Shown: one piece after another, positions 1 through 64,000 of the stretch
Position numbering within the stretch: the stretch's first letter is position 1
Layout: every line of letters starts with the position of its first letter
From: a candidate division WOR_3 bacterium SM23_42
GTDB taxonomy: Bacteria > Hydrothermota > Tepidihabitantia > SM23-42
Direction: 5' to 3'
Assembly (NCBI GenBank): GCA_001303785.1
Contig: LJUJ01000003.1
Location: 14,027-78,026 of the forward strand
DNA: 64,000 nucleotides
Position numbers and translations under genes: made by a program
Notes under the pieces: generated by a model
Seen by the model: the letters and a program-made list of their open reading frames with translations, nothing else
What the model was told of the DNA's origin: nothing
The model's database searches: none

Positions 1-1
1 C

Positions 2-163
2 TCAGTTGCCGTGGGCGAGGATGCTCAGACAATTGAAGAGGTATTTGAACCCTTCTTGATCATGGAAGGCTTCATAAAACGGACTTCAAGGGGGCGTGAG
101 GCAACCGCGCTTGCATACGAACACTTCAAGATAAAACGCGAACAGGGACCACTATTTAAATAG
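2..163 (+). CDS. ruvB: Holliday junction helicase RuvB, C-terminal fragment (5-prime end lies outside the window)
   Basis: Frame 2 translates to [44 protein letters not shown]...; this matches the conserved RuvB C-terminal winged-helix region (GED..TIEEV.EP.LI..G...RT.RGR..T..AY.H). Stop TAG at 161-163. Confidence 0.7.
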
Positions 164-412
164 AAGGATACTCTAAGGCAAGTCGAGGAGCAGTACTCCA
201 ATGTAGTTCTCGACTTGGCTCGAACCAGAACAAGCGTACACGTAGAGCGAATCCGCCTCAGGCGGATGAGTCGAAAAGTTAGGTGGTTTAATAAGAATAT
301 CGTATTGGCTACTCGTAAATGGAAATCATAGGTCGAATCCTGCATTAACCAGCGATTCACGAAATACGGCTCCGTTTCAATATTCAAATAATCGGTTTCG
401 TTCTTTTCATGC

Positions 413-440
413 TTGACTTCTCCAGGCCACCGATTATAAT
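413..440 (+). promoter_or_regulatory. Sigma70-type promoter (TTGACT-N16-TATAAT) ending 5 nt before the ATG at 446; predicts a leaderless transcript
   Basis: TTGACT at 413-418 and TATAAT at 435-440 with a 16-nt spacer. No room for a Shine-Dalgarno before the ATG at 446. Confidence 0.4.
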
Positions 441-445
441 CAAAC

Positions 446-1324
446 ATGACTAAGAAAACGGCATTTGTGGCACTCGTACTCATACTAGTCACTCTAGTCA
501 CTAATGCGGCTTGGGCAAATCACACCCGGATGGCTACATTGATGACCGGAGATTATCTTGACGATATCATATACACTGACTTATATCCGCAGCGCCTAAT
601 TGATTATCCGAGTTACCTATACGTAGACATAAGAAGTGGACCAGAAGATTACGGCATTGTCATTGTACCGCACAAGAAGTACGGTGCCTTTGCGTGTTGG
701 CAAAATCCAGTTACTGATCGCGGATTCAACATAGGTTACGCACTGAACGTTGCTAAAATCGATTTCGGTGTATCGTTCTCGCCGGTGAAAGACAACATCA
801 GATTCGGTATCGGCGCTGGCCGCACCTTCTTTGCCCAACGCGTCGATCTTTCCTTTCTCACCTTTGACGGTCTGGATGAAGCCTGGCATATGTTCGTGGC
901 CCGCTATGCAAGACGGTTAGGAGATTTCAACGTCGTCCCAAAATATGCACTCAATTATTCAAAGGAACCGTTCGAAGCAAGCCGCCATCAACTTGGCGTG
1001 ATGGTGCAGCGGATGATACTCAACGAAGGCTTTGTGTATTTCACTGCCGAGTATGATTTCCGGCGAGGGAACCGAGAGTATGATCGGACTCACCTATACG
1101 CCGGTGTGGAGATGAGACTCAGTCGATATTTTGTACTACGTTGTGCAGCAGCCGAGCATTTTGAGGATGGCTTTGAAAACCCTACGTGGAATCTTGAACC
1201 TGGATTCGGAGTGCAGATACGTGATTTTCAAATAGATTTTCATATAAATAAAGACCGACTGTTTGACAAGGATATAACCTTTATCGAATCTTTCGGCTTA
1301 GACTTTAATTTCGGGAGATTCTAA
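446..1324 (+). CDS. Hypothetical outer-membrane beta-barrel protein
   Basis: N-terminal signal peptide (MTKKTAFVALVLILVTLVTNAAWA). Alternating amphipathic stretches. C-terminal ...FNFGRF ending in Phe, typical of OMP barrels. Confidence 0.55.
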   Translation: MTKKTAFVALVLILVTLVTNAAWANHTRMATLMTGDYLDDIIYTDLYPQRLIDYPSYLYVDIRSGPEDYGIVIVPHKKYGAFACWQNPVTDRGFNIGYALNVAKIDFGVSFSPVKDNIRFGIGAGRTFFAQRVDLSFLTFDGLDEAWHMFVARYARRLGDFNVVPKYALNYSKEPFEASRHQLGVMVQRMILNEGFVYFTAEYDFRRGNREYDRTHLYAGVEMRLSRYFVLRCAAAEHFEDGFENPTWNLEPGFGVQIRDFQIDFHINKDRLFDKDITFIESFGLDFNFGRF

Positions 1325-1397
1325 CAACTCGTTTGAAGGTTGGGGTTGGGAAGCTGGATTCGAGCATCCCAACCTCAACCAAACATCCATTGGTGAA

Positions 1398-1470
1398 GGG
1401 GGTGTAGCTCAGGTGGGAGAGCAGTGCGTTTGCAACGCACAGGCCAGCGGTTCGAGTCCGCTCACCTCCA
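1398..1470 (+). tRNA. tRNA-Ala (anticodon TGC)
   Basis: GGGGGTGTAGCTCAGGTGGGAGAGC...TTTGCAA...GGTTCGAGTCCGCTCACCTCCA forms a 7-bp acceptor stem with the G3:U70 wobble diagnostic of tRNA-Ala. Anticodon loop is TTTGCAA, there is a T-loop GTTCGAGTC and a discriminator A. CCA is not encoded. Confidence 0.9.
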
Positions 1471-1648
1471 CTCCCCTAAAACGGGGCAAATCCGAAATCC
1501 CAATTTCGAAATCTTAAACAATACCGAAATTCAAATTTCCACAATACAAAACACGTAAGGTCTAAGTGTGACGTAGTCTACAAGGGGTTCATTCACTCAG
1601 TAATATAGGATCATACACAACAGACGGTTGCGGCTTACGCAACACCGC

Positions 1649-2521
1649 CTATGCTTTTTTAAGTACCCGCAGAAAATTTCCACTGAAGATCTTTTCTATT
1701 TCTGAATGCTTATAGCCTTTCTTCAGTAGTTGTTTTTCCAGGTTTGCTAATCCTCTTGGATTTGCAATCACTGGATCGGTGATGCCATCGAAATCACTGC
1801 CAATAGCAGCACATTCGACACCAAACTTGTCACAGAGATAATCGATATGGTCAACAACGCCGTATCCACCCAAGTGATGCCTTGAGAAATTTACCCCAAC
1901 AACACCACCGTGTTCATGAATCGCCTCGATCGCCCGGTCGTCAATATTACGCAAAAAAGTTGGATTCAACGTTCTGACACATGAATGTGATGCAATGATC
2001 ATTTGTTCACATAAATCACAAACATCGAGCACCGCACGTGTTGAGGCATGTGACATATCCAAAATTACGTCAAAGTTATTCAACTTCTTTATATAGGTCT
2101 TACCCAACTTCGTTAGACCTTTTTTATCAACATCCAGGGCCGAGTGTGCAAGTCGGTTGGAGTTATTCCAGGTCAGAGTGAAAACCCGTACACCCAAACC
2201 ATAAAGCGCCTCTACCTGCGCGAATACTCTATCAAAGATATGACCACCCTCGACGCCTAATATGATATTCACCTTATCACTCTTCACTGTGCGGTAACGG
2301 CTGGCGATTTGCAGATGTCTCTCTTTCTCAACATGTCTGATTGTCGTGGCAAGCATCTTGACCACGTCGACAAAAGGATATTTTACCTGGGGGTAAACAA
2401 AGTGGGCAAAAATTGCTCCCAGATAATTCTGCTGATACAATTTTGAAGGTATAATATGATCGAATTTCTGCTTTACGATATTGTGAGGTGTATCACAATG
2501 CAGGTCAAAAACACCAATCAT
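1649..2521 (-). CDS. Membrane dipeptidase (peptidase family M19, renal dipeptidase-like)
   Basis: N-terminal DLHCDTP motif and overall length/pattern (HxD...E...H...H...D) typical of M19 dipeptidases. Confidence 0.8.
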   Translation of the reverse strand: MIGVFDLHCDTPHNIVKQKFDHIIPSKLYQQNYLGAIFAHFVYPQVKYPFVDVVKMLATTIRHVEKERHLQIASRYRTVKSDKVNIILGVEGGHIFDRVFAQVEALYGLGVRVFTLTWNNSNRLAHSALDVDKKGLTKLGKTYIKKLNNFDVILDMSHASTRAVLDVCDLCEQMIIASHSCVRTLNPTFLRNIDDRAIEAIHEHGGVVGVNFSRHHLGGYGVVDHIDYLCDKFGVECAAIGSDFDGITDPVIANPRGLANLEKQLLKKGYKHSEIEKIFSGNFLRVLKKA

Positions 2522-2790
2522 ATCTGGCTCACATTACCTATCATCCTTCATAACCCCTCGTACCTAATGTATCATTACGCCAATTGCCGTAGTGGCGTAA
2601 TGTCATTTCTTTAATTATCAACCTATTGAGGAGTTAGCAGACTATTATGTTGTACAGTATGATTACTATGATAAGCATTACGATGACACCGGGGCCCACA
2701 TATCTAAAAGGTTTTGGATATTTTTTTCTTGGAATAAGACGTCCTTCCTTATGGTCATATTTTCGCTTCTTGAGGTCTATCTCCATTATC

Positions 2791-4164
2791 TTACGCCTCC
2801 TTTTCCAAGAATGCCTTCAACTCCTTCATTATCTCCTCCTGTATTTTTTCAATCTTCTTACCTGAACAAGCGAAGTTGTTAATCATCAACGAAAAACAGT
2901 AATCCGTATCATGTAGCCTTAAATACCCCGACAGACAGGATACGGCGTCTAGGGTTCCTGTCTTAGCCCGCATAAATCCGTCGAGGCCAATGAATCTATT
3001 GTCCAGCGTACCTTCACCAGGACTTGGCAGCAATTTGTAGAAATCGTCGAATAGCTCGGCATGATACATATAGCGTAAAACAAGCATCATATTGTATGGT
3101 GAAATCAAGTTATGCCGAGATAACCCCGAACCATCGTACAGCACAACTTGACTCGTATCTACACCACAACGCTGCAGTAATTCTTTCATAAGCGACACAC
3201 CGGCTCGGAAACTACCGTCTTTCAGAAAATACGCACCCATCATTTTAAGCAACGCTTCAGCATATAGATTGACACTCTCGGTGTTCAATTCTCGGATTAT
3301 TTCATACAGCGGGACTGACATGACCGAATCTACTATATTGTATGTCGAATCGATTGTGTAAGCATTGAGACTTCCGTTTCTGACGCATTTTCCACTAATC
3401 CTGATATCGGATTCACTCAACCTTTCCTTTAGATATTGGCCAAAAAACAGCGTAGGGTCCCTGACGGCCACTTCGATGTTCCGTGTGCGTCCGAAACCAA
3501 TACCACCATCAACATATATAATATTTTCCTCGGGCCTCCGGTAAATAATTATGCTATCATCGCCTGATTTAGTGATCATATTGTTGACCAATCTGACATA
3601 TTCTGTAGCCGGTTCGATGTTCACCTTTGCACGCATACCCAACCTCGTCGCCTCGATCCGCACATTTACTACGTTTCGGTTTACCGAAAGGGCCGATATC
3701 TCGGCTGCGTAGCGTGCATCCAAATAGTGCCAAGCCCAACCGATAGGCAATCTTTCGTCGGTAAAATAGTTGTCAACCAATACAATGTCACCCTCGATGC
3801 TGGCAATGTTAGTGCTCTTGATAGTCGAAACAAACTGTTCTAAGTCTTCCAAGCTGAAACTCGGATCACCACCGCCAACGACAACGACGTCACCATGCAG
3901 TTTGTTACCACGGATACCACCGGCTACGGCAAGACGCGTCTTAAAACGAAAATCCGAGGTGAGAAAGGTCAGCGCAGCCGCACTAGTGATTATCTTCATG
4001 TTTGACGCCGGTACTAGGTTCTTATGGTAATTTCGGGCGTAGACGACGCTATCCTTATCCAGATTCAGTACGATCATACCAACATGGGCATGTTCCAGGT
4101 CAGGATTATGCAGGACGCTGTCGATCGACAATGACAAAAAAAGCAGTAGTATCATACTAGCCAT
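2791..4164 (-). CDS. dacB: D-alanyl-D-alanine carboxypeptidase/endopeptidase (PBP4 family, peptidase S13)
   Basis: Signal peptide. SNMKIITSAAAL active-site region (SxxK), later SGxxS / KTG-like motifs. About 460 aa, typical for PBP4. Confidence 0.8.
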   Translation of the reverse strand: MASMILLLFLSLSIDSVLHNPDLEHAHVGMIVLNLDKDSVVYARNYHKNLVPASNMKIITSAAALTFLTSDFRFKTRLAVAGGIRGNKLHGDVVVVGGGDPSFSLEDLEQFVSTIKSTNIASIEGDIVLVDNYFTDERLPIGWAWHYLDARYAAEISALSVNRNVVNVRIEATRLGMRAKVNIEPATEYVRLVNNMITKSGDDSIIIYRRPEENIIYVDGGIGFGRTRNIEVAVRDPTLFFGQYLKERLSESDIRISGKCVRNGSLNAYTIDSTYNIVDSVMSVPLYEIIRELNTESVNLYAEALLKMMGAYFLKDGSFRAGVSLMKELLQRCGVDTSQVVLYDGSGLSRHNLISPYNMMLVLRYMYHAELFDDFYKLLPSPGEGTLDNRFIGLDGFMRAKTGTLDAVSCLSGYLRLHDTDYCFSLMINNFACSGKKIEKIQEEIMKELKAFLEKEA

Positions 4165-4199
4165 CCACCAGTAAAATCGACACTATGACACCCTTGATT

Positions 4200-4757
4200 C
4201 TATTTTCTGTTTCTTTTAATCTTTCTTGCTGTAGTCTTCTTGTTTTCGGTTGCCGCCGCAGTGAAAAACCCGTCCTGTTCGCCCTTGCAAGAACAACGTC
4301 TTGTATTCAGATCGATTCCGCAGACCGGACACAGTCCCGGACAATCGTCCCTACACAAGGGAGTTATTGGCAGTGAAAATACAATTGCCTCCCGGATGCC
4401 TATGCTCAAATCTATTTGCGGTCCGTGATAAAATACTTTATCGGCCTCGTGTGGTGTTAGCTCAACGTTTTCAACACACAAGTACGGGTCTTCACCCTCG
4501 ACATAATTGAGATGCAGATTCGAATTACATGTGCGGGTAAACTTACCAAGGCAACGCATGCAGGTAAATTCAGCGCTATAGGATACCACAAAATCGGCTC
4601 CGATACCGAGGGAAGACCTGTTCAGACTGACTTCCGCATCAATCTTCTTAAAGTCAATTGAACTCTTCTTGTCTAAGTTGAGTTCCGTGGCGTTTAGTCC
4701 ACGAAATTCGTATTCGCTCTGTCTATCCAAATCCCTTACTTGGATCAGAAATTTCAA
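4200..4757 (-). CDS. yceD: YceD/DUF177 family protein
   Basis: About 185 aa acidic protein with C-terminal paired CxxC motifs (CRDDCPGLCPVCG...RCSC), characteristic of DUF177. Confidence 0.7.
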   Translation of the reverse strand: MKFLIQVRDLDRQSEYEFRGLNATELNLDKKSSIDFKKIDAEVSLNRSSLGIGADFVVSYSAEFTCMRCLGKFTRTCNSNLHLNYVEGEDPYLCVENVELTPHEADKVFYHGPQIDLSIGIREAIVFSLPITPLCRDDCPGLCPVCGIDLNTRRCSCKGEQDGFFTAAATENKKTTARKIKRNRK

Positions 4758-4762
4758 TTTTT

Positions 4763-6007
4763 TTATGTCTTCAACTCCTTCTTACGCGCCGCTGGAAACA
4801 GTATGTTATTCAGTATAAGACGGTAACCGGGTGAATTCCTATGCAGGCTAAGATCAGTTGGGGAGTCGCCTACGAAGTGCTGATAATCTTCTGGGTCATG
4901 ACCAGCAAGATATGTGAATGTTCCTTTTCCGTATTCACCGTGAAGGTATTTCACTTCTTCGGTACCGACCACCTCTCCCAGGACAAGCGTCGCAACCTTC
5001 ATGGTGTTTCTTCTAAACCCCGAACATTGTCCCAAGAATTCTTTGACCAACGATGTGTGGTTCTGGACTAGCATACAGGGAACCGGGTCGAACTTAGCAG
5101 AAAAATCAAATAATGAGATGTAAGTATTGGGACCCCTCCTGCTTGCTTCCTGCGTAACATCAATTGTCGAATGTTCATATACAAGTGGGTCGAGCACGAC
5201 ACGGAAATTATCAAAAGCCAGACACTCAGCAAAATTCAAGTTGCTGTTAGCATTGCGGTCAAAGGGGTCGCCATCAAATATATTATGACAAATATCTGTT
5301 TCCTGTGCGGCCAGAGCAATCTCGTATGTATCGCAAGCCGAACACATGGAAAAAACAAAACCACCCTGTGCGATGTATTTCTTTATTGCCAATGCTACTG
5401 CGAGTTTCATTTGGGATACTTTTGCGAAACCGAGGCGTGCTGCCATTTCCTCGTTCATGCGTACCTCAGCCTGATACCATTCTGTTTGGTGTTGTCTTGC
5501 GTAAAACTTGCCATATTGGCCGGTGAAGTCCTCGTGGTGAAGATGTAACCAGTCGTACTTTTCGAGCACCCCTTTGAGAACATCATCATCCCACACCTGA
5601 TCATAAGGTATATCAGCATATTCGAGGGCCAGCGTAACCGCATCATCCCACGGTTCAAAATTATCAGGTATGTAGACTGCAATTTCTGGCGCCTTCTCCA
5701 GGAGTACGGTCTCCATATTGTTTTCTTCGATCGTCTGATAGATCCGTAAAACATCAGATGCCGGCACAACCTCCCAACGCACACCGTTCACAGCACACTC
5801 CGTTTCAGTCTCCCGATTACGTTCCAATAGAAATGAGCCGCCTCTGAAGTTCAGCAACCACTCAACGTCAACTCCGTTCTTTATAACCCGGTAGGCAACT
5901 CCGTAGGCCCGTAAATGGTCCGGTTGCGACAAATCCATGGGAATCAACAATTTATCAGCAAAAAGCGGCACCATTACAATGAGCACGGCAAGAAATCTCA
6001 CAGACAA
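4763..6007 (-). CDS. Hypothetical secreted protein (weak resemblance to class-I glutamine amidotransferase/ThuA-like folds)
   Basis: Signal peptide MSVRFLAVLIVMVPLFA. No confident family assignment by eye. A GGFVFSMCSAC segment could be a nucleophile elbow. Confidence 0.4.
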   Translation of the reverse strand: MSVRFLAVLIVMVPLFADKLLIPMDLSQPDHLRAYGVAYRVIKNGVDVEWLLNFRGGSFLLERNRETETECAVNGVRWEVVPASDVLRIYQTIEENNMETVLLEKAPEIAVYIPDNFEPWDDAVTLALEYADIPYDQVWDDDVLKGVLEKYDWLHLHHEDFTGQYGKFYARQHQTEWYQAEVRMNEEMAARLGFAKVSQMKLAVALAIKKYIAQGGFVFSMCSACDTYEIALAAQETDICHNIFDGDPFDRNANSNLNFAECLAFDNFRVVLDPLVYEHSTIDVTQEASRRGPNTYISLFDFSAKFDPVPCMLVQNHTSLVKEFLGQCSGFRRNTMKVATLVLGEVVGTEEVKYLHGEYGKGTFTYLAGHDPEDYQHFVGDSPTDLSLHRNSPGYRLILNNILFPAARKKELKT

Positions 6008-6011
6008 AAAT

Positions 6012-6476
6012 CTACTCCTCGTTTTTCTTCACGATGTCCATAACATCCACAGGATCTTTAGCATTCCTCAGCAGTTCCCGCACCGCGTGCTTGCGTAGAA
6101 ACCTTGATAATTTTGCTAATGCCATTATGTACTCCGATTTCTTGCCCTCGGGAGAAGCAATGAGGAAGATTATATGAGAAGGCTTGCCATCTATCGAAGA
6201 AAAATCAATGCCTTTTGGAGATCGTGCAAAGGCCAAGATTAGATCCTCAACAGCGTTTGTACGAGCATGAGGTATTGCAATGCCGTCTCCTATCCCAGTC
6301 GACTCGAGATTTTCTCGCTTTGCCAAAGCCTTCACAAATTCCTCACCGTTGCTAACCAATTTGTTCCTAACCATATGGTCAACCAATTCGTTTATAGCGG
6401 CGATTTTATCTTTCGCCTTTATCTCCATTATTATTGCCTCTGGCCTAAGGTACTCAGAGATTTTTAGTTGCATCAA
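6012..6476 (-). CDS. ptsN: PTS EIIA-type-2 nitrogen regulatory protein (EIIA-Ntr)
   Basis: About 154 aa. The motif GIGDGIAIPHAR holds the phosphorylatable His region of PTS EIIA fructose/Ntr-type proteins. Confidence 0.8.
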   Translation of the reverse strand: MMQLKISEYLRPEAIIMEIKAKDKIAAINELVDHMVRNKLVSNGEEFVKALAKRENLESTGIGDGIAIPHARTNAVEDLILAFARSPKGIDFSSIDGKPSHIIFLIASPEGKKSEYIMALAKLSRFLRKHAVRELLRNAKDPVDVMDIVKKNEE

Positions 6477-6542
6477 ACCTCCTCTGGATCATCGTTACAG
6501 ACTTACATAATGCATGAATGGTAAGGTAAATGACCATCATGC

Positions 6543-6938
6543 TTATAAACCGATCACCGGTACTGAGCACGACACAAAAATTCTTTTCGAGCCTTCTTTC
6601 TTCTTTATCAATAGTACGTCGATCTCGTATGCATCAACATAGTGCTTGGTCATTTGCAACAGATTTCCCTGCTCGAGGTGTAACGAAGTCCAAACACCGT
6701 TCTCAACCGCCTCATCCTCTATTAGATATAATAGCTTCCACCCGTCCTCTTCAGTTTTTTTATGAAGCACTTTTACTTTCTGATGAGTGAGACTCGCCAG
6801 CCGCGAAATTCGATCGGGTTCAATAACGAATAACACAAACAACCTACTGCCTGAATTCTTACAAAACTGCACGGCGACTGATAGAATTGACTGGTCAGCA
6901 TCTTCAGTCAGTACTAACAACGACCTCGTAAAATTCAT
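6543..6938 (-). CDS. Hypothetical protein, possibly universal-stress-protein-like (adenine nucleotide alpha-hydrolase fold)
   Basis: About 131 aa; pattern LLVLTEDADQS...LFVLFVIE...DVLLIKKK resembles short UspA-like proteins. Weak. Confidence 0.3.
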   Translation of the reverse strand: MNFTRSLLVLTEDADQSILSVAVQFCKNSGSRLFVLFVIEPDRISRLASLTHQKVKVLHKKTEEDGWKLLYLIEDEAVENGVWTSLHLEQGNLLQMTKHYVDAYEIDVLLIKKKEGSKRIFVSCSVPVIGL

Positions 6939-6944
6939 CTGCGG

Positions 6945-8306
6945 CTATAAGATATACCGCGAAACATCCACGTTACTTACAATATCGGCTAACTTGCCCT
7001 CAACGTAATCACGTGTGATTTTCATTCCTTTTGCCATATTCGGAGCGTTGAAGAGTAGTTCTTCGAGAAGCTTAGTCATAATTGTGTGAAGACGTCGGGC
7101 GCCTATGTTTTCGGTTGTTTCATTAACTTTGGCGGCGATTTGTGCAATAGCTTCAATCGCGTCCTCAGAAAATTCCAATACCACACCATCACTCGCCAAT
7201 AGCGCAACATACTGCTTAATCAACGAATTTTCCGGTTCCACCAATATGCGTCTGAAATCCTCTTCTGACAAAGCCGAGAGCTCAACCCGGATCGGAAATC
7301 TGCCTTGCAACTCCGGAATCAAATCCGATGGCTTCTTGTTATGAAACGCACCCGCTGCAATAAAGAGTATATGGTTGGTCTTGATCATCCCGTATTTTGT
7401 CATAACGTTTGAACCTTCAACGATTGGCAACAAATCACGCTGTACACCTTCTCGTGATACATCGGGTCCACTCGTTGCACCACCACCGGCGATCTTATCG
7501 ATTTCGTCAACGAAGATAATTCCTGAATTCTCGGTACGCGCCCGAGCCTCGTTGATCACCTCGTCCATATCGATCAATTTCTCTGCTTCCTCATTTTGTA
7601 GGTATTTAATCGCTTCTTTTACGGGCATCTTTCTCTTCTTCTTTCGCCGCGGCATCTTACTCCCGAAAGCCTCCTCGAGTGCAACACTCAGATCCTCCAT
7701 ACCGCTCTGGCTGAAAATCTCAATAAATGGTGCAGTCCCATGTCGTGACACCTCCAGTTCCACGATACGCTCATCGAGCTTGCCCTCGTGAAGAAGCGCC
7801 CGCATCTTCTCCCTTGTTTCCCGTCCTACCTCGCTCGTATCGACTGAAACCTTGTCTTTATCGACTCTTGCCGGCGCTGGTAGGAGAATATCGAGAATCC
7901 GTTCCTCAGCATACCGTGCGGCTTTTTCCTGTACCAAGTTTGTCTTCTCCTGACGCACTATGTTCACAGATATCTCAACAAGATCCCTGGCCATTGATTC
8001 AACGTCACGACCCACATACCCCACCTCAGTAAAACGCGAAGCCTCCACCTTCATGAAGGGCGCACGAGCCAAGCCTGCCAATCTGCGGGCGATTTCAGTC
8101 TTGCCAACACCAGTCGGCCCAATGAGAATAATGTTATTCGGATAAATCTCTTCCCGTATTTTGCCTTCCACCCGCTGCCTGCGCCAACGATTTCTCAGGG
8201 CGATTGCGACTGCTTTTTTTGCTTCGGATTGACCTATAATGTATCTATCGAGTCGGGCAACTATTTCTTCGGGAGTCGGAAAGGCATCCAATCCTACTGC
8301 TTTCAT
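6945..8306 (-). CDS. hslU: ATP-dependent protease ATPase subunit HslU
   Basis: N-terminus [33 protein letters not shown]...[18 protein letters not shown] is near-identical to canonical HslU. About 450 aa. Confidence 0.95.
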
Positions 8307-8331
8307 CCAGCCTTTTCCTCCATCAGGAAGT

Positions 8332-8359
8332 ATTATACAAAATTAGACAAATCTGTCAA
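8332..8359 (-). promoter_or_regulatory. Sigma70-type promoter for hslU (TTGACA-N16-TATAAT on minus strand), followed by a GGAGG RBS
   Basis: Minus-strand reading ...TTGACAgatttgtctaattttgTATAATacttcctgatGGAGGaaaaggctggATG. Confidence 0.45.
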
Positions 8360-8393
8360 GATATCGGCAAATAATCATCAAATAGGGCCGTTG

Positions 8394-8421
8394 TTGACAA
8401 ATGCATAGATTTACGTAGAAT
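8394..8421 (+). promoter_or_regulatory. Sigma70-type promoter (TTGACA-N16-TAGAAT) ending 6 nt before the GTG start of the amylase gene
   Basis: TTGACA at 8394-8399 and TAGAAT at 8416-8421; the CDS starts with GTG at 8428. Confidence 0.3.
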
Positions 8422-8427
8422 TTTGTT

Positions 8428-10113
8428 GTGAAGGGGTTACCGCAAATACTTTTCTTGTCGCTGCTGCTGCTACAGATGGTTAGCGCCATAAACCAGGATA
8501 GCGTTTTTCATAATCCCGAAGACATCCTCTACGTTAATCCTCAAGCCGGTGAAATTCGATTGAAAGCACCGAGGAATAGCCTAAGCCAGGTTTTACTTAT
8601 CGTCGCGTCGCGACGTATTGAGATGCATATCGGTTATCACGATCAAAACTTCGATTATTACATAAGCAACTTAAACGCTTTCGACACGACCCTATCATAC
8701 AGCTTTCTCATAAGAGACGGGTCAGATTCCCTGCTGCTGCCCGTAGAAGGCAGCTTCCGACCTACAGTACCTTTACTCCAAATACCCGCCTGGTCTGCCG
8801 GGATGACGTACTACTTGATAAATACGGATGGTTTTTACAATGGAAATATGTCAAATGACCCGGCAGGCAAAAACGAATGGGGCGAATCGCCTAAGAATTG
8901 GCTGCCCTATGGCGGAGACCTACTGGGCATTTTTAGTAAGATCGATTATTTCCGGTCACTGGATCCCGACATAATCATGCTTGCGCCAATATTCACATCA
9001 ACCTCAAACCATAAATTGAACCCTAAGGATTATGCTACTATTGACCGCGCCTACGGTGATACGCTTGATTTGAAAAGGCTCATCCAAGCAATCCATGGTA
9101 TAGGCAAGAAGATCGTTTTGAGCGTTGTCATTACACACACCGGTGATGACTTTCCGGCATTCGTGGATATCGCCACAAACGCGCGTTCTTCAAAATATCT
9201 TGACTGGTATCGAGTTGAGTCGATGCCAACCGATTCTGCTGGTTTCAAATACGAGTCTTGGCGCGAAGACTCACGTTTTCCACTGCTCAACTTGAGAAAC
9301 CCACGACTTCAAAACTACCTAATCGGTTTCATCGACTACTGGACGCATTTTGGCTTCGATGGTTTGTACATAGGCGAGCATGAAGAAATCGACGCTGGTT
9401 TCATGAAGACACTATATGCTCAGATGAAATCAAAGTATCCTGATCTACTTCTCATCAGCAGTGATTGCCGGCATTCGGAGACCCACGGTCTTGACGGCTG
9501 TTTTAGACAAAGATTCACCCAAATCATGATCGATTATTTTGTCAACAACACAATTACCACTGTGCAGTTCGACAGCACCATCCAAACCATGCTTTTCTTC
9601 AATCCACCCCAAACAAATTGTGCAAATATTATTGGCCTGTATGATTACACAAAACGTGTCGGCACCATCGCCAATCCCGATGTGCTTGAACTCATGTATG
9701 CGTTCATTTTCACTTTCTGCGGTTCGCCGATAGTCTTATACGGTGATGAAATCGGCATGACAGATTGTTCGACCCTCAACTGGGGAACCTTTAACTGGAA
9801 TGCACAGCAGCAAGACCAAAAGCTTCTGAGTACAATCCGAAGACTGATAAGAATCCGTAAGGAGAATGACGAAATCAGGGGCAGATATTTCTACACACTT
9901 TATGTAGATGATGTCAAGAAGGTCTATGCATACGATCGAGGAGGATTTATCGTGATCATGAATTGCGGGCCCACCCAATCATTCGTTGAGTTACCCGCTT
10001 GGGATGGTAAGTACATTGAGTTGATGAGTGGTGTGCGATACACCGCCTCTTCACAAAAGCTGAAGATTTCGATAGATCCAGTATCCTTTCGTATTCTAAA
10101 GCGTGAGATTTAA
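8428..10113 (+). CDS. Secreted glycoside hydrolase family 13 (alpha-amylase family) protein
   Basis: Signal peptide. GH13 conserved regions (DxVxNH-like ...VITHTGDD; [13 protein letters not shown] catalytic Asp/Glu region; FxxNHD-like). About 560 aa. Confidence 0.75.
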
Positions 10114-12103
10114 ACTCCACACAAACTTCACCCCAAAGGGGGATCAACCTCAGGCGATCGACAACCTGGTCGCCGGTATCACGGGCGGCAATAAATTTCA
10201 AACATTATTGGGTGTCACCGGTTCCGGCAAGACATTCACCATTGCGAATGTGATCGAGCAAGTCCAAATGCCAACACTCATAATATCTCACAACAAGACA
10301 CTGGCCGCACAGCTGTACGGGGAATTCAAATCCTTCTTCGCGGAAAACGCCGTTGAGTATTTCATATCCTACTACGACTATTATCAGCCTGAGGCATATG
10401 TTCCGGCGAGCGATTTATATATTGAAAAGGATGCATCAATTAACGAAGAGATCGAGCGCCTGCGACTGCGTGCGTCATCTGCACTACTCACCAGACATGA
10501 CGTCATAATTGTAGCATCGGTATCCTGTATCTATAATATCGGCTCGCCCGATGAAGTGAAGGAACTCGTTGTCTTGTTGGAAAAGGGAAAAGAAAAGGGA
10601 CGTGATACAATACTCGATTCGCTCGTGTCGATACAGTATCAAAGAAACGATATTGATTTTACGCGCGGCACATTTCGTGTACGGGGTGACACTATTGATA
10701 TACATCCGGCGGATGAGCAATATGGTTTAAGAGTTGAGATGTTTGATGACCGCGTCGAGCGCATACAGATATTCGACCCGGTTTCTGGGCATGTGAATAA
10801 AGAACTAGACAATATTGTAATTTTCCCAGCCAAACACTTCATTACTACTAGACCCAGAATAGAAGAAGCCATAATAAATATCGAGAAAGAACTCAAAATC
10901 AGAACCGATGCACTAAAGAGTCAGAATAAATTGCTGGAGGCCCAGCGTTTACTGCAAAGGACGAAGTTCGACATCGAAATGTTATTAGAACTGGGCTATT
11001 GCCCGGGTATCGAGAATTATTCTATGCATCTCTCGGGACGGCAACCTGGAGAAAGACCATTCTGTCTCATTGACTATTTCCCAAAAGAATTTTTGCTCAT
11101 CGTTGACGAGTCACACGTGACCATACCGCAAATCAACGGCATGTATGAAGGCGATCACTCGCGTAAGGTGACATTGGTAGAGCACGGGTTCAGACTGCCT
11201 TCTGCATTGGAAAATAGGCCACTGAAATTCATGGAATTCGAGTCCTTGATCAATCAGGCAATCTGTATCTCGGCAACGCCGGCAGACTGGGAAATTGCGA
11301 AATCAAAGCACCGTATTGTGGAACAGATCGTGCGGCCCACTGGTATAGTTGACCCCAAGGTCACTATTAAACCTGCCAAAAACCAAGTCGATGATTTGAT
11401 TGATGAAATACAGAAAAGGGTAGCCGACCAGGAAAGAGTACTGGTCACCACTCTCACCAAGAGAATGGCTGAAGACCTCACCGAGTACCTACATGAAATA
11501 GGCATCAGAGTGAGGTATATGCACTCAGAAATCGACGCAATACAACGGGTGGAGATCCTACGCGGGCTCAGACTCGGTGAATTTGATGTATTAGTTGGAA
11601 TCAATCTACTGCGCGAAGGTTTGGATCTGCCCGAGGTCGCTCTCGTCGCCATTCTCGACGCAGACCGTGAAGGATTTCTGCGCAGCGAGCGTTCACTCAT
11701 ACAGACATCAGGCCGCGCTGCACGGAACGTACGGAGCGAGGTAATAATGTATGCGGACGAGATGACGGATTCGATGCTTAACGCCATCACGGAGATGGAA
11801 CGGCGCAGGAACAAACAAATCAAGTATAACCAAGAGCATAATATTACCCCGAAGAGCATAATCAAGAGTCAAGATGAAATAATGAAAGCAACGTCGGTGG
11901 CGGACCGTATTTCACGGGAAAAACGTAAAGAAGAAGTAAGCGTGGAAGAGATCGCCAGGCTGCACAAGGAAATGGCTGAGGCGGTTTCGCTTCTTGAATT
12001 CGAGCAGGCAGCTGAAATACGGGATAAGATAAAAGCAATAAAACGGAAATTGTTAATGAATGAGGGGAGGAAACATAAAAACGGAGTATCAAAAAAAAGA
12101 TAA
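10103..12103 (+). CDS. uvrB: Excinuclease ABC subunit B (UvrB)
   Basis: F.P.GDQPQAI..L at the N-terminus, Walker A GVTGSGKT, and a C-terminal UvrB/UvrC interaction coiled-coil ([12 protein letters not shown]). GTG start at 10103 overlaps the amylase stop. Confidence 0.95.
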
Positions 12104-12956
12104 ACAGACCAGAAAGTTTCTGAAGATCGTGAAGGCGGCCTTAAAAGAAGACATCGGCCGTGGTGACATTACAACGGAGGCTGTTGTTTCGAAAGAAGAC
12201 AGAGCGCTAGGCGTGATATTCGCTAAGGAAGAGGGCGTGTTGTGTGGCGTTGACATCGCACAAATGGTGTTCGAGCAGCTCGATGATACTGTCGATTTTC
12301 AGAAACAACTCGACGATGGCAGTGCACTTTCCCCTGGGGTAACAATCGCCATTATCATCGGTAAGGCCTCGACCTGTCTCAAAGGCGAGAGAACCGCCCT
12401 CAATTTTCTGCAGCATCTGAGTGGAATCGCAACACTTACCAGGCAATTTACCGAAGGCGCAAAAGGAAGCATAAAGTTCTTAGATACCAGAAAAACTATA
12501 CCCGGGCTAAGAATCATGGAGAAATATGCGGTACGTGTCGGCGGTGGCTTCAACCATCGTTTCGGGCTTTACGATATGGTCATGATCAAGGACAATCACA
12601 TTCAGATCGCCGGCAGCATAACCGAAGCCGTGAACAGAGTGCGAAAGAGCAGACCAAAGGCATTCATTGAAGTTGAAGTAAAAACGCACGAAGAACTGAG
12701 GGAAGCCATCGCGCTGAAGATCAACCGGGTTATGCTCGACAACATGACACGGAATCAGATAATTCAAGCAGTCGATCAGACACGAACCACTGAGGATAGT
12801 ATCGAGATCGAAATAAGTGGTAGTATCAAGCTTGATAACATCGAACAATACGTCGACTGTGGAGCCGACTTCGTTTCCATCGGGGCACTCACCCACTCGG
12901 CAAAGGCTTTGGACATTGCCCTAAAGATGAAACTATTGGCTCCTAAGAGCACTTGA
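12060..12956 (+). CDS. nadC: Nicotinate-nucleotide pyrophosphorylase [carboxylating] (quinolinate phosphoribosyltransferase)
   Basis: [16 protein letters not shown]-terminal motif and overall NadC pattern. The true start may be the GTG near 12127 rather than the ATG at 12060, which overlaps uvrB. Confidence 0.85.
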
Positions 12957-14227
12957 ACAGCGACCCCCAGGTTTTTCTACACTCTTTAGTCGATTACGAA
13001 AAGACTAATGGCTATGACTATGATCTTGATGCTTACAAGTGTTTTCTCGAAAATCTCAACGCACCCCACAAGAAACTAACCAATGTAATATTAATTGGCG
13101 GCACTAAAGGCAAAGGATCGACTGCCGCGATAATAAATGCCTGTCTTATTAGTGCCGGCTATAAGGTTGGGCTATATACATCCCCGCATCTGAAAACATT
13201 GCACGAAAGAATAAAAGTTAACGATAAAGAAATCACGAACCGCGAACTAAATGTCTATATTGGTATGATAAAACCTTTGATTGAATCAGGAAAAGGTGCG
13301 CACAGTTTCTTTGAAGCTCTTACCACAATCGCCCTCATGCATTTTCTTCGTACACAGACTGATTTTGCCATCTTAGAGGTCGGCCTGGGTGGCCGACTCG
13401 ACGCCACCAACGCTGCAAATCCACTAATGTCGGTCATAACAAGAATCGGTTATGACCACACCAATCTGCTGGGTACACGGTTGTCACAAATCGCCCGCGA
13501 AAAGGCCGGCATCATCCGAAAGGACGGCAGACTAATCACCATACATCAACGGCCGGCGGTCGAGAAGACTATCAGAGCAATCGTAAGAAAAAAAGGAAGC
13601 AGCATCATCTATGCTGATGACCAACATGACCTCGACGTGGTGAATCAATCTCTGATTGGCAGCAGTTTAATCGTCGCCGGCACGATAGGAGAATTCGAAA
13701 CGTTCTTACCCCTGGCCGGAGCGCATCAAATCGAGAACCTCATGCTGGTTCTGGCTGCATTGAGTGAATTGCGAAAGCTGAACTTTGCTCTCCGGAATCA
13801 TCAGATAGCAGAGGGTATTAAGAAAACCAAACTCCACGGAAGATTCGAGGTCGTTTCAGAAGATCCACTCGTTATTTTTGATTGTGCACACAATGAAGAT
13901 TCATTTCAAGCCCTGGAGAAAAATTTAGATGCCTTTGAAATTAAGGATTTCTCCCTAATATTTGGCACTAACCACGATAAAGACATAGGATACTGTCTCA
14001 AACACATATTCCCAAGAGCACGGCACGTGTTCCTGGTCCGGGCTGATAATCCGAGAGCGCTACATCCTCATGAATTATTTGGGCAAGCGCGGAAATATCA
14101 GAAGAACGTTTCGACAAATAATTCAGTAGTAGATGCAATCAGGATAGCCACAAAGAATGTCAACGGGGAACAGGCGGTAATCATCACAGGTTCTTTTTAT
14201 CTCTGGCAAGATGAATGGCAGGTGTGA
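12953..14227 (+). CDS. folC: Bifunctional folylpolyglutamate synthase/dihydrofolate synthase (Mur ligase family)
   Basis: Mur-ligase P-loop IGGTKGKGST, about 424 aa, overall FolC pattern. Start overlaps the nadC stop (ATGA). Confidence 0.8.
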   Translation: MNSDPQVFLHSLVDYEKTNGYDYDLDAYKCFLENLNAPHKKLTNVILIGGTKGKGSTAAIINACLISAGYKVGLYTSPHLKTLHERIKVNDKEITNRELNVYIGMIKPLIESGKGAHSFFEALTTIALMHFLRTQTDFAILEVGLGGRLDATNAANPLMSVITRIGYDHTNLLGTRLSQIAREKAGIIRKDGRLITIHQRPAVEKTIRAIVRKKGSSIIYADDQHDLDVVNQSLIGSSLIVAGTIGEFETFLPLAGAHQIENLMLVLAALSELRKLNFALRNHQIAEGIKKTKLHGRFEVVSEDPLVIFDCAHNEDSFQALEKNLDAFEIKDFSLIFGTNHDKDIGYCLKHIFPRARHVFLVRADNPRALHPHELFGQARKYQKNVSTNNSVVDAIRIATKNVNGEQAVIITGSFYLWQDEWQV

Positions 14228-14247
14228 TATCTACGATTATTTTGTAG

Positions 14248-14538
14248 TTACTGCAAATCTTTTTTTATCTTTTCATATTCTTGCTTTGTGATTTCCCCTT
14301 TGGCATAGCGCTTTTTCAGAATATCGAGCGCAGTCTCTTCGCCGCCGTGCTTCATCAATTTATCTCCACGCAAGACAAAGTATATTATAATACCAATCAG
14401 CACTAGGAATATCAGCCACATAAAAGCACCTCCATAGCCCCAAAACCCGTGTCCCCAATCCATCATGTGCCATCCTCTCGGATAATAACAAGAGGATAAA
14501 GTCAGAGTCAACAACAGGAGTAGTGTAAAAAATCTCAT
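14248..14538 (-). CDS. SHOCT-domain membrane protein
   Basis: TM segments followed by a C-terminal ILKKRYAKGEITKQEYEKIKKDL (SHOCT short C-terminal domain). Confidence 0.6.
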   Translation of the reverse strand: MRFFTLLLLLTLTLSSCYYPRGWHMMDWGHGFWGYGGAFMWLIFLVLIGIIIYFVLRGDKLMKHGGEETALDILKKRYAKGEITKQEYEKIKKDLQ

Positions 14539-14548
14539 AATACCCTCC

Positions 14549-14932
14549 TCAAATATTATCGAAAGTCCTCTTCAACTTTGCCTCAACCTCACTTGCCAAA
14601 CCCTCCAATGCCTCATTCTCCACCGATGACATTGCTGCCGTGGGTTTCATGATCCCAACCCACACCTTGTTGTTCTTTTCATAGACAATGACATTACAGG
14701 GTAGCAAAAGTCCAATATTCCATTCAGTAGAAATCGCTTTATGCGCCAGCTTAGGATTGCAGGCTCCGAGAATCATGTATTTGGGAAAATCTATGTCCAG
14801 TTTTTCCTTGAATTTGGCTTGGGCATCGATTGTCGTCAGTATTTTGAATCCCTCTTTCTGAAGTTCCTGTTCCACCTTTTGCATTGCTTCATCGAATAGC
14901 AAATCGGTTTCCTTGACAAAACCATAATTCAC
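14549..14932 (-). CDS. DUF302 domain protein
   Basis: About 127 aa; pattern ...FKILTTIDAQAKFKEKLDIDFPKYMILGACNP... is typical of DUF302. It commonly sits in metal-resistance loci. Confidence 0.65.
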   Translation of the reverse strand: MNYGFVKETDLLFDEAMQKVEQELQKEGFKILTTIDAQAKFKEKLDIDFPKYMILGACNPKLAHKAISTEWNIGLLLPCNVIVYEKNNKVWVGIMKPTAAMSSVENEALEGLASEVEAKLKRTFDNI

Positions 14933-15034
14933 GATTACCTCCTAGACAATTATAAGACATGGAACTTGTATGTCAATAATCCGGTGCATTAAATCATGCG
15001 CAGCCAGTTGTCCTTACTTTACTGCGTGTTATTG

Positions 15035-18000
15035 CTATTTTGGCACCTGTTTTTCTTTAATCCATGAATAAAATAATGGAACGAGTATGAGATTGGCAAG
15101 GGTTGCGCTTATGAGACCGCCGATTACGGGTGATGCCATAGGCTTGATCACCTCAGAACCTGCCGAGGTGAAGAACATGATCGGCGTGAGTGCGAGTACT
15201 GTGGTGAGCACCGTCATCATTATCGGTCTGACTCGCAGCAATCCGCCGCGCGCGACCATTTCCCGCACTTCGCCAACATCTTTGGGTTTCTTTTCTTTGA
15301 AAATGCTCCTGAAGACAGATATCAGAACAACCGCGTTGTCCGTGGCAACACCAAATAATGCGATGAAGCCAACCCACACCGCAGTCGAAAATTTAAACCC
15401 CAGCAAATACAACGGAATGATCCCGCCAACCATCGAAAAAGGTAATCCCAATGCAATGATGAGGACCGATGGTATATCCCTAAAAGCAAAATATAGCAGG
15501 AGCAGTATCACGGCCAGGCAAATCGGTAATACAACTGCCAATCTACTTCTTGCCTCGACTTCGGATTCAAACTGGCCACTCCATGTTATGTAGTATCCCG
15601 GCGGTATCTGCAACTCGCCCAATGTGATTCTTTCATCTACTACTATCTGTGCTATTCGCACGAAATCAACTAAACCCATAACTTCCTGATTCACATTTAT
15701 GAAAACCCTGAAATAAGGCATCGTGTTTTCAGATTGAATCATTGCCGGGCCGAGCGTCTTGTTAAACCGTACGAGAAGACTCAACGGAACTTGCCCACCA
15801 TCCGGGGTCGGAATGAAAAGACGACCTAAGGCCTCTGGGCTATCCCGAAAATCCCGCATATAGCGTACACGTACTGGATAGCGTTCCCTACCTTCGACTG
15901 TCTGGGTAATGTTCATGCCACCAATGGCCATAGAGATAATATCCTGCACCGTGCCTAGATGAAGGCCGTGGCGCGCAATCTGATTGCGGTCGATCTCTAT
16001 CTCGAAATACGGACGGCTTCCAATACGCTCTGCGTATACGCTTGATACACCTTTCAATTGTACAACAATCTCCTCGAGTCCAGTTGCTATGCGCTCTATT
16101 TGTTTCGGGTCGGGTCCAAACACCTTTATTCCGACCGGGGTCTGAATCCCAGTGGCGAGCATGTCGATTCGATTACGAATCGGTTGCGTCATGATCGGGC
16201 TGACACCCGGGATCTTCGTCTTTTCCTGTATCTGGTTGATCAGCTTGTCTCGTGTCATTCCTCTACGCCACTGATTCTTCGGTTTCAGATGAATGATAGT
16301 CTCAATCATGGTTACCGGTGCAGGGTCAGTAGATGTTTCTGCACGGCCGAGCTTTCCGACCACCCACTCGACTTCATCAGGGAACTCGTTCTTGATGATA
16401 CGGTCCTGTTTCTGCATGATATCCATGACCTGGGAAAGCGAAGCACCTGGTAGCAATACCGGCATGAAAAGCAAGTCGCCTTCATTCAAGGGTGGCATGA
16501 ACTCCTGTTTGACAAAAAAAGATGTACTCAGTCCTGCAGCCAAAAACGCAATAAAGACGATAACAACAATACGTTTGTGGTTCAGTGACCATCTTATGAC
16601 CGGATAATAGGTCTTTCTCAAGAATCTCGAGACAATATTCTCGTCGGGCAGGCGCAAGCGGCCTCGAATCAGATAGTAAGCAAGGGTCGGTAACAGGCAA
16701 ACGGCTATGAGCGCCGCACCGACCATAGCAAAGGTCTTCGTGTATGCTAGTGGTCTGAACAATCGACCTGCCTGGCCAGTCAATACAAAAACTGGAACAA
16801 ATCCGATTATTGTCGTCAGAAGCGCAAAGAATACGGGACGGCCAACCTGTTTTGCACCATCAATACAAATCTCCAAGCGTGCACTTGTAGAGAGATTCCC
16901 ACGCTGCTGATTTTCAGCAATCTTGCGATATATATTCTCAACCAGCACCGACCCTGCATCGACCATCACGCCGATTGCTATCGCAATCCCACCCAAAGAC
17001 ATTATATTGGCATCGATACCAAAAACTCGCATTAAGATAAACGATATTAAGACTCCAATCGGCAACACAATCGAAATGATCATACCACCGAAGAAGTGTA
17101 ATAGAAAAATGATGATAACGAAAATTGTAATCAGAATTTCCTGGGTCAATGCATCTCTCAGGGTATTTACGGCGCGGTTAATCAAATCGGTGCGATCATA
17201 AAAAGACACAATCCTCACGCCGGAGGGCAAGCCAACCGCCAATTCCTCAATCTTCTCCTTCACCCCCTGGATCACCCTCAATGGATTCTCACCATGGCGC
17301 ATGACCACCACAGCACCAGTCACTTCGGTGCCTGCCTTGTCTAATGCGCCCCGCCTAAAATCAGGGCCGACGGTGACGCTACCGATATCGCTTATATAAA
17401 CGGGTACACCGTCCTGCGCAGCAACAACGATATTCTCAATGTCTTCAATTTTTTTTATGAATCCCACGCCTCGAATGATGAATTCAATGCTTCCCTCTTC
17501 GAAAGTCTTTGCTCCAACGTCGATATTGGATCTTTTGACCGCGCTCAGCACGTCGGTTACCTTGACACCATAATGTACCATCCTATAGGGGTCGATATCT
17601 ATCTGATACTGCTTTACATAACCACCAACTGATGCGACTTCTGAAACACCAATCACCGCATTGAGCTGGTAGCGCACATACCAGTCTTGAATACTACGTA
17701 ACTGGCCCAAATCATAAGTTGAAGGTATTAGCTCATTACCGTCAGTAGGACAGCTACCCGGTTCTGGATATGACTGCTGTGGGTGGTTCTGGCAGAAGAA
17801 GCCGTTTTCCACAGTATACCAGAATATTTGACCTACCGCGGTAACATCAGGGCCAAGCGTGACTTGAGCATCGGACGGCAAATCACTGGTAGCAAAATTC
17901 AATCTCTCAAGCACCCTGGTTCTTGCCCAATAGTAATCAACGCCTTCCTTGAATATGAGGTTTACCAGACCAAAACCGAAAGCCGAAGTTGATCGTATGG

Positions 18001-18313
18001 TCTGTATGCCTGGCGTGCCCATCAGTTTAGTGGTCAAGGGGTAGAGAATCTGGTCCTCGATATCTTTGGGACTGCGCCCGGGCCAATCTGCATAAACGAT
18101 GACCTGTAGATCACCGATGTCTGGGATGGCATCAATTGGAGTATTGCGTACTGCGAAGATACCCAACATGATCACCAGAACAGCCCCGGTGATAACCAGG
18201 AACCTGTTTCTCAAACAGATTTCAATAACTTTTTCGATCATCCGTTTCTCAGTATTAACGCCGATGGCCAACCGGCGCCGCTTCTTTTTCCTGGACGCCC
18301 AGAGCACCACCAT
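15035..18313 (-). CDS. cusA: Heavy-metal efflux RND permease, CusA/CzcA family
   Basis: About 1090 aa with 12-TM RND architecture. CusA-like motifs and a conserved methionine-rich periplasmic cleft region. Confidence 0.95.
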   Translation of the reverse strand: MVVLWASRKKKRRRLAIGVNTEKRMIEKVIEICLRNRFLVITGAVLVIMLGIFAVRNTPIDAIPDIGDLQVIVYADWPGRSPKDIEDQILYPLTTKLMGTPGIQTIRSTSAFGFGLVNLIFKEGVDYYWARTRVLERLNFATSDLPSDAQVTLGPDVTAVGQIFWYTVENGFFCQNHPQQSYPEPGSCPTDGNELIPSTYDLGQLRSIQDWYVRYQLNAVIGVSEVASVGGYVKQYQIDIDPYRMVHYGVKVTDVLSAVKRSNIDVGAKTFEEGSIEFIIRGVGFIKKIEDIENIVVAAQDGVPVYISDIGSVTVGPDFRRGALDKAGTEVTGAVVVMRHGENPLRVIQGVKEKIEELAVGLPSGVRIVSFYDRTDLINRAVNTLRDALTQEILITIFVIIIFLLHFFGGMIISIVLPIGVLISFILMRVFGIDANIMSLGGIAIAIGVMVDAGSVLVENIYRKIAENQQRGNLSTSARLEICIDGAKQVGRPVFFALLTTIIGFVPVFVLTGQAGRLFRPLAYTKTFAMVGAALIAVCLLPTLAYYLIRGRLRLPDENIVSRFLRKTYYPVIRWSLNHKRIVVIVFIAFLAAGLSTSFFVKQEFMPPLNEGDLLFMPVLLPGASLSQVMDIMQKQDRIIKNEFPDEVEWVVGKLGRAETSTDPAPVTMIETIIHLKPKNQWRRGMTRDKLINQIQEKTKIPGVSPIMTQPIRNRIDMLATGIQTPVGIKVFGPDPKQIERIATGLEEIVVQLKGVSSVYAERIGSRPYFEIEIDRNQIARHGLHLGTVQDIISMAIGGMNITQTVEGRERYPVRVRYMRDFRDSPEALGRLFIPTPDGGQVPLSLLVRFNKTLGPAMIQSENTMPYFRVFINVNQEVMGLVDFVRIAQIVVDERITLGELQIPPGYYITWSGQFESEVEARSRLAVVLPICLAVILLLLYFAFRDIPSVLIIALGLPFSMVGGIIPLYLLGFKFSTAVWVGFIALFGVATDNAVVLISVFRSIFKEKKPKDVGEVREMVARGGLLRVRPIMMTVLTTVLALTPIMFFTSAGSEVIKPMASPVIGGLISATLANLILVPLFYSWIKEKQVPK

Positions 18314-19580
18314 AACCTATTGCGGCCACTCCGGCCAAATTACTCTCGGAATCAATTAAGAAGTTCCCATTAATCACCACCATCTCATTTTCGAACAACC
18401 CCTCCAGCACTGGGTAGTAACGGGTGCCGGTCTCATCTCCGTGCGCATAGCCCTCAGGTCCCAGCTTTACTACACGCGGCTGAAACTTATCATCACCAAT
18501 AGCCACCCAGACAATCTGTCGATTTCCCATATCGAGCACCGCATCTTTGGGAATCGTAATAACCATACTCGTGCCCGTTATACTGCGCACTTCATAAGGT
18601 GCTATTATCTTGGCTTCGATGAACATTCCTGGTTTCAATTTTGGTTCCATATTATTCAACCGTATCCGCGCCTTGACCGACCGTGTCTGCGAATCAAGAA
18701 TCGGACTAATAGATACAACCCTGCCTTTAAAGTTCTCACCCGGATACGCACTCGATGTTGCGATAACGTCCTGACCCCTATTGACCCAGCCCATGTCTGG
18801 TTCATAGATGTCGGCATAGATCCAGTTCCGTCCTTCAGGCATTATCAGTGATCTCTCAGGCTTCCTTGTTTGCCTCAAATGCCTTACTTCCGCGGCATCC
18901 ATTCCCAGCAGCCTTAGTTTGTATTCCGAACGTTGAATAAGCTGGGTAGCCCGCTCCTGTGCTGTCAGGCCATCACCATCAATCATATCGCTCATCTGAA
19001 GCGCATTGACGTATTCCTCCTGCGCCGTCACCAGTTCAGGATCATAGGCCACTGTTCCCACTGCCATTATTTCTTTATGCACGTGACGCCTCGTGGCGGG
19101 CACCGTTTCGATACCCGCGAGCTCTATATCCTGTGCGCTGAGGTGCAGTGCGTTTTCTGATTCACTTCCCTCATAAACTGGGATTAAAGACATACCACAA
19201 ATGGGGCAATTACCCTCTTCATCCGACTTCACTTCCGGGTGCATCGAACATGTCCAGTATTGTATCTCAGAATCTTTGCCGGTTTCGTTCTCCATCGACT
19301 GCTCTTTTTGCTGCATCAGCATGATATATTTTTCCGGATCTTTCATGAACTCAGTATCGCAACCCGGACAGCACATGTAATACTCTTGACCCTTATATCG
19401 AACAACAGGAGTGGATTCGTGAATAGTAAACTCATCACCGGTCACTGGACAAATCGCTTCGGAACCGATCAGTTCCTGATCTAGCTGAACTTTTGCCGCC
19501 TTTTCTCCACAAGAGAATACTACTAGCGAAGTCAACAATAAGAAAAAGACGACGATTGATATTCTAATGTCTGCAGACAT
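18255..19580 (-). CDS. cusB: RND efflux periplasmic adaptor (CusB/CzcB family) with N-terminal heavy-metal-binding domains
   Basis: N-terminal YHS/TRASH-like CPVTGDEF...YYMCCPGCD and a WTCSMHPEV...CPICGM metal-binding module, followed by membrane-fusion-protein beta-barrel/lipoyl regions. Confidence 0.85.
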   Translation of the reverse strand: MSADIRISIVVFFLLLTSLVVFSCGEKAAKVQLDQELIGSEAICPVTGDEFTIHESTPVVRYKGQEYYMCCPGCDTEFMKDPEKYIMLMQQKEQSMENETGKDSEIQYWTCSMHPEVKSDEEGNCPICGMSLIPVYEGSESENALHLSAQDIELAGIETVPATRRHVHKEIMAVGTVAYDPELVTAQEEYVNALQMSDMIDGDGLTAQERATQLIQRSEYKLRLLGMDAAEVRHLRQTRKPERSLIMPEGRNWIYADIYEPDMGWVNRGQDVIATSSAYPGENFKGRVVSISPILDSQTRSVKARIRLNNMEPKLKPGMFIEAKIIAPYEVRSITGTSMVITIPKDAVLDMGNRQIVWVAIGDDKFQPRVVKLGPEGYAHGDETGTRYYPVLEGLFENEMVVINGNFLIDSESNLAGVAAIGYGGALGVQEKEAAPVGHRR

Positions 19581-19589
19581 AATACCTCC

Positions 19590-20801
19590 TTATTTCTGAT
19601 TATCAAAGCCGACAGCTTCCTCTAGGTCGGCTACGGCCATGAATAGGTCTACTCGCGCCTGTTCGTATTCGAACTCGGTCTGGACTAACAATTTCTCACT
19701 CTCGAGTAGGCTTTGAAATTCTATCTTGTTCACCTCATATGAAGCAAGCGCGGACTTCACTCCGGCCTCGGCTTGCGGCAAGATTGAATTTTTGTACAAC
19801 TCCACTACATGCTGAAACTTTTCGACTCGCGTCTTCGCATCCTTTACTGCCAGCAGAAGATTATTTGCCATCGCCTGATAATTAGCAGATGCTTTCAGTA
19901 ATTTAGCCTCGGCTTCCCTGACAAACTCACGCTGTTTTGCCCAAAACCAGATAGGGAGGGTAATGCCGATCATATACTTGTTGCTGTACGCATCATTGTC
20001 CATTTTTTCCAGTGTATATCTGAACGCAAAATCTGGCAGGTATGTCTGGCGGGCCATCGACAACACGACCTCTGCTTTCCTACGCTGTAATTCATAAACC
20101 TTTAACAATGGCTGGTTTTCCTGAGCCAGCGCATACAACGTGGCTAATCCTAAGCTATCGGTAGTTGTCTCGAGCCGGAGAGGTCTGCCCACTTTCACTT
20201 CAAGATCACGGTTGAGCAAGACGTTGACTTTAGCTTCAGTTATATTCAAGTCATCTCGTAATACTACCAGTCGATTTTCAGACCGGGCCAGTTCCACCTG
20301 TGCTCTGAGCACCTCGGCCTGAGAAGCCTCACCAATTGAGTATTTATATACTGTGATGCTGTGTATCTGCTTGAGAAAAACAATTGATTTTTCTAGCGCG
20401 GCGATGTTTCTAGAAAGCAAGAATAGTTCTGCATAGGCTTTTTTCACATCCCTTATGATCTGTTGGATCCTGCTCACGTACAAATTACGATATTGATTGG
20501 TCTCGTTGCGGGCGACATGAGATAGGCTGGCGATTTTTGAGGGAAACGGTACCGGCAAGGTCAAGCTGTACATTCTCTTACTCTCACTGAACTCCGCAGC
20601 AATAGTGGGATCAGCCAAATGTCGAGCCCACGATGTGGTCGCACGGATAGCTTCATAATCGGCCTTGATCGCCTGCAATTCTGGATTGTTCGCCTTTGCC
20701 TCTTCAATCAACTCATCAAGGCGTAGCTCCTGGTCAGCATCTGCACGGCTCCAAACAGGCAAAGAAAAGAATAACAAAAACGCTAACAATAATCGCTTCA
20801 T
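19590..20801 (-). CDS. cusC: Outer membrane efflux protein (TolC/CusC family)
   Basis: Signal peptide; two-repeat coiled-coil/beta-barrel TolC-like organisation; about 400 aa; immediately upstream of cusBA. Confidence 0.85.
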   Translation of the reverse strand: MKRLLLAFLLFFSLPVWSRADADQELRLDELIEEAKANNPELQAIKADYEAIRATTSWARHLADPTIAAEFSESKRMYSLTLPVPFPSKIASLSHVARNETNQYRNLYVSRIQQIIRDVKKAYAELFLLSRNIAALEKSIVFLKQIHSITVYKYSIGEASQAEVLRAQVELARSENRLVVLRDDLNITEAKVNVLLNRDLEVKVGRPLRLETTTDSLGLATLYALAQENQPLLKVYELQRRKAEVVLSMARQTYLPDFAFRYTLEKMDNDAYSNKYMIGITLPIWFWAKQREFVREAEAKLLKASANYQAMANNLLLAVKDAKTRVEKFQHVVELYKNSILPQAEAGVKSALASYEVNKIEFQSLLESEKLLVQTEFEYEQARVDLFMAVADLEEAVGFDNQK

Positions 20802-21111
20802 TTTATGAATAGACGGATTACATAACGGTAAGTTACGTAATGACCGGATCAGTAGCGTTATATGAAGAAAACCGGCGACTGCCTACAGTGCAGATTAAGT
20901 TTCTCTGCTCACGGCAGACGCCGGTTGGGAGGAACCAATAAAGCATCTCCTATGCTTTGATGTCCCTTTTGGTTCTCAAATCTATTGACGGTTCATCGTT
21001 AAAAAAGTTACGACACCGAATCGTCCGCGCGCTCGGAATCAACTTTCTTAACCTGACTGACGGATCGTGTGTAAAAGTTTTGCGGTATATCTTCTCTTGA
21101 GTTAATTCGTA

Positions 21112-21903
21112 CTAAGGACAGTGCCTATTTGAGGCATCAGGGTTCTTGATACATTCGATACACTTGTGCTGATTTAAACAATCTTGTATCGCCTCTTCAA
21201 TAACTGCCGTGTCACCATCGCAGGCACAATGTCTTGCTTCCTGCAGCACCTTCATCTGCTGCTTACTGCATTCATAGATTTGATCGATGATCTCCAATGC
21301 GCTATTTTCATCCAGAAGTTCAGCACAATTAATCGCTAGTCCTGTCTCGTGCAGCATCTTCGCCAACAAGTCTTCATTAATTTTCACCCCCGGTGTGAGC
21401 AAAGACATAAATTCATCAGTTCGCTTACCTGCATAAACTACATGCAGTCTTGCCTTGCCTTTAGTATCAGTGGTTAGCAAAAGCTGGACGCGCTCAGTGG
21501 CAATCTTGATTGGGTATAGCATATGACCGGGCAGGCTGTTGGCGCTCAACGAGACTGTGGTCAAACCGACCACAAAAACTAGCAAGGTAATTGCAGCAAC
21601 TCGAACCATGACTGGCCTCAGAGCGAATATTTCTCGCAATGAGAATCCTTTCGGCGCCTTCTGTTCGCTCAAAAGCACGCGTGCTTGGTTGATTACGGTT
21701 TCAATCACCTCTGCACTGGGTTCAGGCTTGGGCAACTCGGCTATGCTGTTCACCAAGTGTAATAACGGTCTCAGTTCGTCCGCATATTCAGGATATTCAC
21801 GCAGACAATCATCAACGGATCTGCCCCTTTTGACTTCAGCTATTAGTTCATCTAATATTTCTTCAATTTTTGTCTTCATAACCTTGTCTCGAAAAATAGT
21901 CAC
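21112..21903 (-). CDS. Putative transmembrane anti-sigma factor with Cys/His-rich periplasmic C-terminus
   Basis: Overlaps the 3-prime end of the ECF sigma gene. One TM segment (VMVRVAAITLLVFVVGLTTVSLSA). The C-terminal tail HCACDGD...CLNQHKCIECIKNPDASNRHCP has 7 Cys and 3 His. Confidence 0.5.
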   Translation of the reverse strand: MTIFRDKVMKTKIEEILDELIAEVKRGRSVDDCLREYPEYADELRPLLHLVNSIAELPKPEPSAEVIETVINQARVLLSEQKAPKGFSLREIFALRPVMVRVAAITLLVFVVGLTTVSLSANSLPGHMLYPIKIATERVQLLLTTDTKGKARLHVVYAGKRTDEFMSLLTPGVKINEDLLAKMLHETGLAINCAELLDENSALEIIDQIYECSKQQMKVLQEARHCACDGDTAVIEEAIQDCLNQHKCIECIKNPDASNRHCP

Positions 21904-22444
21904 GCAAAGCCCTCAACGCCCTGAATTGAAGTACCTTTATCGCGCCAACAGATTTGCCCATGAATTCAGCCGCTTCGCTATTACTGAATCCTTCGATGAA
22001 TCTGAGAATTATCACCTGCCGCTGTTCCTCGGTTAATCTTTGCATACCTTTTCTTAATCGTTCCCTGGTCAAGGTTTGCCGGGAAAAGTCGGCCGATTTG
22101 TCTGCGATGTCATGCGACAGATCGGAAAGTGATAGTTCGCGACGTACCGCCTTTTTTCGATAGAAATCTATCAGTGCGTGCTTGGCTATTTTGTACATCC
22201 AGGCATGAAAATTGCCCCGCTGATTTTTCAACGCCTTTATCACCTTCAAAACAACCTCACTTGTTAAATCTTCAGCGTCTTCAGGCTGATTTACTCGGTA
22301 GAAAACATAGCTGTAAATCCTTGAATACACATAGACACACAACTGTGATAAGGCATCTTCATCACCTTTCTTTGCACCATCGACAAACCTCCTAAGCTCG
22401 TATTTTTCTAGATCTTTTCTCAAATGTAAAGACGGATAGTCTTT
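21863..22444 (-). CDS. ECF-family RNA polymerase sigma factor
   Basis: Sigma-70 region 2 (YVYSRIYSYVFYRV...PEDAEDLTSEV) and region 4 (LTEEQRQVIILRFIEGFSNSEAAEFMGKSVGAIKVLQFRALRAL). Start placed at the internal ATG (MKDYPSLH); the longer ORF to 22585 is probably an over-extension. Confidence 0.85.
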   Translation of the reverse strand, partial: KDYPSLHLRKDLEKYELRRFVDGAKKGDEDALSQLCVYVYSRIYSYVFYRVNQPEDAEDLTSEVVLKVIKALKNQRGNFHAWMYKIAKHALIDFYRKKAVRRELSLSDLSHDIADKSADFSRQTLTRERLRKGMQRLTEEQRQVIILRFIEGFSNSEAAEFMGKSVGAIKVLQFRALRALRDYFSRQGYEDKN

Positions 22445-22516
22445 CATAAAGTTACAGCAGATTATAGACACCCTAAACCAAAAGTCAATTTTCGCGAACC
22501 ACCGCCGAAATTGACC

Positions 22517-22544
22517 TTGACATATCCTACTTTTTTGGTAGAAT
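22517..22544 (+). promoter_or_regulatory. Sigma70-type promoter (TTGACA-N16-TAGAAT) for the iscR operon
   Basis: TTGACA at 22517-22522 and TAGAAT at 22539-22544, about 20 nt upstream of the ATG at 22565. Confidence 0.4.
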
Positions 22545-22564
22545 ATATTGTGAGATTGACAACC

Positions 22565-22969
22565 ATGGCAACATACGCGGTGCAAGCTATGCTCGATCTA
22601 GCAAGCCAACCTGAGGGTCAAGTGGTAGCACTGAGAAAGATCGCGGACCGCCAGGGAATAAAGGCAAAGTACCTGGAACGAATCTTCTTGAAGCTTCACC
22701 GTGCCGGGATAATCGCGAGCAAAAAAGGCCCAGGGGGTGGTTATTACATAGACCGGCCTATCAAATCAATCAAAATAGGTGATATAATGGACGCTGTGGG
22801 CGAATTCCGAGGATTGGTAAGATGCCAAATCGCAGATTCTGAAAACTGCTGTTCGCGTGCCGACGACTGTTCGATTCGACCGTACTGGAAGAGGATGAAA
22901 GACACGATTGACGAATTTCTCAATTCTTCCACGCTTTATGACATCATACACCAGAAAAGGAAACCGTAA
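22565..22969 (+). CDS. iscR: Rrf2-family transcriptional regulator (IscR-like)
   Basis: MATYAVQAMLDLA...LRKIADRQGIKAKYLERIFLKLHRAGIIASKKGPGGGYYI is the canonical Rrf2 winged helix. Three Cys in the C-terminal half (CCSRADDC) could ligate an Fe-S cluster. The upstream part of the listed ORF overlaps the promoter, so the start is placed at 22565. Confidence 0.85.
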   Translation: MATYAVQAMLDLASQPEGQVVALRKIADRQGIKAKYLERIFLKLHRAGIIASKKGPGGGYYIDRPIKSIKIGDIMDAVGEFRGLVRCQIADSENCCSRADDCSIRPYWKRMKDTIDEFLNSSTLYDIIHQKRKP

Positions 22970-23004
22970 TGACAATCAGTAGATCTGTAGCATAGGAACG
23001 CTGA

Positions 23005-24072
23005 ATGCAGAAATTTCCTGAAATAGGTAAAATATCGCCAGAGGTTTTCAATCGATTGATCTACCCTCATCTGGGGGCGAAACGCCCTGAAATCCTTGTT
23101 GGACCGCAACACGGAGTCGATGTGGGAATCGTCGAGATCGGCAACAGAGCAGTAGCCATGACTAGCGATCCAGTTTTCATAGTACCTGAATATGGTTTCG
23201 AAAGGGCTGCCTGGTTTGCTACGCATATTCTGGCGTCGGATGTCGTGACCTCAGGTCTGCCGCCTACTTATCTCGCCATTGACTTGAATCTACCAGTATC
23301 TATGACCGAAGCAGAACTAACAACGGTCTGGAATACTATTGACGAAGAAAGTAAGAAAATGGGTATGGCGATTGTGTGTGGGCATACAGCAAGGTACGAG
23401 AATTGTCACTATCCCATGGTAGGTGGTGCCACAGTACTAGCCATCGGTGATACTGACATGTATGTCACCCCGAAGTTTGCGCGAAAGGGTGACAAGATTG
23501 TTATCACGAAGGGTCCGGCGATTGAAGCATCCGGTATCTTCGCTACTATGTTCCCGAAATACATCGCCCGTAAATACGGAGATGAGTTCGCCCGGAAATC
23601 ACAGCGGTTATTCTACATGATGTCAGTTGTGAAGGATGCGATGACTGCAGTAACGGTTGGCGTGCGTGATGATGGAATTTCTGCAATGCACGATGCAACC
23701 GAGTGCGGCATCTGGGGTGGTTTGTGTGAAATCGCTCAGGCAGCCGGTCTGGGCGCACGCATCGTAAAATCACAGATTGTCATCGAAGACGGTGTGCAGC
23801 AAATCTGTGATCTGTTTGCGATAGACCCCTACAGATCAATCAGTGAGGGAACGCTGATCATAACCTGCCGTGAACAAAAGACCGACGAATTAGTTGAAAC
23901 CCTAATTCAAAATGATATAAAAGCCTCGGTTGTGGGTGAATTAATCGAACCCAAGTACGGCATACTATTACTCGAGGATAATAAGGAAGTAAACCTAGAA
24001 CACCCAAATGTTGACCCATTCTGGAAAGCATTCTACATGGCTTTGCAGAAATATGAACATTTGGAAACATAG
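23005..24072 (+). CDS. PurM-superfamily (AIR synthase-related) ATP-binding protein of unknown specificity
   Basis: N-domain HGVDVGIVEIGNRAVAMTSDPVF (cf. GEDAAV...VVTTD of PurM/ThiL/HypE/SelD) and a C-domain. Lacks the SelD GxGC(U)K motif and the HypE C-terminal Cys. Confidence 0.65.
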   Translation: MQKFPEIGKISPEVFNRLIYPHLGAKRPEILVGPQHGVDVGIVEIGNRAVAMTSDPVFIVPEYGFERAAWFATHILASDVVTSGLPPTYLAIDLNLPVSMTEAELTTVWNTIDEESKKMGMAIVCGHTARYENCHYPMVGGATVLAIGDTDMYVTPKFARKGDKIVITKGPAIEASGIFATMFPKYIARKYGDEFARKSQRLFYMMSVVKDAMTAVTVGVRDDGISAMHDATECGIWGGLCEIAQAAGLGARIVKSQIVIEDGVQQICDLFAIDPYRSISEGTLIITCREQKTDELVETLIQNDIKASVVGELIEPKYGILLLEDNKEVNLEHPNVDPFWKAFYMALQKYEHLET

Positions 24073-24083
24073 CAGGGTAAATC

Positions 24084-25235
24084 ATGATCTACCTCGACTA
24101 TAATGCAACCACTCCAACCGACTCACGGGTAGTTGAAGCAATGCTTCCGTATTTTCATGATATATCAGCTAACCCTTCTTCGATTCATACCGCAGGTCAT
24201 AAGGCCCGAGAAGCCCTGGAAGGTAGCCGCACCGCGCTGGCGGAATTATTGAAATCCCGAAATGATGAAATATATTTTACTTCCGGTGGAACCGAGGCTG
24301 ATAATACTGCCATCAAGGGAACGTCCTTTGCCCAAGATAAACGAAAGAAAATCATCACGTCGGCGATAGAACACCACGCTGTGCTCACAACCTGCGAGTA
24401 CATGAAGAAATTCGGATTTCGGGTCGTAAAGGTACCGGTTGACCATTATGGTGTTGTCGACCTAGATTTCCTCGAGCAAGAGGTTGATGACAACACGCTC
24501 ATTGTATCAATAATGCACGCCAACAACGAAGTAGGCACGATCGAACCGCTTGAAAAAATCGGCGAGATTGTGCATCGCCACGGTGTGATCTTTCATACTG
24601 ACGCCGTGCAAACGGTCGGAAAGATACCGATTGATGTCAGGACATCGGGAATCGACATGCTTTCTCTGTCCGCTCACAAGTTCTGTGGACCAAAAGGGAT
24701 CGGCGCGCTTTATGTCAGGAAGGGTGTGCGCTTCGATCCTCTGAGCCATGGTGGCCACCACGAGGGCGGCAAGCGCGCCGGCACCGAAAACGTCCCGGGT
24801 ATTGTTGGCCTAGGTAAGGCATGCGAAATCGCCCTAGATGAAATGAGCGCGGAAGAAAAGCGTATCAGAAAACTAAGAGATAGACTATGGCAGGGTATAA
24901 GTGAGCGGATTCCGGAGTTAAAACTGAATGGCCATCCTGAAAAGAGGCTGGCAAACACCCTCAATGTCAGTGTCAAATACGTCGAAGGCGAATCAATGCT
25001 ATTGCAGCTCGATGCGAGAGGAATATTTGCTTCGAGCGGCTCAGCCTGTACCTCAGGTAGTCTCGAAGCCTCCCACGTACTCCTCGCGATGGGTTTGCCT
25101 CACGATATGGCACACGGTTCCTTACGTTTCTCATGCGGAAGATATAATACCGAGCGAGACATTGACAAGGTGATAGAAGTATTTCCCGGTATCGTTGAGA
25201 AGCTTAGGGTAATGTCTCCCCTGTACAGACCCTGA
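24084..25235 (+). CDS. nifS: Cysteine desulfurase (NifS/IscS, class V aminotransferase)
   Basis: MIYLDYNATTP start; PLP-lysine region SAHKFCGPKGIGALYV; active-site Cys loop SSGSACTSG. Confidence 0.95.
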   Translation: MIYLDYNATTPTDSRVVEAMLPYFHDISANPSSIHTAGHKAREALEGSRTALAELLKSRNDEIYFTSGGTEADNTAIKGTSFAQDKRKKIITSAIEHHAVLTTCEYMKKFGFRVVKVPVDHYGVVDLDFLEQEVDDNTLIVSIMHANNEVGTIEPLEKIGEIVHRHGVIFHTDAVQTVGKIPIDVRTSGIDMLSLSAHKFCGPKGIGALYVRKGVRFDPLSHGGHHEGGKRAGTENVPGIVGLGKACEIALDEMSAEEKRIRKLRDRLWQGISERIPELKLNGHPEKRLANTLNVSVKYVEGESMLLQLDARGIFASSGSACTSGSLEASHVLLAMGLPHDMAHGSLRFSCGRYNTERDIDKVIEVFPGIVEKLRVMSPLYRP

Positions 25236-25262
25236 TGCCGCTAACATAAACAAGGAGTCAGC

Positions 25263-25703
25263 ATGCAATACTCGCAGAAAGTCATGGACCACTTCATGAA
25301 CCCACGTAACGTGGGCGAGATCCAAAACGCGGATGGCGTCGGTACTTGTGGTAATCCGGTATGCGGTGACCTAATGACCTTTTACGTGAAGATAGAACCA
25401 CGAACCGACAATCTTGATATGGCACGTATCACCGAGATACGCTTCAAAACTTTTGGATGCGGTGCGGCGATCGCAGTCGCATCAATGGCCAGCGAAATGG
25501 CGAAAGGCAAGACATTATCTGAGGTTGTAGATCTTTCGCGTGACGACGTTGCGGATAATCTTGACGGCCTCCCCCCTGTCAAGATGCACTGCTCAAATCT
25601 TGGTGTGCAAGCAATACAGGAAGCACTAAAAGACTACTTGACGAAAATGGGTCGGCGAGACCTTGCCAGCAAGATAAAAGGGTGTTCAAAGGAAGAACAT
25701 TAG
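25263..25703 (+). CDS. nifU: Fe-S cluster assembly scaffold protein (NifU/IscU-type)
   Basis: HF.NPRN.G......G..G.P.CGD and ...FKTFGCGAAIAVASM... with the three conserved cluster-ligating Cys. Confidence 0.9.
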   Translation: MQYSQKVMDHFMNPRNVGEIQNADGVGTCGNPVCGDLMTFYVKIEPRTDNLDMARITEIRFKTFGCGAAIAVASMASEMAKGKTLSEVVDLSRDDVADNLDGLPPVKMHCSNLGVQAIQEALKDYLTKMGRRDLASKIKGCSKEEH

Positions 25704-25849
25704 TCTGCACGCCATCCGCACCCACTGCAAAAACCCATACAAAACGCATTACAGCATACTATTGCATTTGATTACCCTCTATATATAATAATAACTAAAC
25801 AATAGTCATCGATATAAACTATTACCATACTTGGTCACATTTATACTGA

Positions 25850-26395
25850 ATGAAAGATACTAGACAAATAACACAACTTATCCAAAGGGTATTGAGCAAC
25901 GATGAAAGCGCTTGCCAGAAGATACTAAATTTATACAAGGGAAGAATCTTCAGCTATGTGTATCGCATGGTGAAAAACTATCACGACGCCGAAGACATTA
26001 CCTTCGACACTTTCATCAAGTGTTTTAATAGTTTGGCGACTTTCGACACGTCCAGACCTTTTGCCACCTGGTTGTTCACAATTGCTCACAATGCCACCAT
26101 GGATTTTTTCAGAAAGAACAAGCAGGAATATGAATACCTTGATGACCGTCAAGCGGTCGGTGATGATTTTGTTCAAGAATATGAAAAGAAGAAGAAAATG
26201 GAGAGAATCGAAAGGGCCTTGGCAGAACTCCCCCCTATGGACCGTGAAATCGTGGTTCTTTTCCACAAGGAGGAACATTCTTACCAAGAAATTAGCACAA
26301 TTACGAACCTTCCAGTGACGACTATAAAAACCCGGCTTCACCGTGCACGAAAAAAGCTGCATATGCTGGTCCGCGAAAAGTCCGAGAAAAGATGA
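25850..26395 (+). CDS. ECF-family RNA polymerase sigma factor
   Basis: Region 2 (IFSYVYRMVKNYHDAEDITFDTFIK...FATWLFTIAHNATMDFFRK) and region 4 (LPPMDREIVVLFHKEEHSYQEISTITNLPVTTIKTRLHRARKKL). Confidence 0.85.
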   Translation: MKDTRQITQLIQRVLSNDESACQKILNLYKGRIFSYVYRMVKNYHDAEDITFDTFIKCFNSLATFDTSRPFATWLFTIAHNATMDFFRKNKQEYEYLDDRQAVGDDFVQEYEKKKKMERIERALAELPPMDREIVVLFHKEEHSYQEISTITNLPVTTIKTRLHRARKKLHMLVREKSEKR

Positions 26396-26425
26396 AACTT
26401 CCCGCCCATTCTTGCGTATTACCTA

Positions 26426-26950
26426 GTGATGAAGCATAAAGAGATAGAAAGACTAATCCAGAAGAAGCTAGACCGCGAAATCGGCCTCGACGAGAAACGC
26501 AAGCTAGATAAGCATCTGGCTCAATGTCCTGAGTGTGTACTGTACTACCAGGAAATGATGCAGGCAAGCAAATCACTGAGAGAACTCACCGAGTTTTATC
26601 CACAAACCGACTTCAATGCTCGCGTACTTGCCAAATTGGGTTTGCGAAGGAGATTCGCCTGGACAAAAGCCGCATATGTCTTTGCCGGCAGTTGGCTCGC
26701 GGCAATTCTCTTCTTTGTCTACTCACCTTTGCCGGCGCAGTTCCTTAGCCGCGTTGCAACATCGGTCCCAGCGCTCATGAGATTGTATGACAAAGTTGAG
26801 TTGGTAATTGCCTCGTTAACTCAAGTGCTGTCCCCGGTAATCAAAAGCTCCTTCAGTACCTTGAATCCGTTCATTGGATTAGCCTTCAGTATTATGTTCG
26901 TTTATTTCCTAGGTAAAGCCTTACAAAAGGAGGTAAAATGCAAGGCCTAA
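26426..26950 (+). CDS. Anti-sigma factor with zf-HC2 zinc finger, membrane-anchored
   Basis: HLAQCPECVLYYQEMMQ (H-x3-C-x2-C, the ZAS-type motif) immediately downstream of the ECF sigma gene. A TM segment (AAYVFAGSWLAAILFFVY) and a second C-terminal hydrophobic region. Confidence 0.65.
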   Translation: MMKHKEIERLIQKKLDREIGLDEKRKLDKHLAQCPECVLYYQEMMQASKSLRELTEFYPQTDFNARVLAKLGLRRRFAWTKAAYVFAGSWLAAILFFVYSPLPAQFLSRVATSVPALMRLYDKVELVIASLTQVLSPVIKSSFSTLNPFIGLAFSIMFVYFLGKALQKEVKCKA

Positions 26951-28275
26951 CAATATTGCTCATACTTACAACATTATCCAGTCCACTGGCTGCAGATAGT
27001 CATGCTTACGTCGGCTCACTGCCCGCGGTTGAAGTAATCGCAACCAGATGCGCAGACGAAGACGTAGCTTGGAGTGGATTGATGCCCGCGGTTGAAGTAA
27101 CTGCACCGCGTTACGAGAATGAAGACATTGCCTGGTGCGGTATGCTTCCAGCAATGGACGTTACCGCCAACCGGCAGGCGCATAATCGTACGAAAAACAC
27201 CGAGCCTACCCACGCACAAGCAATCCTTGTCAGTCATGTCACCGAACCCGACGTTGAACTTGACCTGTCCATTGCCGACCTGAAGATATTTGGTGCAATA
27301 CCCGCTGCGGTAACATTTAGTGGTGACTACAGTCTGGCCGAAAACGATACAATTTACGAAGACGTGACGGTGACCGGCGGTAATGCCAAGATAGACGGAG
27401 TGATCAGTGGTGATCTAGCGGTAATGGGCGGCAGAGTAGATATCAACGGAATGGTCGACGGCGACGTCGCGGTCTTCGGCGGCAATCTTGATCTAATGGG
27501 TATTATTGATGGTGATGCAGCAGTATTAGGTGGCAATATTAGGAATCGTGGCGCCATTGAGGGAGACCTACACGTAGTTGGCGGGACGGTTTATCTTGAC
27601 TCCGCATCAGTAGTTGAGGGAAATATCAGCATGGTCGGCGGCACTGTTGATCGTGACACCAACGCCGTGGTCCTGGGCACAATAGAATCGATTGAAATCA
27701 AGGCATTAGAAAAGGTATTGCCACGCATAAGCAAGGCGTTCAGGTTTCCCCGGATGCTACCCAGTGCGGCATTTCCCAGAGCAGTCTTCATCGGCATGCT
27801 TGTTGTCCTCTACTTATTCAATGTCCTTGTGTTGCTTATATTCCCAAATGCCGTGGAAAGAGTGAAGGAAAAAATCAAACAAAGCATATGGGCATCCGTC
27901 GGCTTGGGTATTGTGATGGAACTTCTTTTCGTACCTCTGATAGTGTTACTTGCCGTTTCAATAATCGGAATACCGCTCATCATACTACTGCCATTGGCTG
28001 TGTTTGTGGCCATACTATTCGGAGTCTCTGCTCTATCCCTCACCACTGGTGACCGCGTGTGCAAAGGATTCAACTGGAAGGTCGAGAGTCAACTAGGTAG
28101 GTTCAGTCTCGGTTGGCTCGCGCTCATGCTCATTCCGATTGTGCTCATTCTAATCGGACCACCTGTCTTTATCCTTGGCTTTGTCATCATCTATGTGGTG
28201 ATGACAATCGGCTTGGGTGGTATAATATACACGCTAATAAAAAGGAAAACAGTCGAAGTTAAAATAAAGAAATAA
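26938..28275 (+). CDS. Secreted/membrane beta-helical repeat protein (DUF4097/bactofilin-like repeats) with C-terminal polytopic membrane domain
   Basis: Signal peptide. Three tandem ~21-aa repeats (LPAVEVIATRCADEDVAWSG...). About 8 short G-D-x-x-V-x-G-G repeats (GDLAVMGGRVDINGMVDGDVAVFGGNLDLMGIIDGDAAVLGG...), as seen in DUF4097/LiaG-like and bactofilin beta-helices. Then about 5 hydrophobic TM helices. Start overlaps the anti-sigma stop. Confidence 0.5.
   Translation: MQGLTILLILTTLSSPLAADSHAYVGSLPAVEVIATRCADEDVAWSGLMPAVEVTAPRYENEDIAWCGMLPAMDVTANRQAHNRTKNTEPTHAQAILVSHVTEPDVELDLSIADLKIFGAIPAAVTFSGDYSLAENDTIYEDVTVTGGNAKIDGVISGDLAVMGGRVDINGMVDGDVAVFGGNLDLMGIIDGDAAVLGGNIRNRGAIEGDLHVVGGTVYLDSASVVEGNISMVGGTVDRDTNAVVLGTIESIEIKALEKVLPRISKAFRFPRMLPSAAFPRAVFIGMLVVLYLFNVLVLLIFPNAVERVKEKIKQSIWASVGLGIVMELLFVPLIVLLAVSIIGIPLIILLPLAVFVAILFGVSALSLTTGDRVCKGFNWKVESQLGRFSLGWLALMLIPIVLILIGPPVFILGFVIIYVVMTIGLGGIIYTLIKRKTVEVKIKK
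27019..27204. repeat. Intragenic tandem repeat, about 63 bp x 3 (third copy diverged)
   Basis: ctgcccgcggttgaagtaatcgcaacc... recurs as atgcccgcggttgaagtaactgcaccg... about 63 bp downstream, then a degenerate third unit. Encodes the LPAVEV... peptide repeats. Confidence 0.6.
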
Positions 28276-28292
28276 GCAATAGTCATCTTAAA

Positions 28293-28326
28293 GGGCCAGA
28301 CGCTCCAGAAAGTCTGGCCCTTTTTT
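28293..28326 (+). terminator. Rho-independent terminator
   Basis: GGGCCAGAC (28293-28301), a 10-nt loop, then GTCTGGCCC (28312-28320), followed by TTTTTT (28321-28326). Lies immediately after the stop of the 26938..28275 gene. Confidence 0.65.
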
Positions 28327-28381
28327 GTTATTCTAATTTGAGTATATGTTGAATTTCTTCGCTATCCGGCTATAATAGAAC

Positions 28382-30445
28382 GTGATAAGTGTCGACCATT
28401 TGAAAGAATTGATCGCCAGTGGGGACTTTGATAAGGTAGAAAACCTCTGGACAGATTTGATTACGGAGAGGAATATCGGTCTGGCCGAATACTTTGAGAT
28501 AAGCGATGCCCTTAAGCAAGTTGGTGAGCTCAAACGAGCATGCTTGCTGCTGGAACTGCTCGGCGACCACTACGAGACGCAACGAAATTACAGCGCTGCG
28601 ATCGAAGTGCAAAAACACATGCTACGCTATCGCCAGGAAGATCTCTCAATACGTAAGAGACTAATCGAGCTGTATCGCAAGCAACACCCTAATTCACAAC
28701 ATCTCGAAGAATACTTGGAGCTTTCAGGTTTGAGCAAATCTGACCCCATCATGAAGGCGATGCAGCGATTCGAAGAATTCCTTAAATACGACGTGGGCAA
28801 TTACTTTTACTTTGAGCGCTATGGCATGGGTAAAATCGTTGAAGTAATACCCCAAAAACGGGAAATCGTGGTCGATTTCGAAAAGAAGAATCGCCATTTT
28901 CTCGATATCGACGTTGCCCGGGGACTACTGTCACCGGTTAATGCCGAGCACTTCCTCTACAAGAAAAACAAGGAACTTGATGACTTGAAATCACTGGCAT
29001 CCTCACAACCGGTGCAACTTGTGGTAATGATCCTCCAGAGCTTCCGCGAACCACTCTCCGCGCCAAGAATTAAAGGTTATCTTGAGGGTATAATTGATAC
29101 AACCGAATTGAATTACTTCTGGGGAAAAATCAGGAAAGACCTCGAAAAAAATGATAACGTTAGGGTCGCTGGTAGGACAAATAAGACCTACACATACGTT
29201 GGTTCAGCAGCGGCTAAGCAAGATCACGCGATAAAAGCCTTCAATGAGGCAAATATTCGAGAGAAGTATCTATTGGCTGAAGAATATTTAAAGAAAATGC
29301 CTGAAGTTTTCAACATTCTGACACCAAGACTGAGACAATTAGGTCCCCAGGTTCGAAAAGAACATCCCGGGATTGCCCTCGACATACTTATGCTGTTTCA
29401 TGACATCGGGGAACTCAGCGAGATTGATCATTCAACAAAGGAACTGCTGAACGTGAGTAAGCCTGAAGACATACTCAACGACATGGCAAGCCACGAGCAT
29501 CAAGCCAGGCTACTACTCTATCTAAAGGAAAAATATCCTGACGAATGGCTGCAAACTGCCAAGAAAATATTGCTCAACAGCGAAGATTTCAAATTACTCG
29601 ATTCCGTGGCAGATAACTTGAAAAGCACGCCGCACACACTTGAGGATATTAACCACAAGATATTTGCCATGCCAAAACAATATACTAAACAGTATCTCTG
29701 GATGCTAAAAAGAATCGAAGCAGGTGCTCTCGCCGAATATTTGAAACCCACGCACATTCCCAGATTGATCGACACCCTTGAATACATAAGCGGCATCAAG
29801 GCAATCGTGAAGAAAATATTGTCTCTCGAAGCTTTCGATACTATGATCGCAAACGCCACGGAGAATGAAGCTTCAAGAATACGAAAATCCCTCAATAGAA
29901 GTGCTGCACTGAATGATTACGAAAAAAAAGGTCTCTTAAGGATTATCGAGCATCACTTCCCGGATTTGTTCGAAAAAAAATACGATATAATATACACAAC
30001 TGCAGCTGCGCTAAAAAGAAAAAAAGAAGAACTCAACCATATCCTCAGCGTCGACATACCTGCAAATAAAAAGGAAATTGGCCGGGCGCGTGAGTTCGGT
30101 GATTTGAGTGAAAACTTTGAATATAAGGCGGCCAAAGAAAAACAGGATCAGCTCTACGAGAAAGTGAAAACCATTGAGTCTGAATTGCAGAAGATACAAC
30201 TCATTGAGTCCTTAGAGATAAGGACAGACCGTGTTGAGATTGGAACCGCAATTACGTTAAGAAGCTCCAGGGACAATTCATTCGTCGTGTACAGAATACT
30301 TGGCCGGTGGGATACCGACCTGGCACACAAAACCATTTCTAACGAGGCGCCACTTGCCCGAGCGATGCTGGGTAAAAAACGTGGTGATTCAATTGAAATC
30401 GAGGGCATCGAATACGAAATCGCCGAAATCGGCAAGGCTTTCTGA
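28382..30445 (+). CDS. GreA/GreB-family transcription elongation factor with a ~500-aa N-terminal extension
   Basis: C-terminal ~160 aa matches GreA: EFGDLSENFEYKAAKEKQDQLYEKVKTIESEL...ISNEAPLARAMLGKKRGDSIEIEG. Starts with GTG. Confidence 0.75.
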   Translation: MISVDHLKELIASGDFDKVENLWTDLITERNIGLAEYFEISDALKQVGELKRACLLLELLGDHYETQRNYSAAIEVQKHMLRYRQEDLSIRKRLIELYRKQHPNSQHLEEYLELSGLSKSDPIMKAMQRFEEFLKYDVGNYFYFERYGMGKIVEVIPQKREIVVDFEKKNRHFLDIDVARGLLSPVNAEHFLYKKNKELDDLKSLASSQPVQLVVMILQSFREPLSAPRIKGYLEGIIDTTELNYFWGKIRKDLEKNDNVRVAGRTNKTYTYVGSAAAKQDHAIKAFNEANIREKYLLAEEYLKKMPEVFNILTPRLRQLGPQVRKEHPGIALDILMLFHDIGELSEIDHSTKELLNVSKPEDILNDMASHEHQARLLLYLKEKYPDEWLQTAKKILLNSEDFKLLDSVADNLKSTPHTLEDINHKIFAMPKQYTKQYLWMLKRIEAGALAEYLKPTHIPRLIDTLEYISGIKAIVKKILSLEAFDTMIANATENEASRIRKSLNRSAALNDYEKKGLLRIIEHHFPDLFEKKYDIIYTTAAALKRKKEELNHILSVDIPANKKEIGRAREFGDLSENFEYKAAKEKQDQLYEKVKTIESELQKIQLIESLEIRTDRVEIGTAITLRSSRDNSFVVYRILGRWDTDLAHKTISNEAPLARAMLGKKRGDSIEIEGIEYEIAEIGKAF

Positions 30446-30520
30446 ACCTGTAAGACTGTCGACAGATCGTTTTAAACCAATGTTACATATCGCACGTCAA
30501 AACTACTGAGGAGGTATATT

Positions 30521-31021
30521 ATGAGAGCAATTACCGCCGTCACTGTGCTAGCCTTTCCTCTTCTACTACTCGGAGGTCAAGAGGCGGTCGGCTATCTCGG
30601 GGTCTCAACCCACGGTTTGAGCGAAGCGATGAGAATCGCGCTCGACATCGACCATGGCGTAATAGTGGAAAGGGTTCACGAAGATTCCCCTGCAGAAAAA
30701 GCTGGCGTCGAAGTAGGGGACATCATCACAAAAATCGATGATGACCTAGTAAATGATTACAAGGCATTGAAGAGGGCTGTAGCGGCAAGGCCTAACGAAC
30801 GCGTATCGATGACCATATATCGCCGGGGCAAAAAATTGTCAAAAGCCGTCACCCTTAGTGAGCGAGAACCATCAAAACTAAAACTGGAAATGGATATTCC
30901 CGATATTCCCGATTTCAAGATCACCGTGAACGCTGAAGAAATCAAGCAGGCTATCGAAGAAATCAAAGCAGAGCTCGAAAAGGTCAAAGAAGAGCTAAAG
31001 CAACTCAAGAAACAGTACTAA
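30521..31021 (+). CDS. Periplasmic PDZ-domain protein with C-terminal coiled-coil
   Basis: Signal peptide; PDZ pattern GYLGVS...HGVIVERVHEDSPAEKAGVEVGDIITKIDD...V; C-terminal EEIKQAIEEIKAELEKVKEELKQLKKQ. GGAGG RBS 7 nt upstream. Confidence 0.7.
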   Translation: MRAITAVTVLAFPLLLLGGQEAVGYLGVSTHGLSEAMRIALDIDHGVIVERVHEDSPAEKAGVEVGDIITKIDDDLVNDYKALKRAVAARPNERVSMTIYRRGKKLSKAVTLSEREPSKLKLEMDIPDIPDFKITVNAEEIKQAIEEIKAELEKVKEELKQLKKQY

Positions 31022-31148
31022 TAGGCATCTCTGACGCCGTATCCATTCCACGCCTCACAGATACCTAGAAAACTGAGAACGACCAGCGCGCAGGCGCTAC
31101 CATGGTCGTAGCGGTTGACATAAAAAACAAGCCGCGTATACTCTTGTC

Positions 31149-32114
31149 ATGGAATTCAGATTATCCAGACTCGACAAGGGCGCAACAATAACAACTATAC
31201 TAGTCACGGCATTGCTCGTTGCGTTATCTGTATTTTTCATTATCAAGGTACCCTATGGCTGGGTCGTCGCGATTCTCATGATGTCAATCATCGTGTTTTC
31301 TTACCTGCTCAGCCCTGCCAAATATCAATTCGACGGCTCGAGATTCGTCATCCAGAAGGTAATCGGCAAAAGGATCATCATAGCTCTGGAAGATATTGAG
31401 GGTTATGCGATAGTCCCGGATTTTTCCAAACTCCGTGTCGCCCGCACTTTTGGGAACGGTGGTCTGTTTGGCTACTACGGAACATTTTCTACTATCGAAT
31501 ATGGCACACTGAGCTGCCAGCTGACAAACTTGAAACAGGTACTCATCATGAAAACCAACCGCGGCACATTCGCAATATCGCCTGCCGACATCGCAAGATT
31601 TGAAGAACATTTGGTTAATTCTGTTAGGGGATTAACCGGGGAAATCAAACCGCTGATTCCAACAGAACCCGAGGCAGTCAAATACGCAAATCCGCTCATA
31701 CTAATATTACCGCTGGCGCTATTTACCCTGACCGCAATAATGGTGTTAGCTCTGTATCAACAACTTCCCGAGCGCATCGCCGTCCATTTCGACTTGCATG
31801 GAAATCCCGATGGGTGGTCGTCAAGGACATCATTCATCATATCGGGCTTTATTCCCGCAACTGTGCTCTGTGCGATCGGCATTGTGTCTTTTTTTGTTAC
31901 CCGCAGGGCGACCACCAAAGCGACCCTGCCATACATGCTGGTCGCGCTCTTCGCGCTTTTTCAGCTCTTCGTTGCCTACACCGCGCTTGACACTTTTTGG
32001 ATCAACAAATATGATACACACCCGATAGCATTTCCCTATAACATTGTTGGCTATCTGGTAATTATTGTAATATTGCTTGTCGTGTACTATCGAAAAACGA
32101 AGACTGCGGTTTGA
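31149..32114 (+). CDS. Membrane protein (N-terminal bacterial PH-like/DUF304 region plus DUF1648/SdpI-like C-terminal region)
   Basis: Two N-terminal TM helices, a soluble region, then HFDLHGNPDGWSSRTSF (DUF1648 signature) and further TM helices. Confidence 0.45.
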   Translation: MEFRLSRLDKGATITTILVTALLVALSVFFIIKVPYGWVVAILMMSIIVFSYLLSPAKYQFDGSRFVIQKVIGKRIIIALEDIEGYAIVPDFSKLRVARTFGNGGLFGYYGTFSTIEYGTLSCQLTNLKQVLIMKTNRGTFAISPADIARFEEHLVNSVRGLTGEIKPLIPTEPEAVKYANPLILILPLALFTLTAIMVLALYQQLPERIAVHFDLHGNPDGWSSRTSFIISGFIPATVLCAIGIVSFFVTRRATTKATLPYMLVALFALFQLFVAYTALDTFWINKYDTHPIAFPYNIVGYLVIIVILLVVYYRKTKTAV

Positions 32115-32143
32115 CCTGGGCTCGAGACAATAATCTCAAGCCA

Positions 32144-32704
32144 TTATTTGAATAGCTTCTTACCTTTACCCACGATTTTGTTAAGCTGATCCTTGAAATA
32201 GTCCGTACTTTCAACAATATGTTTAGGAATCTGCTGGCAATAATACTCCCAGGACCGTCGAATCTCGGGGCCCAATAGTTGGGCAATCGTGCCATCACGA
32301 AGGCCTTGTTCAACGCGTGCCTTATTGTACAAAACCAGGTCTGAAGCGAGTGCTTTGGCAAGACGACGTGCTCTTGCATGCCATTTCTTATCTTCTTCGC
32401 TCATCTCTTCTTCAGAAAGATGTATTTTTCTCTCAACAGATTCTTCAACTGCCTTGCGCTCGGCCTCGGCTTTCTTCGGTAGTTCCAATGACGGCGGTTT
32501 TTCCACAGCCGGTGGCGGTGGAGCGACTCCTTTGGCTTCGGGCCCGGTCGTTGTGGCTCTTGCCTCATCGGTTGGCGGGACGGCTGCCTTCTTAATATAG
32601 ATCACATTGCTGCACTTCCTGCACCGCACCTTTACGCCCGCCGCCGGGATTTTTTTCTCGTCGATATTGTAAGTCGTATGGCAGTAATTACATTCGACAA
32701 TCAT
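32144..32704 (-). CDS. Zinc-ribbon (MJ0042-type) domain protein with Pro-rich linker
   Basis: N-terminus IVECNYCHTTYNIDEKKIPAAGVKVRCRKCSNVIYI (C-x2-C...C-x2-C zinc ribbon), then PPPPAVEKPP, then a conserved-looking ~100-aa C-terminal domain of unknown function. Confidence 0.5.
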   Translation of the reverse strand: MIVECNYCHTTYNIDEKKIPAAGVKVRCRKCSNVIYIKKAAVPPTDEARATTTGPEAKGVAPPPPAVEKPPSLELPKKAEAERKAVEESVERKIHLSEEEMSEEDKKWHARARRLAKALASDLVLYNKARVEQGLRDGTIAQLLGPEIRRSWEYYCQQIPKHIVESTDYFKDQLNKIVGKGKKLFK

Positions 32705-33287
32705 CTTCTATCCGCCGATATATTTCCTGACATTTTTTCCGTAATTCATCTATCGTTCCGTCATTCCTAATAACATGAGTTGCCTGCGCCGTCATTTCCT
32801 TCTCAGATTTTTGTCTTGATACGATTTTCTCAAAAAGCCGTTCGGAAATACCCTTCCGTTTAGCACGGGCAAGCATTCTATCACGAAGCGCAGTGACCAA
32901 AATAGTATAATCGACTAGTTTGCGCACATCGGGCCAGTCAAAGAGCAGAGCCGCGTCAACAACGATCATCCCGGATTTGATGCCCCTCATTCTTTCGATT
33001 ATTTTCTTTGTCAAAATTGGATGGGAGACCCGATTAAGGAATTCCAGATTCTCCATATCTGAAAAGACCATCTCACGAAGCTTTTCTTTGTTAATATCAT
33101 GGTTCTGCATTATTTCTTCACCAAATCTCTTTTGCAACACATCGGCTATTTTCGGCAATACCGCCCAGCCGATTTCATCCGCGGAAATGTACTGCGCTCC
33201 GAGTTCCTCAAATATCTTCGAAACAGTTGTTTTCCCTGCACCAATATTTCCCGCTACACCTATTACCACCTTAGAACCGTAACACAT
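32688..33287 (-). CDS. coaE: Dephospho-CoA kinase
   Basis: VIGVAGNIGAGKTTVS P-loop near the N-terminus; about 199 aa; overall CoaE pattern. Confidence 0.9.
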   Translation of the reverse strand: MCYGSKVVIGVAGNIGAGKTTVSKIFEELGAQYISADEIGWAVLPKIADVLQKRFGEEIMQNHDINKEKLREMVFSDMENLEFLNRVSHPILTKKIIERMRGIKSGMIVVDAALLFDWPDVRKLVDYTILVTALRDRMLARAKRKGISERLFEKIVSRQKSEKEMTAQATHVIRNDGTIDELRKKCQEIYRRIEDDCRM

Positions 33288-33299
33288 ATGCCCATAGTC

Positions 33300-34535
33300 T
33301 CAAAAGCGTTTCAAGCAAATCGTCACATTATGACCACCAAAACCAAGCGAATTTGACAGCGCATGTCCGATCTTTAACTGCCTTGGCTGTCCTCTTGCGA
33401 TATCCAGTCCTTCACACTCTGGGTCGGGTTCCTCAAGGTTAATAGTCGGGTGTACTACACCATCTCTTATCGAAAGAATCGTAGCCACCGCCTCTATTGC
33501 CCCTGCTGCGCCGAGGCTGTGACCGATCATCGATTTCGTTGCATTCATTACTATCTTTTTTGCATGCGCGCCGAAAAGGTCCTTAATCGCTCTAGCCTCA
33601 AACTTGTCGTTCAACTCAGTTGAAGTACCGTGCGTATTAATGTAGTCAATATCCTCATTACTACACCCTGATTCTCGAATCGATCTCGCCATGGATCTAC
33701 GGGCACCCTCGCCTTCTGGAGCCGGTGCCGTGATGTGAAACCCGTCACCCGTGGCACCGAATCCCAGTATCTCGCCATAAATGGTGGCATCTCTCTGGTT
33801 AGCAAATTCGAGTTCCTCGAGTATGATCGTCGCAGCTCCCTCGGCCATAACAAACCCATCGCGCTTCTTGTCAAAAGGCCTCGATGCCTTCTGTGGTTCA
33901 TCATTACGACGCGATAGAGCACGCATATTACTGAAACCGGCCAGAGAAAATGGAGTCACCGACGCCTCTGAGCCGCCGGTAACAACAACATCGGCATCCC
34001 CATATTTTATGACACGAAATGCGTTGCCAATCGCATGAGCACCCGAGGCGCATGCTGATACCGTAGTGTAGTTAGGTCCTTTCAGACCCCAGTGAATAGA
34101 CACATATCCGGATGTCATGTCGCTAATCATCATCGGGATCAGAAAAGGTGATACGCGCGCCGGGCCCTGATTCAAGAACTTGGTATGCTCTGCCTCCCAA
34201 GTCGATAAACCACCGATACCCGATCCGATTATCACACCAATTCGGTCGGCATCATATTTGCTGAAATCGATTTTTGCATCCTCAACCGCCTCGATTGCCG
34301 ACCAGAGGGCAAACTGCACACATCGATCAAGCCTCCTAACCAACTTCGGATTGATTCTTTCTTCTGGATTGAAACCCTTGACCTCACCGGCGATCTTGAC
34401 GGTATGATCAGAAGTGTCGAAGGCTTTTATCCTATCGATCCCGCTTTCGCCCTTGAGCAGTCTGTCCCAAGTGGTCTTGACATTGTTACCGAGCGGTGTT
34501 ATCGCACCAAGCCCGGTGATTACAACCCTTCTCAT
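33300..34535 (-). CDS. fabF: 3-oxoacyl-[acyl-carrier-protein] synthase II
   Basis: [17 protein letters not shown] start, active-site Cys region [11 protein letters not shown], His/His motifs and the C-terminal GFGGHN pattern. Confidence 0.95.
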
Positions 34536-34771
34536 TTTTGTTTAAGGTGCTCCTCGAGATAGGCTACTGCCTTGCCAACATTATCCAGTTTCTGAGCTTC
34601 TTCTTCTGATATCTGCAAACCGAATTTCTCCTCTAAAGCCATTATCAGCTCGACTGTATCCAACGAATCTGCACCAAGATCTTCGATGAACTTGGCATCG
34701 ATCGTTACTTTTTCCGGCGGAACATGAAGCTGCTCGACAATTATGTTTCTCACATCATCAAAAAGAGCCAT
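34532..34771 (-). CDS. acpP: Acyl carrier protein
   Basis: [20 protein letters not shown] with the phosphopantetheine-attachment Ser. Start placed at the internal ATG (MALFDDV...); the longer ORF to 34807 is probably an over-extension. Confidence 0.9.
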
Positions 34772-34831
34772 ACTGATCCTCCTTTCATGTTTCTGTGCTG
34801 AAGACACGATTCGGTCGGCGCACGTGTCTTC

Positions 34832-35566
34832 TCACTGCATAACCATACCTCCATCCACACAAATTGTCTGACCGGTTAGATATGAAGCACCGTCTGAGGA
34901 TAGAAACATAACAAGATCTGCAACATCTTCGGGCTCCCCAAATCTACCCAAGGGTATGAGTTTGAGATAATTCTCCTTTATCTCCTCGGGTATGACCTCG
35001 GTCATCCTCGTTTTAATGAAACCCGGTGCGATAGCATTGACCATTATGTTGCGGCGGGCGAGCTCCTTGGCACACGATTTTGTGAACGCGATTATACCGG
35101 CCTTACTCGCTGCATAGTTTGCCTGTCCAAAGTTCCCGATTATTCCAATCACCGACGCTATGTTGACGATTCTACCGTGACGTTGCTTGATCATGTGCTT
35201 GGCCACGGCTTTTGTCATCGAGAACGTTCCCGTGAGATTAACCTGGAGAACACGTTCCCAGTCTTCCTTCGTCATACGTATCAGTAATGTATCTTTAGTA
35301 ACGCCTGCGTTATTCACAAGAATGTCGATTCGTCCAAATTCCTTGAAGATATTATCTACTACTGCATTGACCTCAGTTTCAGCCGTGATATCAAGCTTGT
35401 AAAATCGGGCCGCCGCACCTATTTCGGCGACCAGCTTCTGGCCGTTTTCGGAGTCAATATCACAGATTGCTACCTGTACACCTTGTTGCACGAACCTTCT
35501 GGCAATTGCGGCTCCAATACCTGTGGCACCTCCTGTTATTAACGCCAATCTGCCCTGTGTAGCCAT
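34832..35566 (-). CDS. fabG: 3-oxoacyl-[acyl-carrier-protein] reductase
   Basis: SDR Rossmann motif TGGATGIGAAIA, catalytic YAASKAG; 244 aa. Confidence 0.9.
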   Translation of the reverse strand: MATQGRLALITGGATGIGAAIARRFVQQGVQVAICDIDSENGQKLVAEIGAAARFYKLDITAETEVNAVVDNIFKEFGRIDILVNNAGVTKDTLLIRMTKEDWERVLQVNLTGTFSMTKAVAKHMIKQRHGRIVNIASVIGIIGNFGQANYAASKAGIIAFTKSCAKELARRNIMVNAIAPGFIKTRMTEVIPEEIKENYLKLIPLGRFGEPEDVADLVMFLSSDGASYLTGQTICVDGGMVMQ

Positions 35567-35683
35567 TTGAAAATTCTATTCAATTTTACTTTGATGTCAA
35601 GTGTATGGGCAAATTCACACCCTGGAGTGTGTTATCCAAAAAAATGCCCCGCCTTGAGGCGGGGCATTTATGATGTTATCGAA

Positions 35684-37000
35684 CTAAACTTGTTGATATT
35701 GCTGCCAGCGTCTTTCCAAGTTTGAATCGGACATCGTCGTCATTATGTAATCGCAGAACTCATTACCGGTTGCGCCCGTCGAACGTCCGGTCATCACCAG
35801 CTTCTTTTCATACTGACCGCATATATCAAGGGCCATTTCCAGCTTCTTTGCCAACGCCACATAACCGATATGATTGAGAAGCATGGACCCGGCTCTGATA
35901 ACACTACTAGGGTCTGCATACTGGGCGCGTCCTTCCTTCACCATGCGCGGGGCACTACCGTGAATAGCTTCAAACATGGCATAGCGCTTGCCGATATTCG
36001 CGCTGCCAGCCGTGCCTACACCACCCTGAAATTCCGCGGCTTCATCAGTGAGAATATCACCATAGAGATTGGGCAACACCATCACCTTGAACTGTCGACG
36101 CCGCTTTTCATCAACCAGTTTTGCGGTCATGATGTCAATGAACCAATCGTCGGCGTTGATCTTCGGATATTCTTTCGCGATCTGATAGAAAGTCTTTAAG
36201 AAAAGGCCATCCGTGGTTTTCACAACATTCGCTTTGGTTACTGCGGTCACACGATCGATATTGTTCTTCTTGGCGTGTTCGAAGGCCAATCTGATTATGC
36301 GATCGCTGCCCGGTTTGGTGATGAGTCTGAAGTCGATAGCCACATCCGGTGTTACCTCGACGCCAAATGGTCCAAGCGCATAAACATCTTCGGTGTTTTC
36401 CCGAAAGAACATCCAATCGATGCCAAGAGCAGGAACACGTACGGGCCGTACATTGGCAAACAGATCCAGCTCCTTACGCATCGCCACATTCGCACTTTCA
36501 ATATTCGGCCAGGGATCGCCCTTTTTTGGCGTTGTCGTTGGTCCTTTCAGGGTCACGTGGCATTTCTTAATCTCCGTCAGGACATCATCAGGAATCGGTT
36601 TCATGACTTTCGATCTCTTTTCGATCGTCAACCCTTCAATCACGCGAAACTCAATCTTGCCTTTCGCAACCTCACCTTTTAACATATGCTCTAGAACCCG
36701 CTGTGCCTCATTCGTAATATAAGGTCCGATTCCATCACCGCCAATCGTGCCAATAATCACCGGCCTGAGGACCGCATAGTCGATCCAGTTTTGCGCCTTC
36801 TTCAAGCGTCTGACTCTTGCGAGCTGGGTCTCGAGAATTCCTTGAAAGTGATGCTGAGCTTTGATAATGGAAACAGGTACCTTAGCTTTCGGGACGGCCT
36901 TTTTCTTAGTGACTTTCTTGGTCTTTTTGGCTTTTGGCGATCTTCTCATCTTCTTAGCTCTCCGCACCTTTTTCGATGTCCTTCTTTTGGTCTTTTTCAT
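35684..37000 (-). CDS. icd: Isocitrate dehydrogenase (Icd-type beta-decarboxylating dehydrogenase) with ~45-aa lysine-rich N-terminal extension
   Basis: GGDGIGPYITNEA, SANVAMRKELDLFANVRPV and NLYGDILTD...GSANIG match Icd. Preceded in-frame by MKKTKRRTSKKVRRAKKMRRSPKAKKTKKVTKKKAVPKAKVPV. An AAGGAG RBS sits 8-9 nt upstream of the ATG at 37000. Confidence 0.85.
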   Translation of the reverse strand: MKKTKRRTSKKVRRAKKMRRSPKAKKTKKVTKKKAVPKAKVPVSIIKAQHHFQGILETQLARVRRLKKAQNWIDYAVLRPVIIGTIGGDGIGPYITNEAQRVLEHMLKGEVAKGKIEFRVIEGLTIEKRSKVMKPIPDDVLTEIKKCHVTLKGPTTTPKKGDPWPNIESANVAMRKELDLFANVRPVRVPALGIDWMFFRENTEDVYALGPFGVEVTPDVAIDFRLITKPGSDRIIRLAFEHAKKNNIDRVTAVTKANVVKTTDGLFLKTFYQIAKEYPKINADDWFIDIMTAKLVDEKRRRQFKVMVLPNLYGDILTDEAAEFQGGVGTAGSANIGKRYAMFEAIHGSAPRMVKEGRAQYADPSSVIRAGSMLLNHIGYVALAKKLEMALDICGQYEKKLVMTGRSTGATGNEFCDYIMTTMSDSNLERRWQQYQQV

Positions 37001-37018
37001 CTTGTCTTCTCCTTTTAA

Positions 37019-37522
37019 CTAGTCTAATCTAAAATCACCATGCTTCTCAATATGGGCCAGAAGTCCGCCATCATTCAAGATATTCAACATCGCCTTGGGC
37101 AATGGGTGGGCTTTAAGTTCGATACCTTTTGTCCTATTATGGATAGTACCGGTCGCAAGGTCGATCGCTATTTCGTCATCCTGCTCGATTTTATCGGTAT
37201 CACATTCGAGAAGCGGGAGACCCACGTTTATTGCATTACGATAGAAGATACGCGCAAACGACTTAGCCAGTACAGCCGAGACTCCAGCAAGTTTTATAAT
37301 CGTAGGAGCGTGCTCCCGAGAACTTCCCAATCCAAAATTATTACCCGCTACTACAAAATCCCCTTCAGCCATCTTTGATGCGAAGTCCTGATCGGCGTCT
37401 TCGAGAACATGCTTGGCAAGCTCTGGCAAATTCGAACGCAGGTGGAAGTATCGACCTGGGCATATTAGATCAGTCGAGATGCTGTCGCCAAACTTCCAAG
37501 CCTTTCCTTTTAGAATCATCAC
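37019..37522 (-). CDS. LeuD-type small subunit of a 3-isopropylmalate dehydratase/homoaconitase-family hydro-lyase (type 2, ~165 aa)
   Basis: [22 protein letters not shown]... matches the short (archaeal-type) LeuD/HACN small-subunit family. Confidence 0.85.
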
Positions 37523-37547
37523 AAACCTCCTGGCTCTACTGGTTTCT

Positions 37548-38828
37548 CTAACCCTTTGCCACTGCCTGCTTTACCCATTCAGTGGTTACCGACTTTGGTC
37601 TTTCTATCGCCTCACCCAACGCACGACTCACAATGAGTTGCGCGCACATACCCATTGCTCGCGATACTCCAAATAGAACTGTGTAATACTCAAACTCAGT
37701 TAAACCAAAGTGGTATAGTAAGCAACCCGAGGCCGCGTCCACATTTGGCCAGGGATCTTTCGCCTTGCCATGTTCTTTCAGCACTCCAGGTATAACCTTA
37801 AACACCTTGTCAACGATCTGGAAGTAAGGATCCTCGGCACAAGCACGGGTGCCGAATTCATGGAAGGCAGCATAACGGGGATCGGTCACGCGAAGCACGG
37901 CATGACCGTAACCGGGAATAACCTGACCAGAATTCAAAGTATCCCATGCAAATTGCTTCAGTTGCTCGTCGGTCGGCACACCACCGAACTTCTCCTTAAC
38001 CATCATTACCCAACGTAGACACTCCTGGTTCGCCAAACCATGTAACGGCCCGGCCAAGCCATTCAGTCCGGCCGACACAGCATAATAGGCATCAGAAAGC
38101 GCCGACCCGACACAATGACAGGTATGGGCACTGACGTTTCCGCCCTCATGGTCAGAGTGCAGAACCATATATAACCGCATGAGATTCTTGAATTCACCGC
38201 TCGGGTCTGAAATACCCAGCATGTGTGCAAAGTTGGCTGCCCAATCTAGATTCGAGTCAGACTCAATCCTTGGGCCTTTGTCAAACCTCATACGATAAAT
38301 ACCTGCTGCAAGGTTAGGCAGCTTGCCAATAAGATTCATGCAATCTTCCAGTGTATACCGCCAGTATTCTTCTTTCTTGATTCCCTCGGTGTATTTCTTT
38401 CTGAATACCGACTCCTTCTCCATCGCCAGAATACCGAGGCTGAACATCACCATGGGATGCGAATCCTTAGGCATCGCTTCCAACGTCTTCCATACATAGT
38501 CGGGAACCTGCGCACGGCCTGCTAAATCTTTCTTCATCGACTCCAATGCCTCATCGTCGGGCATCTCGCCGGTTATCAGCAAATAGAAAACAGCCTCGGG
38601 TAGTTTGTCTTTCAATTCTCCGATCGGGCGACCACGAATGATGAGTCCCTGGTCAGGCGGCACCACGGAAGTGTCGCAGACGAGCGCTTTCACTCCCCTC
38701 ATGCCTCCATATGCTTGCCTGACCTTGACTTCAGATATGGTCACCTCGGCATTCTTTTTCACAAAAGCTTTAATTTCATCCCGGAGTGCCGGGACTTTCT
38801 GATTCATTACATCCATGATCTTAGCCAT
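37548..38828 (-). CDS. gltA: Citrate synthase (GMRG-containing type)
   Basis: VRQAYGGMRGVKALVCDTSVVPPDQGLIIRGRPI and the catalytic regions HSDHEGGNVSAHT and ...VIPGYGHAVLRVTDPR... Confidence 0.9.
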   Translation of the reverse strand: MAKIMDVMNQKVPALRDEIKAFVKKNAEVTISEVKVRQAYGGMRGVKALVCDTSVVPPDQGLIIRGRPIGELKDKLPEAVFYLLITGEMPDDEALESMKKDLAGRAQVPDYVWKTLEAMPKDSHPMVMFSLGILAMEKESVFRKKYTEGIKKEEYWRYTLEDCMNLIGKLPNLAAGIYRMRFDKGPRIESDSNLDWAANFAHMLGISDPSGEFKNLMRLYMVLHSDHEGGNVSAHTCHCVGSALSDAYYAVSAGLNGLAGPLHGLANQECLRWVMMVKEKFGGVPTDEQLKQFAWDTLNSGQVIPGYGHAVLRVTDPRYAAFHEFGTRACAEDPYFQIVDKVFKVIPGVLKEHGKAKDPWPNVDAASGCLLYHFGLTEFEYYTVLFGVSRAMGMCAQLIVSRALGEAIERPKSVTTEWVKQAVAKG

Positions 38829-38867
38829 AGTATATCCTCCTTACTTTTCATAAAAATCATTGAAACA

Positions 38868-40172
38868 TCATCTCTTTTTTCCTTTTTTAACAGTCTTCCT
38901 TATCGTCTTACGTTTTCCCTTGGAAAAAAATTCTCTCGGATCACTAATCTCCCCGTTGATCGCTGAATAGGCAGCGGTGGCAGGCGAGGCTAGGTACACA
39001 AATCCTTCAGGATTACCCATACGACCACGAAAATTGCGGTTAGCGGTCGAGAGACAAACCTCACCATCACCGAGGACACCTTGATGCACGCCAACACACG
39101 GACCACATCCCGGACCCATGACAATACCACCAGCGCGCACAAAGACCTCCAATAAACCCGACTTCATGGCTGAGAGATAAACCTCACGGGAAGCGGGGAC
39201 CACCACCAGCCTCGTATCGGGTGCTCGCTGCCTGCCCCTGAGTATTCTTGCCGCGATCTTCAAATCCTCTATACGCCCGTTGGTGCACGTCCCAAGGAAT
39301 ACCTGGTTCACCTTAACACCCTTTGCTTCCGTTACACTCCTTGTATTATCCACGGTGTGCGGAAAGGCAATTTGAGGCACTAGTTTGCTTGCATCTATTT
39401 CGATTACGCGTTCGTACTTCGCGTCCTTGTCTGGTCTTAGTAGTCGCCAATCTCTGATGCGGCCACGAAGTCTCAGGTATTCTTTCGTCTTCCTGTCGGA
39501 CGCAATCAGTCCAGTTTTGGCACCTGCTTCGACTGCCATGTTGGATAAAACAAAACGTGCCTCCATAGACATCTTCTCGATTGCCCGACCGCCGAATTCC
39601 AACGCCTTATAAGTTGCACCATCGGCTCCTAGCATACCGATGAGATAGAGTACCAAGTCTTTTGAATATACCCCGGGTGGAAAATCGCCTTTGACCTCAA
39701 CCCGGAAAGTCTCCGGAACCTTTAGCCACGTCTTACCCATCGCCATCCCAATTGCAACATCTGTCGAACCCATGCCTGTGGCAAAGGCGCCCAATGCACC
39801 TGAAGTGCAGGTATGTGAATCGGCACCGATCACGACATCTCCTGGCTTGGCATGAGATTCAACCAGCCGCTGATGAATGACACCGTCACCAACTTCCGAA
39901 AGTAAAGCACCTGTTTTCTTACTGAACGCACGCAGCAGCATATGGTCATTGGATAATTCTTTGCGGGGCGATGGTGCCGCGTGGTCGATGAAGAGAATCG
40001 ATTTCGGAGCCCGAACCTTTTCAAGATGCATTTTCTGAAGCTGACGCACGCCGAGTGGACCAGTCCCGTCCTGGAAAGCAGCAACATCAACGCTAGCGAT
40101 CACTATGTCACCAGCATGTGCATCCTGACCGCTTTTCTCGGATAGAATCTTTTCCGCTAAGGTCTTACCCAT
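38868..40172 (-). CDS. LeuC-type large subunit of a 3-isopropylmalate dehydratase/homoaconitase-family hydro-lyase (aconitase superfamily)
   Basis: MGKTLAEKIL...GDIVIASVD...FQDGTGP N-terminus, Fe-S ligand regions (ADSHTCTSGALGAFA; GTCTNGRIED; GPGCGPCVG); about 434 aa, the short archaeal-type LeuC/HACN. Confidence 0.9.
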   Translation of the reverse strand: MGKTLAEKILSEKSGQDAHAGDIVIASVDVAAFQDGTGPLGVRQLQKMHLEKVRAPKSILFIDHAAPSPRKELSNDHMLLRAFSKKTGALLSEVGDGVIHQRLVESHAKPGDVVIGADSHTCTSGALGAFATGMGSTDVAIGMAMGKTWLKVPETFRVEVKGDFPPGVYSKDLVLYLIGMLGADGATYKALEFGGRAIEKMSMEARFVLSNMAVEAGAKTGLIASDRKTKEYLRLRGRIRDWRLLRPDKDAKYERVIEIDASKLVPQIAFPHTVDNTRSVTEAKGVKVNQVFLGTCTNGRIEDLKIAARILRGRQRAPDTRLVVVPASREVYLSAMKSGLLEVFVRAGGIVMGPGCGPCVGVHQGVLGDGEVCLSTANRNFRGRMGNPEGFVYLASPATAAYSAINGEISDPREFFSKGKRKTIRKTVKKGKKR

Positions 40173-40316
40173 CTTGCCTCCATTCTATGATTAAACGTGG
40201 GATATTTATTTAATATTAACAGATATCCGATACAACAAGGCGCATTATTATAACGAAATATGTGATGAAGTCAAGATTTCTGAGCTACATAATTGAGGAC
40301 TACGTTGCTCTCCAAA

Positions 40317-40616
40317 TCAGTGCAGGTACTGTATTCCGAAATCCTTGAACTCACCGGTTGCCTCTTCCCAATAGATTTCTACGTTAGCGACCGACGCCAT
40401 AGCCGGACCCTTATGACACCAGCGAATGAACTCCGCTATCCTGTCACGCCCTCCTTCGGCAATGACCTCAACACGACCATCAGGCAGATTCCTCACCCAA
40501 CCGGTCAGGTCGGATGCTTGTGCTACATTTCTCGTATGAGCTCGGAAGAAAACACCCTGCACAGTACCCGCTATGAACAAATGTATGCGGAACTTTTCTT
40601 TCATGACATCATACAC
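40317..40616 (-). CDS. acyP: Acylphosphatase
   Basis: ...AGTVQGVFFRAHTRNVAQASDLTGWVRNLPDGRVEV... is the canonical acylphosphatase signature. The true start is probably the internal MKEKFRIH near 40601. Confidence 0.85.
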   Translation of the reverse strand: MYDVMKEKFRIHLFIAGTVQGVFFRAHTRNVAQASDLTGWVRNLPDGRVEVIAEGGRDRIAEFIRWCHKGPAMASVANVEIYWEEATGEFKDFGIQYLH

Positions 40617-40681
40617 TCTGTTGACATCTCATCGAACATCCACATCAAAACAGAGGCAGCAATTGTTCGTCACCCCTTAAC

Positions 40682-41698
40682 TCACACCGCGCCCGAGAGC
40701 TGACCACAGCCGGCAAGAATTTTCTGGCCGCGCGATTTCCTGATGACCACCGTATGATGTGAGTCCAAGAGGAATTCGTAGAAACTTTCGATATTTTTGT
40801 CAGCAGCGCGTTGGTATGGCAGCCGCGGGTGCTCATTATAGGGAATCAGATTAATCTTGGACGGTATTCCCTTGAGCAGCCGAACGAGGTTCTTCGCATC
40901 CTTGATACGATCATTGATGTTTTTGATCATGACGTATTCGAAAGTCACCATCTCCTTATCCATCGAATAGATCCTGGCGATTCTTAAGACTTCAGCAAGT
41001 GGATTGCTGCTGGCGATCGGCATAAATTCTCTCCTCATATCCTCATCAGCAAAATTCAGTGAAATCGCAAGCTTAACCCTGAGCGCTGATCTCAAGAGCA
41101 TACCCATTCCTTCGAGCAGACCGACCGTGGAAACTGTAGTATGCCGCCAGCTCACACTGAGACCCAAGGGTGAGGACATGGTCCCGAGGGCATCGATGAC
41201 TTCTTGAAGATTGGCCAACGGCTCACCCATTCCCATGAATACGACATTGGTGCATTTCTCACCAATGTCTTCCTGAATCAGTCGTACTTGATCCGCGATT
41301 TCGTACGCCAACAGGTTGCGCTTGAACCCCAGCAATGCAGTGGCACAGAACTTGCAACCAAATGGACAACCCACTTGGCACGAGACACAAATAGTCCTTC
41401 GTTGGCCCTCTCGAATGAACACTGATTCGACACATTGACCGTCTTGTAATCGCAGCAAGTATTTCTTCACACCCCCCGCTTCCTGCCTCACGTTGGCAAT
41501 TTCCAAACCAGCAATCAAGAATCTACAATCCAAACTAAGCCGCAATTCTTTGGAGAGATCAGTCATCCCCGAGAAATCTCGGGCATTCTTCTGCCAAATC
41601 CACTTGAAGACCTGTTCGCCTCGGTAACGCTCAAGACCGAGTCCAGCCATTGTGTCTTTGGCCTGCAACAACGACTTCTGCTTGAAGTTTTCCTTCAC
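40682..41698 (-). CDS. rlmN: 23S rRNA (adenine2503-C2)/tRNA methyltransferase RlmN (radical SAM)
   Basis: RGEQVFKWIW N-terminal RlmN motif, radical-SAM CxxxCxxC (GCPFGCKFC), C-terminal ...GCGQL. Confidence 0.9.
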   Translation of the reverse strand: MKENFKQKSLLQAKDTMAGLGLERYRGEQVFKWIWQKNARDFSGMTDLSKELRLSLDCRFLIAGLEIANVRQEAGGVKKYLLRLQDGQCVESVFIREGQRRTICVSCQVGCPFGCKFCATALLGFKRNLLAYEIADQVRLIQEDIGEKCTNVVFMGMGEPLANLQEVIDALGTMSSPLGLSVSWRHTTVSTVGLLEGMGMLLRSALRVKLAISLNFADEDMRREFMPIASSNPLAEVLRIARIYSMDKEMVTFEYVMIKNINDRIKDAKNLVRLLKGIPSKINLIPYNEHPRLPYQRAADKNIESFYEFLLDSHHTVVIRKSRGQKILAGCGQLSGAV

Positions 41699-41752
41699 AC
41701 AGGATTATAGTCAACCAGCCACATCAATCAACTCTCATGATGTCACAAAATC

Positions 41753-41780
41753 TTGACGTAATATGATATTTGTTTATAAT
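41753..41780 (+). promoter_or_regulatory. Sigma70-type promoter (TTGACG-N16-TATAAT), ~55-nt leader to the 41840 ATG
   Basis: TTGACG at 41753-41758 and TATAAT at 41775-41780. Confidence 0.35.
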
Positions 41781-41839
41781 ATTTTAATAGGCTTAAGCCC
41801 TGAAATGAGAGGCAGGGAAAGAAAGACTGAAATATAACT

Positions 41840-44800
41840 ATGAAAACTTGTCCAGTCTGCAATAATCAGAGCGTCCCCGGCTACGCAAATCATTGTCCGA
41901 ATTGCGGCGTAACACTCACGGCATACAAGAAGCAAACCGTAGAGGCCGAGCGCCTCCGGCTGTTGGGTGGTGAACTCAGACTGCTAACAGTATTCTTCGT
42001 GCAATTGATAGGCATCGAAAAGTTGATAAAAAGGGACACCGATGAAACGATAGAAAAACACATCCAGGATTTTCTGACCAACATCGAGAAGATCATTCAA
42101 GACTATGACGGAACGTCAAATCGTATCATTCCTGACTTCCGCATCCTGGGTATCTTTGGCGCCCCACATGCACACTATGACGACCCCTTGAGGGCAATAC
42201 GTTGTGCAAGCAATATCCAAGACTGGTGGCTAAAAAGCAAAAAGGAATCTAAGTTCCTCAGGAACGTCGATACGAGAATCGGAGTTAACACCGGCCGGGC
42301 ATTTTTCGGTTTCGTGCTTAAGGAATCACCATTCTTGACTGTCATTGGAGACACCATCAACACCGCGGCGCGCCTCACCGAAATAAGCCAGCAAAATGAG
42401 ATACTAATGACCAAGACCACGTACAACGCGGTGCTACGATATGCAGACGTCACACATATTGGCGAACAGGCGGTTAAAGGTAAAAAAACCAAAGTCGATA
42501 TCTACCGGCTCAGCAAAATCAGAACCACACCAAGAGTAACTGAGCCGCAGAGAATGCCGCTCTACGGCCGTGAGGCCGAATTGAAAAAATTGATTGCCCT
42601 TGCCGATAGGTTAGCCGACCATCGTGCAGTCTATTGCGCTATCAACGGGCAAATGGGCAGTGGGAAGAGCAGGCTTAAGGAGGAATTTGCATTTCATTTA
42701 AGCAGGAATGAAGCAATCAATCATTTTGAAACGAACTGCTCGGTCGATGTGCAATCACCATACTATCCTTTCAGGTCCTTACTCAGACGTTTTTTAGACC
42801 TGCACGAGTTCGACAGCCAGGATACCATGACCAAACGGATTCACGATGTGGTTGGTCAGAGAGAGCTTAGTCCACCCATCGCCAAGGGTATTAAGCACTT
42901 GCTCTTAACCGATATCGGCCGGTTGCGCAGCGAAGACATACGCGCGGTCAACGATGAAATCTACGCCTCGGTGCGCAATTTCATAAGGAGTGAATGTCGG
43001 CAAAAAGCTCTGGTACTGATCTTCGAGAATTTTGGCCAAGCCGATGTGATGTCCAAGGAGTTAATCACATATCTGATCTCCGAACTCGAAGACGAACCAA
43101 TAATGTTTCTGCTGATAAATGCGCCCGACAAGTTTCTCCAAACGGCCTCAATTCCCGTCGATAGAATTGACCTGAAACCTTTATCAAAGAAAGACATCTA
43201 TGCGCTGATTCGACATATGCTCACCAATGTTGATAAACATCTAGCCGACTTCATATATCGTGAAGCAGGCGGTAGTCCACTCTTCACAATCGAAGCCATC
43301 CGCAACACACGGCGCAATAAAATTATAAAAAAGGTCTCGGGAACGTGGTGTTTGGAAAAAGAACAGGTACTGGTTTTTCTCGATGACCTTTACGGATTAG
43401 TCATGTCGACGATCGATTCCCTTGCCTCTAACGCGCGTCTTATTATTGATTATGCCTCGGTCATCGGCTACCGTTTCAGCTTCCGCATATTGAAAGAGCT
43501 CCTTGCTTGGCCTGATTTGAAAGCACAGCTGGACTACCTGATTGCTGAGGGATATGTCGTACTGTCGTCAGACGGCGAAGATCCAGTATACATTTTCCGT
43601 CACAATCTACTCAAAGACGCCGCCTATCAAGTGCTCCCGGTTAGAAAACGAAAAGAAATACATCAAAAAGTGGCGTCTCTTTTCGAACAGGTATACCGCG
43701 ACACTTTGTCCACGTTTTACGAAGACGTCGCAAGGCATTATCAGGCCTCCGACCGACATGCGCGTGCTGCCGAGTATTTTAAGCTGGCCGGCGATAAGGC
43801 AAAGAACCTCTACGCGATTGATCAGGCATTGTCTTTTTATGAACAAGTTCTGAATACGAAGAACGAAATCGGGGATGAACTACCAAAAACCCTATACCAG
43901 GACGTCATGCTGAACTTGGTAGACATCTATGAAATCAAGGGTGACATCAAGAAGATGGAAAGAACGGCGCGGGAACGACTTGCTGATGCACGTCAGGACA
44001 AGGACCTAAAAAATGAGGTATTGTTTGCGGAACGTGACGCATATGCGCTCATACTACTTAACAAAACAGAAGAAGCGGAGCAACTATTAATATCCAGCAT
44101 AGACAGATGCGACGAGCAAATGGTAAGCATCCTAGCCATCTTGTATTCGGATTTAGGCATGCTCTATGCAAACAAATATGAATACGATAAGTGTCTCATA
44201 AACTACAATCTGAGTTGGAGAACGGCACACGCTAACAACATACGAGAAGCTGAGATAGTGTGCCTGTTCAATCTATCGAATCTGCACAAGAGCCTGGGCA
44301 ACTATGAACAGGCATTGGACTATCTGCAACATGGTTTGGAGATCCTTATCGATGCCGAGGATATCAGAAGGAACATCGAACTGCAATATCTGATTGCGAA
44401 CATCGACTATGAAATATGGAATATTGAAAAAGCCAAGGGACTGCTAGCAGAGTGCTTCATGACCGCGGATTCTATTGGCAGTTTTGACGCATACATAAAG
44501 TCCGCGTTGGATCTTGCTTTCATCCATTCACTCAACGGCGATGTACGGCAGGTAGAAAAATACCTGCAATCTGTCGATAAGAAGATATCATTCCTCATTC
44601 GTGAGAGCCTGCTTGCCGAAATCGACCTAAAAAAGGCACTGGTCTATTTCAACAATCAGGAATACAAGAAGGCACGTGATTACGTAGTGAACAGCATGAG
44701 AATTGCCGAAAAGTCATACCGCGCAGAGATCGTGTTCCAATGTCAAAGGTTATTGTCCCTGATCGACAAACAACATGACCTAGAACATGCCAAAAAGGCA

Positions 44801-45016
44801 CTCGAGCTAGCAGAACTAATGAAACTACCACCTTTGATCGCCGCCGCTCTGTATAGGGTCACCGAAATCTTTTCAGAGAAGGGTGATATTGAACGGGCAC
44901 GCTACTACGGAAGAAAAGCCTTGCTAGTCTATGATGACATAAAATCGCGACTCAATGATAAGAACCAGCAACATTATGTGAATCGACCTGAATATACGAG
45001 GCTGCTGGAGATTTAG
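41840..45016 (+). CDS. Multidomain signalling protein: N-terminal zinc ribbon + class-III nucleotide-cyclase homology domain (metal-binding Asp residues substituted) + STAND/AAA NTPase + TPR repeats
   Basis: CPVCNNQSVPGYANHCPNCG. Cyclase homology domain (CHD): TVFFVQLIGIE has Gln where the first metal Asp is expected, RILGIFGA has Ile where the second is expected, but RIGVNTGRAFFG and IGDTINTAARLTE retain the transition-state Asn/Arg. Walker A GQMGSGKSRL; long TPR-like C-terminal half. Confidence 0.8.
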   Translation: MKTCPVCNNQSVPGYANHCPNCGVTLTAYKKQTVEAERLRLLGGELRLLTVFFVQLIGIEKLIKRDTDETIEKHIQDFLTNIEKIIQDYDGTSNRIIPDFRILGIFGAPHAHYDDPLRAIRCASNIQDWWLKSKKESKFLRNVDTRIGVNTGRAFFGFVLKESPFLTVIGDTINTAARLTEISQQNEILMTKTTYNAVLRYADVTHIGEQAVKGKKTKVDIYRLSKIRTTPRVTEPQRMPLYGREAELKKLIALADRLADHRAVYCAINGQMGSGKSRLKEEFAFHLSRNEAINHFETNCSVDVQSPYYPFRSLLRRFLDLHEFDSQDTMTKRIHDVVGQRELSPPIAKGIKHLLLTDIGRLRSEDIRAVNDEIYASVRNFIRSECRQKALVLIFENFGQADVMSKELITYLISELEDEPIMFLLINAPDKFLQTASIPVDRIDLKPLSKKDIYALIRHMLTNVDKHLADFIYREAGGSPLFTIEAIRNTRRNKIIKKVSGTWCLEKEQVLVFLDDLYGLVMSTIDSLASNARLIIDYASVIGYRFSFRILKELLAWPDLKAQLDYLIAEGYVVLSSDGEDPVYIFRHNLLKDAAYQVLPVRKRKEIHQKVASLFEQVYRDTLSTFYEDVARHYQASDRHARAAEYFKLAGDKAKNLYAIDQALSFYEQVLNTKNEIGDELPKTLYQDVMLNLVDIYEIKGDIKKMERTARERLADARQDKDLKNEVLFAERDAYALILLNKTEEAEQLLISSIDRCDEQMVSILAILYSDLGMLYANKYEYDKCLINYNLSWRTAHANNIREAEIVCLFNLSNLHKSLGNYEQALDYLQHGLEILIDAEDIRRNIELQYLIANIDYEIWNIEKAKGLLAECFMTADSIGSFDAYIKSALDLAFIHSLNGDVRQVEKYLQSVDKKISFLIRESLLAEIDLKKALVYFNNQEYKKARDYVVNSMRIAEKSYRAEIVFQCQRLLSLIDKQHDLEHAKKALELAELMKLPPLIAAALYRVTEIFSEKGDIERARYYGRKALLVYDDIKSRLNDKNQQHYVNRPEYTRLLEI

Positions 45017-45017
45017 G

Positions 45018-45665
45018 ATGCTCTGCATGACCTGCAAGAAAGAAGTAAACCAACCGCTCAACTTCTGCCCATGGTGCGGCACCACGCTACGTGCCGAGAC
45101 TCCGTCACGTTTTGAGAACGTAAAGCTGACATTCCTGCGCGTCGATCTGTCCGGGTTCACTAAGATGAGTGAAGCCATGATCGCTGAAGATGTCATGGCA
45201 GTCCTGAACGAAATCTTTGGGGTCTTCGCAAAAATCGTAGAGTCTAACAAAGGAATAGTATATCAGCTTATCGGAGATGAGATAGTCAGTATTTTCGGAC
45301 TCAACATAGAATCGGGTTTTGCACCCCATATGGCGATTCTGACCGCGGATGAGATGTTCAGCAAGTTGCTCGATTTCAATAAGAAGGGAGGTTTCAAAAG
45401 CCCAATAGGACTCAAGGTTGGTGCCGAGATCGAATCAGCCTCGATATTCGATCTGCACTATGACCTAAAGAGTGCACTAATTCTAACCAAGGGCTTTAGG
45501 AAAAGCCAGATACTACAGAAAAACGCGGCCACTAATACGATCTTAGTTGGTGAAAATCTTCATAAAGTAACCAAAGGCTTCTTCGACTACCGCGAGGTCG
45601 GCGAATTCGTTGAGGAATCATTTGCAGTAAAAGCATATGAGTACAAACTAAAGTTGAAAGGCTAA
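45018..45665 (+). CDS. Small zinc-ribbon + nucleotide-cyclase homology domain protein (retains both metal-binding Asp, lacks transition-state Asn/Arg)
   Basis: CMTCKKEVNQPLNFCPWCG. FLRVDLSGFTKMSE has the canonical F.D..GFT with Asp; VYQLIGDEIVSIFG has the canonical IGD...FG with Asp. IGLKVGAEIES matches the IGIHTG-like region. Leu/Phe replace the Asn/Arg in the region aligned to GDTVNxAxR. Start overlaps the upstream stop by 1 nt. Confidence 0.6.
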   Translation: MLCMTCKKEVNQPLNFCPWCGTTLRAETPSRFENVKLTFLRVDLSGFTKMSEAMIAEDVMAVLNEIFGVFAKIVESNKGIVYQLIGDEIVSIFGLNIESGFAPHMAILTADEMFSKLLDFNKKGGFKSPIGLKVGAEIESASIFDLHYDLKSALILTKGFRKSQILQKNAATNTILVGENLHKVTKGFFDYREVGEFVEESFAVKAYEYKLKLKG

Positions 45666-47857
45666 TGGAAGAACATATATTAGACCTATACAATGATTTA
45701 CTTAAACTTCTAAGGATGGGTGTATACCTAGCAAGAACCTATCCTGACGGTCATCCTTCGCAGATGCGCACGGTGCAGCGGTTGCACAAGCTATTCAACG
45801 AACTCCGAATCGAAAAACGCGTTGTATCGATCGTCGTCATCGAGAATGTCTTAACGATTGAGAACGAGAGATTCGATTCACAGAAAATAAGCATCGTGAA
45901 ATATCTCGTGGATAGGTTTCATCAAATTGGCGTCAACAGTATCACCTTCAATACCGAAGTCTCGGAAAGCGACCTCAATGAATTCTTCTCTGTGATGTCG
46001 ATGCAACCCTCAGACATCGAAGACTTTGGCGATGTCGTTGCCGTGATGCGAATGCGGGACATTACCGGCGTAAAAGTTAATATCTACCGTGTAGGTGTTG
46101 TCTCCTCAGACGAGGACATGAGGGAATTGGATTGGGAGAACTTCCTCGAATCACTTATAACTGCGGAAACACCCAAGACAGAAGAAGAACGACTCAAGGA
46201 ATTAGGCAATTTCCTCGGCGTGCTTGGTGTTGACGGCAGCGACAGTACTGAAATTCAATCTAACAAAATAGTTGGCGGCCTCGAAAAACTCGCCCTCATG
46301 GTCGTGGACCGGTACGGCGAAGAACGATGGAATGAATACTCGTTAGTTTTTTCGAGAATCCTTGCCGTGCTATCACCCTCGGTCAAGAAGAATATCGTCC
46401 GGTACCGCACCGAGAATAAGAAACTTGCCGACCTATTCCGCAAGTTGGTGCCGACCATGGACGACGAGGACATCGTCGACATCGTCGTGACCATCGCCAA
46501 GAAGAAATCGCCCAGATCCGAAGATGACGTAGTGGACATCCTATCAAACGTCTCGAGCGTCAAGTTGCCAGATATCCTGACTACCTTAAGACAACGCGCT
46601 CCTGAATTCTACACACACAAGTTCGTGGACCGATTAATGGGTCAGGTGAAATCTAGGAAAGGTCCGGAAGCCGCGACCAAATTCGTGATTAGGAATCTTG
46701 AACTGGAGATGAAGAGCCAATTCCCCAAGCTGCGCAGCGCAAAAGCCGAGGAGCGAATAAAAGCAATCGAGGCTCTCATCAAATTCGCGGGTAAATTATT
46801 CGAGTCCAAGAATTACGACTTGGTTCGCCTCATGGCAAACCGACTGGATACAATGGCCGAGGCAGAATCTGACCTCAATGCCTTTGCCAAAGCCATCGAC
46901 GCCATGAAGATTCTCTACATCAAGGCACACGAAGATGAGGCCAGTGAGGTAATGGATTTCATTGCCAAGAAGTATGCAAAGTATTTGATGCGTAAAGACT
47001 CGATATTCCTCGAACGTAAGCGGTTCGTGATCAAGGCAATCGGTGAAACGAAGGATCCCACTTACATCCCTGAACTGATATCCTCACTGTGGGCAGCCGG
47101 CACTTACGCAGAAGCACGGGAAGCGTTGATTGCGCTTGCCGACCATTCCGCTCCCCTGTTGATTCAAACCCTCCGGGAGACCGAAGACTATTCGGTCAGA
47201 ATGAAAATCCTTGATATCTTGAAGAGGATGACGGATAGAGTTATACCCGAGGTAATCGGCTTGCTTAAGGCTGAAGAATGGTATGCGCGGCGTAATGGTG
47301 TGTTCATATTAGGCGAATTAAAGGCCGAATCGACGGTTGACGACATCGGGGCATTATTAAATGAAGATATCGAGCAGATACAGCTTGAGGTAGTGACGAG
47401 TTTAGGTAAAATCGGTGGTACCAGGTGTAAAGAATATATTCAGAAAGCACTCGGCAGCAAATACACCGACGTTACACTCGAGGCCATGAAGAACTTGGAC
47501 CCAGAAGATTTCAAAGAAAAAATCCCCGACGTCCTAGAATGGTTGAAGAGACAAAAGAGATTTCCGGATGAAGCAGAAGAACAGTTTAGATCCCGGGTCA
47601 TCGATGTTTTGGCCAAATGCAAATACGAATCGGTGATCAATGCACTTACTGCAGTGATCAAAGAACGCGCCTGGTTCAAGGGGAACTTACTTCAAGCGAC
47701 CAAGACGGCCGCCCTCAACGCACTTGCGCAAATCGGCACTCCAAAAGCAATGCAAGTCCTACAAAAAGCCGCCAACAACCGAAACCAGTTCATAGCCCTA
47801 ACCGCACAGGATGTGCTCCAGCGGGTTACAACCATACCTGAGGAAACCACGAGATAG
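45665..47857 (+). CDS. HEAT-repeat (PBS-lyase-like) protein with unrecognised N-terminal domain
   Basis: The C-terminal half holds multiple ~30-aa repeats of the form ...ARRNGVFILGELKAESTVDDIGALLNEDIEQIQLEVVTSLGKIGG..., typical of HEAT_2/PBS-lyase repeats. Start codon overlaps the previous stop (ATGG/TAATGG). Confidence 0.55.
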   Translation: MEEHILDLYNDLLKLLRMGVYLARTYPDGHPSQMRTVQRLHKLFNELRIEKRVVSIVVIENVLTIENERFDSQKISIVKYLVDRFHQIGVNSITFNTEVSESDLNEFFSVMSMQPSDIEDFGDVVAVMRMRDITGVKVNIYRVGVVSSDEDMRELDWENFLESLITAETPKTEEERLKELGNFLGVLGVDGSDSTEIQSNKIVGGLEKLALMVVDRYGEERWNEYSLVFSRILAVLSPSVKKNIVRYRTENKKLADLFRKLVPTMDDEDIVDIVVTIAKKKSPRSEDDVVDILSNVSSVKLPDILTTLRQRAPEFYTHKFVDRLMGQVKSRKGPEAATKFVIRNLELEMKSQFPKLRSAKAEERIKAIEALIKFAGKLFESKNYDLVRLMANRLDTMAEAESDLNAFAKAIDAMKILYIKAHEDEASEVMDFIAKKYAKYLMRKDSIFLERKRFVIKAIGETKDPTYIPELISSLWAAGTYAEAREALIALADHSAPLLIQTLRETEDYSVRMKILDILKRMTDRVIPEVIGLLKAEEWYARRNGVFILGELKAESTVDDIGALLNEDIEQIQLEVVTSLGKIGGTRCKEYIQKALGSKYTDVTLEAMKNLDPEDFKEKIPDVLEWLKRQKRFPDEAEEQFRSRVIDVLAKCKYESVINALTAVIKERAWFKGNLLQATKTAALNALAQIGTPKAMQVLQKAANNRNQFIALTAQDVLQRVTTIPEETTR

Positions 47858-47923
47858 AGATATACCCAAAACTGCACCGCCCGAGGGTTTACGAAAAGCA
47901 TACTAATCTGAACCGGTGTGAAC

Positions 47924-47951
47924 TTGACACCTAGGTAATTTCCGTTATAAT
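47924..47951 (+). promoter_or_regulatory. Sigma70-type promoter (TTGACA-N16-TATAAT) ending 5 nt before the hsp20 ATG; predicts a leaderless transcript
   Basis: TTGACA at 47924-47929 and TATAAT at 47946-47951; ATG at 47957. Confidence 0.45.
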
Positions 47952-47956
47952 CAACT

Positions 47957-48385
47957 ATGAAACGCCCAGTCTCAGAAAAAGATCTAGAAACGCACATTGA
48001 ATTCATCATCGACGACAACATTGATTACGATGACAGTAACGTCTTCCCAGAATTCGCTAACTGGCAACCACTGTATAATCTATACACTACACCTGAAGGT
48101 ATAATGATTCACCTTGAACTAGCAGGAGTAGATACACGCGACATAGTTATCTATTTGCGCACCAGACATATGATTATCATGGGCAACCGCACAACACCCC
48201 CCGGATTGACCGGGGATTGCTGTGTTTTTCACAATCTAGAAATTCCATATGGCCGCTTCATCCGTCGAATCGACTTTCCAATCCCAATCGAGACACGACA
48301 ACATCAACACGAAATGCGCGACGGGCTTCTAACCATACATTTAAAGACATTAGAGGAAAAAATCATCCCCATCGAAGGTGAGTAG
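47957..48385 (+). CDS. Hsp20/alpha-crystallin family small heat-shock protein
   Basis: IHLELAGVDTRDIVIYLRTRHMIIMGNR...YGRFIRRIDFP...DGLLTIHLK matches the alpha-crystallin domain beta-strand pattern. Confidence 0.7.
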   Translation: MKRPVSEKDLETHIEFIIDDNIDYDDSNVFPEFANWQPLYNLYTTPEGIMIHLELAGVDTRDIVIYLRTRHMIIMGNRTTPPGLTGDCCVFHNLEIPYGRFIRRIDFPIPIETRQHQHEMRDGLLTIHLKTLEEKIIPIEGE

Positions 48386-48441
48386 TGAAGGGATTTACAA
48401 GAACGATAAACATTAGTTGTCCTATTTTGTCAAAACAGTGA

Positions 48442-50787
48442 ATGGTTGATACGCTAATCAAAATCCCTGAAGAGCTTGGCATCATTCCTATCAAAGGTGG
48501 TGTCATATTCCCGGACCAGGTGGTGCCACTCATAATTCACACACAGAAGCTGGCAAAACTCATCGATGAAATCCTGACCACTAATAAGCTAGCCGGCGCC
48601 CTAACCCAAAGAAATCCAGACATTGAAGAACCGAAGCCTCATGAGGTATTCGACATCGGTTGTGTCATTCAGATCACAAAAATGCTCCGCTTCCCCGATG
48701 GCACCATCAGATTACTCATTAAGGGCCTTAAGCGCTTCCGGGTCACGGAATTCACTCAAGATCAACCGTATCTAAAGGCGAAAATAAATATTGTAACAAC
48801 GAAATATAAGAAAACCGTTGCGCTCGAAGCCATGATGCGCAACGTCGTGACCATGTTTCAACATCTCGTATCGCTCGCCCCTTATTTACCTGACGAGTAC
48901 GCTGCTGTGATCCTAAACATGGAATCTGCGGATAACCTCATCGACTTTGTGACCAGCACGATTAACTTCGACTACCACGAGAAGCAAGCTCTCCTTGAAA
49001 CGACAGAACCAAAAGAGCGCTTTGCAAAACTCATTCCCATGCTACAAAAGGAAATCAGCATACTCGAACTCGGTGCCAAGATTCGCTCCGACGTGAAGAG
49101 CGAGTTGGATAAAGGTCAGCGTGAATTCTATCTGCGCGAACAACTGAAGGCAATTCAAAAGGAGTTGGGCGAGACCGACGAACACGCGCGCGAGATCGAT
49201 GAATTGAGAAAGAAAATCTTGGAAGCAAGAATGCCCAAGGAGACCAATAAGGTAGCCCTGAAAGAACTCGACCGTCTGGCCAAGATGCCCCCCCACGCCG
49301 CCGAATATACGGTATCGAGAACCTATATTGATTGGCTAATTTCTTTACCCTGGTCGCTTTCTACACAGGACAACATGAACATCAAGCGGGCCCAGAAGAT
49401 ACTTGATGAGGATCACTACGATCTGGAAAAAGTCAAGGAACGAATACTCGAATACCTCGCGGTGAAAAAATTGAAACCGGACTCGAAGGGGACAATACTC
49501 TGCTTCATCGGACCGCCCGGTGTGGGCAAGACATCGCTCGGCAAATCCATTGCCCGCGCCCTGGGACGTAAGTTTATCAGAATCTCTTTGGGCGGAATCA
49601 GAGATGAAGCGGAGATCAGAGGGCATCGCAGAACTTATGTGGGCGCCTTGCCCGGAAGAATTATCCAGTCGGTCAAAAATTGCGGTACAAATAATCCTGT
49701 ATTCATGCTTGACGAAATTGACAAAGTAGGCACCGACTTCCGCGGGGATCCCTCTTCGGCTCTTTTGGAAGTACTCGACCCCGAACAGAATAATGCCTTT
49801 TCCGACCACTATCTAGAAGTACCTTTTGACCTCTCACGTGTCATGTTTATCGCAACTGGGAATATTATTGACCCCATTATCCCAGCACTTAAAGATCGCA
49901 TGGAGATGATTGAACTACCTGGTTATATACTAGAAGAAAAACTTGAAATTGCGAAGAAATATTTGATTCCGCGCCAGATACAAGAAAATGGCCTTAAGTC
50001 CAAGAACATATTGTTCGATGATGCAGCTGTCAAGCGCATTATCAGTGCCTACACAAAAGAAGCAGGGGTACGGAATCTCGAACGTCTTATTGGCTCCATC
50101 TGCCGCAAGGTAGCAAAGCGAATCGCCGAAGGCAAGCGGGGTAAGGTTAAGTTAAGTGCGAAAAAACTAACTCAATTCCTTGGACCTCAGAAAATTGTGC
50201 CTGAGGTTGCGGCCCGTGATGGTCAAATCGGTGTCGCAACCGGGCTCGCCTGGACTCCCTACGGTGGTGAAATTTTGTTCATCGAAACGCTTAAAACGAG
50301 AGGCAAGAAGGGTTTGATTCTAACCGGCCTTTTAGGCGACGTCATGAAGGAATCGTGCCAGGCGGCGCTTTCGTACTTAAAGACAAGAATGCGTGGTTGG
50401 GGAATTGCCTTGAGCGATCTCGAAAATCAAGAATTGCACATTCATATTCCTTCCGGGGCTATCCCTAAAGATGGCCCCTCTGCGGGACTCGCCGTCGTCA
50501 TGTCACTGGCCTCGCTTATTCGGAACAAATCAATTGATTCCAAGATCGCCTTTTCGGGTGAAATCACTCTTGCCGGCCGGGTTCTTCCAGTCGGAGGCAT
50601 CAAGGAAAAGGTAATTGCCGCAAAAAGGGCAGGTATCGAGAAGATTATGTTGCCCAAGGAGAACGAAAAAGATTTGCAGGAAATTCCCAAGCACGTGCGT
50701 GCCGGCCTGTCGTTCATCTTCGCGTCGAGAATCGATCAAGCGTTGAATAATATCTTTCACAACAAAAAACATAAGGTCAAGAAATGA
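48442..50787 (+). CDS. lon: ATP-dependent Lon protease (LonA)
   Basis: Lon N-domain, Walker A GPPGVGKTS, sensor/arginine finger regions, and a C-terminal protease domain with PKDGPSAG (catalytic Ser) and a Lys dyad. Confidence 0.95.
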   Translation: MVDTLIKIPEELGIIPIKGGVIFPDQVVPLIIHTQKLAKLIDEILTTNKLAGALTQRNPDIEEPKPHEVFDIGCVIQITKMLRFPDGTIRLLIKGLKRFRVTEFTQDQPYLKAKINIVTTKYKKTVALEAMMRNVVTMFQHLVSLAPYLPDEYAAVILNMESADNLIDFVTSTINFDYHEKQALLETTEPKERFAKLIPMLQKEISILELGAKIRSDVKSELDKGQREFYLREQLKAIQKELGETDEHAREIDELRKKILEARMPKETNKVALKELDRLAKMPPHAAEYTVSRTYIDWLISLPWSLSTQDNMNIKRAQKILDEDHYDLEKVKERILEYLAVKKLKPDSKGTILCFIGPPGVGKTSLGKSIARALGRKFIRISLGGIRDEAEIRGHRRTYVGALPGRIIQSVKNCGTNNPVFMLDEIDKVGTDFRGDPSSALLEVLDPEQNNAFSDHYLEVPFDLSRVMFIATGNIIDPIIPALKDRMEMIELPGYILEEKLEIAKKYLIPRQIQENGLKSKNILFDDAAVKRIISAYTKEAGVRNLERLIGSICRKVAKRIAEGKRGKVKLSAKKLTQFLGPQKIVPEVAARDGQIGVATGLAWTPYGGEILFIETLKTRGKKGLILTGLLGDVMKESCQAALSYLKTRMRGWGIALSDLENQELHIHIPSGAIPKDGPSAGLAVVMSLASLIRNKSIDSKIAFSGEITLAGRVLPVGGIKEKVIAAKRAGIEKIMLPKENEKDLQEIPKHVRAGLSFIFASRIDQALNNIFHNKKHKVKK

Positions 50788-51827
50788 TATTGCTTCTTTT
50801 TTTTCAGATAGAGTACCAGGTCATTAATAGAATACACGGCGATTCAGCACAAGAATTGGCGCTATACTACAAAATGCCTTCAAGAAGTCTTCAGTATTAT
50901 GCAAAAGACACATCTTTTCAGGGTGAATACGAGATCCAGGTAATAATATTCGACAAACACGATAACCAATTAACCGGAGATTACTGGCGCAAAACCGCAA
51001 CTGAGGATACCGTTGACATACAAGATTCGATCAAACTCTACATACCAAGCAACAGCGACTACTATGCTTTCAAAATCATCGATTTGCATGCTGGCGTAAT
51101 ATTTACAGCCACAGAGAAACTCATACAGGCAAGAAATTTGGGGAACGTATTCTGGGCGATTTCAAACGACAGGCTCAAATTATCATTTACGATCCTCAAT
51201 CGGCAAGGCGTTATAGACAGTACCGTTGCAACAATCGGTAATCTGAAACAAGCAAAAGCGGTAAGAAAAGGTTCGTATAATGACTCCATAATTTTTGACG
51301 TCGCCGGCTTATCCATCGATGAGCATCAGTTAAAACTCGAGTTGTACTCGGAGCAGGGCAAAATCGATGAATTAGTCATTCCAATCAAGGTTTCACGTCC
51401 GTTCTACCTAGACGAAGAAATGTGGTCCTTGAGGGTCGATCAGCTGCAGTATATAGCGACCCCACGGGAGATGGATAGGCTGAATAAGACCCTTGAACCG
51501 GAAAGGGATTCATTGTGGCGCGAATTCTGGAGTAAATTCGATCCGACACCAAACACCAGGTACAACGAAAGAGAAGCCGAGTATTTTGAACGCATAGCTT
51601 ATGCGGAAAAAAACTTCTCAAATGGAGATCTGGGCTGGCGCAGTGACCGAGCGAGAATCTTTGTGAAGAATGGACCTCCTGATGAGATTCAGCGTTATCC
51701 GTACGAAATAGATTCTTACCCTTACGTGATCTGGTATTACTATCAAAACAATCTGCGCTTCTTGTTTGTGGACCGTTATGGCTTCGGTCAGTACATACTC
51801 GCGAGTCCGGATGTTTTAGGCTTATGA
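50784..51827 (+). CDS. GWxTD-domain protein
   Basis: C-terminal ...SLWREFWSKFDPTPNT...NEREAEYFERIAYAEKNF...GDLGWRSDRARIFVKNGPPDEIQRYPY...YVIWYY...LRFLFVD... fits the GWxTD-domain core. Start ATG overlaps the lon stop (ATGA). The N-terminal ~230 aa is unassigned. Confidence 0.6.
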   Translation: MILLLFFQIEYQVINRIHGDSAQELALYYKMPSRSLQYYAKDTSFQGEYEIQVIIFDKHDNQLTGDYWRKTATEDTVDIQDSIKLYIPSNSDYYAFKIIDLHAGVIFTATEKLIQARNLGNVFWAISNDRLKLSFTILNRQGVIDSTVATIGNLKQAKAVRKGSYNDSIIFDVAGLSIDEHQLKLELYSEQGKIDELVIPIKVSRPFYLDEEMWSLRVDQLQYIATPREMDRLNKTLEPERDSLWREFWSKFDPTPNTRYNEREAEYFERIAYAEKNFSNGDLGWRSDRARIFVKNGPPDEIQRYPYEIDSYPYVIWYYYQNNLRFLFVDRYGFGQYILASPDVLGL

Positions 51828-53107
51828 TCATTTCAATCTGTCTGCTCATCGCCACCAGCGGAATAGAATTTCACACTGACCCTGTCGTGTATAGAACGAC
51901 ACTTGAGATAGAAGACACAATAAGCCATACCATAGAAACTGGAGAAATATTCTATGCCGAGTTCAACTGTGAAATCCCTTACAATGAGTTGGACTACGAA
52001 TCTGCCGAAGACATAATCTTTGCAAATGTAATCATACCATTCAAAATACGCGACCTCACCCGTCCCGATTCACTTATCGATACATTGTATCGCCAATTTA
52101 CACTTCCCTCGTTCTCTTATGCGGCAAAGCAACGCGTGTCGTTCATCGTTCAGTTTGGTACTTATCTGACCGAAGGTAGATTCAATTATTCCATCGAGAT
52201 ACTATCGGGCGACAAAAGAGGAATCAGCGAGGCGGTTCTTGAGATAACCGATGAAGATTATGGCATGAGTGATATACTGCTCTCCAGCGAGATAACTATC
52301 GATACCGCAGGCACCTACTTGAAGAAAGGTAACCTGAGAGTGATACCGCGTCCCTCACATTCATTCGACGAACGATTCGAGAATCTCTGTTTCTACTACG
52401 AATTGTATGACGTAGTTCCAACCTACGATACGGTAACTGCAACGTACCTAATCCTCAGTAGAGAGGGCAAGATAGTCCGGAAAATCTCAAGACCGATAGA
52501 CAAAGTCTTCCCATCACAAGCAGCCAACTGCGGATTCAATGTGCTGGGCCTCGAACCCGGTGAATACGACTTGCTTATTTCAATAGAAGATGATGAATCG
52601 AATGTCATAGTGCAGAAAGAAACTAGATTCAATATTTCCCGGGCTCAACGTAAGGAAGTGAGCTACGAGGGTATGCCCTACTACGATGAAATAGAATATC
52701 TTGTGGGTCCCCATGCTTACGACGAATTCAAACATCTTCCAGAAGAGGGCAAGAAGAGGTTCCTGGATAAATTCTGGCAAAAATATGATTATTATGAAAT
52801 CGCCGAGCGGTTTGAATACGCAGACGAGCATTACCGCTACGGTGGAAAACCAGGTAGCAAGACAGATCGGGGACGTATCTACATTAAGCGTGGCGACCCC
52901 GATGAAATAGATAGACCACAACCCTTGCAATTGCAGGAGAGCAGGCCATATGAACACTGGCAGTACCTTAATGGTGATGATTACATCTTCGTGGACATTG
53001 CCGGCACGAACAACTACGTCCTGGTCTGGACAAATGATCTTGACGAGCAGTCTCAACCTACTCTTTACAAGTATCTGCCACCCGAAAAACTCGACATTGT
53101 CCATTAA
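51824..53107 (+). CDS. GWxTD-domain protein (second, paralogous C-terminal domain)
   Basis: N-terminal signal-like MIISICLLIATSG. C-terminal ...KRFLDKFWQKYDYYE...EHYRYGGKPGSKTDRGRIYIKRGDPDEIDR...YEHWQY...YIFVD. ATGA overlap with the upstream gene. Confidence 0.6.
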   Translation: MIISICLLIATSGIEFHTDPVVYRTTLEIEDTISHTIETGEIFYAEFNCEIPYNELDYESAEDIIFANVIIPFKIRDLTRPDSLIDTLYRQFTLPSFSYAAKQRVSFIVQFGTYLTEGRFNYSIEILSGDKRGISEAVLEITDEDYGMSDILLSSEITIDTAGTYLKKGNLRVIPRPSHSFDERFENLCFYYELYDVVPTYDTVTATYLILSREGKIVRKISRPIDKVFPSQAANCGFNVLGLEPGEYDLLISIEDDESNVIVQKETRFNISRAQRKEVSYEGMPYYDEIEYLVGPHAYDEFKHLPEEGKKRFLDKFWQKYDYYEIAERFEYADEHYRYGGKPGSKTDRGRIYIKRGDPDEIDRPQPLQLQESRPYEHWQYLNGDDYIFVDIAGTNNYVLVWTNDLDEQSQPTLYKYLPPEKLDIVH

Positions 53108-53154
53108 ATCTTGCGCACATGGCCAATCGGTAATAGCCGGGCGGGGAGGATAAA

Positions 53155-53823
53155 ATGGCAACGAAGGATCTGGAAACAAAAATATCCGAAAAAATCCAAA
53201 AAGATATCACAGAAAAAGTAGCACAGCATTTACAGACTTTGAATCAAAATTTGAAATCTTATTTTATCGAGAATAAGGAAATCTGTGGCAAATTATTTGA
53301 AGAAATCAAATCGTTAAGGGAACTATTAGAACATTCGAAGATCGTTAAGAAAGAAACTATTGCAATCTTCGTTGACTCCCAAAACCTTTATTACTCGGCA
53401 CGCATGGGCTATGCCGCCAAGGTCAACTATGAAAAACTACTTCGCCTTGTTACCGGAAAGCGTAATCTCATAAAAGCATATGCCTATATTGTCCAGCCCC
53501 CTGAAGGTGATGTCAAACCGTTCGCCACGAGCCTTGAGCGTATCGGCTATATTGTGAAGACAAAAGATGTCAGGACTCGTGCCAATGGATCAGCCAAGGC
53601 AAACTGGGATATGGGAATCGCACTGGACATTCTCGGCATCATCGACCGAGTCGACACCATCGTCTTAGCCTCAGGCGACGGAGATTTTGTGCCCCTTGTT
53701 GATTTCATAAAGGGCACGGGTAAGCGCGTTGAGATATTCGCCTTTCCCGACAACACGGCGTACGACCTGAAGGAGAAAGCGGACCGTTTTGAACCGTTAG
53801 GAGAAAACGTCATCCTCACGTGA
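53155..53823 (+). CDS. NYN-domain (LabA/DUF88-like, PIN-fold) protein with N-terminal coiled-coil
   Basis: IAIFVDSQNLYY...KAYAY...DMGIALDILGIID.VDTIVLASGDGDFVPLVDFIKGTGKRVEIFAF is the NYN/LabA pattern with conserved acidic residues. GGAGG RBS upstream. Confidence 0.7.
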   Translation: MATKDLETKISEKIQKDITEKVAQHLQTLNQNLKSYFIENKEICGKLFEEIKSLRELLEHSKIVKKETIAIFVDSQNLYYSARMGYAAKVNYEKLLRLVTGKRNLIKAYAYIVQPPEGDVKPFATSLERIGYIVKTKDVRTRANGSAKANWDMGIALDILGIIDRVDTIVLASGDGDFVPLVDFIKGTGKRVEIFAFPDNTAYDLKEKADRFEPLGENVILT

Positions 53824-53886
53824 CGAGCTTCATGTTTCTGGTGCATCAGAACCAACACCGAGGTTTCTGATCGACACCCACGTCTG

Positions 53887-54723
53887 ATGATTGACTATCA
53901 CATTCACACACACCATTCCATAGACGCTGCGGGCACAGTAACCGAATACTGCGATCGTGCCCTTGAAATCGGCCTCAGGGAAATCTGCTTCACAAACCAC
54001 TGCGAGCTGGATCCAAAACGCGACGATTCATTCATCAGTTTTGACGGCGAACGGGAACCCTTCTCGAGAGAAGGTCTCAAGAGATTGCGAAAGGAGATAT
54101 TCGAGGCGCGTGACAAATACAAGAAACAAGGTCTCACCGTTAAATTTGGAATTGAGGTTGGTTATTATGAAGGGATCGAGCTTCGGCTCCAAGATATAAT
54201 CGAGGGAACCGAGCTTGATTTTGTCATCGGCGCGGTCCATTGCCTCGAACATATTTGCATCGACAGCTCTAAGGAGTGCAAGAAATACTTCGATCAATAC
54301 GATGCCCAACAGCTCATGCAAAACTATTTTATGACTGTCGAACACTTGATAGGAAGTAATACGTTCGATTCCCTCGCTCATATAGATGTCTACAAGAAAT
54401 ATGGAAAGGATCACTATGGTAATGTCATCAACAACGTCCCTCGTGATATCATGAACCACATCTTTCGCCTGATTAAAGAGAATCACATCGCCCTAGAAAT
54501 CAATACGGCCGGCATGCGCTTCATGAACGAATTCTATCCGGCACCGAGGTTGATGAAAATGGCACATGAAAAAGGCATCGAGTTAATTACCATCGGCTCA
54601 GATAGTCATCGTCCCGAAGATCTCGGGAAGGATCTAACATTGGCATTCGAATATTTAAGAACCAACGGCTTTAATACCGTTTGCACGTTTGACAAAAGAA
54701 AACCATCCAGACAGAAATTTTGA
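53887..54723 (+). CDS. PHP-family phosphoesterase (histidinol-phosphatase HisJ/HisK-like)
   Basis: MIDYHIHTHHS...ICFTNH...GIEVGY...DFVIGAVH...SLAHIDV...SDSH gives metal-binding His/Asp motifs in PHP order. Confidence 0.7.
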   Translation: MIDYHIHTHHSIDAAGTVTEYCDRALEIGLREICFTNHCELDPKRDDSFISFDGEREPFSREGLKRLRKEIFEARDKYKKQGLTVKFGIEVGYYEGIELRLQDIIEGTELDFVIGAVHCLEHICIDSSKECKKYFDQYDAQQLMQNYFMTVEHLIGSNTFDSLAHIDVYKKYGKDHYGNVINNVPRDIMNHIFRLIKENHIALEINTAGMRFMNEFYPAPRLMKMAHEKGIELITIGSDSHRPEDLGKDLTLAFEYLRTNGFNTVCTFDKRKPSRQKF

Positions 54724-54845
54724 GATTTTTACGAAATTCACCACGTCGACACACAAGTACCGACAATGCGATTTTTCCTTGAAAAATGGGCGTTTTTGGC
54801 AATTCGCCTTATTGACTGAGGCCGATTTTTGGGTATAATTCTGTA

Positions 54846-57266
54846 ATGGACCAAAGAATAACAACCGTCTACATTGAAGATGAAATAAAGTCTTCTTATC
54901 TCGACTACGCGATGAGTGTCATCGTGGGTCGCGCGCTGCCCGACGCACGTGATGGTCTCAAACCCGTGCAGCGCCGCATCCTCTATGCAATGTCCGAAGC
55001 TGGTTTACTGTCGAATCGTCCCTATAAGAAAGCTGCTACGGTGATCGGCGACGTTCTCGGAAAGTATCATCCGCACGGTGACATGGCCATCTACGATGCG
55101 CTTGTCCGCATGGCTCAGGATTTTTCTATGCGTTACGCGCTGGTCGATGGGCAAGGCAACTTCGGGTCTATTGATGGAGATGCACCTGCAGCCTATCGCT
55201 ACACCGAAGCCCGACTCACTTCTTTGGCCGAAGATATCCTTAAGGATCTAGGCAGAGATACTGTTGATTTTGTACCCAATTTTGATGGACGGCTGAAAGA
55301 ACCGGTAGTGCTACCCGCTAATACTCCTAATCTACTCTGCAATGGAGCATCGGGGATCGCGGTCGGCATGGCAACGAATATACCACCCCACAATCTCAGC
55401 GAAGTAACAAACGCACTGATCGCCATTATCAAAAATCCGAAAATCAAGGACGACGCCCTACTACAACTCATTCCTGGCCCAGACTTTCCAACCGGTGCAA
55501 TCATTATCGGACGAGCCGGTATAGATCAAGCATACAGGACTGGTAAGGGAAGAATAATCATCAGAGGCAAGGCGCGCATAGAAGACATGAAGGGCGGCAA
55601 GCAAGCGATCGTCATCACCGAGATTCCGTATCAGGTAAACAAGAGTTCTTTGCTCGAAAAAATCGCAAATCTGGCGCGTCAGAAGAAAGTGGAAGGTATC
55701 TCTGACCTCAGAGATGAATCTGATAAGGATGGCATAAGGATTGTCGTGGAGCTGAGGAGGGATGCGAATCCTCAAATCGTGCTAAACAATCTATATAAAT
55801 ATACGAGTCTGCAGGTGCCGTACGGCATTCAAATCTTAGCCTTGGTGTCGGATACGCCGAAGACCCTATCGCTGCGCGAAGCCTTACAGCAATTCGTCGA
55901 TTTCAGATTCGAAGTCGTGTCTCGAAGGACCAAATTCGAGCTGGCCGAAGCCGAGAAGCGAGCGCATATCCTTGAAGGTTTGAAAATAGCAATTGAAAAT
56001 ATCGACGAGGTAGTCAAAATAATAAAAAAATCGCAGGATACCAAAGTAGCAAAGCAGAGGCTAATGAAGCGTTTCTCCCTTAGTGAGGTACAAGCACAAG
56101 CGATTCTCGATATGCGCCTGGCAAGACTTACTAATCTCGAAAAAGAAAGCCTAGAAAAAGAGTATCTTGGGTTGATCAAAGAAATCGCTCGTTTGAAGTC
56201 AATACTTCGGTCGCCCAAAGGAGTATATCAAGTAATCGAGCAAGAATTGAAAACACAAGAAGAGCGCTATCGGGACCCACGAAGAACGATCATAGTTGAC
56301 GCTGAGCCGGAAGAACTCACGATTGAAGACTTGATTGGCGAAGAGGATATGGTCATCAGCCTAACTCAGCGTGGTTACATAAAGAGACAGCCTATTACTA
56401 CCTACCGGAATCAGACCCGGGGCGGTCATGGCCGGAAGATCCATGAAGTCCGGGGTGAAGATGTAGCATACCAATTACTAATTTCGAAGACGACGGATAC
56501 GTTGCTCTTTTTCTCAGATAAGGGAAAAGTATATGCGTGCAAGGTCTATGAGATACCTGAATCAGGGCCGCTCTCCAAGGGACGCTCGATTGCCAATTTG
56601 GTTCAACTCGCTGCGAATGAACGAGTTACCGCCTGCCTGGCCATCAAGGATTTCTCATCCAAGCACTACATATTCATGGCAACGAAAATGGGGAAAGTAA
56701 AGAAAACCGACCTCGTTGATTACGAAAATACGCGGAAGAAGGGCATTATCGCGATCAATCTTGCCAAAAACGATCGACTCATCGCGGCTCGACTCACCAC
56801 GGGCAAGGATTCTGTGCTCCTCACGACAAAGGATGGATTGAGTCTACGTTTCAGCGAAAAACAGATCAGACCCATGGGAAGAAATGCTGGTGGAGTGAGA
56901 GGCATACGGCTCGCCAAGGGCAACGAAGTCGTCGGCTTCAACGTCGCGCGTGCTGATGAGGACATGCTTGTCGTCGGCGAGCGAGGTAGGGGGAAAAGGG
57001 TCAAGTTCGAGGCGATTGGAGAAAAGGGGCGCGCTGGTAAAGGCATGAAGGCGATGACAATTGATGCCAAGACTGGCAAGATTGCCGGCGTGGCGAGTGT
57101 TAATGATGATGACGACCTCATCGTCATGACTAAAATCGGCAAGGTCATAAGAACACCGGTGAATGAAATCAAGGTTTTGAGCCGTCAGGCCAAAGGAGTC
57201 AAGATAATTGCCCTGGCCAAAGATGACAGCGTCGTCGCGATTGCCCCGGTCAAGGCGCAGGTATGA
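54846..57266 (+). CDS. gyrA: DNA gyrase subunit A
   Basis: [30 protein letters not shown], active-site AAMRYTE-equivalent ([10 protein letters not shown]), a C-terminal beta-pinwheel repeat region and the GyrA box QRRGGRG-like ([10 protein letters not shown]). Confidence 0.95.
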
Positions 57267-57303
57267 GACCGGCATCCACCTATTTCAACGAATAGCTTCT
57301 GGA

Positions 57304-57741
57304 ATGAGAAAACCCTGGGATCAGTACTTCATGTCGATTGCTGAGCTGGTTGCACAGCGGTCTACGTGTCTGAGACGCCAGGTTGGCGCCGTTATCGTCA
57401 AGAACAAACGTATCTTGGCCACCGGCTACAACGGGGCGCCAGGTGGCATTGCCCATTGTGAAGAAGTTGGCTGTGTACGGGGCAAAATGGGGGTTGCCTC
57501 AGGCGAGCGTCATGAACTGTGCCGTGGTGTTCATGCCGAACAAAATGCGCTCATTCAGGCTGCTACCTTTGGCGCCAGCGTGATAGGCGCCACCATCTAC
57601 TCAACGCATCAGCCCTGCTTCATCTGTACGAAAATGTTGATCAACGCCAAGGTCGAAAAAATAATCTATAAAAAAGAATATCCTGATGAACTGGCGATCG
57701 GCATGCTGAACGAAGCAGGAATCGAGTTTCTGAAGCTGTAA
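57304..57741 (+). CDS. comEB: dCMP deaminase (cytidine/deoxycytidylate deaminase family)
   Basis: HAEQNAL...PCFICTKM zinc-binding motifs (H-x-E, PC-x2-C). Start placed at the internal MRKPWDQYF (57304); the longer ORF overlaps gyrA. Confidence 0.8.
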
Positions 57742-57852
57742 GAAAAATCCTCTACAAGATTGTTGGTGATTTCTCCAGTAAATCTATAAGCTAATACCTC
57801 TTGAAATATCACTTCGTGCTTGCACTTACGAACTGCCTTGTAACGCCTGTAA

Positions 57853-60825
57853 CTATCGTGCCACCATCAAGGATTTTGTTTCAATATATTGGCCAGCCAT
57901 AAAACGATAGAAGTACACTCCATTGGCTAGTCTTCTGCCGGCAATATCATCGACATCGATACTTATCCCGTAATAACCATATGACAGATTTTCATCCATC
58001 AACACAGCTATTTCTTGGCCGGTGACATCATAGAGCCTGATTTCTACCCTGCACGGTTCTGGGATTGCGTATTTTATCAACGTTCTACTCGAAGATGGAT
58101 TCGGGCAGTTCTGCTGAATAGAAAAGACGGTCGGCCGACCGGCTGATTGATTCTCTTCTATTGCCAACGGCGGGATTGTGAAGTCTCCGTCACTTTCGTC
58201 ATAATTGGCAGAAAATGCTAGGTAAGTAACCTTCACCCTGCCTTCGGTCGTCGGTGTGTTTGGTACGGACCAGGTATGAATACCGTCGTCCGGGGTATCG
58301 GAATCGATTATCAGCCAGCTCGATCCACCGTTGGTAGAATATTCGACAGCAACGTTGCCGTCGATGCCTGCCGGCGCCCAAGTGATATCGTGACTCTCTC
58401 CGATATGCCAGGTTTCACCACCATTGGGTGCGGTCACGACAATCTGACTGCAGACAGTGAAGTCAGCGTCACTCTGGTCAAAGACCGCAGGATCACTAAT
58501 ACTAGTAATCTTGACCTGATAATCAGTGCCCGGCAGTTGTCCCGCGGGTATGTTCCAACTGTACGACCCACTGTTAGCCGTGCTGCTCACTATCGTGCTG
58601 TTAAAAACGCCGCCCTTGTAGAGTTCGATCTTCACATCGCCACTCACTCCGCTACTCATCCAGGTAATTTCGTAAGAATTTCCGCGTATCCAACCCTCAC
58701 CACCATTCGGCGATGTGACGGTGATGCCGTATTCTGTAATTGCGAAGTCACCATCACTCTCATCATAATTGGCAGCGCAAGTCAAATGAGTTGCCTTGAC
58801 CCTACCTTGAGTTGTCGGTGTAGCGGGTATGGTCCACGGGTAACTACCGTTATCTAATGTGTCCGAGGTCACCGTATTCCAGGTCGACCCAGCATCGGTC
58901 GAGTACTCTATCGAAACGTTGCCGCCGATGCCTGCCGGCGCCCAGGTGATATCATAGGTCTCACCGATATGCCAGGTTTCACCACCATTGGGTGCGGTTA
59001 CGATGATCTGACTACAAATGGTAAAATCTGCGTCACTATGGTCAAAGACTGCAGGATCATTAATACTAATTATTTTAACCTGATAGTCAGTGCCCGGTAG
59101 TTGCCCCGCAGGTATTACCCAATTGTACGACCCACTATTAGCTGTGCTGCTTACTATCGTGCTGTTAAAAACACCACCCTTGTAGAGTTCAATCTTCACG
59201 TCGCCGCTCACCCCGTTACTCGTCCAGGTAATATCGTAGGCATTCCCCCGTATCCAGCATTCACCGCCATTCGGCACGGTCACTATAATATAATCACCGA
59301 TATTGTAAGAAATACTCATTTCATACAGACACGGCAACAAGGCAGGATTAGTATAGATTAGCGATGTCATATACTGAATGTATTGAGAATTCAATGAATC
59401 TGGCACCGGTTCACCGTTACCTAACATGCACCAATCCGACCAGGTCGGGTCATAAGAAGGCGTATTACCAGTTCTAACACAGCACTCAATTGATGCCCCA
59501 GATGGCAGACTATCATCCCACTCAACCGTACCCCAGTCGCTGGTCTGTCCAGCATCGAACACCGAAGAGATATATGGTTCGTTGTAGTTGCGATCATAGA
59601 CATTACCGATCTCACGAAACATGCCGTGATGATCATTGTTCACTGGTAATTCCGTGTAAGTCGTGAATTCACTTCCCCAAAACACATAGCTGTGTGAACC
59701 GGGTGTAATCGCGTTGCTGAAGATATCTAAGTCACCATCATTATCGAAATCAGCGACTAGCCCTCCACTAGCTTCGATTGGAATACCGATATACGATATA
59801 CTAGTATCATGATAACCGGCAGCACTGCCCCAGTATATTTCCTGCTGGTGCTTTCCATACCCTCCACGGTGAAAGACGATATCCAAGTAGCCATCTTTGT
59901 TAATATCCGCTGCAGCACTTCCTCCGTAACAATAACCTGGATTCAGCACCTGCATATTTGAACCGGAGTAGCCAGTTGAATCACCCCAATATATGTGTGC
60001 CGCCGGATCATACCAATAAGTATACACAATATCGAGGAAGGCGTCGCAGTTCAGGTCGGCCACAGTGACACCATGTGAACCCCAAATAGCCGGGAAGGAA
60101 GTGAAGTTCGTCGGTGAAAATCCCGTACTCGCTCCCCAATATATTCGGTAGGTTTCAGTTGGCCACGTTGCGGCCACGAATAGTACGTCGAGCCAATTAT
60201 CCTTGTTGAAATCCGCCACTTCAATGTTATGCTGACCCATTTCCACAGGTAGGTCGATGCGATTGCTGAAGTTGAAACCAGACGCGCTTCCCCAAAAGAC
60301 AGATCCGTATCCCGGCAAGGTTACATCCATGGCGATATCCAGGTAGCCATCCTTATTGAAGTCGGCTACAAAGCAGGCCTCACCTTCTGCCTGTAGAAGC
60401 ATTATATCTGAATAACCATAAGGACCGGGGCCCGTGGGGCTACCCCAGTACACCGTGAGCTTCGGAGTGTACTTATGAGTCACAATGAAATCAGCGTAGC
60501 CATCATTATCGACATCAGCGGCATCGCAATTACCGGAACCACTACTTGGAAATTGGGTCAAGCTGCCAGGTGAATAGCCACTCGCACTGCCCCAGTATAA
60601 TTTTACGTATGGACCATGACGATCCGCGGTAAATAAGTCGATATAACCGTCGTTGTTCAGGTCGAATCTGGGCGCGAATTCTACGGCGCCTCCGTCAAGA
60701 TGTGAGGCGTAGATATTTCTTTCGAAAATACCATCTGCGAAATCTTCTTGAGTGGTCTCGGTCCAAAGGCTTGCGTGGGCCATGCACACAATAAGTATTG
60801 AACACACGAATGGCCTCACAATCAT
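57853..60825 (-). CDS. Large secreted protein: FG-GAP-like repeats + 4 tandem Ig-like (Kre9/KNH-like, PNGGExW) domains + T9SS-type C-terminal sorting domain
   Basis: Signal peptide; about 7 repeats of the D.N.DGY.D. calcium-binding FG-GAP type with YWG motifs. Four domains begin (I/V)TAPNGGE(T/G)W...ITW. The C-terminus LANGVYFYRF...ETKSLMVAR resembles T9SS C-terminal domains. Confidence 0.7.
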   Translation of the reverse strand: MIVRPFVCSILIVCMAHASLWTETTQEDFADGIFERNIYASHLDGGAVEFAPRFDLNNDGYIDLFTADRHGPYVKLYWGSASGYSPGSLTQFPSSGSGNCDAADVDNDGYADFIVTHKYTPKLTVYWGSPTGPGPYGYSDIMLLQAEGEACFVADFNKDGYLDIAMDVTLPGYGSVFWGSASGFNFSNRIDLPVEMGQHNIEVADFNKDNWLDVLFVAATWPTETYRIYWGASTGFSPTNFTSFPAIWGSHGVTVADLNCDAFLDIVYTYWYDPAAHIYWGDSTGYSGSNMQVLNPGYCYGGSAAADINKDGYLDIVFHRGGYGKHQQEIYWGSAAGYHDTSISYIGIPIEASGGLVADFDNDGDLDIFSNAITPGSHSYVFWGSEFTTYTELPVNNDHHGMFREIGNVYDRNYNEPYISSVFDAGQTSDWGTVEWDDSLPSGASIECCVRTGNTPSYDPTWSDWCMLGNGEPVPDSLNSQYIQYMTSLIYTNPALLPCLYEMSISYNIGDYIIVTVPNGGECWIRGNAYDITWTSNGVSGDVKIELYKGGVFNSTIVSSTANSGSYNWVIPAGQLPGTDYQVKIISINDPAVFDHSDADFTICSQIIVTAPNGGETWHIGETYDITWAPAGIGGNVSIEYSTDAGSTWNTVTSDTLDNGSYPWTIPATPTTQGRVKATHLTCAANYDESDGDFAITEYGITVTSPNGGEGWIRGNSYEITWMSSGVSGDVKIELYKGGVFNSTIVSSTANSGSYSWNIPAGQLPGTDYQVKITSISDPAVFDQSDADFTVCSQIVVTAPNGGETWHIGESHDITWAPAGIDGNVAVEYSTNGGSSWLIIDSDTPDDGIHTWSVPNTPTTEGRVKVTYLAFSANYDESDGDFTIPPLAIEENQSAGRPTVFSIQQNCPNPSSSRTLIKYAIPEPCRVEIRLYDVTGQEIAVLMDENLSYGYYGISIDVDDIAGRRLANGVYFYRFMAGQYIETKSLMVAR
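58174..59292. repeat. Intragenic tandem duplication (2 x ~565 bp) encoding two pairs of alternating Ig-like domains
   Basis: Near-identical DNA blocks, e.g. ...gatatgccaggtttcaccaccattgggtgcggt(c/t)acga... at ~58420 and ~58965. Protein residues 512-699 versus 700-884 are >85% identical. Confidence 0.6.
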
Positions 60826-60951
60826 ATACCCTCCTTATACTATGTATTTACCTCAACAGGAAATTACTGCACACGAATTAGCGGAAATTTAGCAATTACC
60901 TAGATCATTTAGATACGTCTACCCCCTTTACCGTGACAGGGCCGATACTCC

Positions 60952-63069
60952 TCAATCGAGTACAACTATTTTCTCAGTCTTGTTTATTCCTTCACCTTCT
61001 ACTTTGTATAGATATACACCTGCTGGTACCTTGCGCCCAGAATTGTCTCTTCCGTTCCAAATTGCCACTGCGTGGGTTTCTGAATATTCAATTTCATCTA
61101 TTGTGCGCACCAACTCTCCTATGATATTATATATCTTCACGGAAATCGCTGCCTCGCTAATTGGCGTAACGGATATGACTGTCCGGGCGCTAAAGGGGTT
61201 TGGACGGCATGTTATGTCTATATAGTAATCGGTGCCGATCACACATACCGTATCATACCCATGGAACGATGTTCCATCATACAGCTGACCCGTCACCTGA
61301 AACTCCACGGCTGACGCGGGCATGACTCCGGATAAATCCTGAACATTGAACTCGGCAATGAAGAATTCAGGCGTCGCGCTACCCAAAACCGCTAGTGCTC
61401 CCTCGCACCCGATAGTTGAAAGGTCAATGTCTTCATGATCATAGCCAGTGGGTAGAGTAATAAGCGCAGTGAATCTACCTTGACTCCCCAGATTGATCGT
61501 CTCCGGCTTAATACTGACGACCGCGTTTATCTGTGCCGCACCGTCATACGTGATGCTCACCTCTTTGAGCGACGGCAGGTAGCATGGATTATCGTAAGTA
61601 AACCCTGCTTTGTATTGCAGATAACGGGCGTTTAAGGCATCGGGGATCGAATCGCCGTTATTGACTGAACACCAATCCGACCATGTCGTGTCAGGAATAG
61701 CCGTGCTTCCACTACGCACCCAAAACAGAACAGCTGAACCGGTTGGAGTATCAGCACACCACTCGATCGTGCCCCAATCAGTACATGCATAAGCATCGAG
61801 TATTGAAGACGCATAGTCTTCGCAGTATGCACGATCGTAGACATTACCGATCTCTCGGAACACACCATGATGGTCTTGGATGGCCGGCAGTACGTTACAA
61901 GTGCTGAATGAAGGACCATAAAAGACGTAACTGTGTGTGGTAGGCGTTCTCGTATTGCAGAAGATATCTAAATGTCCATCGATGTTAAGATCTGCTACGA
62001 GGCCACCTGATGTCTCAAGGGGAATACAGGCGTCAACATAATTGCTGTTCGAGTAACCCGACGCACTTCCCCAGTATATCTTCTGGTATGCAACACCATA
62101 CCCTCCTCTATGGTATATTATGTCCAGATACGAATCTTTATTCATGTCAGCAACTGAACTGCCTCCGTAGCAATATCCCGGATCCAGAATCTGCATATTT
62201 GATGGCGAATAACCCGACTCATCACCCCAGTATATGTAGGATTGTGGATCATACCATCCTGTGCTCACTACATCAAGCCAGCCATCAGCGTCAAGGTCTG
62301 CAATCGAGGTGCCGGTGTTGCCGCCCGGACCCATTATTACGCTCATGTTTGACGGAATAAAACCGTTGCTACTTCCCCAGTATATTCTAATCGGGCTCGA
62401 GTCATAGCCGTAGTACTCTATGAAAAGAATATCGAGCCACGTGTCCTGGTTAAAATCAGCCACCTCAATATTATGGATACCGAAATACACAGGTAAATCA
62501 GTACGGTTGTTTATGTCGTATCCGCTGGCACTTCCCCAGAGAACCGCACCGTTACCCGGAGTGAATTCCTGTGATGTTGCAATATCCAAGTAGCCATCTT
62601 TGTCGAAGTCTGCCACAAACACACCTTGTCGATTGTAAGCAACCATCGGAAAATCAAGAGAGCTCTGCGGGTTAGGCCCGGCTGCGCTACCCGCATAGAT
62701 CGAAACCTTCTCAAAGTAGTGTGCAACCACAAACTCAGGATACCCATCACCATCCAGGTCTGCTGCATCGCAATTCGCTCCACCGCTACTCGGAAACATA
62801 GTCACGTTGCTTGGCGAATAACCGCTTGCATCACCCCAGTAGATCCTCACATATGGACCGTACCGGTCCGCAGTGAACACATCTATATAGCCATCGCCGT
62901 TGAGGTCAAATCTGGGCGCGAATTCTACAGTACCGCTATCAAGATGCGAGGCGTAAATATCCCTTTCGAAAATACCATCTGCGAAATCTTCTTGCGTGGT
63001 CTCGGTCCAGATACTTGCGTAGGCTGTACAGATAATACATACTGCACTTATGAATAACCTTGTGATCAT
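60952..63069 (-). CDS. Paralogous secreted FG-GAP-repeat protein with T9SS-type C-terminal sorting domain
   Basis: The first ~75 aa are nearly identical to the upstream paralog (…WTETTQEDFADGIFER.IYASHLD.G.VEFAPRFDLN.DGYID.FTADR.GPYV). Same FG-GAP/YWG repeats. C-terminus ...VPAGVYLYKVEGEGINKTEKIVVLD. Confidence 0.7.
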   Translation of the reverse strand: MITRLFISAVCIICTAYASIWTETTQEDFADGIFERDIYASHLDSGTVEFAPRFDLNGDGYIDVFTADRYGPYVRIYWGDASGYSPSNVTMFPSSGGANCDAADLDGDGYPEFVVAHYFEKVSIYAGSAAGPNPQSSLDFPMVAYNRQGVFVADFDKDGYLDIATSQEFTPGNGAVLWGSASGYDINNRTDLPVYFGIHNIEVADFNQDTWLDILFIEYYGYDSSPIRIYWGSSNGFIPSNMSVIMGPGGNTGTSIADLDADGWLDVVSTGWYDPQSYIYWGDESGYSPSNMQILDPGYCYGGSSVADMNKDSYLDIIYHRGGYGVAYQKIYWGSASGYSNSNYVDACIPLETSGGLVADLNIDGHLDIFCNTRTPTTHSYVFYGPSFSTCNVLPAIQDHHGVFREIGNVYDRAYCEDYASSILDAYACTDWGTIEWCADTPTGSAVLFWVRSGSTAIPDTTWSDWCSVNNGDSIPDALNARYLQYKAGFTYDNPCYLPSLKEVSITYDGAAQINAVVSIKPETINLGSQGRFTALITLPTGYDHEDIDLSTIGCEGALAVLGSATPEFFIAEFNVQDLSGVMPASAVEFQVTGQLYDGTSFHGYDTVCVIGTDYYIDITCRPNPFSARTVISVTPISEAAISVKIYNIIGELVRTIDEIEYSETHAVAIWNGRDNSGRKVPAGVYLYKVEGEGINKTEKIVVLD

Positions 63070-63195
63070 AAACCCTCCTCTTTTACAGCGTTACTCTTTC
63101 ATGCTTATTTACAACAAAATTCTCTATTTATATTATAATATTCACCCCTGCAAAGTCAAGTGAACATATGTTTACATGGTCGATTAAACCATTGT

Positions 63196-63993
63196 CTATT
63201 TTGCAACAACGGTTAAGTGATGAGCAAAATGTGATAGCGGCGTGCGAACGAGAAACTCGTTCAGAGGCCTCAACATATTATACAAAGGGTTTACGATTTT
63301 ATAAGGATGATTGAACAACATATCCACCCTTTCCGAATAGACACTTCGAAATCCTCCAGCACGCAGCAGTTCTTCGATACCCCTGAGATTCCACAAATAG
63401 GGATGAGCTTCCAAGCCCATGTTCCGCGCCAAGAATTCTGTATACGAATTACGACGCGGCAGTTGAAAAACATAGAACAGTCCACCGGGCCTCAATACCC
63501 TTCTTATTTCGCGCAACACCTGCGGCAGTTCTTCAGGTGGGATGTGTTCGAGTACTGCATAAGCAAAGACAACATCAAAATACCTATCTGGAAATGGCTG
63601 TCTTGCACCATCATAGAACCTGAAATCTACGGAAACCTTAGTTTGAATCACGCTCCAAACACTTTTCATACTTTCATCACGGGTACTGATATGGGACTCA
63701 GCTTTGCCCCGGAAAAAGTTGTTCAAGGACTTATCCTCAACCGTCTCTAAGCCGTAAACCTCATAATTGTGCTTGGCCAAGAGATAAGATTGCAAACCGA
63801 TACCACAACCGAAATCAAGAATTTTCTGTGGTGGTGGTGATAGTCTTTTCAGCAACTCCAAATCATGCAGGACATTGCGCACGTGAGCTTTTGAAGAATA
63901 AGCACGAAAACACTTTCTTAGAAAAGCGAGATCGGTTGAAGAGACCCTTCCTTTCAGTTCATCCCAGATAGGAGCGATTGGATTCGCCATCAC
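63196..63993 (-). CDS. Class I SAM-dependent methyltransferase
   Basis: Motif I ILDFGCGIGLQS, an acidic residue after beta2 (YGLE), and motif post-I/II consistent with a Methyltransf_11/12-like fold. Confidence 0.7.
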   Translation of the reverse strand: MMANPIAPIWDELKGRVSSTDLAFLRKCFRAYSSKAHVRNVLHDLELLKRLSPPPQKILDFGCGIGLQSYLLAKHNYEVYGLETVEDKSLNNFFRGKAESHISTRDESMKSVWSVIQTKVSVDFRFYDGARQPFPDRYFDVVFAYAVLEHIPPEELPQVLREIRRVLRPGGLFYVFQLPRRNSYTEFLARNMGLEAHPYLWNLRGIEELLRAGGFRSVYSERVDMLFNHPYKIVNPLYNMLRPLNEFLVRTPLSHFAHHLTVVAK

Positions 63994-64000
63994 ACGATTA

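Follow-up and report, generated by a model that had tools for sequence, protein, structure and literature searches.

A PurM-like gene in a nifS-nifU operon belongs to an unnamed enzyme family that is probably linked to thiamine metabolism

What is a PurM-like gene doing between an Rrf2-type regulator and nifS-nifU in an iron-sulfur cluster operon? The question is raised by a window of 64,000 nucleotides from candidate division WOR_3 bacterium SM23_42 (assembly GCA_001303785.1, contig LJUJ01000003.1, positions 14,027 to 78,026 of the forward strand). The initial annotation described the gene as an uncharacterised PurM-superfamily enzyme that is almost certainly co-transcribed with its neighbours, and proposed an ATP-dependent sulfur-trafficking or scaffold-maturation step coupled to the cysteine desulfurase. 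The analysis presented here confirms the observation, but only partly supports the interpretation. The gene belongs to a large family, called X here, that in many other bacteria and archaea is controlled by thiamine-sensing riboswitches and sits beside, or is fused to, genes for vitamin B1 assembly. It therefore most likely performs an unassigned step of thiamine synthesis or salvage rather than of Fe-S cluster assembly.

All four open reading frames lie on the plus strand. The Rrf2-family (IscR-like) regulator gene is listed as an open reading frame at 22511-22969 and was initially read from an ATG at 22565. However, the N-terminus MRLTT is shared with the 139-residue Rrf2 protein of L002, one of the homologous loci compared below, which suggests that the true start is the GTG at 22550 (22550-22969). 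The protein matches Pfam Rrf2 (8e-35), scores 113 bits against the IscR equivalog model (cut-off 207) and contains a Cys-rich segment, C-x8-CC-x5-C. It is followed by the PurM-like gene (23005-24072, 355 residues), nifS (24084-25235) and a NifU/IscU-type scaffold gene (25263-25703). NifS matches Aminotran_5 (2e-91) and passes the NifS equivalog TIGR03402 (579 bits, cut-off 531), while NifU matches NifU_N (7e-45) and falls just under the cut-off of NifU_clost (179 versus 188 bits). The intergenic gaps are 35, 11 and 27 nt, in agreement with the 12-36 nt first noted. A strong sigma-70-type promoter (TTGACA, 16 nt, TAGAAT, with an extended -10 TG) at 22517-22544 matches 11 of 12 consensus positions and is the best plus-strand site in 22300-26000. 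It is a consensus match only, with no experimental support. A divergent promoter at 22488-22461 serves an ECF sigma gene on the minus strand. No convincing terminator lies between the genes, so that co-transcription is plausible, although it has not been shown experimentally.

A profile search, which had been named beforehand as the way to place the protein in a PurM subfamily, found only the generic Pfam models AIRS (34.9 bits, cut-off 24) and AIRS_C (68.6 bits, cut-off 23.1). Every curated equivalog (HypE, ThiL, SelD, PurM and PurL) failed, with scores of 78.3 bits for HypE (TIGR02124, cut-off 251.6), 57.3 for ThiL (TIGR01379, cut-off 184.15) and 51.4 for SelD (TIGR00476, cut-off 125). None of 67 family members tested passes the ThiL or HypE cut-off, the best member reaching an E-value of 1e-42 against HypE and still falling below it. 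A structure model had likewise been suggested as a check, and an AlphaFold2 model (pLDDT 96.4) matches the HypE, ThiL and SelD folds. In an alignment of 144 sequences the acidic metal ligands of the superfamily, in the DxxxV, TTD, SD and C-domain D-x-T/S motifs, are at least 97% conserved, with Asp39, Asp55, Asp79, Asp230 and Glu233 at 98% or more and His127 at 99%.

The initial annotation was correct that this is an uncharacterised PurM-superfamily enzyme distinct from SelD and HypE, and it is also neither ThiL nor PurM. Many automatic annotations nevertheless call it HypE, which is its best-scoring curated model and PDB relative. This identity is effectively refuted: besides the failed equivalog, the C-terminus (ALQKYEHLET) lacks the Cys that is carbamoylated in HypE, the family has no invariant Cys, no hyp or hydrogenase genes occur among 256 neighbours scanned, and X is abundant in haloarchaea, which lack [NiFe] hydrogenases. 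The SelD Cys/Sec-Lys motif had been called missing, but only half of it is. The Cys/Sec is absent, since the window protein has Pro5-Glu6-Ile7-Gly8 before the Lys and no Cys column above 15% frequency occurs in the N-terminal 100 residues of the family. The catalytic Lys is retained, as Lys9 aligns with Lys20 of Escherichia coli SelD and is 97% conserved.

The family has over 5,000 homologues and forms 312 clusters at 50% identity (E <= 1e-30), spanning many bacterial phyla and most archaeal lineages. NCBI holds it as 'AIR synthase family protein', a PurM relative without an assigned function, and JGI labels many members HypE; CDD has PurM-like proteins of unknown function in subgroups such as PurM-like1, which were not checked here. 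None of these labels connects the family with thiamine, and no prior description was found in the literature that could be searched.

Genomic context was examined in 79 loci from different species; loci that carry a homologue are designated L001 onwards. In 24 of the 79 an Rfam TPP riboswitch (RF00059, 59-78 bits, gathering score 54.3) lies on the same strand upstream of X; in 19 it ends 47-152 nt before the start codon and in five one gene intervenes. Some thiamine link is present in 45 loci, with ThiE found by tblastn in 21, ThiD in 15, TenA in four, ThiC in three and Thi4 in two. An unbiased Pfam census of 128 same-strand operon mates ranks ThiE (TMP-TENI) first with 12, followed by NifS with 10, ThiD with 6-7, NifU with five and ThiC with two. 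The neighbours pass their NCBIfam equivalog models and define the operons TPP-ThiC-X-ThiD-ThiE (L044), TPP-X-ThiE-ThiD-TenA (L041), TPP-X-ThiD-ThiE-CytX-like (L054), TPP-X-ThiD-TenA (L038) and TPP-Thi4-X (L015). Three cluster representatives are fused to the thiamine-phosphate synthase ThiN, in both domain orders (X-ThiN in P0123 and P0192, ThiN-X in P0149). The window itself and its WOR-3 relatives have neither a TPP riboswitch nor a thi gene nearby, so that a thiamine role there rests on orthology alone. NifS-linked and riboswitch-linked members belong, however, to the same orthologous group and are intermixed on the tree, and the WOR-3 clade containing the window gene branches next to riboswitch-controlled Zixibacteria and Dehalococcoidia members that are 61-67% identical to it.

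Because ThiE adjacency and ThiN fusion would also fit the step after TMP synthesis, X could be a second, divergent thiamine-monophosphate kinase or a thiamine kinase that feeds ThiL. It is detectably homologous to ThiL (hhalign probability 99.7%), and canonical ThiL cross-hits X at 22-29% identity. A canonical ThiL (317 and 279 bits) is, however, encoded immediately downstream of X in L024 (TPP-X-ThiL-ThiD) and in L073, and ThiL is reported in all Haloarcula and in all ammonia-oxidising-archaeal MAGs (PMC12029414, PMC12236431), lineages that carry X. This co-occurrence argues against isofunctionality, although adjacency would fit consecutive phosphorylations from thiamine to TMP to TPP. An apparent anti-correlation with ThiM, described below, is predicted by neither kinase role. 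TMP kinase activity was not assayed, and on the available evidence this reading is considered unlikely.

Conservation of the linkage to nifS across genomes had also been proposed as a test. NifS adjacency recurs in 14 of the 79 loci, from at least three phyla, and in close WOR-3-type relatives, so it is not a one-off. It occurs in several gene orders (Rrf2-X-NifS-NifU, NifS-NifU-X and NifS-X-BirA), with a tandem NifS-X-NifS-X in L012. The Dehalococcoidia locus L004 has one NifS paired with X and another paired with NifU, and a ThiN-X fusion is coupled to MnmA. NifU is adjacent in nine loci of a clustering that includes the window and L002. The outcome that had been set in advance as refuting the initial annotation, namely a clean classification as ThiL or another known enzyme together with unconserved linkage to nifS, was observed on neither count, and the finding stands, but for a different reason.

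These observations, together with the SelD-like Lys loop, could suggest a sulfur-activation or sulfur-trafficking partner of NifS, such as a SelD-like 'sulfide dikinase' or a maturation step for the NifU scaffold, possibly delivering sulfur for thiazole formation. The evidence does not support this role, and it is regarded as improbable. NifS adjacency is the minority context, 65 of 79 loci having no NifS nearby, and co-occurrence with NifS/NifU is not consistent across genomes, since the close relatives L001, L087 and L088 keep X after losing the adjacent nifSU. In L006 the riboswitch lies between nifU and X. The family has no invariant Cys to carry a persulfide, the best column reaching 85%. 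The strongest partners, ThiE/ThiN and ThiD, do not handle sulfur, and a pure Fe-S role would not be placed under TPP control.

The best explanation is that X is a thiazole-branch enzyme that supplies thiazole phosphate to ThiE/ThiN, most likely as a non-orthologous ThiM-type kinase. What the analysis demonstrates is that, across phyla, orthologues of X are under TPP-riboswitch control, are co-operonic with ThiE, ThiD, ThiC, TenA, Thi4 and ThiL, and are sometimes fused to ThiN; placement in the thiazole arm and the reaction itself are inferences from this context. The inferred reaction is ATP- and Mg-dependent phosphorylation of the hydroxyethyl group of thiazole alcohol (THZ or carboxy-THZ, possibly thiamine as well), using a ThiL-like metal-binding site (Asp39, Asp55, Asp79, His127, Asp230, Thr232 and Glu233) and a SelD-like N-terminal lysine loop (Gly8-Lys9). 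Thiamine-pathway membership of the family is strongly supported (probability about 0.9), the supply of thiazole phosphate is only somewhat more likely than not (about 0.55), and the specific ThiM-like reaction is tentative (about 0.4). In this view, the gene has been captured into the Rrf2-nifS-nifU operon of the window through a clustering of thiazole-arm genes with the sulfur-mobilizing machinery, as reported for Thi4, and not through a role in Fe-S assembly.

The ThiM-like assignment draws on the operon shape X-ThiD-ThiE(-TenA), which mirrors the classic thiM-thiD-thiE(-tenA) operon. No ThiM, ThiG, ThiS or ThiF recurs among 128 further neighbours in the 45 thiamine-linked loci, and no ThiM signature motif occurs in 89 sequences. 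X is common in Haloarcula, where ThiM is found in only two species, and is absent from the top-120 hit lists for Natrinema, where ThiM is found in all species (PMC12029414), even with a Natrialbaceae query. This pattern fits mutual exclusion of X and ThiM but does not settle it, since absence from two top-120 lists does not prove absence and no whole-genome presence/absence profile was compared. Other observations weigh against the kinase. Phosphorylation of an alcohol is not a known reaction of the PurM superfamily, no biochemical or genetic data exist, and phosphorylation of 4-methyl-5-(2-hydroxyethyl)thiazole was not measured here. A thiazole kinase does not by itself explain the tight pairing with NifS, with gaps of 5-37 nt, a start overlapping the stop in L086 and the tandem duplication in L012. 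In addition, the family is highly conserved (75-94% identity across haloarchaeal genera) and occurs in prototrophic autotrophs such as Nitrososphaerales, which is more than expected of a pure salvage kinase.

High conservation and presence in prototrophs would instead fit a de novo step, and an alternative is that X processes the Thi4 product, cleaving ADP-thiazole (ADT) at the alpha-beta phosphoanhydride to give AMP and (carboxy)thiazole phosphate by chemistry like the ADP-to-AMP cleavage that SelD performs. The step from ADT to THZ-P is still unassigned in archaea and attributed to a 'presumed NUDIX hydrolase' (PMC4215014; PMC12029414). X is widespread in Archaea, which use Thi4, including Sulfolobales, Thermoplasmata, Nitrososphaerales, Methanospirillum, Bathyarchaeota and haloarchaea. 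Thi4 is adjacent to X in L015 and L018, ThiE adjacency and ThiN fusion fit any supplier of thiazole phosphate, and X has the SelD-like Lys loop and a GGH(T/S) motif. Thi4 neighbourhoods are also enriched in NifS, NifU and MnmA (PMC13325395), the same sulfur genes seen next to X. If this reading were true, X would be the long-missing enzyme of the Thi4 route, working next to a NifS that feeds sulfur to Thi4, so that NifS, Thi4, X and ThiE/ThiN would form a complete thiazole module in archaea and anaerobic bacteria. It is considered unlikely, however, since only two of 79 loci have Thi4 nearby, and X often sits in salvage-type operons (TenA, CytX-like, ThiD, ThiE) without it. X also appears absent from Natrinema, Haloferax and Halorubrum, although Thi4 is reported in all Natrinema and Haloarcula studied (PMC12029414) and is essential in Haloferax (PMC4215014), and eukaryotes with THI4 have no such protein.

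Among known systems, ThiM (hydroxyethylthiazole kinase, PF02110) is a functional analogue only: X occupies the same operon position with ThiD, ThiE and TenA under a TPP riboswitch, but ThiM has an unrelated ribokinase-like fold and sequence, and the shared activity is a hypothesis. HypE (PDB 2Z1E, 2I6R) is the best sequence and structure match overall (127 bits by family profile, TM up to 0.75) and has a similar D-x-T-x-G-G segment, but X lacks the C-terminal Cys that carries the thiocarboxamide and has Glu in this motif where HypE has Arg. With SelD (PDB 3U0O), X shares the N-terminal loop, in which G-K-I-S-P aligns with C-K-I-S-P of the E. coli enzyme, the GGH(T/S) motif and frequent proximity to a NifS-like desulfurase, and like the Cys-less SPS1/SEPHS1 paralogues it keeps the fold without the Sec/Cys. 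It thus has no selenide- or sulfide-binding residue, and its context is thiamine rather than selenium. ThiL (PDB 3C9T, 5CC8) has the same two-domain fold (Foldseek TM 0.61-0.68) and belongs to the same pathway. X shares with it the Asp ligands, a C-terminal D-x-F and a D-x-(S/T)-(D/E)-G motif, its H-D-x-T-E-G-G matching I-D-x-S-D-G of ThiL with an acidic residue at +3 where HypE has Arg and SelD has Gly. The two proteins are only about 18% identical, X has GGH where ThiL has GGN, and its extra SelD-like G-K loop does not align with ThiL. X is also encoded next to a true ThiL in L024 and L073, which indicates a distinct function.

The plus strand of the window carries four consecutive ORFs: an Rrf2 regulator (listed from 22511, with the ATG used in the initial annotation at 22565), a 355-residue ORF (23005-24072), a 383-residue ORF (24084-25235) and a 146-residue ORF (25263-25703). 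Pfam assigns these to Rrf2, AIRS and AIRS_C, Aminotran_5 and NifU_N, respectively, while NCBIfam places the third above the NifS equivalog cutoff (579 versus 531 bits) and the fourth just under NifU_clost (179 versus 188 bits). The intergenic gaps are 35, 11 and 27 nt, and the best promoter-like site on the plus strand of the region lies directly upstream of the Rrf2 gene (22517-22544; TTGACA, 16 nt, TG-n-TAGAAT, 11 of 12 matches). No convincing terminator separates the genes, so that co-transcription, which the initial annotation had regarded as almost certain, is plausible but not demonstrated. The Rrf2 protein probably starts at GTG 22550 (MRLTT...), as in its homolog in the WOR-3 genome CP070795 (locus L002), and since the -10 element ends only 5 nt before this codon a leaderless or nearly leaderless mRNA is implied. 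A second strong promoter-like site on the minus strand (22488-22461) is arranged back to back with the first and serves the divergent ECF sigma gene; the long minus-strand ORF listed as 21863-22585 must start well downstream of its first TTG because its homologs are 194-198 residues long. The arrangement described in the initial annotation is thus confirmed.

The surrounding regions (18255-22585 and 25850-30445) are syntenic with L002 and with two further loci (L085 and L086). The shared order consists of an RND efflux pump with a CusB-like HMBD/YHS adaptor and OEP, a DUF5667 protein plus an ECF sigma factor, the Rrf2-X-NifS-NifU operon (where X denotes the PurM-like protein and its family), a second ECF sigma factor with a zf-HC2 anti-sigma factor, a 445-residue membrane protein with repetitive GG.(V/I)D..G segments and no Pfam hit, and a 687-residue GreA/GreB-domain protein. 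The window is therefore very probably from a WOR-3 bacterium. A tRNA gene (1398-1470) is the only Rfam match at the gathering threshold in the 64 kb window.

A search against curated models, which the initial annotation had suggested as a means of placing the protein in a PurM subfamily, showed that X passes only the generic AIRS and AIRS_C models. Its equivalog scores are all far below the respective cutoffs (HypE, 78 versus 252 bits; ThiL, 57 versus 184; SelD, 51 versus 125; PurL, 35 versus 526). PurM, methanogenesis marker 2 and sll0787-type proteins were likewise ruled out as divergent identities, and none of 67 diverse family members passes any equivalog. A word-indexed search found 5595 homologs, of which the top 120 are 69-98% identical, and an exhaustive search of 50%-identity representatives found 312 clusters at E ≤ 1e-30, reaching down to about 30% identity over the full length. 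Named members come from candidate division WOR-3 (the closest relatives of the window protein), Dehalococcoidia and other Chloroflexota, Zixibacteria, Planctomycetota, Omnitrophota, Actinomycetota, Elusimicrobia, Myxococcota, Bacillota and the cultured Rosettibacter primus, and, among Archaea, from Sulfolobales, Thermoplasmata/Ferroplasma, Nitrososphaerales, Methanospirillum, Bathyarchaeota and many haloarchaeal genera. In one of the last, Saliphagus (locus L084), two in-family paralogs (5242-6282 and 8001-9098; 51% identity) lie 1.7 kb apart, the first of which was not called as a gene in the sister assembly (L083); since the second AIRS gene is not a ThiL, this locus is uninformative. Every source names the family `AIR synthase family protein', `hydrogenase maturation factor' or `HypE'. 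Haloarchaea have no [NiFe] hydrogenases, so the last two labels are wrong there.

The genomic context of X was examined in 79 loci from different species (L003-L081), supplemented by the context of several close relatives, and three independent kinds of evidence point to thiamine. Firstly, Rfam detects a TPP riboswitch above its gathering score, on the same strand and upstream of the gene, in 24 of the 79 loci. In 19 of these the aptamer ends 47-152 nt before the start codon, and in five a single gene intervenes: ThiC, Thi4, a methyltransferase (twice) or an unidentified ORF. A random gene is estimated to have roughly a 0.1% chance of lying directly behind one of the handful of TPP riboswitches in a genome. 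The intervening methyltransferase, found in two unrelated bacteria (L026, 566-1267; L037, 286-1002), is SAM-dependent, weakly similar to the DVU_1556 family and 65% identical between the two loci; no methylation step is known in thiamine synthesis or salvage.

Secondly, a Pfam census of 128 same-strand operon mates ranks ThiE (TMP-TENI) first with 12 members, followed by NifS (10), ThiD (6-7), NifU (5), BirA (4), Rrf2 (3) and ThiC (2). A tblastn survey finds ThiE in 21 loci, ThiD in 15, TenA in four, ThiC in three and Thi4 in two. NCBIfam confirms these identities above equivalog cutoffs and yields the operons TPP-ThiC-X-ThiD-ThiE in Rosettibacter primus (L044), TPP-X-ThiE-ThiD-TenA in Thermomicrobiales (L041), TPP-X-ThiD-ThiE-CytX-like in Actinomycetota (L054), TPP-X-ThiD-TenA in Bacillota (L038), TPP-MTase-X-TenA-ThiE in Myxococcales (L037), TPP-Thi4-X in Chloroflexota (L015), TPP-X-ThiE-Thi4 in Dehalococcoidaceae (L018) and X-ThiDN in Haloarcula (L076), where TPP denotes the riboswitch. 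In the Bacillota MAG (L038), a c-di-AMP riboswitch (12922-13047), cut by the locus end, lies about 6 kb downstream of the thiamine operon. Thirdly, three cluster representatives carry the X domain fused to the thiamine-phosphate synthase domain ThiN, in both orders (X-ThiN in P0123 and P0192, ThiN-X in P0149), and a fourth (P0216) is fused to a PfkB-type kinase. Altogether, 45 of the 79 loci show some thiamine link.

Whether the linkage to nifS is conserved across genomes had been posed beforehand as a test of the sulfur-related interpretation, with a clean assignment to ThiL (or another known enzyme) and unconserved linkage named as grounds for rejecting it; X is not assigned to ThiL, and the linkage is real but secondary. 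A NifS-type gene (at least 49% identical to that of the window) lies on the same strand within about 2.5 kb in 14 of the 79 loci, and NifS was the most frequent neighbor in a sequence-clustering census (18 loci, a count that also includes weaker NifS-like hits plus the window and L002). The arrangements differ between lineages: Rrf2-X-NifS-NifU in WOR-3 (the window, L002, L035, L085 and L086), NifS-NifU-X or NifS-X in Dehalococcoidia and NifS-X-BirA in Omnitrophota and Planctomycetota. In L035 (WOR-3 genome CP070664; 6001-6801) the match covers only residues 88-354 of the query, directly upstream of NifS-NifU, and could arise from a frameshift, a pseudogene or an assembly error. A Dehalococcoidales MAG (L012, about 3770-8421) has a tandem NifS-X-NifS-X duplication, suggesting that the pair is selected as a unit, and L004 has one NifS paired with X and another paired with NifU. 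A ThiN-X fusion is translationally coupled to MnmA, a client of the desulfurase sulfur relay. An 85-residue protein that resembles a NIL domain by inspection only recurs near X and NifS in Dehalococcoidia (L005, L011, L012 and L023), together with a 409-residue protein of unknown family; NadA recurs in L012, L023, L060 and L067, and BirA follows X in L057, L060, L066 and L067, so that these regions look like general cofactor and sulfur gene neighborhoods.

The linkage to NifS therefore arose repeatedly and is not due to chance. However, 65 of the 79 loci lack it, the TPP riboswitch lies between nifU and X in L006 and between NifS and X in L017 and L018, and close relatives at 72-77% identity carry X elsewhere (L001 and L087) or in the same syntenic frame with nifSU deleted (L088). 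The possibility that NifS-linked and thiamine-linked members form separate clades, possibly with different functions, was examined with a neighbor-joining tree, in which the two are intermixed. The WOR-3 clade of the window lies next to riboswitch-controlled Zixibacteria and Dehalococcoidia sequences that are 61-67% identical to the window protein. The window gene is thus an ortholog of the thiamine-regulated genes, although a search of the window and of WOR-3 relatives found no TPP riboswitch or thi gene. A 2026 comparative study reports that Thi4 genes also cluster with NifS, NifU, MnmA and ThiS/ThiF (PMC13325395), and clustering with sulfur-mobilizing genes therefore seems to be a property of the thiazole branch in general.

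The step catalyzed by X can be narrowed by its neighbors. The functions of ThiD, ThiE and ThiC are excluded by co-occurrence in the same operons. A role as a TMP kinase is unlikely, as a bona fide ThiL (317 and 279 bits; cutoff 184) is encoded immediately downstream of X in two unrelated loci, L024 (TPP-X-ThiL-ThiD) and L073, and ThiL is also reported in all Haloarcula and in all ammonia-oxidizing-archaeal MAGs (PMC12029414, PMC12236431), lineages that carry X. Adjacency to ThiE and fusion to ThiN point to a step that touches thiamine-phosphate synthesis and, with ThiD providing the pyrimidine substrate, the open slot is the supply of thiazole phosphate. Two means of supplying it remain. A ThiM-like kinase is favored, since X-ThiD-ThiE(-TenA) operons mirror the classic thiM-thiD-thiE(-tenA) operon, and neither a Pfam census of 128 further neighbors in the 45 thiamine-linked loci nor a motif scan finds any recurrent ThiM or ThiG-route gene. 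In addition, X is common in Haloarcula, where ThiM is reported in only two species, and does not appear among the top 120 hits for Natrinema, where ThiM is reported in all species (PMC12029414), even when the query is from the same family, Natrialbaceae. Processing of ADP-thiazole is attractive because this step is still unassigned (PMC4215014, PMC12029414) and because of the archaeal distribution and SelD-like features of X, but is weakened because Thi4 is reported in all Natrinema and is essential in Haloferax, while X seems to be absent from both, and because only two of the 79 loci have Thi4 nearby; it is considered unlikely. The inferences from hit lists in both cases are provisional, as they rest on the top 120 hits only.

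The interpretation in the initial annotation, an ATP-dependent sulfur-trafficking or scaffold-maturation step coupled to the cysteine desulfurase, is thus supported only in part: the enzyme is uncharacterized and recurrently NifS-linked, but is assigned here to the thiamine pathway (probability about 0.9) and not to Fe-S assembly, and NifS-coupled sulfur activation appears improbable. A TMP or thiamine kinase is likewise considered unlikely. While the riboswitches, operons and fusions of the orthologs are observed directly, the reaction is inferred from them: supply of thiazole phosphate to ThiE/ThiN is only somewhat more likely than not (about 0.55), and the ThiM-like kinase reaction itself is tentative (about 0.4). 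These results do not explain why the gene is so tightly, and repeatedly, coupled to NifS, nor why it is so strongly conserved in prototrophic archaea. The recurrent pairing with NifS bears on how sulfur reaches the thiazole ring in anaerobes.

Thiamine biosynthesis is usually regarded as nearly completely described, yet this family, with more than 5000 detected homologs and about 300 clusters at 50% identity in most archaeal lineages and many bacterial phyla, has no assigned function. Full-text literature searches, together with the relevant comparative-genomics papers (Rodionov et al., 2019, PMC6593275; the OarX study, PMC11223231; the Thi4 neighborhood study, PMC13325395; and the haloarchaeal studies), found no mention of it in a thiamine context, although prior mention is not ruled out because these searches did not extend to some subscription papers on archaeal ThiR/ThiN regulons. 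The superfamily and the pathway are both known, and what is new is the function proposed for X within them. Its assignment would correct thousands of annotations, change predictions of B1 prototrophy versus auxotrophy in environmental genomes (Chloroflexota, Planctomycetota, Nitrososphaeria, haloarchaea and candidate phyla), add a new reaction type to the PurM superfamily and possibly identify either a non-orthologous thiazole kinase or the unassigned ADP-thiazole-processing step.

A family profile searched against PDB sequences gives HypE 127 bits, E. coli SelD 89 bits and ThiL 77 bits. A structure model, which had been proposed in advance as a way to see which substrate pocket the protein resembles, was obtained with AlphaFold2 at high confidence (pLDDT 96.4) and matches HypE, ThiL and SelD structures about equally well (TM 0.6-0.75, 13-23% identity); no member of the family has a solved structure. 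In 144 family sequences, the residues that are at least 90% conserved are Gly8, Lys9, Gly24, Pro34, Gly37, Asp39, Asp55, Pro56, Asp79, Gly84, Pro87, Leu96, Pro97, Gly126, His127, Thr128, Gly140, Gly162, Asp163, Met228, His229, Asp230, Thr232, Glu233, Gly235, Glu242, Gly250, Asp274, Pro275, Gly282, Leu300, Gly311, Asp337 and Trp340, of which the aspartates are the metal/ATP ligands of the superfamily. No cysteine is invariant (the best column is 85%), which argues against a persulfide-carrier mechanism. A MAFFT alignment suggested that Trp340 pairs with a C-terminal tryptophan of ThiL, but hhalign instead aligns Asp337-Pro-Phe339 with the D-H-F of ThiL, so that a shared tryptophan is not supported; the role of this ThiL motif was not confirmed from the literature. 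The H-D-x-T-E-G-G motif aligns with I-D-x-S-D-G of ThiL and keeps the acidic residue at +3, where HypE has arginine and SelD has glycine, whereas the N-terminal G8-K9-I-S-P loop aligns with E. coli SelD from Lys20 (KISPKVLETIL) and has no counterpart in ThiL. The protein therefore looks like a competent ATP-dependent phosphotransferase with a hybrid ThiL/SelD active site.

Follow-up and report, generated by a model that had tools for sequence, protein, structure and literature searches.

Results

A compact operon with LeuC/LeuD-type hydro-lyase genes

We examined a 64-kb stretch of DNA (the window) from candidate division WOR-3 bacterium SM23_42. Four co-directional genes occupy its minus strand from 40172 to 35684, as the initial annotation had described. 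They encode a LeuC-like large subunit of a putative two-subunit aconitase (40172..38868; 434 aa), a citrate synthase (38828..37548; 426 aa), a LeuD-like small subunit of the same putative enzyme (37522..37019; 166–167 aa), and an Iso_dh-family protein (37000..35684; 438 aa), with the citrate synthase gene lying between the two hydro-lyase subunits. The gaps, earlier put at 18–45 nt, are indeed short, with actual values of 39, 25, and 18 nt. The LeuD-like frame can start at GTG 37522 (167 aa) or, more likely, at ATG 37519 (166 aa), which matches the public gene call and widens the second gap to 28 nt.

Each of the four genes is preceded by a GGAGG-type ribosome-binding site. A candidate sigma-70-like promoter (40274..40247, minus strand; TTGACT-16-TATAAT, 11/12 positions, a consensus match only) precedes the LeuC-like ATG by ∼75 nt, and an intrinsic terminator (35669..35642, minus strand; 12-bp stem with eight G-C pairs, then TTTTTTT) lies 15 nt past the dehydrogenase stop codon. 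Downstream from this terminator, fabG has a separate promoter (35600..35573). The two signals bracket exactly four genes, which we predict to be a single transcription unit. The window holds no aconitase-superfamily, citrate synthase, or Iso_dh gene besides the operon's own, bearing out the earlier remark that AcnA/AcnB-type aconitases are absent here. We found no T-box or leader RNA upstream of the operon, and kor, suc, mdh, and fum genes are missing from its surroundings in the window.

The hydro-lyase subunits and their recognition loop

In profile searches, the LeuC-like protein matched Pfam Aconitase (339 bits), and its top NCBIfam subfamily was hacA_fam (TIGR01343, 577 bits). It fell below the equivalog cut-offs for isopropylmalate isomerase (IPMI; TIGR02083, 481 vs. 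610.65 bits) and methanogen homoaconitase (HACN; NF040615, 473.6 vs. 550 bits). It is 50% identical to the large subunit of Methanocaldococcus jannaschii IPMI, its closest solved relative, 45% to the HACN large subunit, and 32% to pig mitochondrial aconitase (mAcn), with whose cluster-ligand motifs its GTCTNGR and GPGCGPC align. Gln34 (40071..40073) aligns with mAcn Gln72, a position held by His in characterized IPMI, HACN, and bacterial LeuC. Within the clade to which the protein belongs (see below), Gln occurs at this position in 77 of 88 members and His in 10; Gln34 also occurs outside the clade. The protein ends in a polybasic tail (38868..38930, minus strand; FFSKGKRKTIRKTVKKGKKR). At least 32 of the 88 proteins in the clade have such a tail, against none of ∼36 nonclade LeuC proteins; the tails conserve a K/R-rich composition while varying in sequence.

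The LeuD-like protein is an Aconitase_C protein (LEUD_arch, TIGR02087, 189.5 bits) that keeps the catalytic motif GSSREHA. It too fell short of the LeuD equivalog cut-off (TIGR02084, 191.9 vs. 245.85 bits); the best small-subunit model was methanogen HacB2 (198.4 bits, under a cut-off of 230), and identity was ∼53% to both MJ1277 (IPMI) and MJ1271 (HACN). The preference of LeuCD-type enzymes for their substrates is set by a loop in this subunit, as summarized in PMC7308503. Here the loop reads PGRYFHLRS (residues 22–30; 37433..37459, minus strand), one residue longer than PARYLV-YT in MJ1277, PGPYLRT-T in MJ1271, and PGRY-NLTK in Pyrococcus horikoshii. The form PGR[YF]FHLR[ST] is invariant across all clade members. 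Only four of 150 representatives (50% clustering) carried the exact clade loop, and ∼10 more had close xHL[RK][ST] variants.

The two-subunit, archaeal-type architecture of the pair is that of M. jannaschii IPMI/citramalate isomerase (MJ0499, PDB 4KP1/4NQY; MJ1277, PDB 3VBA), with which it shares the Fe-S ligand motifs and GSSRE. The M. jannaschii enzyme differs in its loop, in the His at the mAcn Gln72 position, and in having NPSCSAC for GPGCGPC, and its substrates, from leucine and isoleucine synthesis, are hydrophobic. Methanogen HACN (MJ1003, PDB 4KP2; MJ1271, PDB 2PKP) is likewise two-subunit; it takes tricarboxylate substrates and has a GPGCGPC-type motif and a loop Arg, which sits elsewhere in its shorter loop. 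Canonical aconitases (mitochondrial Acn, AcnA/IRP, and AcnB) and the fused PRK07229/TIGR01342 hydratases belong to the same superfamily, and canonical aconitases share Gln72, the cluster Cys ligands, and the Ser-Arg of GSSRE with the SM23_42 pair, for which we propose the same reaction. Positions 1–422 of the fused PRK07229 model match the large subunit (387 bits) and positions 477–642 the small one (95 bits). However, these enzymes are single polypeptides of 650–900 aa, whereas the SM23_42 pair is encoded by two genes split by that for citrate synthase and scores far under the canonical and fused cut-offs.

The citrate synthase and the dehydrogenase

The citrate synthase matched citrate (Si)-synthase (NF007128) with 572 bits against a cut-off of 344, and the eukaryotic-type model TIGR01793 with 535.7 bits, under its cut-off of 619.75; bacterial type I and II models gave only about 110–165 bits. 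Its best solved relatives are mitochondrial-type enzymes (pig, 459 bits), and the motifs GGMRG, LHSDHEGGNVSAHT, GPLHGLANQE, PGYGHAVLRVTDPR, and PNVDA are kept. By these profiles it is a citrate (Si)-synthase of the eukaryotic/mitochondrial-like type, in agreement with the form first suggested from its GMRG motif.

The dehydrogenase was initially called Icd-type, an identity we rejected: It scored 159.7 bits with TIGR00183, for which the cut-off is 567. The Iso_dh domain is clear (224.6 bits), and the best equivalogs are isocitrate dehydrogenases (IDHs; NF006673, 274.7 bits), although every NCBIfam equivalog cut-off exceeds its score. Its best solved relatives are the IDHs 6lky, 6m3s, and 2d1c, with homoisocitrate and isopropylmalate dehydrogenases further down the ranking. 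Its S169-A170-N171 (36488..36496) lines up with the S-x-N of these IDHs, and JGI names the orthologs isocitrate dehydrogenase (NAD+). On sequence grounds we relate it to IDHs of the small homodimeric and NAD types, from which it diverges. An 80-aa N-terminal extension, following a strong ribosome-binding site upstream of the ATG at 37000, comprises a Lys/Arg-rich stretch of ∼42 aa (36875..37000, minus strand) and a conserved, predicted helix of ∼38 aa before the Iso_dh domain. The basic stretch is restricted to a subset of WOR-3 orthologs, while the segment with A48, H51, F52, Q59, R62, W72, and Y75 is invariant in 44 sequences. AF2 predicted, with low confidence, disorder over residues 1–38 and a helix at 43–66.

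These partners bear on whether the pair could be a homoaconitase-type enzyme serving 2-oxoacid chain elongation or the alpha-aminoadipate pathway, with the synthase-like and Iso_dh-like proteins acting on homologous substrates. We consider this very unlikely. The hacA_fam and HacB2 matches and the loop Arg fit it, but the partners of methanogen HACN are AksF and a homocitrate synthase of the LeuA family, whereas the condensing enzyme here is a canonical citrate (Si)-synthase from outside the LeuA/homocitrate-synthase family. The isocitrate S-x-N, a loop unlike YLRT in length and sequence, and the partners of the pair in other phyla (below) also speak against it.

A distinct clade found among citrate-cycle genes in several phyla

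The order LeuC-CS-LeuD-IDH recurred in about 30 species-level WOR-3 genomes with 73%–88% LeuC identity. Trees of LeuC and of LeuD, a comparison called for in the initial annotation, both recovered a monophyletic clade with M. jannaschii IPMI and HACN outside. We also scanned metagenomes with the LeuD loop sequence only and pooled the matches with the genome loci; since these metagenome loci were found by the loop alone, their neighbors were not selected for. Flanks of at least 1.5 kb to either side of the signature LeuD were available for 80 loci: 31 had the WOR-3 order, 26 had LeuC-LeuD-IDH/Icd, and seven had other citrate-cycle genes. A recognized citrate-cycle neighbor was thus present in 64 of 80, and an IDH gene lay directly downstream in 57 of the 80 pooled loci; about 14–16 had no citrate-cycle neighbor. 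Elusimicrobiota MAGs carry the pair with no recognized citrate-cycle gene adjoining. The pair also occurs in Mcinerneyibacteriota MAGs.

The partners are not always orthologous. The partner dehydrogenase of Ignavibacteria, of Zixibacteria, and of an "Acidobacteria" MAG is a canonical NADP-Icd, unlike the WOR-3 type; such E. coli-type partners pass TIGR00183 (666, 670.7, and 700.6 bits at loci L038, L200, and L201). Eukaryote-like and type II citrate synthases both occur in clade neighborhoods. This use of nonorthologous IDHs and citrate synthases argues for function, and not common ancestry of one cluster. The surroundings are rich in related genes: sucC-sucD-korDABC-ndk-larA-mdh-LeuC*-LeuD*-..-icd in Zixibacteria CP070742, LeuC*-LeuD*-icd-mdh-fumA-fumB-ndk in the "Acidobacteria" MAG, and korDABC-ndk-CS-..-LeuC*-LeuD*-icd in an Ignavibacteria MAG (asterisks mark the signature clade). 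An NADP-Icd above its equivalog cut-off, beside mdh, fum, suc, and kor, is hard to fit to a homoaconitase.

NCBI, UniRef, and JGI all name the clade proteins 3-isopropylmalate dehydratase, and the nearest solved large subunit is an IPMI. An ordinary leucine-pathway isomerase placed incidentally among citrate-cycle genes nevertheless seems extremely unlikely: The proteins score under the IPMI equivalog cut-offs, their loop is basic where that of IPMI is hydrophobic, the operon lacks an upstream T-box or leader RNA, about 30 genomes have a citrate synthase gene between those for the two subunits, and linkage to IDH recurs across phyla with two different IDH types.

A promiscuous hydro-lyase, combining the aconitase reaction with that of an isopropylmalate/citramalate isomerase (or a homoaconitase) and serving as the sole LeuCD-type enzyme in small genomes, is a possibility to which we give a small chance. 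The P. horikoshii LeuCD has reportedly been proposed to be dual-specific, and loop variants of HACN are said to turn promiscuous. A scan picked up only one LeuC-type locus per complete WOR-3 chromosome, a weak point given that its peptide patterns came from WOR-3 proteins. A LeuB/HICDH-like paralog directly upstream of LeuC* in one WOR-3-lineage MAG (L011, labeled Candidatus Stahlbacteria) would be in keeping with a second substrate or a wider range of them. On the other hand, the constancy of the basic loop from phylum to phylum points to a single polar substrate under strong selection; citrate-cycle genes dominate the neighborhoods; and no leuA-like or ilv genes were recognized beside the pair in the loci we looked at, a nonsystematic look.

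Discussion

Taken from genomic context rather than biochemistry, the evidence supports reading the LeuCD-like pair as the aconitase of a module that would lead from oxaloacetate and acetyl-CoA to 2-oxoglutarate, and we think it is probably so. The initial annotation had proposed this role, which gene order, the clade and its loop, the context in other phyla, and published KEGG assignments now favor. In the 44 WOR-3 MAG columns (of ∼181) considered from Table S4 of PMC12542636, K01681 and K01682 (acnA/acnB) are zero by KEGG assignment in incomplete MAGs, and several of these columns have citrate synthase and IDH.

In the proposed module, the eukaryote-like citrate synthase would make citrate, and a heterodimer of the [4Fe-4S] LeuC-like and the LeuD-like subunits would convert it through cis-aconitate to isocitrate. 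The basic YFHLR loop, replacing the hydrophobic loop of IPMI, may recognize the extra carboxylate. The Iso_dh-family enzyme would then carry out oxidative decarboxylation to 2-oxoglutarate, and we infer an oxidative branch feeding glutamate synthesis. Such compactness has a reported counterpart: Baughn and Malamy are said to have described in 2002 an operon for the oxidative branch in Bacteroides fragilis, with aconitase, isocitrate dehydrogenase, and citrate synthase as "mitochondrial-like" enzymes. This operon of an anaerobe from the wider FCB-group neighborhood resembles that of SM23_42 in running from citrate to 2-oxoglutarate with a eukaryote-like citrate synthase, but has a monomeric mitochondrial-type aconitase in the place of the LeuCD-type pair.

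Sequence fixes no direction, and the same enzymes could run in reverse, carboxylating 2-oxoglutarate to isocitrate and then citrate for cleavage by a reversible citrate synthase (the reversed oxidative TCA cycle). The pair's neighbors in Zixibacteria and Ignavibacteria MAGs, which include korDABC, sucCD, mdh, and fumarase genes, are in line with this, and PMC12542636 raises rTCA genes (gltA, frd, and kor) in 11 WOR-3 genomes. We regard it as unlikely for the SM23_42 operon, near which kor, suc, mdh, and fum are absent in the window. The frd/sdh rows are also zero in the same 44 columns of Table S4, making a full reductive cycle unlikely in most WOR-3 as far as those columns represent them.

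We found no description in the literature of a two-subunit aconitase of this kind. The functional enzymes listed in a superfamily overview from 2021 (PMC8184944) are aconitase, AcnD, HACN, and IPMI, with no mention there of a heterodimeric aconitase. Family models alone would place the clade proteins as IPMI/HACN-like. Oxidative or not, we judge it likely that a distinct LeuC/LeuD subfamily has assumed the role of aconitase in WOR-3 as well as in several other, mostly uncultured lineages, among them Zixibacteria, Ignavibacteria, and Mcinerneyibacteriota MAGs. If so, an enzyme annotated as a leucine-pathway isomerase would be a mislabeled aconitase in several uncultured phyla.

Results

The LeuC-like gene (40172..38868, minus strand; a 434-aa ORF), the citrate synthase (CS) gene (38828..37548, minus; 426 aa), the LeuD-like gene (37522..37019, minus; 167 aa from a GTG, or 166 aa from the likelier ATG start at 37519), and an Iso_dh-family dehydrogenase gene (37000..35684, minus; 438 aa) follow one another with intergenic gaps of 39, 25, and 18 nt, and a GGAGG-type ribosome-binding site precedes every one of them. 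A near-consensus promoter at the upstream end (40274..40247, minus) and a strong hairpin terminator at the downstream end (35669..35642, minus) enclose just these four genes; fabG, which lies downstream, has its own promoter. An Rfam search found no leader, T-box, or riboswitch upstream of the operon or in the window, and no other aconitase-superfamily, citrate synthase, or Iso_dh gene is present elsewhere in the 64-kb window. These observations confirm the compact four-gene operon described in the initial annotation. The locus was also found on a Logan contig.

Several other genes in the window deserve mention. Divergently placed near the upstream neighbors of the operon is a gene for a 1058-aa protein (41840–45016) with an adenylate/guanylate cyclase domain, an AAA_16 ATPase domain, and TPR repeats; a zinc-ribbon-like Cys motif is visible in its N-terminal sequence, without a Pfam match. 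A 687-aa GreA-like protein (28382–30445) has its GreA/GreB domains only in residues 537–683, and its 530-aa N-terminal part had no Pfam match. Two adjacent paralogous FG-GAP-repeat proteins of 990 and 705 aa (57853–60825 and 60952–63069) have near-identical N termini, and one of them ends in a FlgD_ig/CHU_C (type IX secretion) domain.

We compared the hydro-lyase pair with curated protein family models. The large subunit scored above the cut-offs of the LeuC-branch models (TIGR01343, 577 bits vs. 385.7; NF001614, 574.7 vs. 385; TIGR02086, 564.6 vs. 410.15), as did the small subunit for its subfamily (TIGR02087, 189.5 bits vs. 108.95), with its GSSRE motif intact. The three Cys ligands of [4Fe-4S] are present in the large subunit: Its GTCTNGR and GPGCGPC line up with the corresponding Cys motifs in mitochondrial aconitase from pig. 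By these scores and motifs, the pair is assigned to the archaeal-type two-subunit LeuC/LeuD branch of the aconitase superfamily. The equivalog cut-offs of isopropylmalate isomerase (IPMI; EC 4.2.1.33) were missed (TIGR02083 LEU2, 481.3 vs. 610.65; TIGR02084 leud, 191.9 vs. 245.85), as were those of the methanogen/Thermus-type homoaconitase (HACN; EC 4.2.1.114), both for the large subunit (NF040615 HacA, 473.6 vs. 550) and for HacB (NF040625, 198.4 vs. 230; NF040604, 153.6 vs. 230; NF010629, 140.5 vs. 229). The aconitase equivalogs (EC 4.2.1.3; AcnA, AcnB, mitochondrial, and fused PRK07229) were far from reached (e.g., NF005558, 387 vs. 612; TIGR01340, 163.7 vs. 825); these aconitases are single chains of four domains, whereas the window pair is split over two genes. 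The closest solved relatives are from Methanocaldococcus jannaschii, namely its IPMI (50% identity in the large and 53% in the small subunit) and its HACN (45% and 53%), compared with 32% between the large subunit and pig mitochondrial aconitase. The proposed enzyme would be aconitase-like in action and IPMI/HACN-like in build.

In LeuCD-type enzymes, substrate preference is governed by a flexible small-subunit loop, according to studies of the M. jannaschii and P. horikoshii proteins (summarized in PMC7308503). This loop reads PGRYFHLRS in the clade that includes the window pair, PARYLV-YT in IPMI (MJ1277), PGPYLRT-T in HACN (MJ1271), and PGRY-NLTK in P. horikoshii; the clade loop is basic and one residue longer than the others. 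The window small subunit is without the hydrophobic loop of IPMI (GRYFHLRS vs. ARYLV-YT in MJ1277), and its loop also differs from the YLRT type of HACN. The signature PGR(Y/F)FHLR(S/T) was invariant across every clade member collected. Among the 150 best LeuD-family representatives (50% clustering), four had the exact loop and about 10 had close xHL[RK][ST] variants; the remainder had other loops, mainly ARYLNTSDP. In neighbor-joining trees, for the large and the small subunit alike, the loop-bearing sequences formed one clade that excluded the IPMI and HACN of M. jannaschii. The loop Arg is invariant in the clade; its putative equivalent is Arg580 in domain 4 of aconitase, which contacts the tricarboxylate. 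Two fused LeuC–LeuD proteins (P0273 and P0284), considered as fused aconitases with the clade loop, were rejected, as they carry other loops.

In the large subunit, R238, which falls in a variable region, was the only residue both invariant within the clade and not seen outside it. The counterpart of Gln34 in the alignment is Gln72 of mitochondrial aconitase, a residue that touches the substrate; in characterized IPMI, HACN, and bacterial LeuC, the residue is His. Of the 88 clade members, 77 have Gln and 10 have His at this position, and Gln is found in a sister clade as well; Gln34 is therefore supportive only, a suggestive feature and no diagnostic mark of the clade. The sister LeuC/LeuD clade (L044:8001–12842, from a Planctomycetia MAG; also loci L041 and L045) has the loop GRYKFSITD together with Gln at the Gln72 position. 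The L044 pair adjoins a gene for a 363-aa protein whose best models are isocitrate dehydrogenases (IDHs), under cut-off, and a putative malate/lactate dehydrogenase-family gene (judged from N-terminal sequence only). This sister clade may represent a second aconitase-like group of the LeuCD type.

The operon CS scored 572 bits with NF007128 (cut-off 344) and 535.7 bits with TIGR01793, below the equivalog cut-off of 619.75; bacterial-type models gave just 110–165 bits. Its best solved relatives are mitochondrial-type enzymes (pig CS, 459 bits), and all hallmark motifs are conserved, including the catalytic His-His-Asp motifs (LHSDHEGGN, GPLHGLANQE, and PNVDA). Judged by these matches, it is a citrate (Si)-synthase of the eukaryote-like type. 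The GMRG motif had been given in the initial annotation as typical of the large, mitochondrial-like form; the eukaryotic-type model scores and the mitochondrial-type relatives show that this pointed the right way.

The dehydrogenase had been read as an Icd-type IDH, which did not hold: It is not of the E. coli Icd type. Its Iso_dh domain is clear (PF00180, 224.6 bits), its ESANVAMR lines up with S-x-N-V-x-x-R, which contains the isocitrate-recognition motif S-x-N, in two solved IDHs (6lky and 6m3s), and IDHs lead its matches to NCBIfam models as well as to solved structures (6lky, 6m3s, and 2d1c). The cut-offs of the curated IDH equivalogs were missed (best NF006673, 274.7 vs. 509), and on these comparisons the enzyme is classed as a divergent subfamily of the IDH family. 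Orthologs are named NAD-IDH by JGI and at family level only by NCBI. In this family, the residues that discriminate between cofactors are Asp-Ile in NAD enzymes and Lys-Tyr in E. coli Icd. The window enzyme has Arg-Met there (R352-M353, in HGSAPRMVKEGRAQYADP, window about 35940–35950), so “NAD+” in the JGI name may be a mislabel, and use of NADP+ is plausible. A conserved segment of ∼38 aa (residues about 43–80, window 36760–36875) precedes the Iso_dh domain and falls outside every alignment to solved IDHs; A48, H51, F52, Q59, R62, W72, and Y75 are invariant in 44 orthologs. An AlphaFold2 model built from 44 close orthologs had low confidence (mean pLDDT of 64.7), with the segment predicted to be helical, also at low confidence (pLDDT of about 50). 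A methylcitrate-cycle reading, raised by the KEGG name prpC for some WOR-3 citrate synthases, was rejected because that cycle uses a lyase and not a β-decarboxylating dehydrogenase, and because the S-x-N motif is present in the dehydrogenase.

We then asked in which gene neighborhoods the pair occurs. A species scan (one genome per species) recovered about 40 loci of the window's LeuC type. The order LeuC-CS-LeuD-IDH was found in about 30 of these, all WOR-3 or “Stahlbacteria” MAGs, six complete chromosomes among them (CP070795, CP070705, CP070686, CP070664, CP070834, and CP070802), with LeuC identities of 73%–88%. Linkage was retained in variants of the order, LeuD-IDH-LeuC-CS at one locus (L029) and LeuC-LeuD-IDH at two (L032 and L042). 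Metagenomes were scanned with a degenerate DNA pattern that covered the loop only (T-D-x3-P-G-R-[YF]-F-H-L-R-S), and the neighbors recovered were therefore unselected. Genome and metagenome data pooled, 160 loci had a LeuD with the signature loop, accompanied by LeuC in 141, an IDH gene in 97, CS in 63, mdh in 14, fumarase in seven, kor in six, and sucCD in three; many of the contigs were short. Among the 80 loci whose signature LeuD was flanked by 1.5 kb or more on each side, 31 had the WOR-3 order, 26 had LeuC-LeuD followed directly by an IDH gene, seven had other citrate-cycle genes, and 16 had none recognized, although two of these 16 do have an Icd, missed by the distance filter.

At most loci outside WOR-3, the IDH partner was a canonical NADP-Icd and not the window-type enzyme, with TIGR00183 scores that cleared the equivalog cut-off in an Ignavibacteria MAG (L038, 666 bits), a Zixibacteria chromosome (CP070742, L200, 670.7 bits), and an “Acidobacteria” MAG (L201, 700.6 bits). 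With LeuC and LeuD denoting clade members, the Zixibacteria cluster reads sucC-sucD-korDABC-ndk-larA-mdh-LeuC-LeuD-(two LiaF-like)-icd; that of the “Acidobacteria” MAG, LeuC-LeuD-icd-mdh-fumA-fumB-ndk; and that of the Ignavibacteria MAG, korDABC-ndk-CS-x-LeuC-LeuD-icd. The pair is thus linked in different phyla to IDHs of two non-orthologous types and to two types of CS, which argues for a shared function at the citrate/isocitrate step; such multi-phylum linkage would be hard to explain otherwise. The canonical CS and Icd partners contradict a plain IPMI, as do the scores below the IPMI equivalog cut-offs. The same partners, together with the failed HACN equivalog scores, contradict a homoaconitase-type pathway, in which the partner of HACN is a LeuA-family homocitrate synthase, whereas the condensing enzyme of the window operon is a citrate (Si)-synthase.

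Two further genes recur or stand out in these clusters. A LarA-family (nickel-pincer racemase) gene lies between ndk and mdh at several loci (L200:6034–7281; also L099, L186, and L190), with malate racemases as its best models, under cut-off. In Candidatus Stahlbacteria E29_bin50, a MAG of the WOR-3 lineage, a second Iso_dh paralog (L011:6708–7838; 376 aa, LeuB/homoisocitrate-dehydrogenase-like, under every cut-off) is located directly upstream of the clade LeuC-CS-LeuD. This paralog hints at a second substrate or a wider role of the hydro-lyase in that lineage, and it speaks for a promiscuous enzyme with a further part in making leucine or isoleucine, a reading that we consider unlikely.

Finally, the C terminus of the large subunit (38868–38930) and the N terminus of the dehydrogenase (36875–37000) form Lys/Arg-rich disordered tails whose composition, but not sequence, is conserved across WOR-3. 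Loci L200:9480–9989 and L038:8001–9305 belong to the same observation. Tails were found in at least 32 of 88 clade LeuC proteins but in no LeuC outside the clade (about 36 proteins). Zixibacteria-type members have extensions of 130–150 aa with histone-H1-like KKAxKK repeats at the end. We speculate that the tails may bind a polyanion or nucleic acid.

Discussion

The embedding of the LeuCD-like pair with CS and IDH had led to the proposal that it is the physiological aconitase, and the loop, clade, and neighborhood evidence makes this assignment probable in our judgment. Citrate synthase would supply citrate; the LeuC/LeuD heterodimer, an Fe-S hydro-lyase, would convert it through cis-aconitate to isocitrate, its basic loop, perhaps along with Gln34, making room for the third carboxylate; and the Iso_dh enzyme would yield 2-oxoglutarate. 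The same enzymes might instead run reductively, a rival that concerns the direction of the pathway and not the identity of the aconitase.

The presence of a TCA cycle in WOR-3 “remains controversial” according to a 2025 survey of 181 MAGs, which takes CS, IDH, and Kor as the markers of the cycle and on these alone calls it complete in 44 MAGs; its text makes no mention of aconitase, and the gap goes undiscussed (PMC12542636). In 44 of the MAG columns of its Table S4, K01681 (ACO/acnA) and K01682 (acnB) are 0 throughout and sdh/frd are likewise lacking, whereas several columns have a 1 for CS or prpC and for IDH. As KEGG assignments in incomplete MAGs, confined to those 44 columns, the aconitase zeros fit the premise of the initial annotation that AcnA and AcnB are missing. 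The members named in a 2021 overview of the superfamily are aconitase, AcnD, HACN, and IPMI, plus AcnX, with no two-subunit aconitase among those names (PMC8184944). In openly searchable full text, no account of an aconitase that is heterodimeric or of the LeuCD type was found, and one in a subscription journal is possible. The novelty would lie in a paralog displacement in central metabolism that touches the reconstructions of several candidate phyla, the chemistry itself not being new.

More evenly balanced, in our view, are the chances of a broader proposal taken as a whole: that two-subunit aconitases of the LeuC/LeuD type form a monophyletic and hitherto unrecognized family, which has taken the place of AcnA/AcnB as the citrate-cycle aconitase in WOR-3, Zixibacteria, some Ignavibacteria, and further uncultured lineages; that it is systematically labeled 3-isopropylmalate dehydratase; and that the histone-H1-like polybasic tails on many of its members indicate a further role in binding polyanions or nucleic acids. 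The tails are a separate, additional feature worth testing. If the clade is an aconitase, every automatic reconstruction of these phyla either misses this step of central metabolism or books it to leucine synthesis, and the signature PGR(Y/F)FHLR(S/T) would permit simple re-annotation. The family would also be a natural case of a small-subunit loop retuning LeuCD-type hydro-lyases from hydrophobic substrates to tricarboxylates and, more broadly, of a core enzyme displaced by a paralog.

Follow-up and report, generated by a model that had tools for sequence, protein, structure and literature searches.

A Three-Gene Operon of Candidate Division WOR-3 Bacterium SM23_42 Read as a Putative Obligately Heteromeric Class III Nucleotide Cyclase

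The Locus and Its Three Genes

The window analysed here is the whole stretch of 64,000 nucleotides from candidate division WOR-3 bacterium SM23_42. Three closely packed genes lie on its forward strand, and their features are as follows.

41753..41780, + strand: promoter-like site, TTGACG, 16 nt spacer, TATAAT (consensus scan, 11/12 matches)
41840..45016, + strand: gene of the large subunit, 1058 aa, with zinc ribbon, C2-like cyclase homology domain (CHD), STAND NTPase (AAA_16) and TPR (ORF, Pfam)
45018..45665, + strand: gene of the small subunit, 215 aa, with zinc ribbon and C1-like CHD (ORF, Pfam)
45665..47857, + strand: third gene, 730 aa, HEAT-repeat protein (its ATG overlaps the small-gene stop by 1 nt)
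45665-46084, + strand: N-terminal alpha/beta domain of the third protein, aa 1-140 (no family match)
46133-47833, + strand: HEAT-repeat solenoid of the third protein, aa 157-723

The first-pass annotation of this DNA treated the locus as a two-gene system in a span that ended at 45665. Both of its open reading frames were recovered, each with a zinc ribbon of invariant cysteines and a CHD that matches PF00211 above the gathering score. The system must be extended to three genes, since the HEAT-repeat gene is invariably linked to the other two. The large gene ends with the stop codon TAG at 45014-45016, and the ATG of the small gene follows at 45018 after a single base. The 1-nt overlap previously assigned to the two cyclase genes therefore belongs to the next junction, where TAATG at 45665 joins the small gene to the third. 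The hint of co-expression that was drawn from this overlap rested on a misreading, but tight spacing is general, the large, small and HEAT genes being separated by -4 to +5 nt in 38 GTDB species loci. A GGAG motif is located 8 nt upstream of the small-gene ATG, within the 3' end of the large gene.

The promoter-like site, a consensus match only, precedes the large gene by approximately 60 nt. The same scan found a second, perfect match at 47924-47951, ahead of hsp20, which suggests that the operon ends at 47857. The neighbours of the cassette are the housekeeping genes rlmN, acylphosphatase, hsp20 and lon, and its G+C content equals that of the surrounding DNA. A Pfam scan of 31 window proteins, a subset of the window ORFs, revealed no cyclic-nucleotide receptor.

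The Large Protein

The domains and catalytic positions of the 1058-aa protein were mapped as follows.

41849..41908, + strand: zinc ribbon, C4, C7, C19 and C22 (four Cys invariant in 31 orthologues)
41972..42517, + strand: C2-like CHD, aa 45-226 (alignments to CyaB, Cya2 and RhGC)
42002-42004, + strand: Q55, at the position of the first metal-binding Asp (Asp1)
42122-42124, + strand: R95
42134-42136, + strand: D99
42338-42340, + strand: T167
42359-42361, + strand: N174
42371-42373, + strand: R178
42476-42478, + strand: K213, the KG-loop lysine
42557..43108, + strand: STAND-type NTPase domain, AAA_16 (Pfam, 3.3e-18)
42647-42670, + strand: Walker A motif GQMGSGKS
43937..45013, + strand: TPR / MalT-like helical repeats, approximately aa 700-1058 (Pfam TPR_12, TPR_MalT)

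Residues 49-224 match PF00211 with 50.9 bits (1.9e-13; gathering score 21.9) and span profile positions 9-181 of 183. The six catalytic positions read Q-R-D-T-N-R. The Gln noted earlier at the first metal Asp is Q55, on which MAFFT, hmmalign and three pairwise alignments made with HMMER against solved cyclases agree. The second metal Asp was thought to be replaced by Ile; this did not hold, as HMMER, MAFFT and hhalign all place D99 there, in the stretch IIPD-F-RILGIFG with a one-residue insertion after it. The intact Asn and Arg were confirmed as Asn174 and Arg178 in GDTINTAARL, and the Arg/Thr specificity residues as Arg95 and Thr167.

Among the 50 distinct large orthologues, D99, T167, N174 and R178 are each present in 50/50, and the KG lysine is kept in 46/50. 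The Asp1 position drifts (N34/S8/D5/Q2/G1), the GFT loop is degenerate in all 50, and the Lys-equivalent position, occupied by R95 here, varies as well (R26/K12/Q7/other 5).

The STAND-NTPase/TPR module described earlier was matched in Pfam by AAA_16 and TPR. It consists of a P-loop domain with Walker A and Walker B motifs followed by TPR repeats, as expected of a STAND NTPase. G270, G273, G275 and K276 of the GxxGxGK motif are invariant among the orthologues, and the Walker B glutamate of LIFE is conserved in at least 90% of them. The TPR / MalT-like region is presumed to be a sensor or interaction module. Assignment to the TOMM kinase/cyclase fusion proteins (NCBIfam TIGR03903) was rejected, because the match of 146.9 bits is far from the cut-off of 705.75 and reflects only the shared CHD-AAA-TPR region.

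The Small Protein

The corresponding features of the 215-aa protein are listed below.

45105..45647, + strand: CHD, aa 30-210 (AlphaFold2 model, Foldseek, conservation counts)
45144-45146, + strand: D43
45156-45161, + strand: F47/T48
45264-45266, + strand: Q83
45276-45278, + strand: D87
45492..45524, + strand: non-canonical helix GFRKSQILQKN, aa 159-169, at the GDxxNxAxR site (AlphaFold2 helix, conservation)
45498-45500, + strand: R161, in the place of Asn
45510-45512, + strand: I165, in the place of Arg

The match to PF00211 is weaker than that of the large protein (28.6 bits, 1.3e-6, residues 30-136), though above the same gathering score of 21.9. The zinc ribbon matches DUF7575 in Pfam, and its four cysteines are invariant across the family. 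The AlphaFold2 model (pLDDT 87, pTM 0.80) has the full CHD topology, comprising the beta-alpha-alpha-beta-beta-alpha-beta core and the C-terminal half. Its best Foldseek matches are CyaC (1wc3) and CyaB (3r5g), with TM scores of 0.70-0.79 over approximately 190 columns, and the C1 chains 1azs_A and 1cjk_A are also among the matches.

The six catalytic positions read D-Q-D-L-R-I. Both metal Asp are canonical, as had been reported, and correspond to D43 and D87; together with F47 and T48 they are found in 51/51 distinct small orthologues. The reported lack of Asn and Arg also stands, but not the Leu and Phe that were placed there: HMMER against CyaB and hhalign put R161 and I165 in these positions, a register that the AlphaFold2 helix at 159-169 fits. 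Positions 161 and 165 vary among the 51 orthologues and are never Asn or Arg. The remainder of the helix is strongly conserved, with G159, F160, L166 and Q167 invariant and K162, K168 and N169 conserved in at least 94%. This helix would line the pseudo-site of a dimer, and its strong conservation could reflect a role other than lining a dead site.

Conservation and Linkage across Genomes

The order large, small, HEAT was found in all 38 GTDB species loci with a long enough contig, the species representatives belonging to WOR-3, Stahlbacteria and TA06. When the large CHD was used for a reverse search, 13/13 sufficiently long metagenome loci had the small gene and the HEAT gene as well. The pair is never apart where the contig allows a judgement, and the sole loci without a partner gene are on contigs that end too early. 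The genes that flank the cassette differ from genome to genome. Two divergent branches, L045 and L141 (L141/L142), carry the cassette as well; the large protein of L141 lacks both Asp and has K and E instead.

The complementary pattern holds in approximately 50 orthologue pairs, down to approximately 45% identity, and in the two divergent branches. Neither the large nor the small protein has all six canonical residues within one chain, the homodimer pattern. The relatives with a single CHD look different: the full canonical set DKDTNR is present in 63/114, and nearly all others retain both Asp, Asn and Arg. Most outgroup CHDs in the metagenome loci retain these residues too.

Fused Relatives

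Two complementary CHDs on one chain were found in 31/145 of the nearest relatives, so the description of the pair as a novel signalling design was overstated. Four related bacterial proteins (L098, P0268, P0280, P0323) have a C2-like CHD, a C1-like CHD, AAA_16 and TPR in a single chain, and in three others (P0252, P0266, P0349) the C1-like CHD comes first. The group of P0268 includes a member from Candidatus Poribacteria.

The CHD-CHD-AAA_16-TPR proteins resemble the WOR-3 pair in their STAND/TPR chassis and in combining a C2-like with a C1-like CHD, the losses of the two being complementary. Their C1-like CHD has the motif LRxDLSGFT, as in the small family, and its Lys position is occupied by Gln in L098 and P0280, as in the small protein. 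They differ in that both CHDs are in one chain and zinc ribbons are absent at these positions; no HEAT gene was found beside L098. The existence of such fusions argues for joint action of the two CHDs.

A Predicted Composite Active Site

Class III cyclase active sites sit at the dimer interface. Each of the two WOR-3 genes encodes half of the catalytic residues, and the two proteins most likely must pair to work. We therefore read them, from sequence, as an obligate heterodimeric cyclase of the C1/C2-like type that has a single active site, a single pseudo-site and STAND/TPR control, and the locus 41840-47857 as a three-gene operon for a class III nucleotide cyclase that is obligately heteromeric, with a probability of roughly two in three. 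The C1/C2-like complementarity proposed by the first-pass annotation is upheld as a split of residues over two CHDs that leaves one complete site, although only the first Asp, and not both, is lost from the large protein. The six catalytic positions and the residues of the composite site were assigned alike by HMMER to solved cyclases, hhalign (98.9% probability) and hmmalign.

In the proposed mechanism, the large and small proteins would physically pair, and head-to-tail pairing of their CHDs would create the complete site. The small protein would act as C1 or sGC alpha, giving D43 and D87 as metal ligands and D-x-x-G-F-T as triphosphate loop. The large protein would act as C2 or sGC beta, giving R95/T167, Asn174, Arg178 and K213. 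R95/T167 would be the base-contacting pair, in a class IIIb-like Lys/Thr pattern, and Asn174/Arg178 the ribose and transition-state residues. The second site, related to the first by symmetry, would not be catalytic; Q55/D99 from the large protein and the GFxKSQxLQKN helix from the small one would form its lining, and it is probably a regulatory pocket. The STAND NTPase/TPR part may toggle the cyclase upon binding of a ligand or partner protein, with the HEAT-repeat protein as a putative scaffold or as a partner for input or output. The cyclic nucleotide made is probably cAMP, but a position that defines the substrate would not usually vary as the Lys-equivalent of the large protein does. Pairing of complementary halves has a precedent in Rv1625c, for which complementation in trans was found between Asp mutants and Asn/Arg mutants (Guo et al. 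2001, as cited in PMC9552081).

One alternative is that the two CHDs pair and bind, but do not turn over, a nucleotide or some other ligand, and thereby serve the STAND/TPR and HEAT proteins as a sensor or a means of dimerisation. Each CHD alone is catalytically incomplete, the Lys-equivalent is variable, and the M. tuberculosis CHD protein Rv1359, in which Asp1 and one Arg are missing, has been considered incapable of forming an active homodimer and was proposed to be a regulator (PMC3961136). Such a pseudo-enzyme is nevertheless unlikely. The residues of one composite site are invariant in approximately 50 orthologues while the symmetry-related ones drift, which is the signature of retained catalysis, and pure binding would not require both metal ligands plus the transition-state Asn and Arg.

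It is also conceivable, but quite unlikely, that the two proteins act separately, the large one as a weak or non-canonical homodimeric cyclase and the small one as an independent enzyme, inhibitor or capping decoy. STAND proteins oligomerise, and this would bring identical CHDs together. D99 is kept throughout, and some activity as homodimers is conceivable for the 5/50 large orthologues in which both metal positions are Asp. The small protein has the conserved basic and polar residues K162, Q167, K168 and N169 near its missing Asn and Arg. All the same, Asp1 is absent in 45/50 large orthologues, the GFT loop is degenerate in every one, and L141 lacks both Asp; an inhibitor or decoy would not need invariant metal Asp and a GFT loop; and the fused C2-like/C1-like relatives point to a joint function.

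An anti-phage role, with an Avs-like STAND sensor and Pycsar-like cyclase signalling upon infection, is very improbable: the layout does resemble that of Avs proteins (N-terminal effector domain, STAND NTPase, repeat sensor) and both CHDs weakly match PycC models of PADLOC (1.6e-12 and 7.9e-8), but these do not improve on the generic match to PF00211, the cassette has no TIR, transmembrane or nuclease effector gene, the neighbours of the cyclase genes being the HEAT gene, hsp20 and lon, and defence systems are typically patchy and mobile, whereas the same three genes recur at every related locus examined that had sufficient length (38 species representatives), here among housekeeping neighbours at unchanged G+C. 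Membership of the Pycsar systems was rejected on the same grounds, namely the unspecific match, the lack of an adjacent TIR or transmembrane effector and the non-patchy distribution.

Comparison with Known Cyclases

A close parallel to the proposed heterodimer is mammalian adenylyl cyclase C1-C2 (PDB 1azs, 1cjk), together with ADCY10, in which homologous CHDs also have complementary residues. One CHD gives two Asp and the other gives Lys/Asp (Arg/Thr in WOR-3), Asn, Arg and the KGK lysine. A single active site and a single pseudo-site are formed in this way, as proposed here, and in the membrane enzymes forskolin binds to the pseudo-site. The mammalian enzymes are single polypeptides, with 12 transmembrane helices or tandem soluble domains, whereas the WOR-3 halves are two proteins from adjacent genes. 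The C2-like partner of WOR-3 keeps the second Asp, unlike mammalian C2, and regulation would fall to a STAND/TPR module and a HEAT protein rather than to G proteins.

Separately encoded subunits are found in soluble guanylyl cyclase alpha1/beta1 (PDB 3uvj), which is an obligate class III heterodimer of the kind proposed for WOR-3. Its alpha subunit gives the metal ligands and its beta subunit gives Asn/Arg and the specificity residues, so that there is one catalytic site and one pseudo-site. The rhodopsin-cyclases RGC/NeoR of chytrid fungi are likewise obligate heterodimers of separately encoded class III subunits (PMC8815786). In both eukaryotic systems the partners are alike in size and architecture (H-NOX/PAS/coiled coil, or rhodopsin). 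The WOR-3 partners, in contrast, are bacterial, extremely unequal (215 versus 1058 aa) and tied to a STAND NTPase.

A bolder and rather doubtful reading is that the WOR-3 lineage, with Stahlbacteria and TA06 included, possesses a three-protein cNMP signalling machine in which the pseudo-site is an allosteric ligand pocket and the HEAT protein an obligatory third subunit. If this were true, the 215-aa and 1058-aa subunits would be a bacterial equivalent of the asymmetric cyclases of eukaryotes, and the pocket, formed by the GFxKSQxLQKN helix with N/Q55 and D99, would be the counterpart of the forskolin site. A specialist review describes bacterial class III cyclases as pairs of identical subunits and states that no fused dimer of this class is known from bacteria (PMC9552081), a view that a bacterial asymmetric cyclase would contradict. 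Together with the fused CHD-CHD-STAND relatives, it would mean that catalytic asymmetry arose in bacteria, in the form of both split and fused genes.

Among bacterial proteins, the mycobacterial Rv0386, Rv1358 and Rv2488c combine a CHD with a downstream AAA/STAND ATPase and helical repeats, as in the large WOR-3 protein. These large STAND cyclases end in a LuxR helix-turn-helix, and Rv0386 is active alone. The gene of the small CHD-only protein Rv1359 adjoins Rv1358; Rv1359 lacks residues of both kinds and thus makes no neat complement, unlike the small WOR-3 protein. The mycobacterial STAND cyclases also differ from the WOR-3 cassette in having neither a zinc ribbon nor a HEAT partner.

Gene Order and Putative Transcription Unit

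The cassette consists of three consecutive genes on the forward strand, encoding proteins of very different size. Its features, and those that directly follow it, are given below.

Features of the cassette and its downstream neighbours
41753–41780, forward strand: promoter-like site (consensus match only)
41840–45016, forward strand: large gene, an ORF of 1058 aa (large protein)
45014–45016, forward strand: TAG stop codon of the large gene, with a single base between it and the small-gene ATG
45018–45665, forward strand: small gene, an ORF of 215 aa (small protein)
45665–47857, forward strand: third gene, an ORF of 730 aa with HEAT_2 and HEAT_PBS repeats (HEAT protein)
45665–46084, forward strand: predicted N-terminal alpha/beta domain of the HEAT protein (aa 1–140), with invariant Y26, P27, G29, H30 and P31
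47924–47951, directly 5' of hsp20: perfect sigma-70 consensus (TTGACA, 16 nt spacer, TATAAT; consensus match only)
47957–48385: hsp20, the next gene after the cassette
48442–50787: lon, after hsp20

The first-pass annotation had proposed a heterodimeric cyclase split over the large and small genes, which were said to overlap by 1 nt. Since one base separates the TAG of the former from the ATG of the latter, these two genes do not overlap; the 1-nt overlap (TAATG, at 45665) is the junction between the small gene and the third ORF. A GGAG lies 8 nt upstream of the small-gene ATG. The two cyclase genes were rightly singled out, but this scope was too narrow, as the HEAT gene also belongs to the cassette. 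The promoter-like site upstream and the perfect site before hsp20, both of them consensus matches, suggest a three-gene transcription unit. The G+C content is uniform over the region, and housekeeping genes adjoin the cassette. An Rfam scan of the window found no element in the 5' leader, the sole match being a tRNA at 1398–1470. With 100% identity, the HEAT protein matches AMJ83_02860 of candidate division WOR-3 bacterium SM23_42.

Domains of the Three Proteins

The large and small proteins had both been described as class III cyclase homology domains (CHDs) preceded by a CxxC...CxxC zinc ribbon, and this description was borne out. PF00211 matches the large protein with 50.9 bits (residues 49–224) and the small protein with 28.6 bits (residues 30–136 only), both above the Pfam gathering score, and all four Cys of the N-terminal ribbon are invariant among the orthologues. 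In the large protein, the CHD is followed by an AAA_16 (STAND-type) NTPase with intact Walker motifs and then by TPR/MalT-like repeats. Although the Pfam match covers just the N-terminal half of the small protein, its AlphaFold2 model (pLDDT 87, pTM 0.80) predicts a full CHD: the topology is complete, and helix 159–169 lies where the Asn/Arg helix is expected. The best structural matches of this model are the class IIIb enzymes CyaC and CyaB (TM 0.70–0.79), and mammalian C1 is also among the matches. The HEAT protein is predicted to consist of an N-terminal alpha/beta domain, for which neither a Pfam match nor a PDB sequence match was found in aa 1–140, and a long solenoid. This solenoid resembles generic scaffolds only, and the probable role of the HEAT protein is therefore that of a scaffold or of an input/output partner.

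Catalytic Positions

The large CHD was aligned pairwise by HMMER to the solved cyclases CyaB (3r5g), Cya2 (2w01) and RhGC (5oyh), with mutually consistent results. Residues of the small protein were assigned from alignments to CyaC, Cya2 and CyaB.

Residues at the catalytic positions of the two CHDs
First metal Asp (Asp1): large, Gln55; small, D43 (FLRVDLSGFT)
Lys (specificity): large, Arg95; small, Q83
Second metal Asp (Asp2): large, D99 in 'IIPD', then a one-residue insertion; small, D87 (LIGDE)
Asp/Thr (specificity): large, Thr167; small, L154
Asn: large, Asn174; small, R161
Arg: large, Arg178; small, I165
KG-loop Lys: large, Lys213; small, without KG-loop motif

A profile-profile comparison of 31 large N-termini with 40 small proteins gave the same register with a probability of 98.9%, pairing D99 with D87, N174 with R161, R178 with I165 and T167 with L154. 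The large protein had been thought to have lost both metal Asp. Gln55 does replace the first, but the second is kept as D99, and the Ile formerly placed there was a mis-assignment according to both the HMMER and the profile-profile alignments. As had been described, the large protein keeps Asn174 and Arg178, and the small protein keeps both metal Asp and lacks the catalytic Asn and Arg; the residues in place of the latter two are R161 and I165, not the Leu/Phe of the first-pass annotation.

Conservation and Linkage

The small family comprises more than 120 cluster representatives, nearly all of 212–219 aa, and wherever the source names an organism, it is WOR-3. A search of a 5.8-billion-protein index with the N-terminal 240 aa of the large protein returned 5 fragments only, and the large orthologues were taken from the loci instead. 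In three diverse genomes, the order large, small, HEAT is the same while the flanking genes differ. A scan of one genome per GTDB species yielded 38 orthologous loci in WOR-3, Stahlbacteria and TA06; barring contig ends, the large gene lies directly upstream and the HEAT gene directly downstream of the small gene in all 38, with spacers of −4 to +5 nt. In the reverse direction, metagenome contigs were searched for the large CHD, and the small and HEAT genes were present in 13 of the 13 orthologous loci that were long enough. The survey thus recovers the gene pair wherever the contig permits. The cassette is retained in divergent form at the comparison loci L045 (977/191/704 aa) and L141/L142 (1070/214/737 aa).

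Residues were counted in 50 distinct large and 51 distinct small orthologues. The Asp1, Phe, Thr and Asp2 of the metal/phosphate motifs are present in 51/51 small proteins, where the Asn position varies (R, K, A, G, I, T, S or F), as does the Arg position (I, V, L or A). In the large proteins, Asp2, Thr, Asn and Arg are found in 50/50 and the KG lysine in 46/50; the Asp1 position is N in 34, S in 8, D in 5, Q in 2 and G in 1, the GFT loop is degenerate, and the Lys-equivalent is basic in 38/50. The large protein of L141 has lost both Asp (Lys and Glu), and L045 has Gly at Asp1 of the large and Leu at the Asn position of the small protein. Among single-CHD relatives, the full canonical set DKDTNR (Asp1, Lys, Asp2, Thr/Asp, Asn and Arg positions) occurs in 63 of 114, and nearly all others have both Asp, Asn and Arg; the outgroup CHDs of the metagenome loci are mostly canonical. 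The strictly selected residues are exactly the set that would build one composite site, and the symmetry-related residues vary freely.

It is possible that the two CHDs form a non-catalytic sensor pair; however, this would leave unexplained why both metal ligands are invariant together with Asn and Arg. That each protein works separately as a homodimer is contradicted by the loss of Asp1 and the GFT loop from the large protein and of Asn/Arg from the small one, even though 5 of the 50 large orthologues do have both Asp. A defence system is unlikely and was rejected on the grounds of generic PycC matches and the distribution of the cassette, which lacks an effector gene and, in this lineage, is a fixed feature inherited vertically.

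At two loci, one of the cyclase genes is not a single full-length ORF. In a WOR-3 MAG chromosome (CP070802.1; L009:5032-6999), the large gene is open for just 655 aa, and on one metagenome contig (L069:4798-5462), the small gene is broken into two ORFs; each case is due to a frameshift or an assembly error, or is a pseudogene. At L141:11420-13423, a GAF-GAF-GGDEF gene lies two genes downstream of the HEAT gene, which may be coincidental.

Fused and Other Paired CHDs

Outside the family, the closest relationship is to STAND cyclases of 1000–1600 aa. Two or more CHDs were found in 31 of the 145 nearest representatives, and many of these 31 are complementary. In the relative proteins P0268, P0280 and P0323 and in a metagenome protein (L098:4628-8857), a single chain carries a C2-like CHD (Asp gone, Thr/Asn/Arg retained), a C1-like CHD (both Asp present, Asn/Arg gone), AAA_16 and TPR. 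This C1-like CHD and the small family have 'LRxDLSGFT' in common, and Gln stands at the Lys position in L098 and P0280. The order is reversed, C1-like then C2-like, in P0252, P0266 and P0349. The P0268 cluster includes one protein that is annotated as coming from a Candidatus Poribacteria genome. By the classical Rosetta-stone argument, such fusion in one chain is evidence for joint action of the two kinds of CHD.

Complementary pairs on adjacent genes also occur in other architectures, namely two CHD-AAA_16 genes (L081) and two HAMP-CHD genes (L121/L122).

Complementary adjacent-gene pairs
L081:1401-3662: first gene, C1-like (D-Q-D, Asn replaced by Ala)
L081:3663-4715: second gene, C2-like (Ala at Asp1, Thr/Asn/Arg retained)
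L121:2837-6064, same in L122: first HAMP-CHD gene, ~1080 aa, His at Asp1 (HKDTNR)
L121:5815-9057, same in L122: second HAMP-CHD gene, ~1080 aa, Gln/Lys at Asn/Arg (DKDTQK)

The L121/L122 pair may be a further bacterial heterodimeric cyclase, of receptor-type architecture. A crude neighbour-joining tree of CHDs places the large CHDs with the C2-like domains and the second L081 gene, and the small family with the first L081 gene, a grouping that is a hint only, as the tree has no support values.

Proposed Mechanism

Conserved complementarity, linkage and fusions strongly support, in silico, the heterodimer put forward in the first-pass annotation. That annotation was correct at its core and mistaken in three details; it claimed too much novelty and took in too little of the locus. 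The sequences show the two-metal centre and the triphosphate loop on the small protein, and the residues for base, ribose and transition state on the large one. The two CHDs would pair head-to-tail as usual, giving one active site and one pseudo-site, the latter presumably lined by Q55/D99 of the large protein and the helix GFxKSQxLQKN of the small one. The strong conservation of this helix is suggestive of a regulatory pocket or of a surface for contacts. Judging from other STAND proteins, the STAND module may act as a switch of the assembly that responds to whatever the TPR region binds. The pair of Arg/Lys and Thr, together with CyaC and CyaB as the nearest structures, points to a class IIIb adenylyl cyclase and therefore to cAMP as the product, whereas the variable Lys-equivalent of the large protein speaks against a firm assignment. 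No cNMP-binding, CRP or phosphodiesterase domain was found among 31 scanned window proteins, a subset of the ORFs.

Relation to Known Cyclases

Class III cyclases universally produce cAMP and cGMP, and the combination of one catalytic site with one regulatory pseudo-site is the basis of human adenylyl and guanylyl cyclase pharmacology. Most accounts treat this asymmetric design as one that eukaryotes invented after gene duplication and fusion. The proposed WOR-3 pair follows the same principle as mammalian C1/C2 and sGC alpha/beta. In M. tuberculosis, the gene of the CHD protein Rv1359 adjoins that of the STAND cyclase Rv1358. Rv1359 was judged incapable of forming an active homodimer (PMC3961136). 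It differs from the WOR-3 small protein in lacking residues of both kinds. According to a recent specialist perspective, bacterial class III enzymes homodimerise and the fused dimeric form is not known from bacteria; trans-complementing mutants of Rv1625c, cited in the same article, show that the principle works for a bacterial CHD (PMC9552081). The CHD-CHD relatives uncovered here are of this fused form, which the perspective calls unknown in bacteria (PMC9552081).

In the literature outside subscription journals, no account was found of complementary CHD pairs that occur naturally in bacteria, whether on two genes or fused, and a search for WOR-3 cyclases and bacterial heterodimeric class III cyclases returned nothing relevant. 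GcyB/GcyC of Rhodospirillum centenum was considered as a known bacterial two-gene cyclase and set aside, as the descriptions of these proteins are of non-catalytic subunits or hypothetical proteins and not of a complementary CHD pair. The WOR-3 locus and its fused relatives indicate that the division of labour of eukaryotic cyclases evolved in bacteria as well; in the WOR-3 version, it is spread over two proteins of very different size, with a STAND module as the switch. The locus is a compact, testable bacterial counterpart of the asymmetric eukaryotic enzymes. If the proposed heterodimer is real, it would provide a small soluble model (215 aa plus a ~200-aa domain) of cyclase regulation by a pseudo-site, show STAND NTPase gating of an enzymatic output, and offer a first point of entry to the second-messenger signalling of an uncultured phylum.

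Other Features of the Window

At the thresholds used, Pfam matches none of the ORFs at 446-1324, 4763-6007 and 26938-28275 (292, 414 and 445 aa). At 28382-30445, a 687-aa ORF matches only the GreA/GreB N- and C-terminal domains in Pfam (residues 537-683); the ~536 residues N-terminal to these have no Pfam match, and the length is unusual for a Gre factor. A heavy-metal efflux cluster occupies 15035-20801 on the reverse strand. It encodes an AcrB-family pump, an outer-membrane factor and a CusB-like adaptor that carries the metal-binding domains HMBD and YHS.
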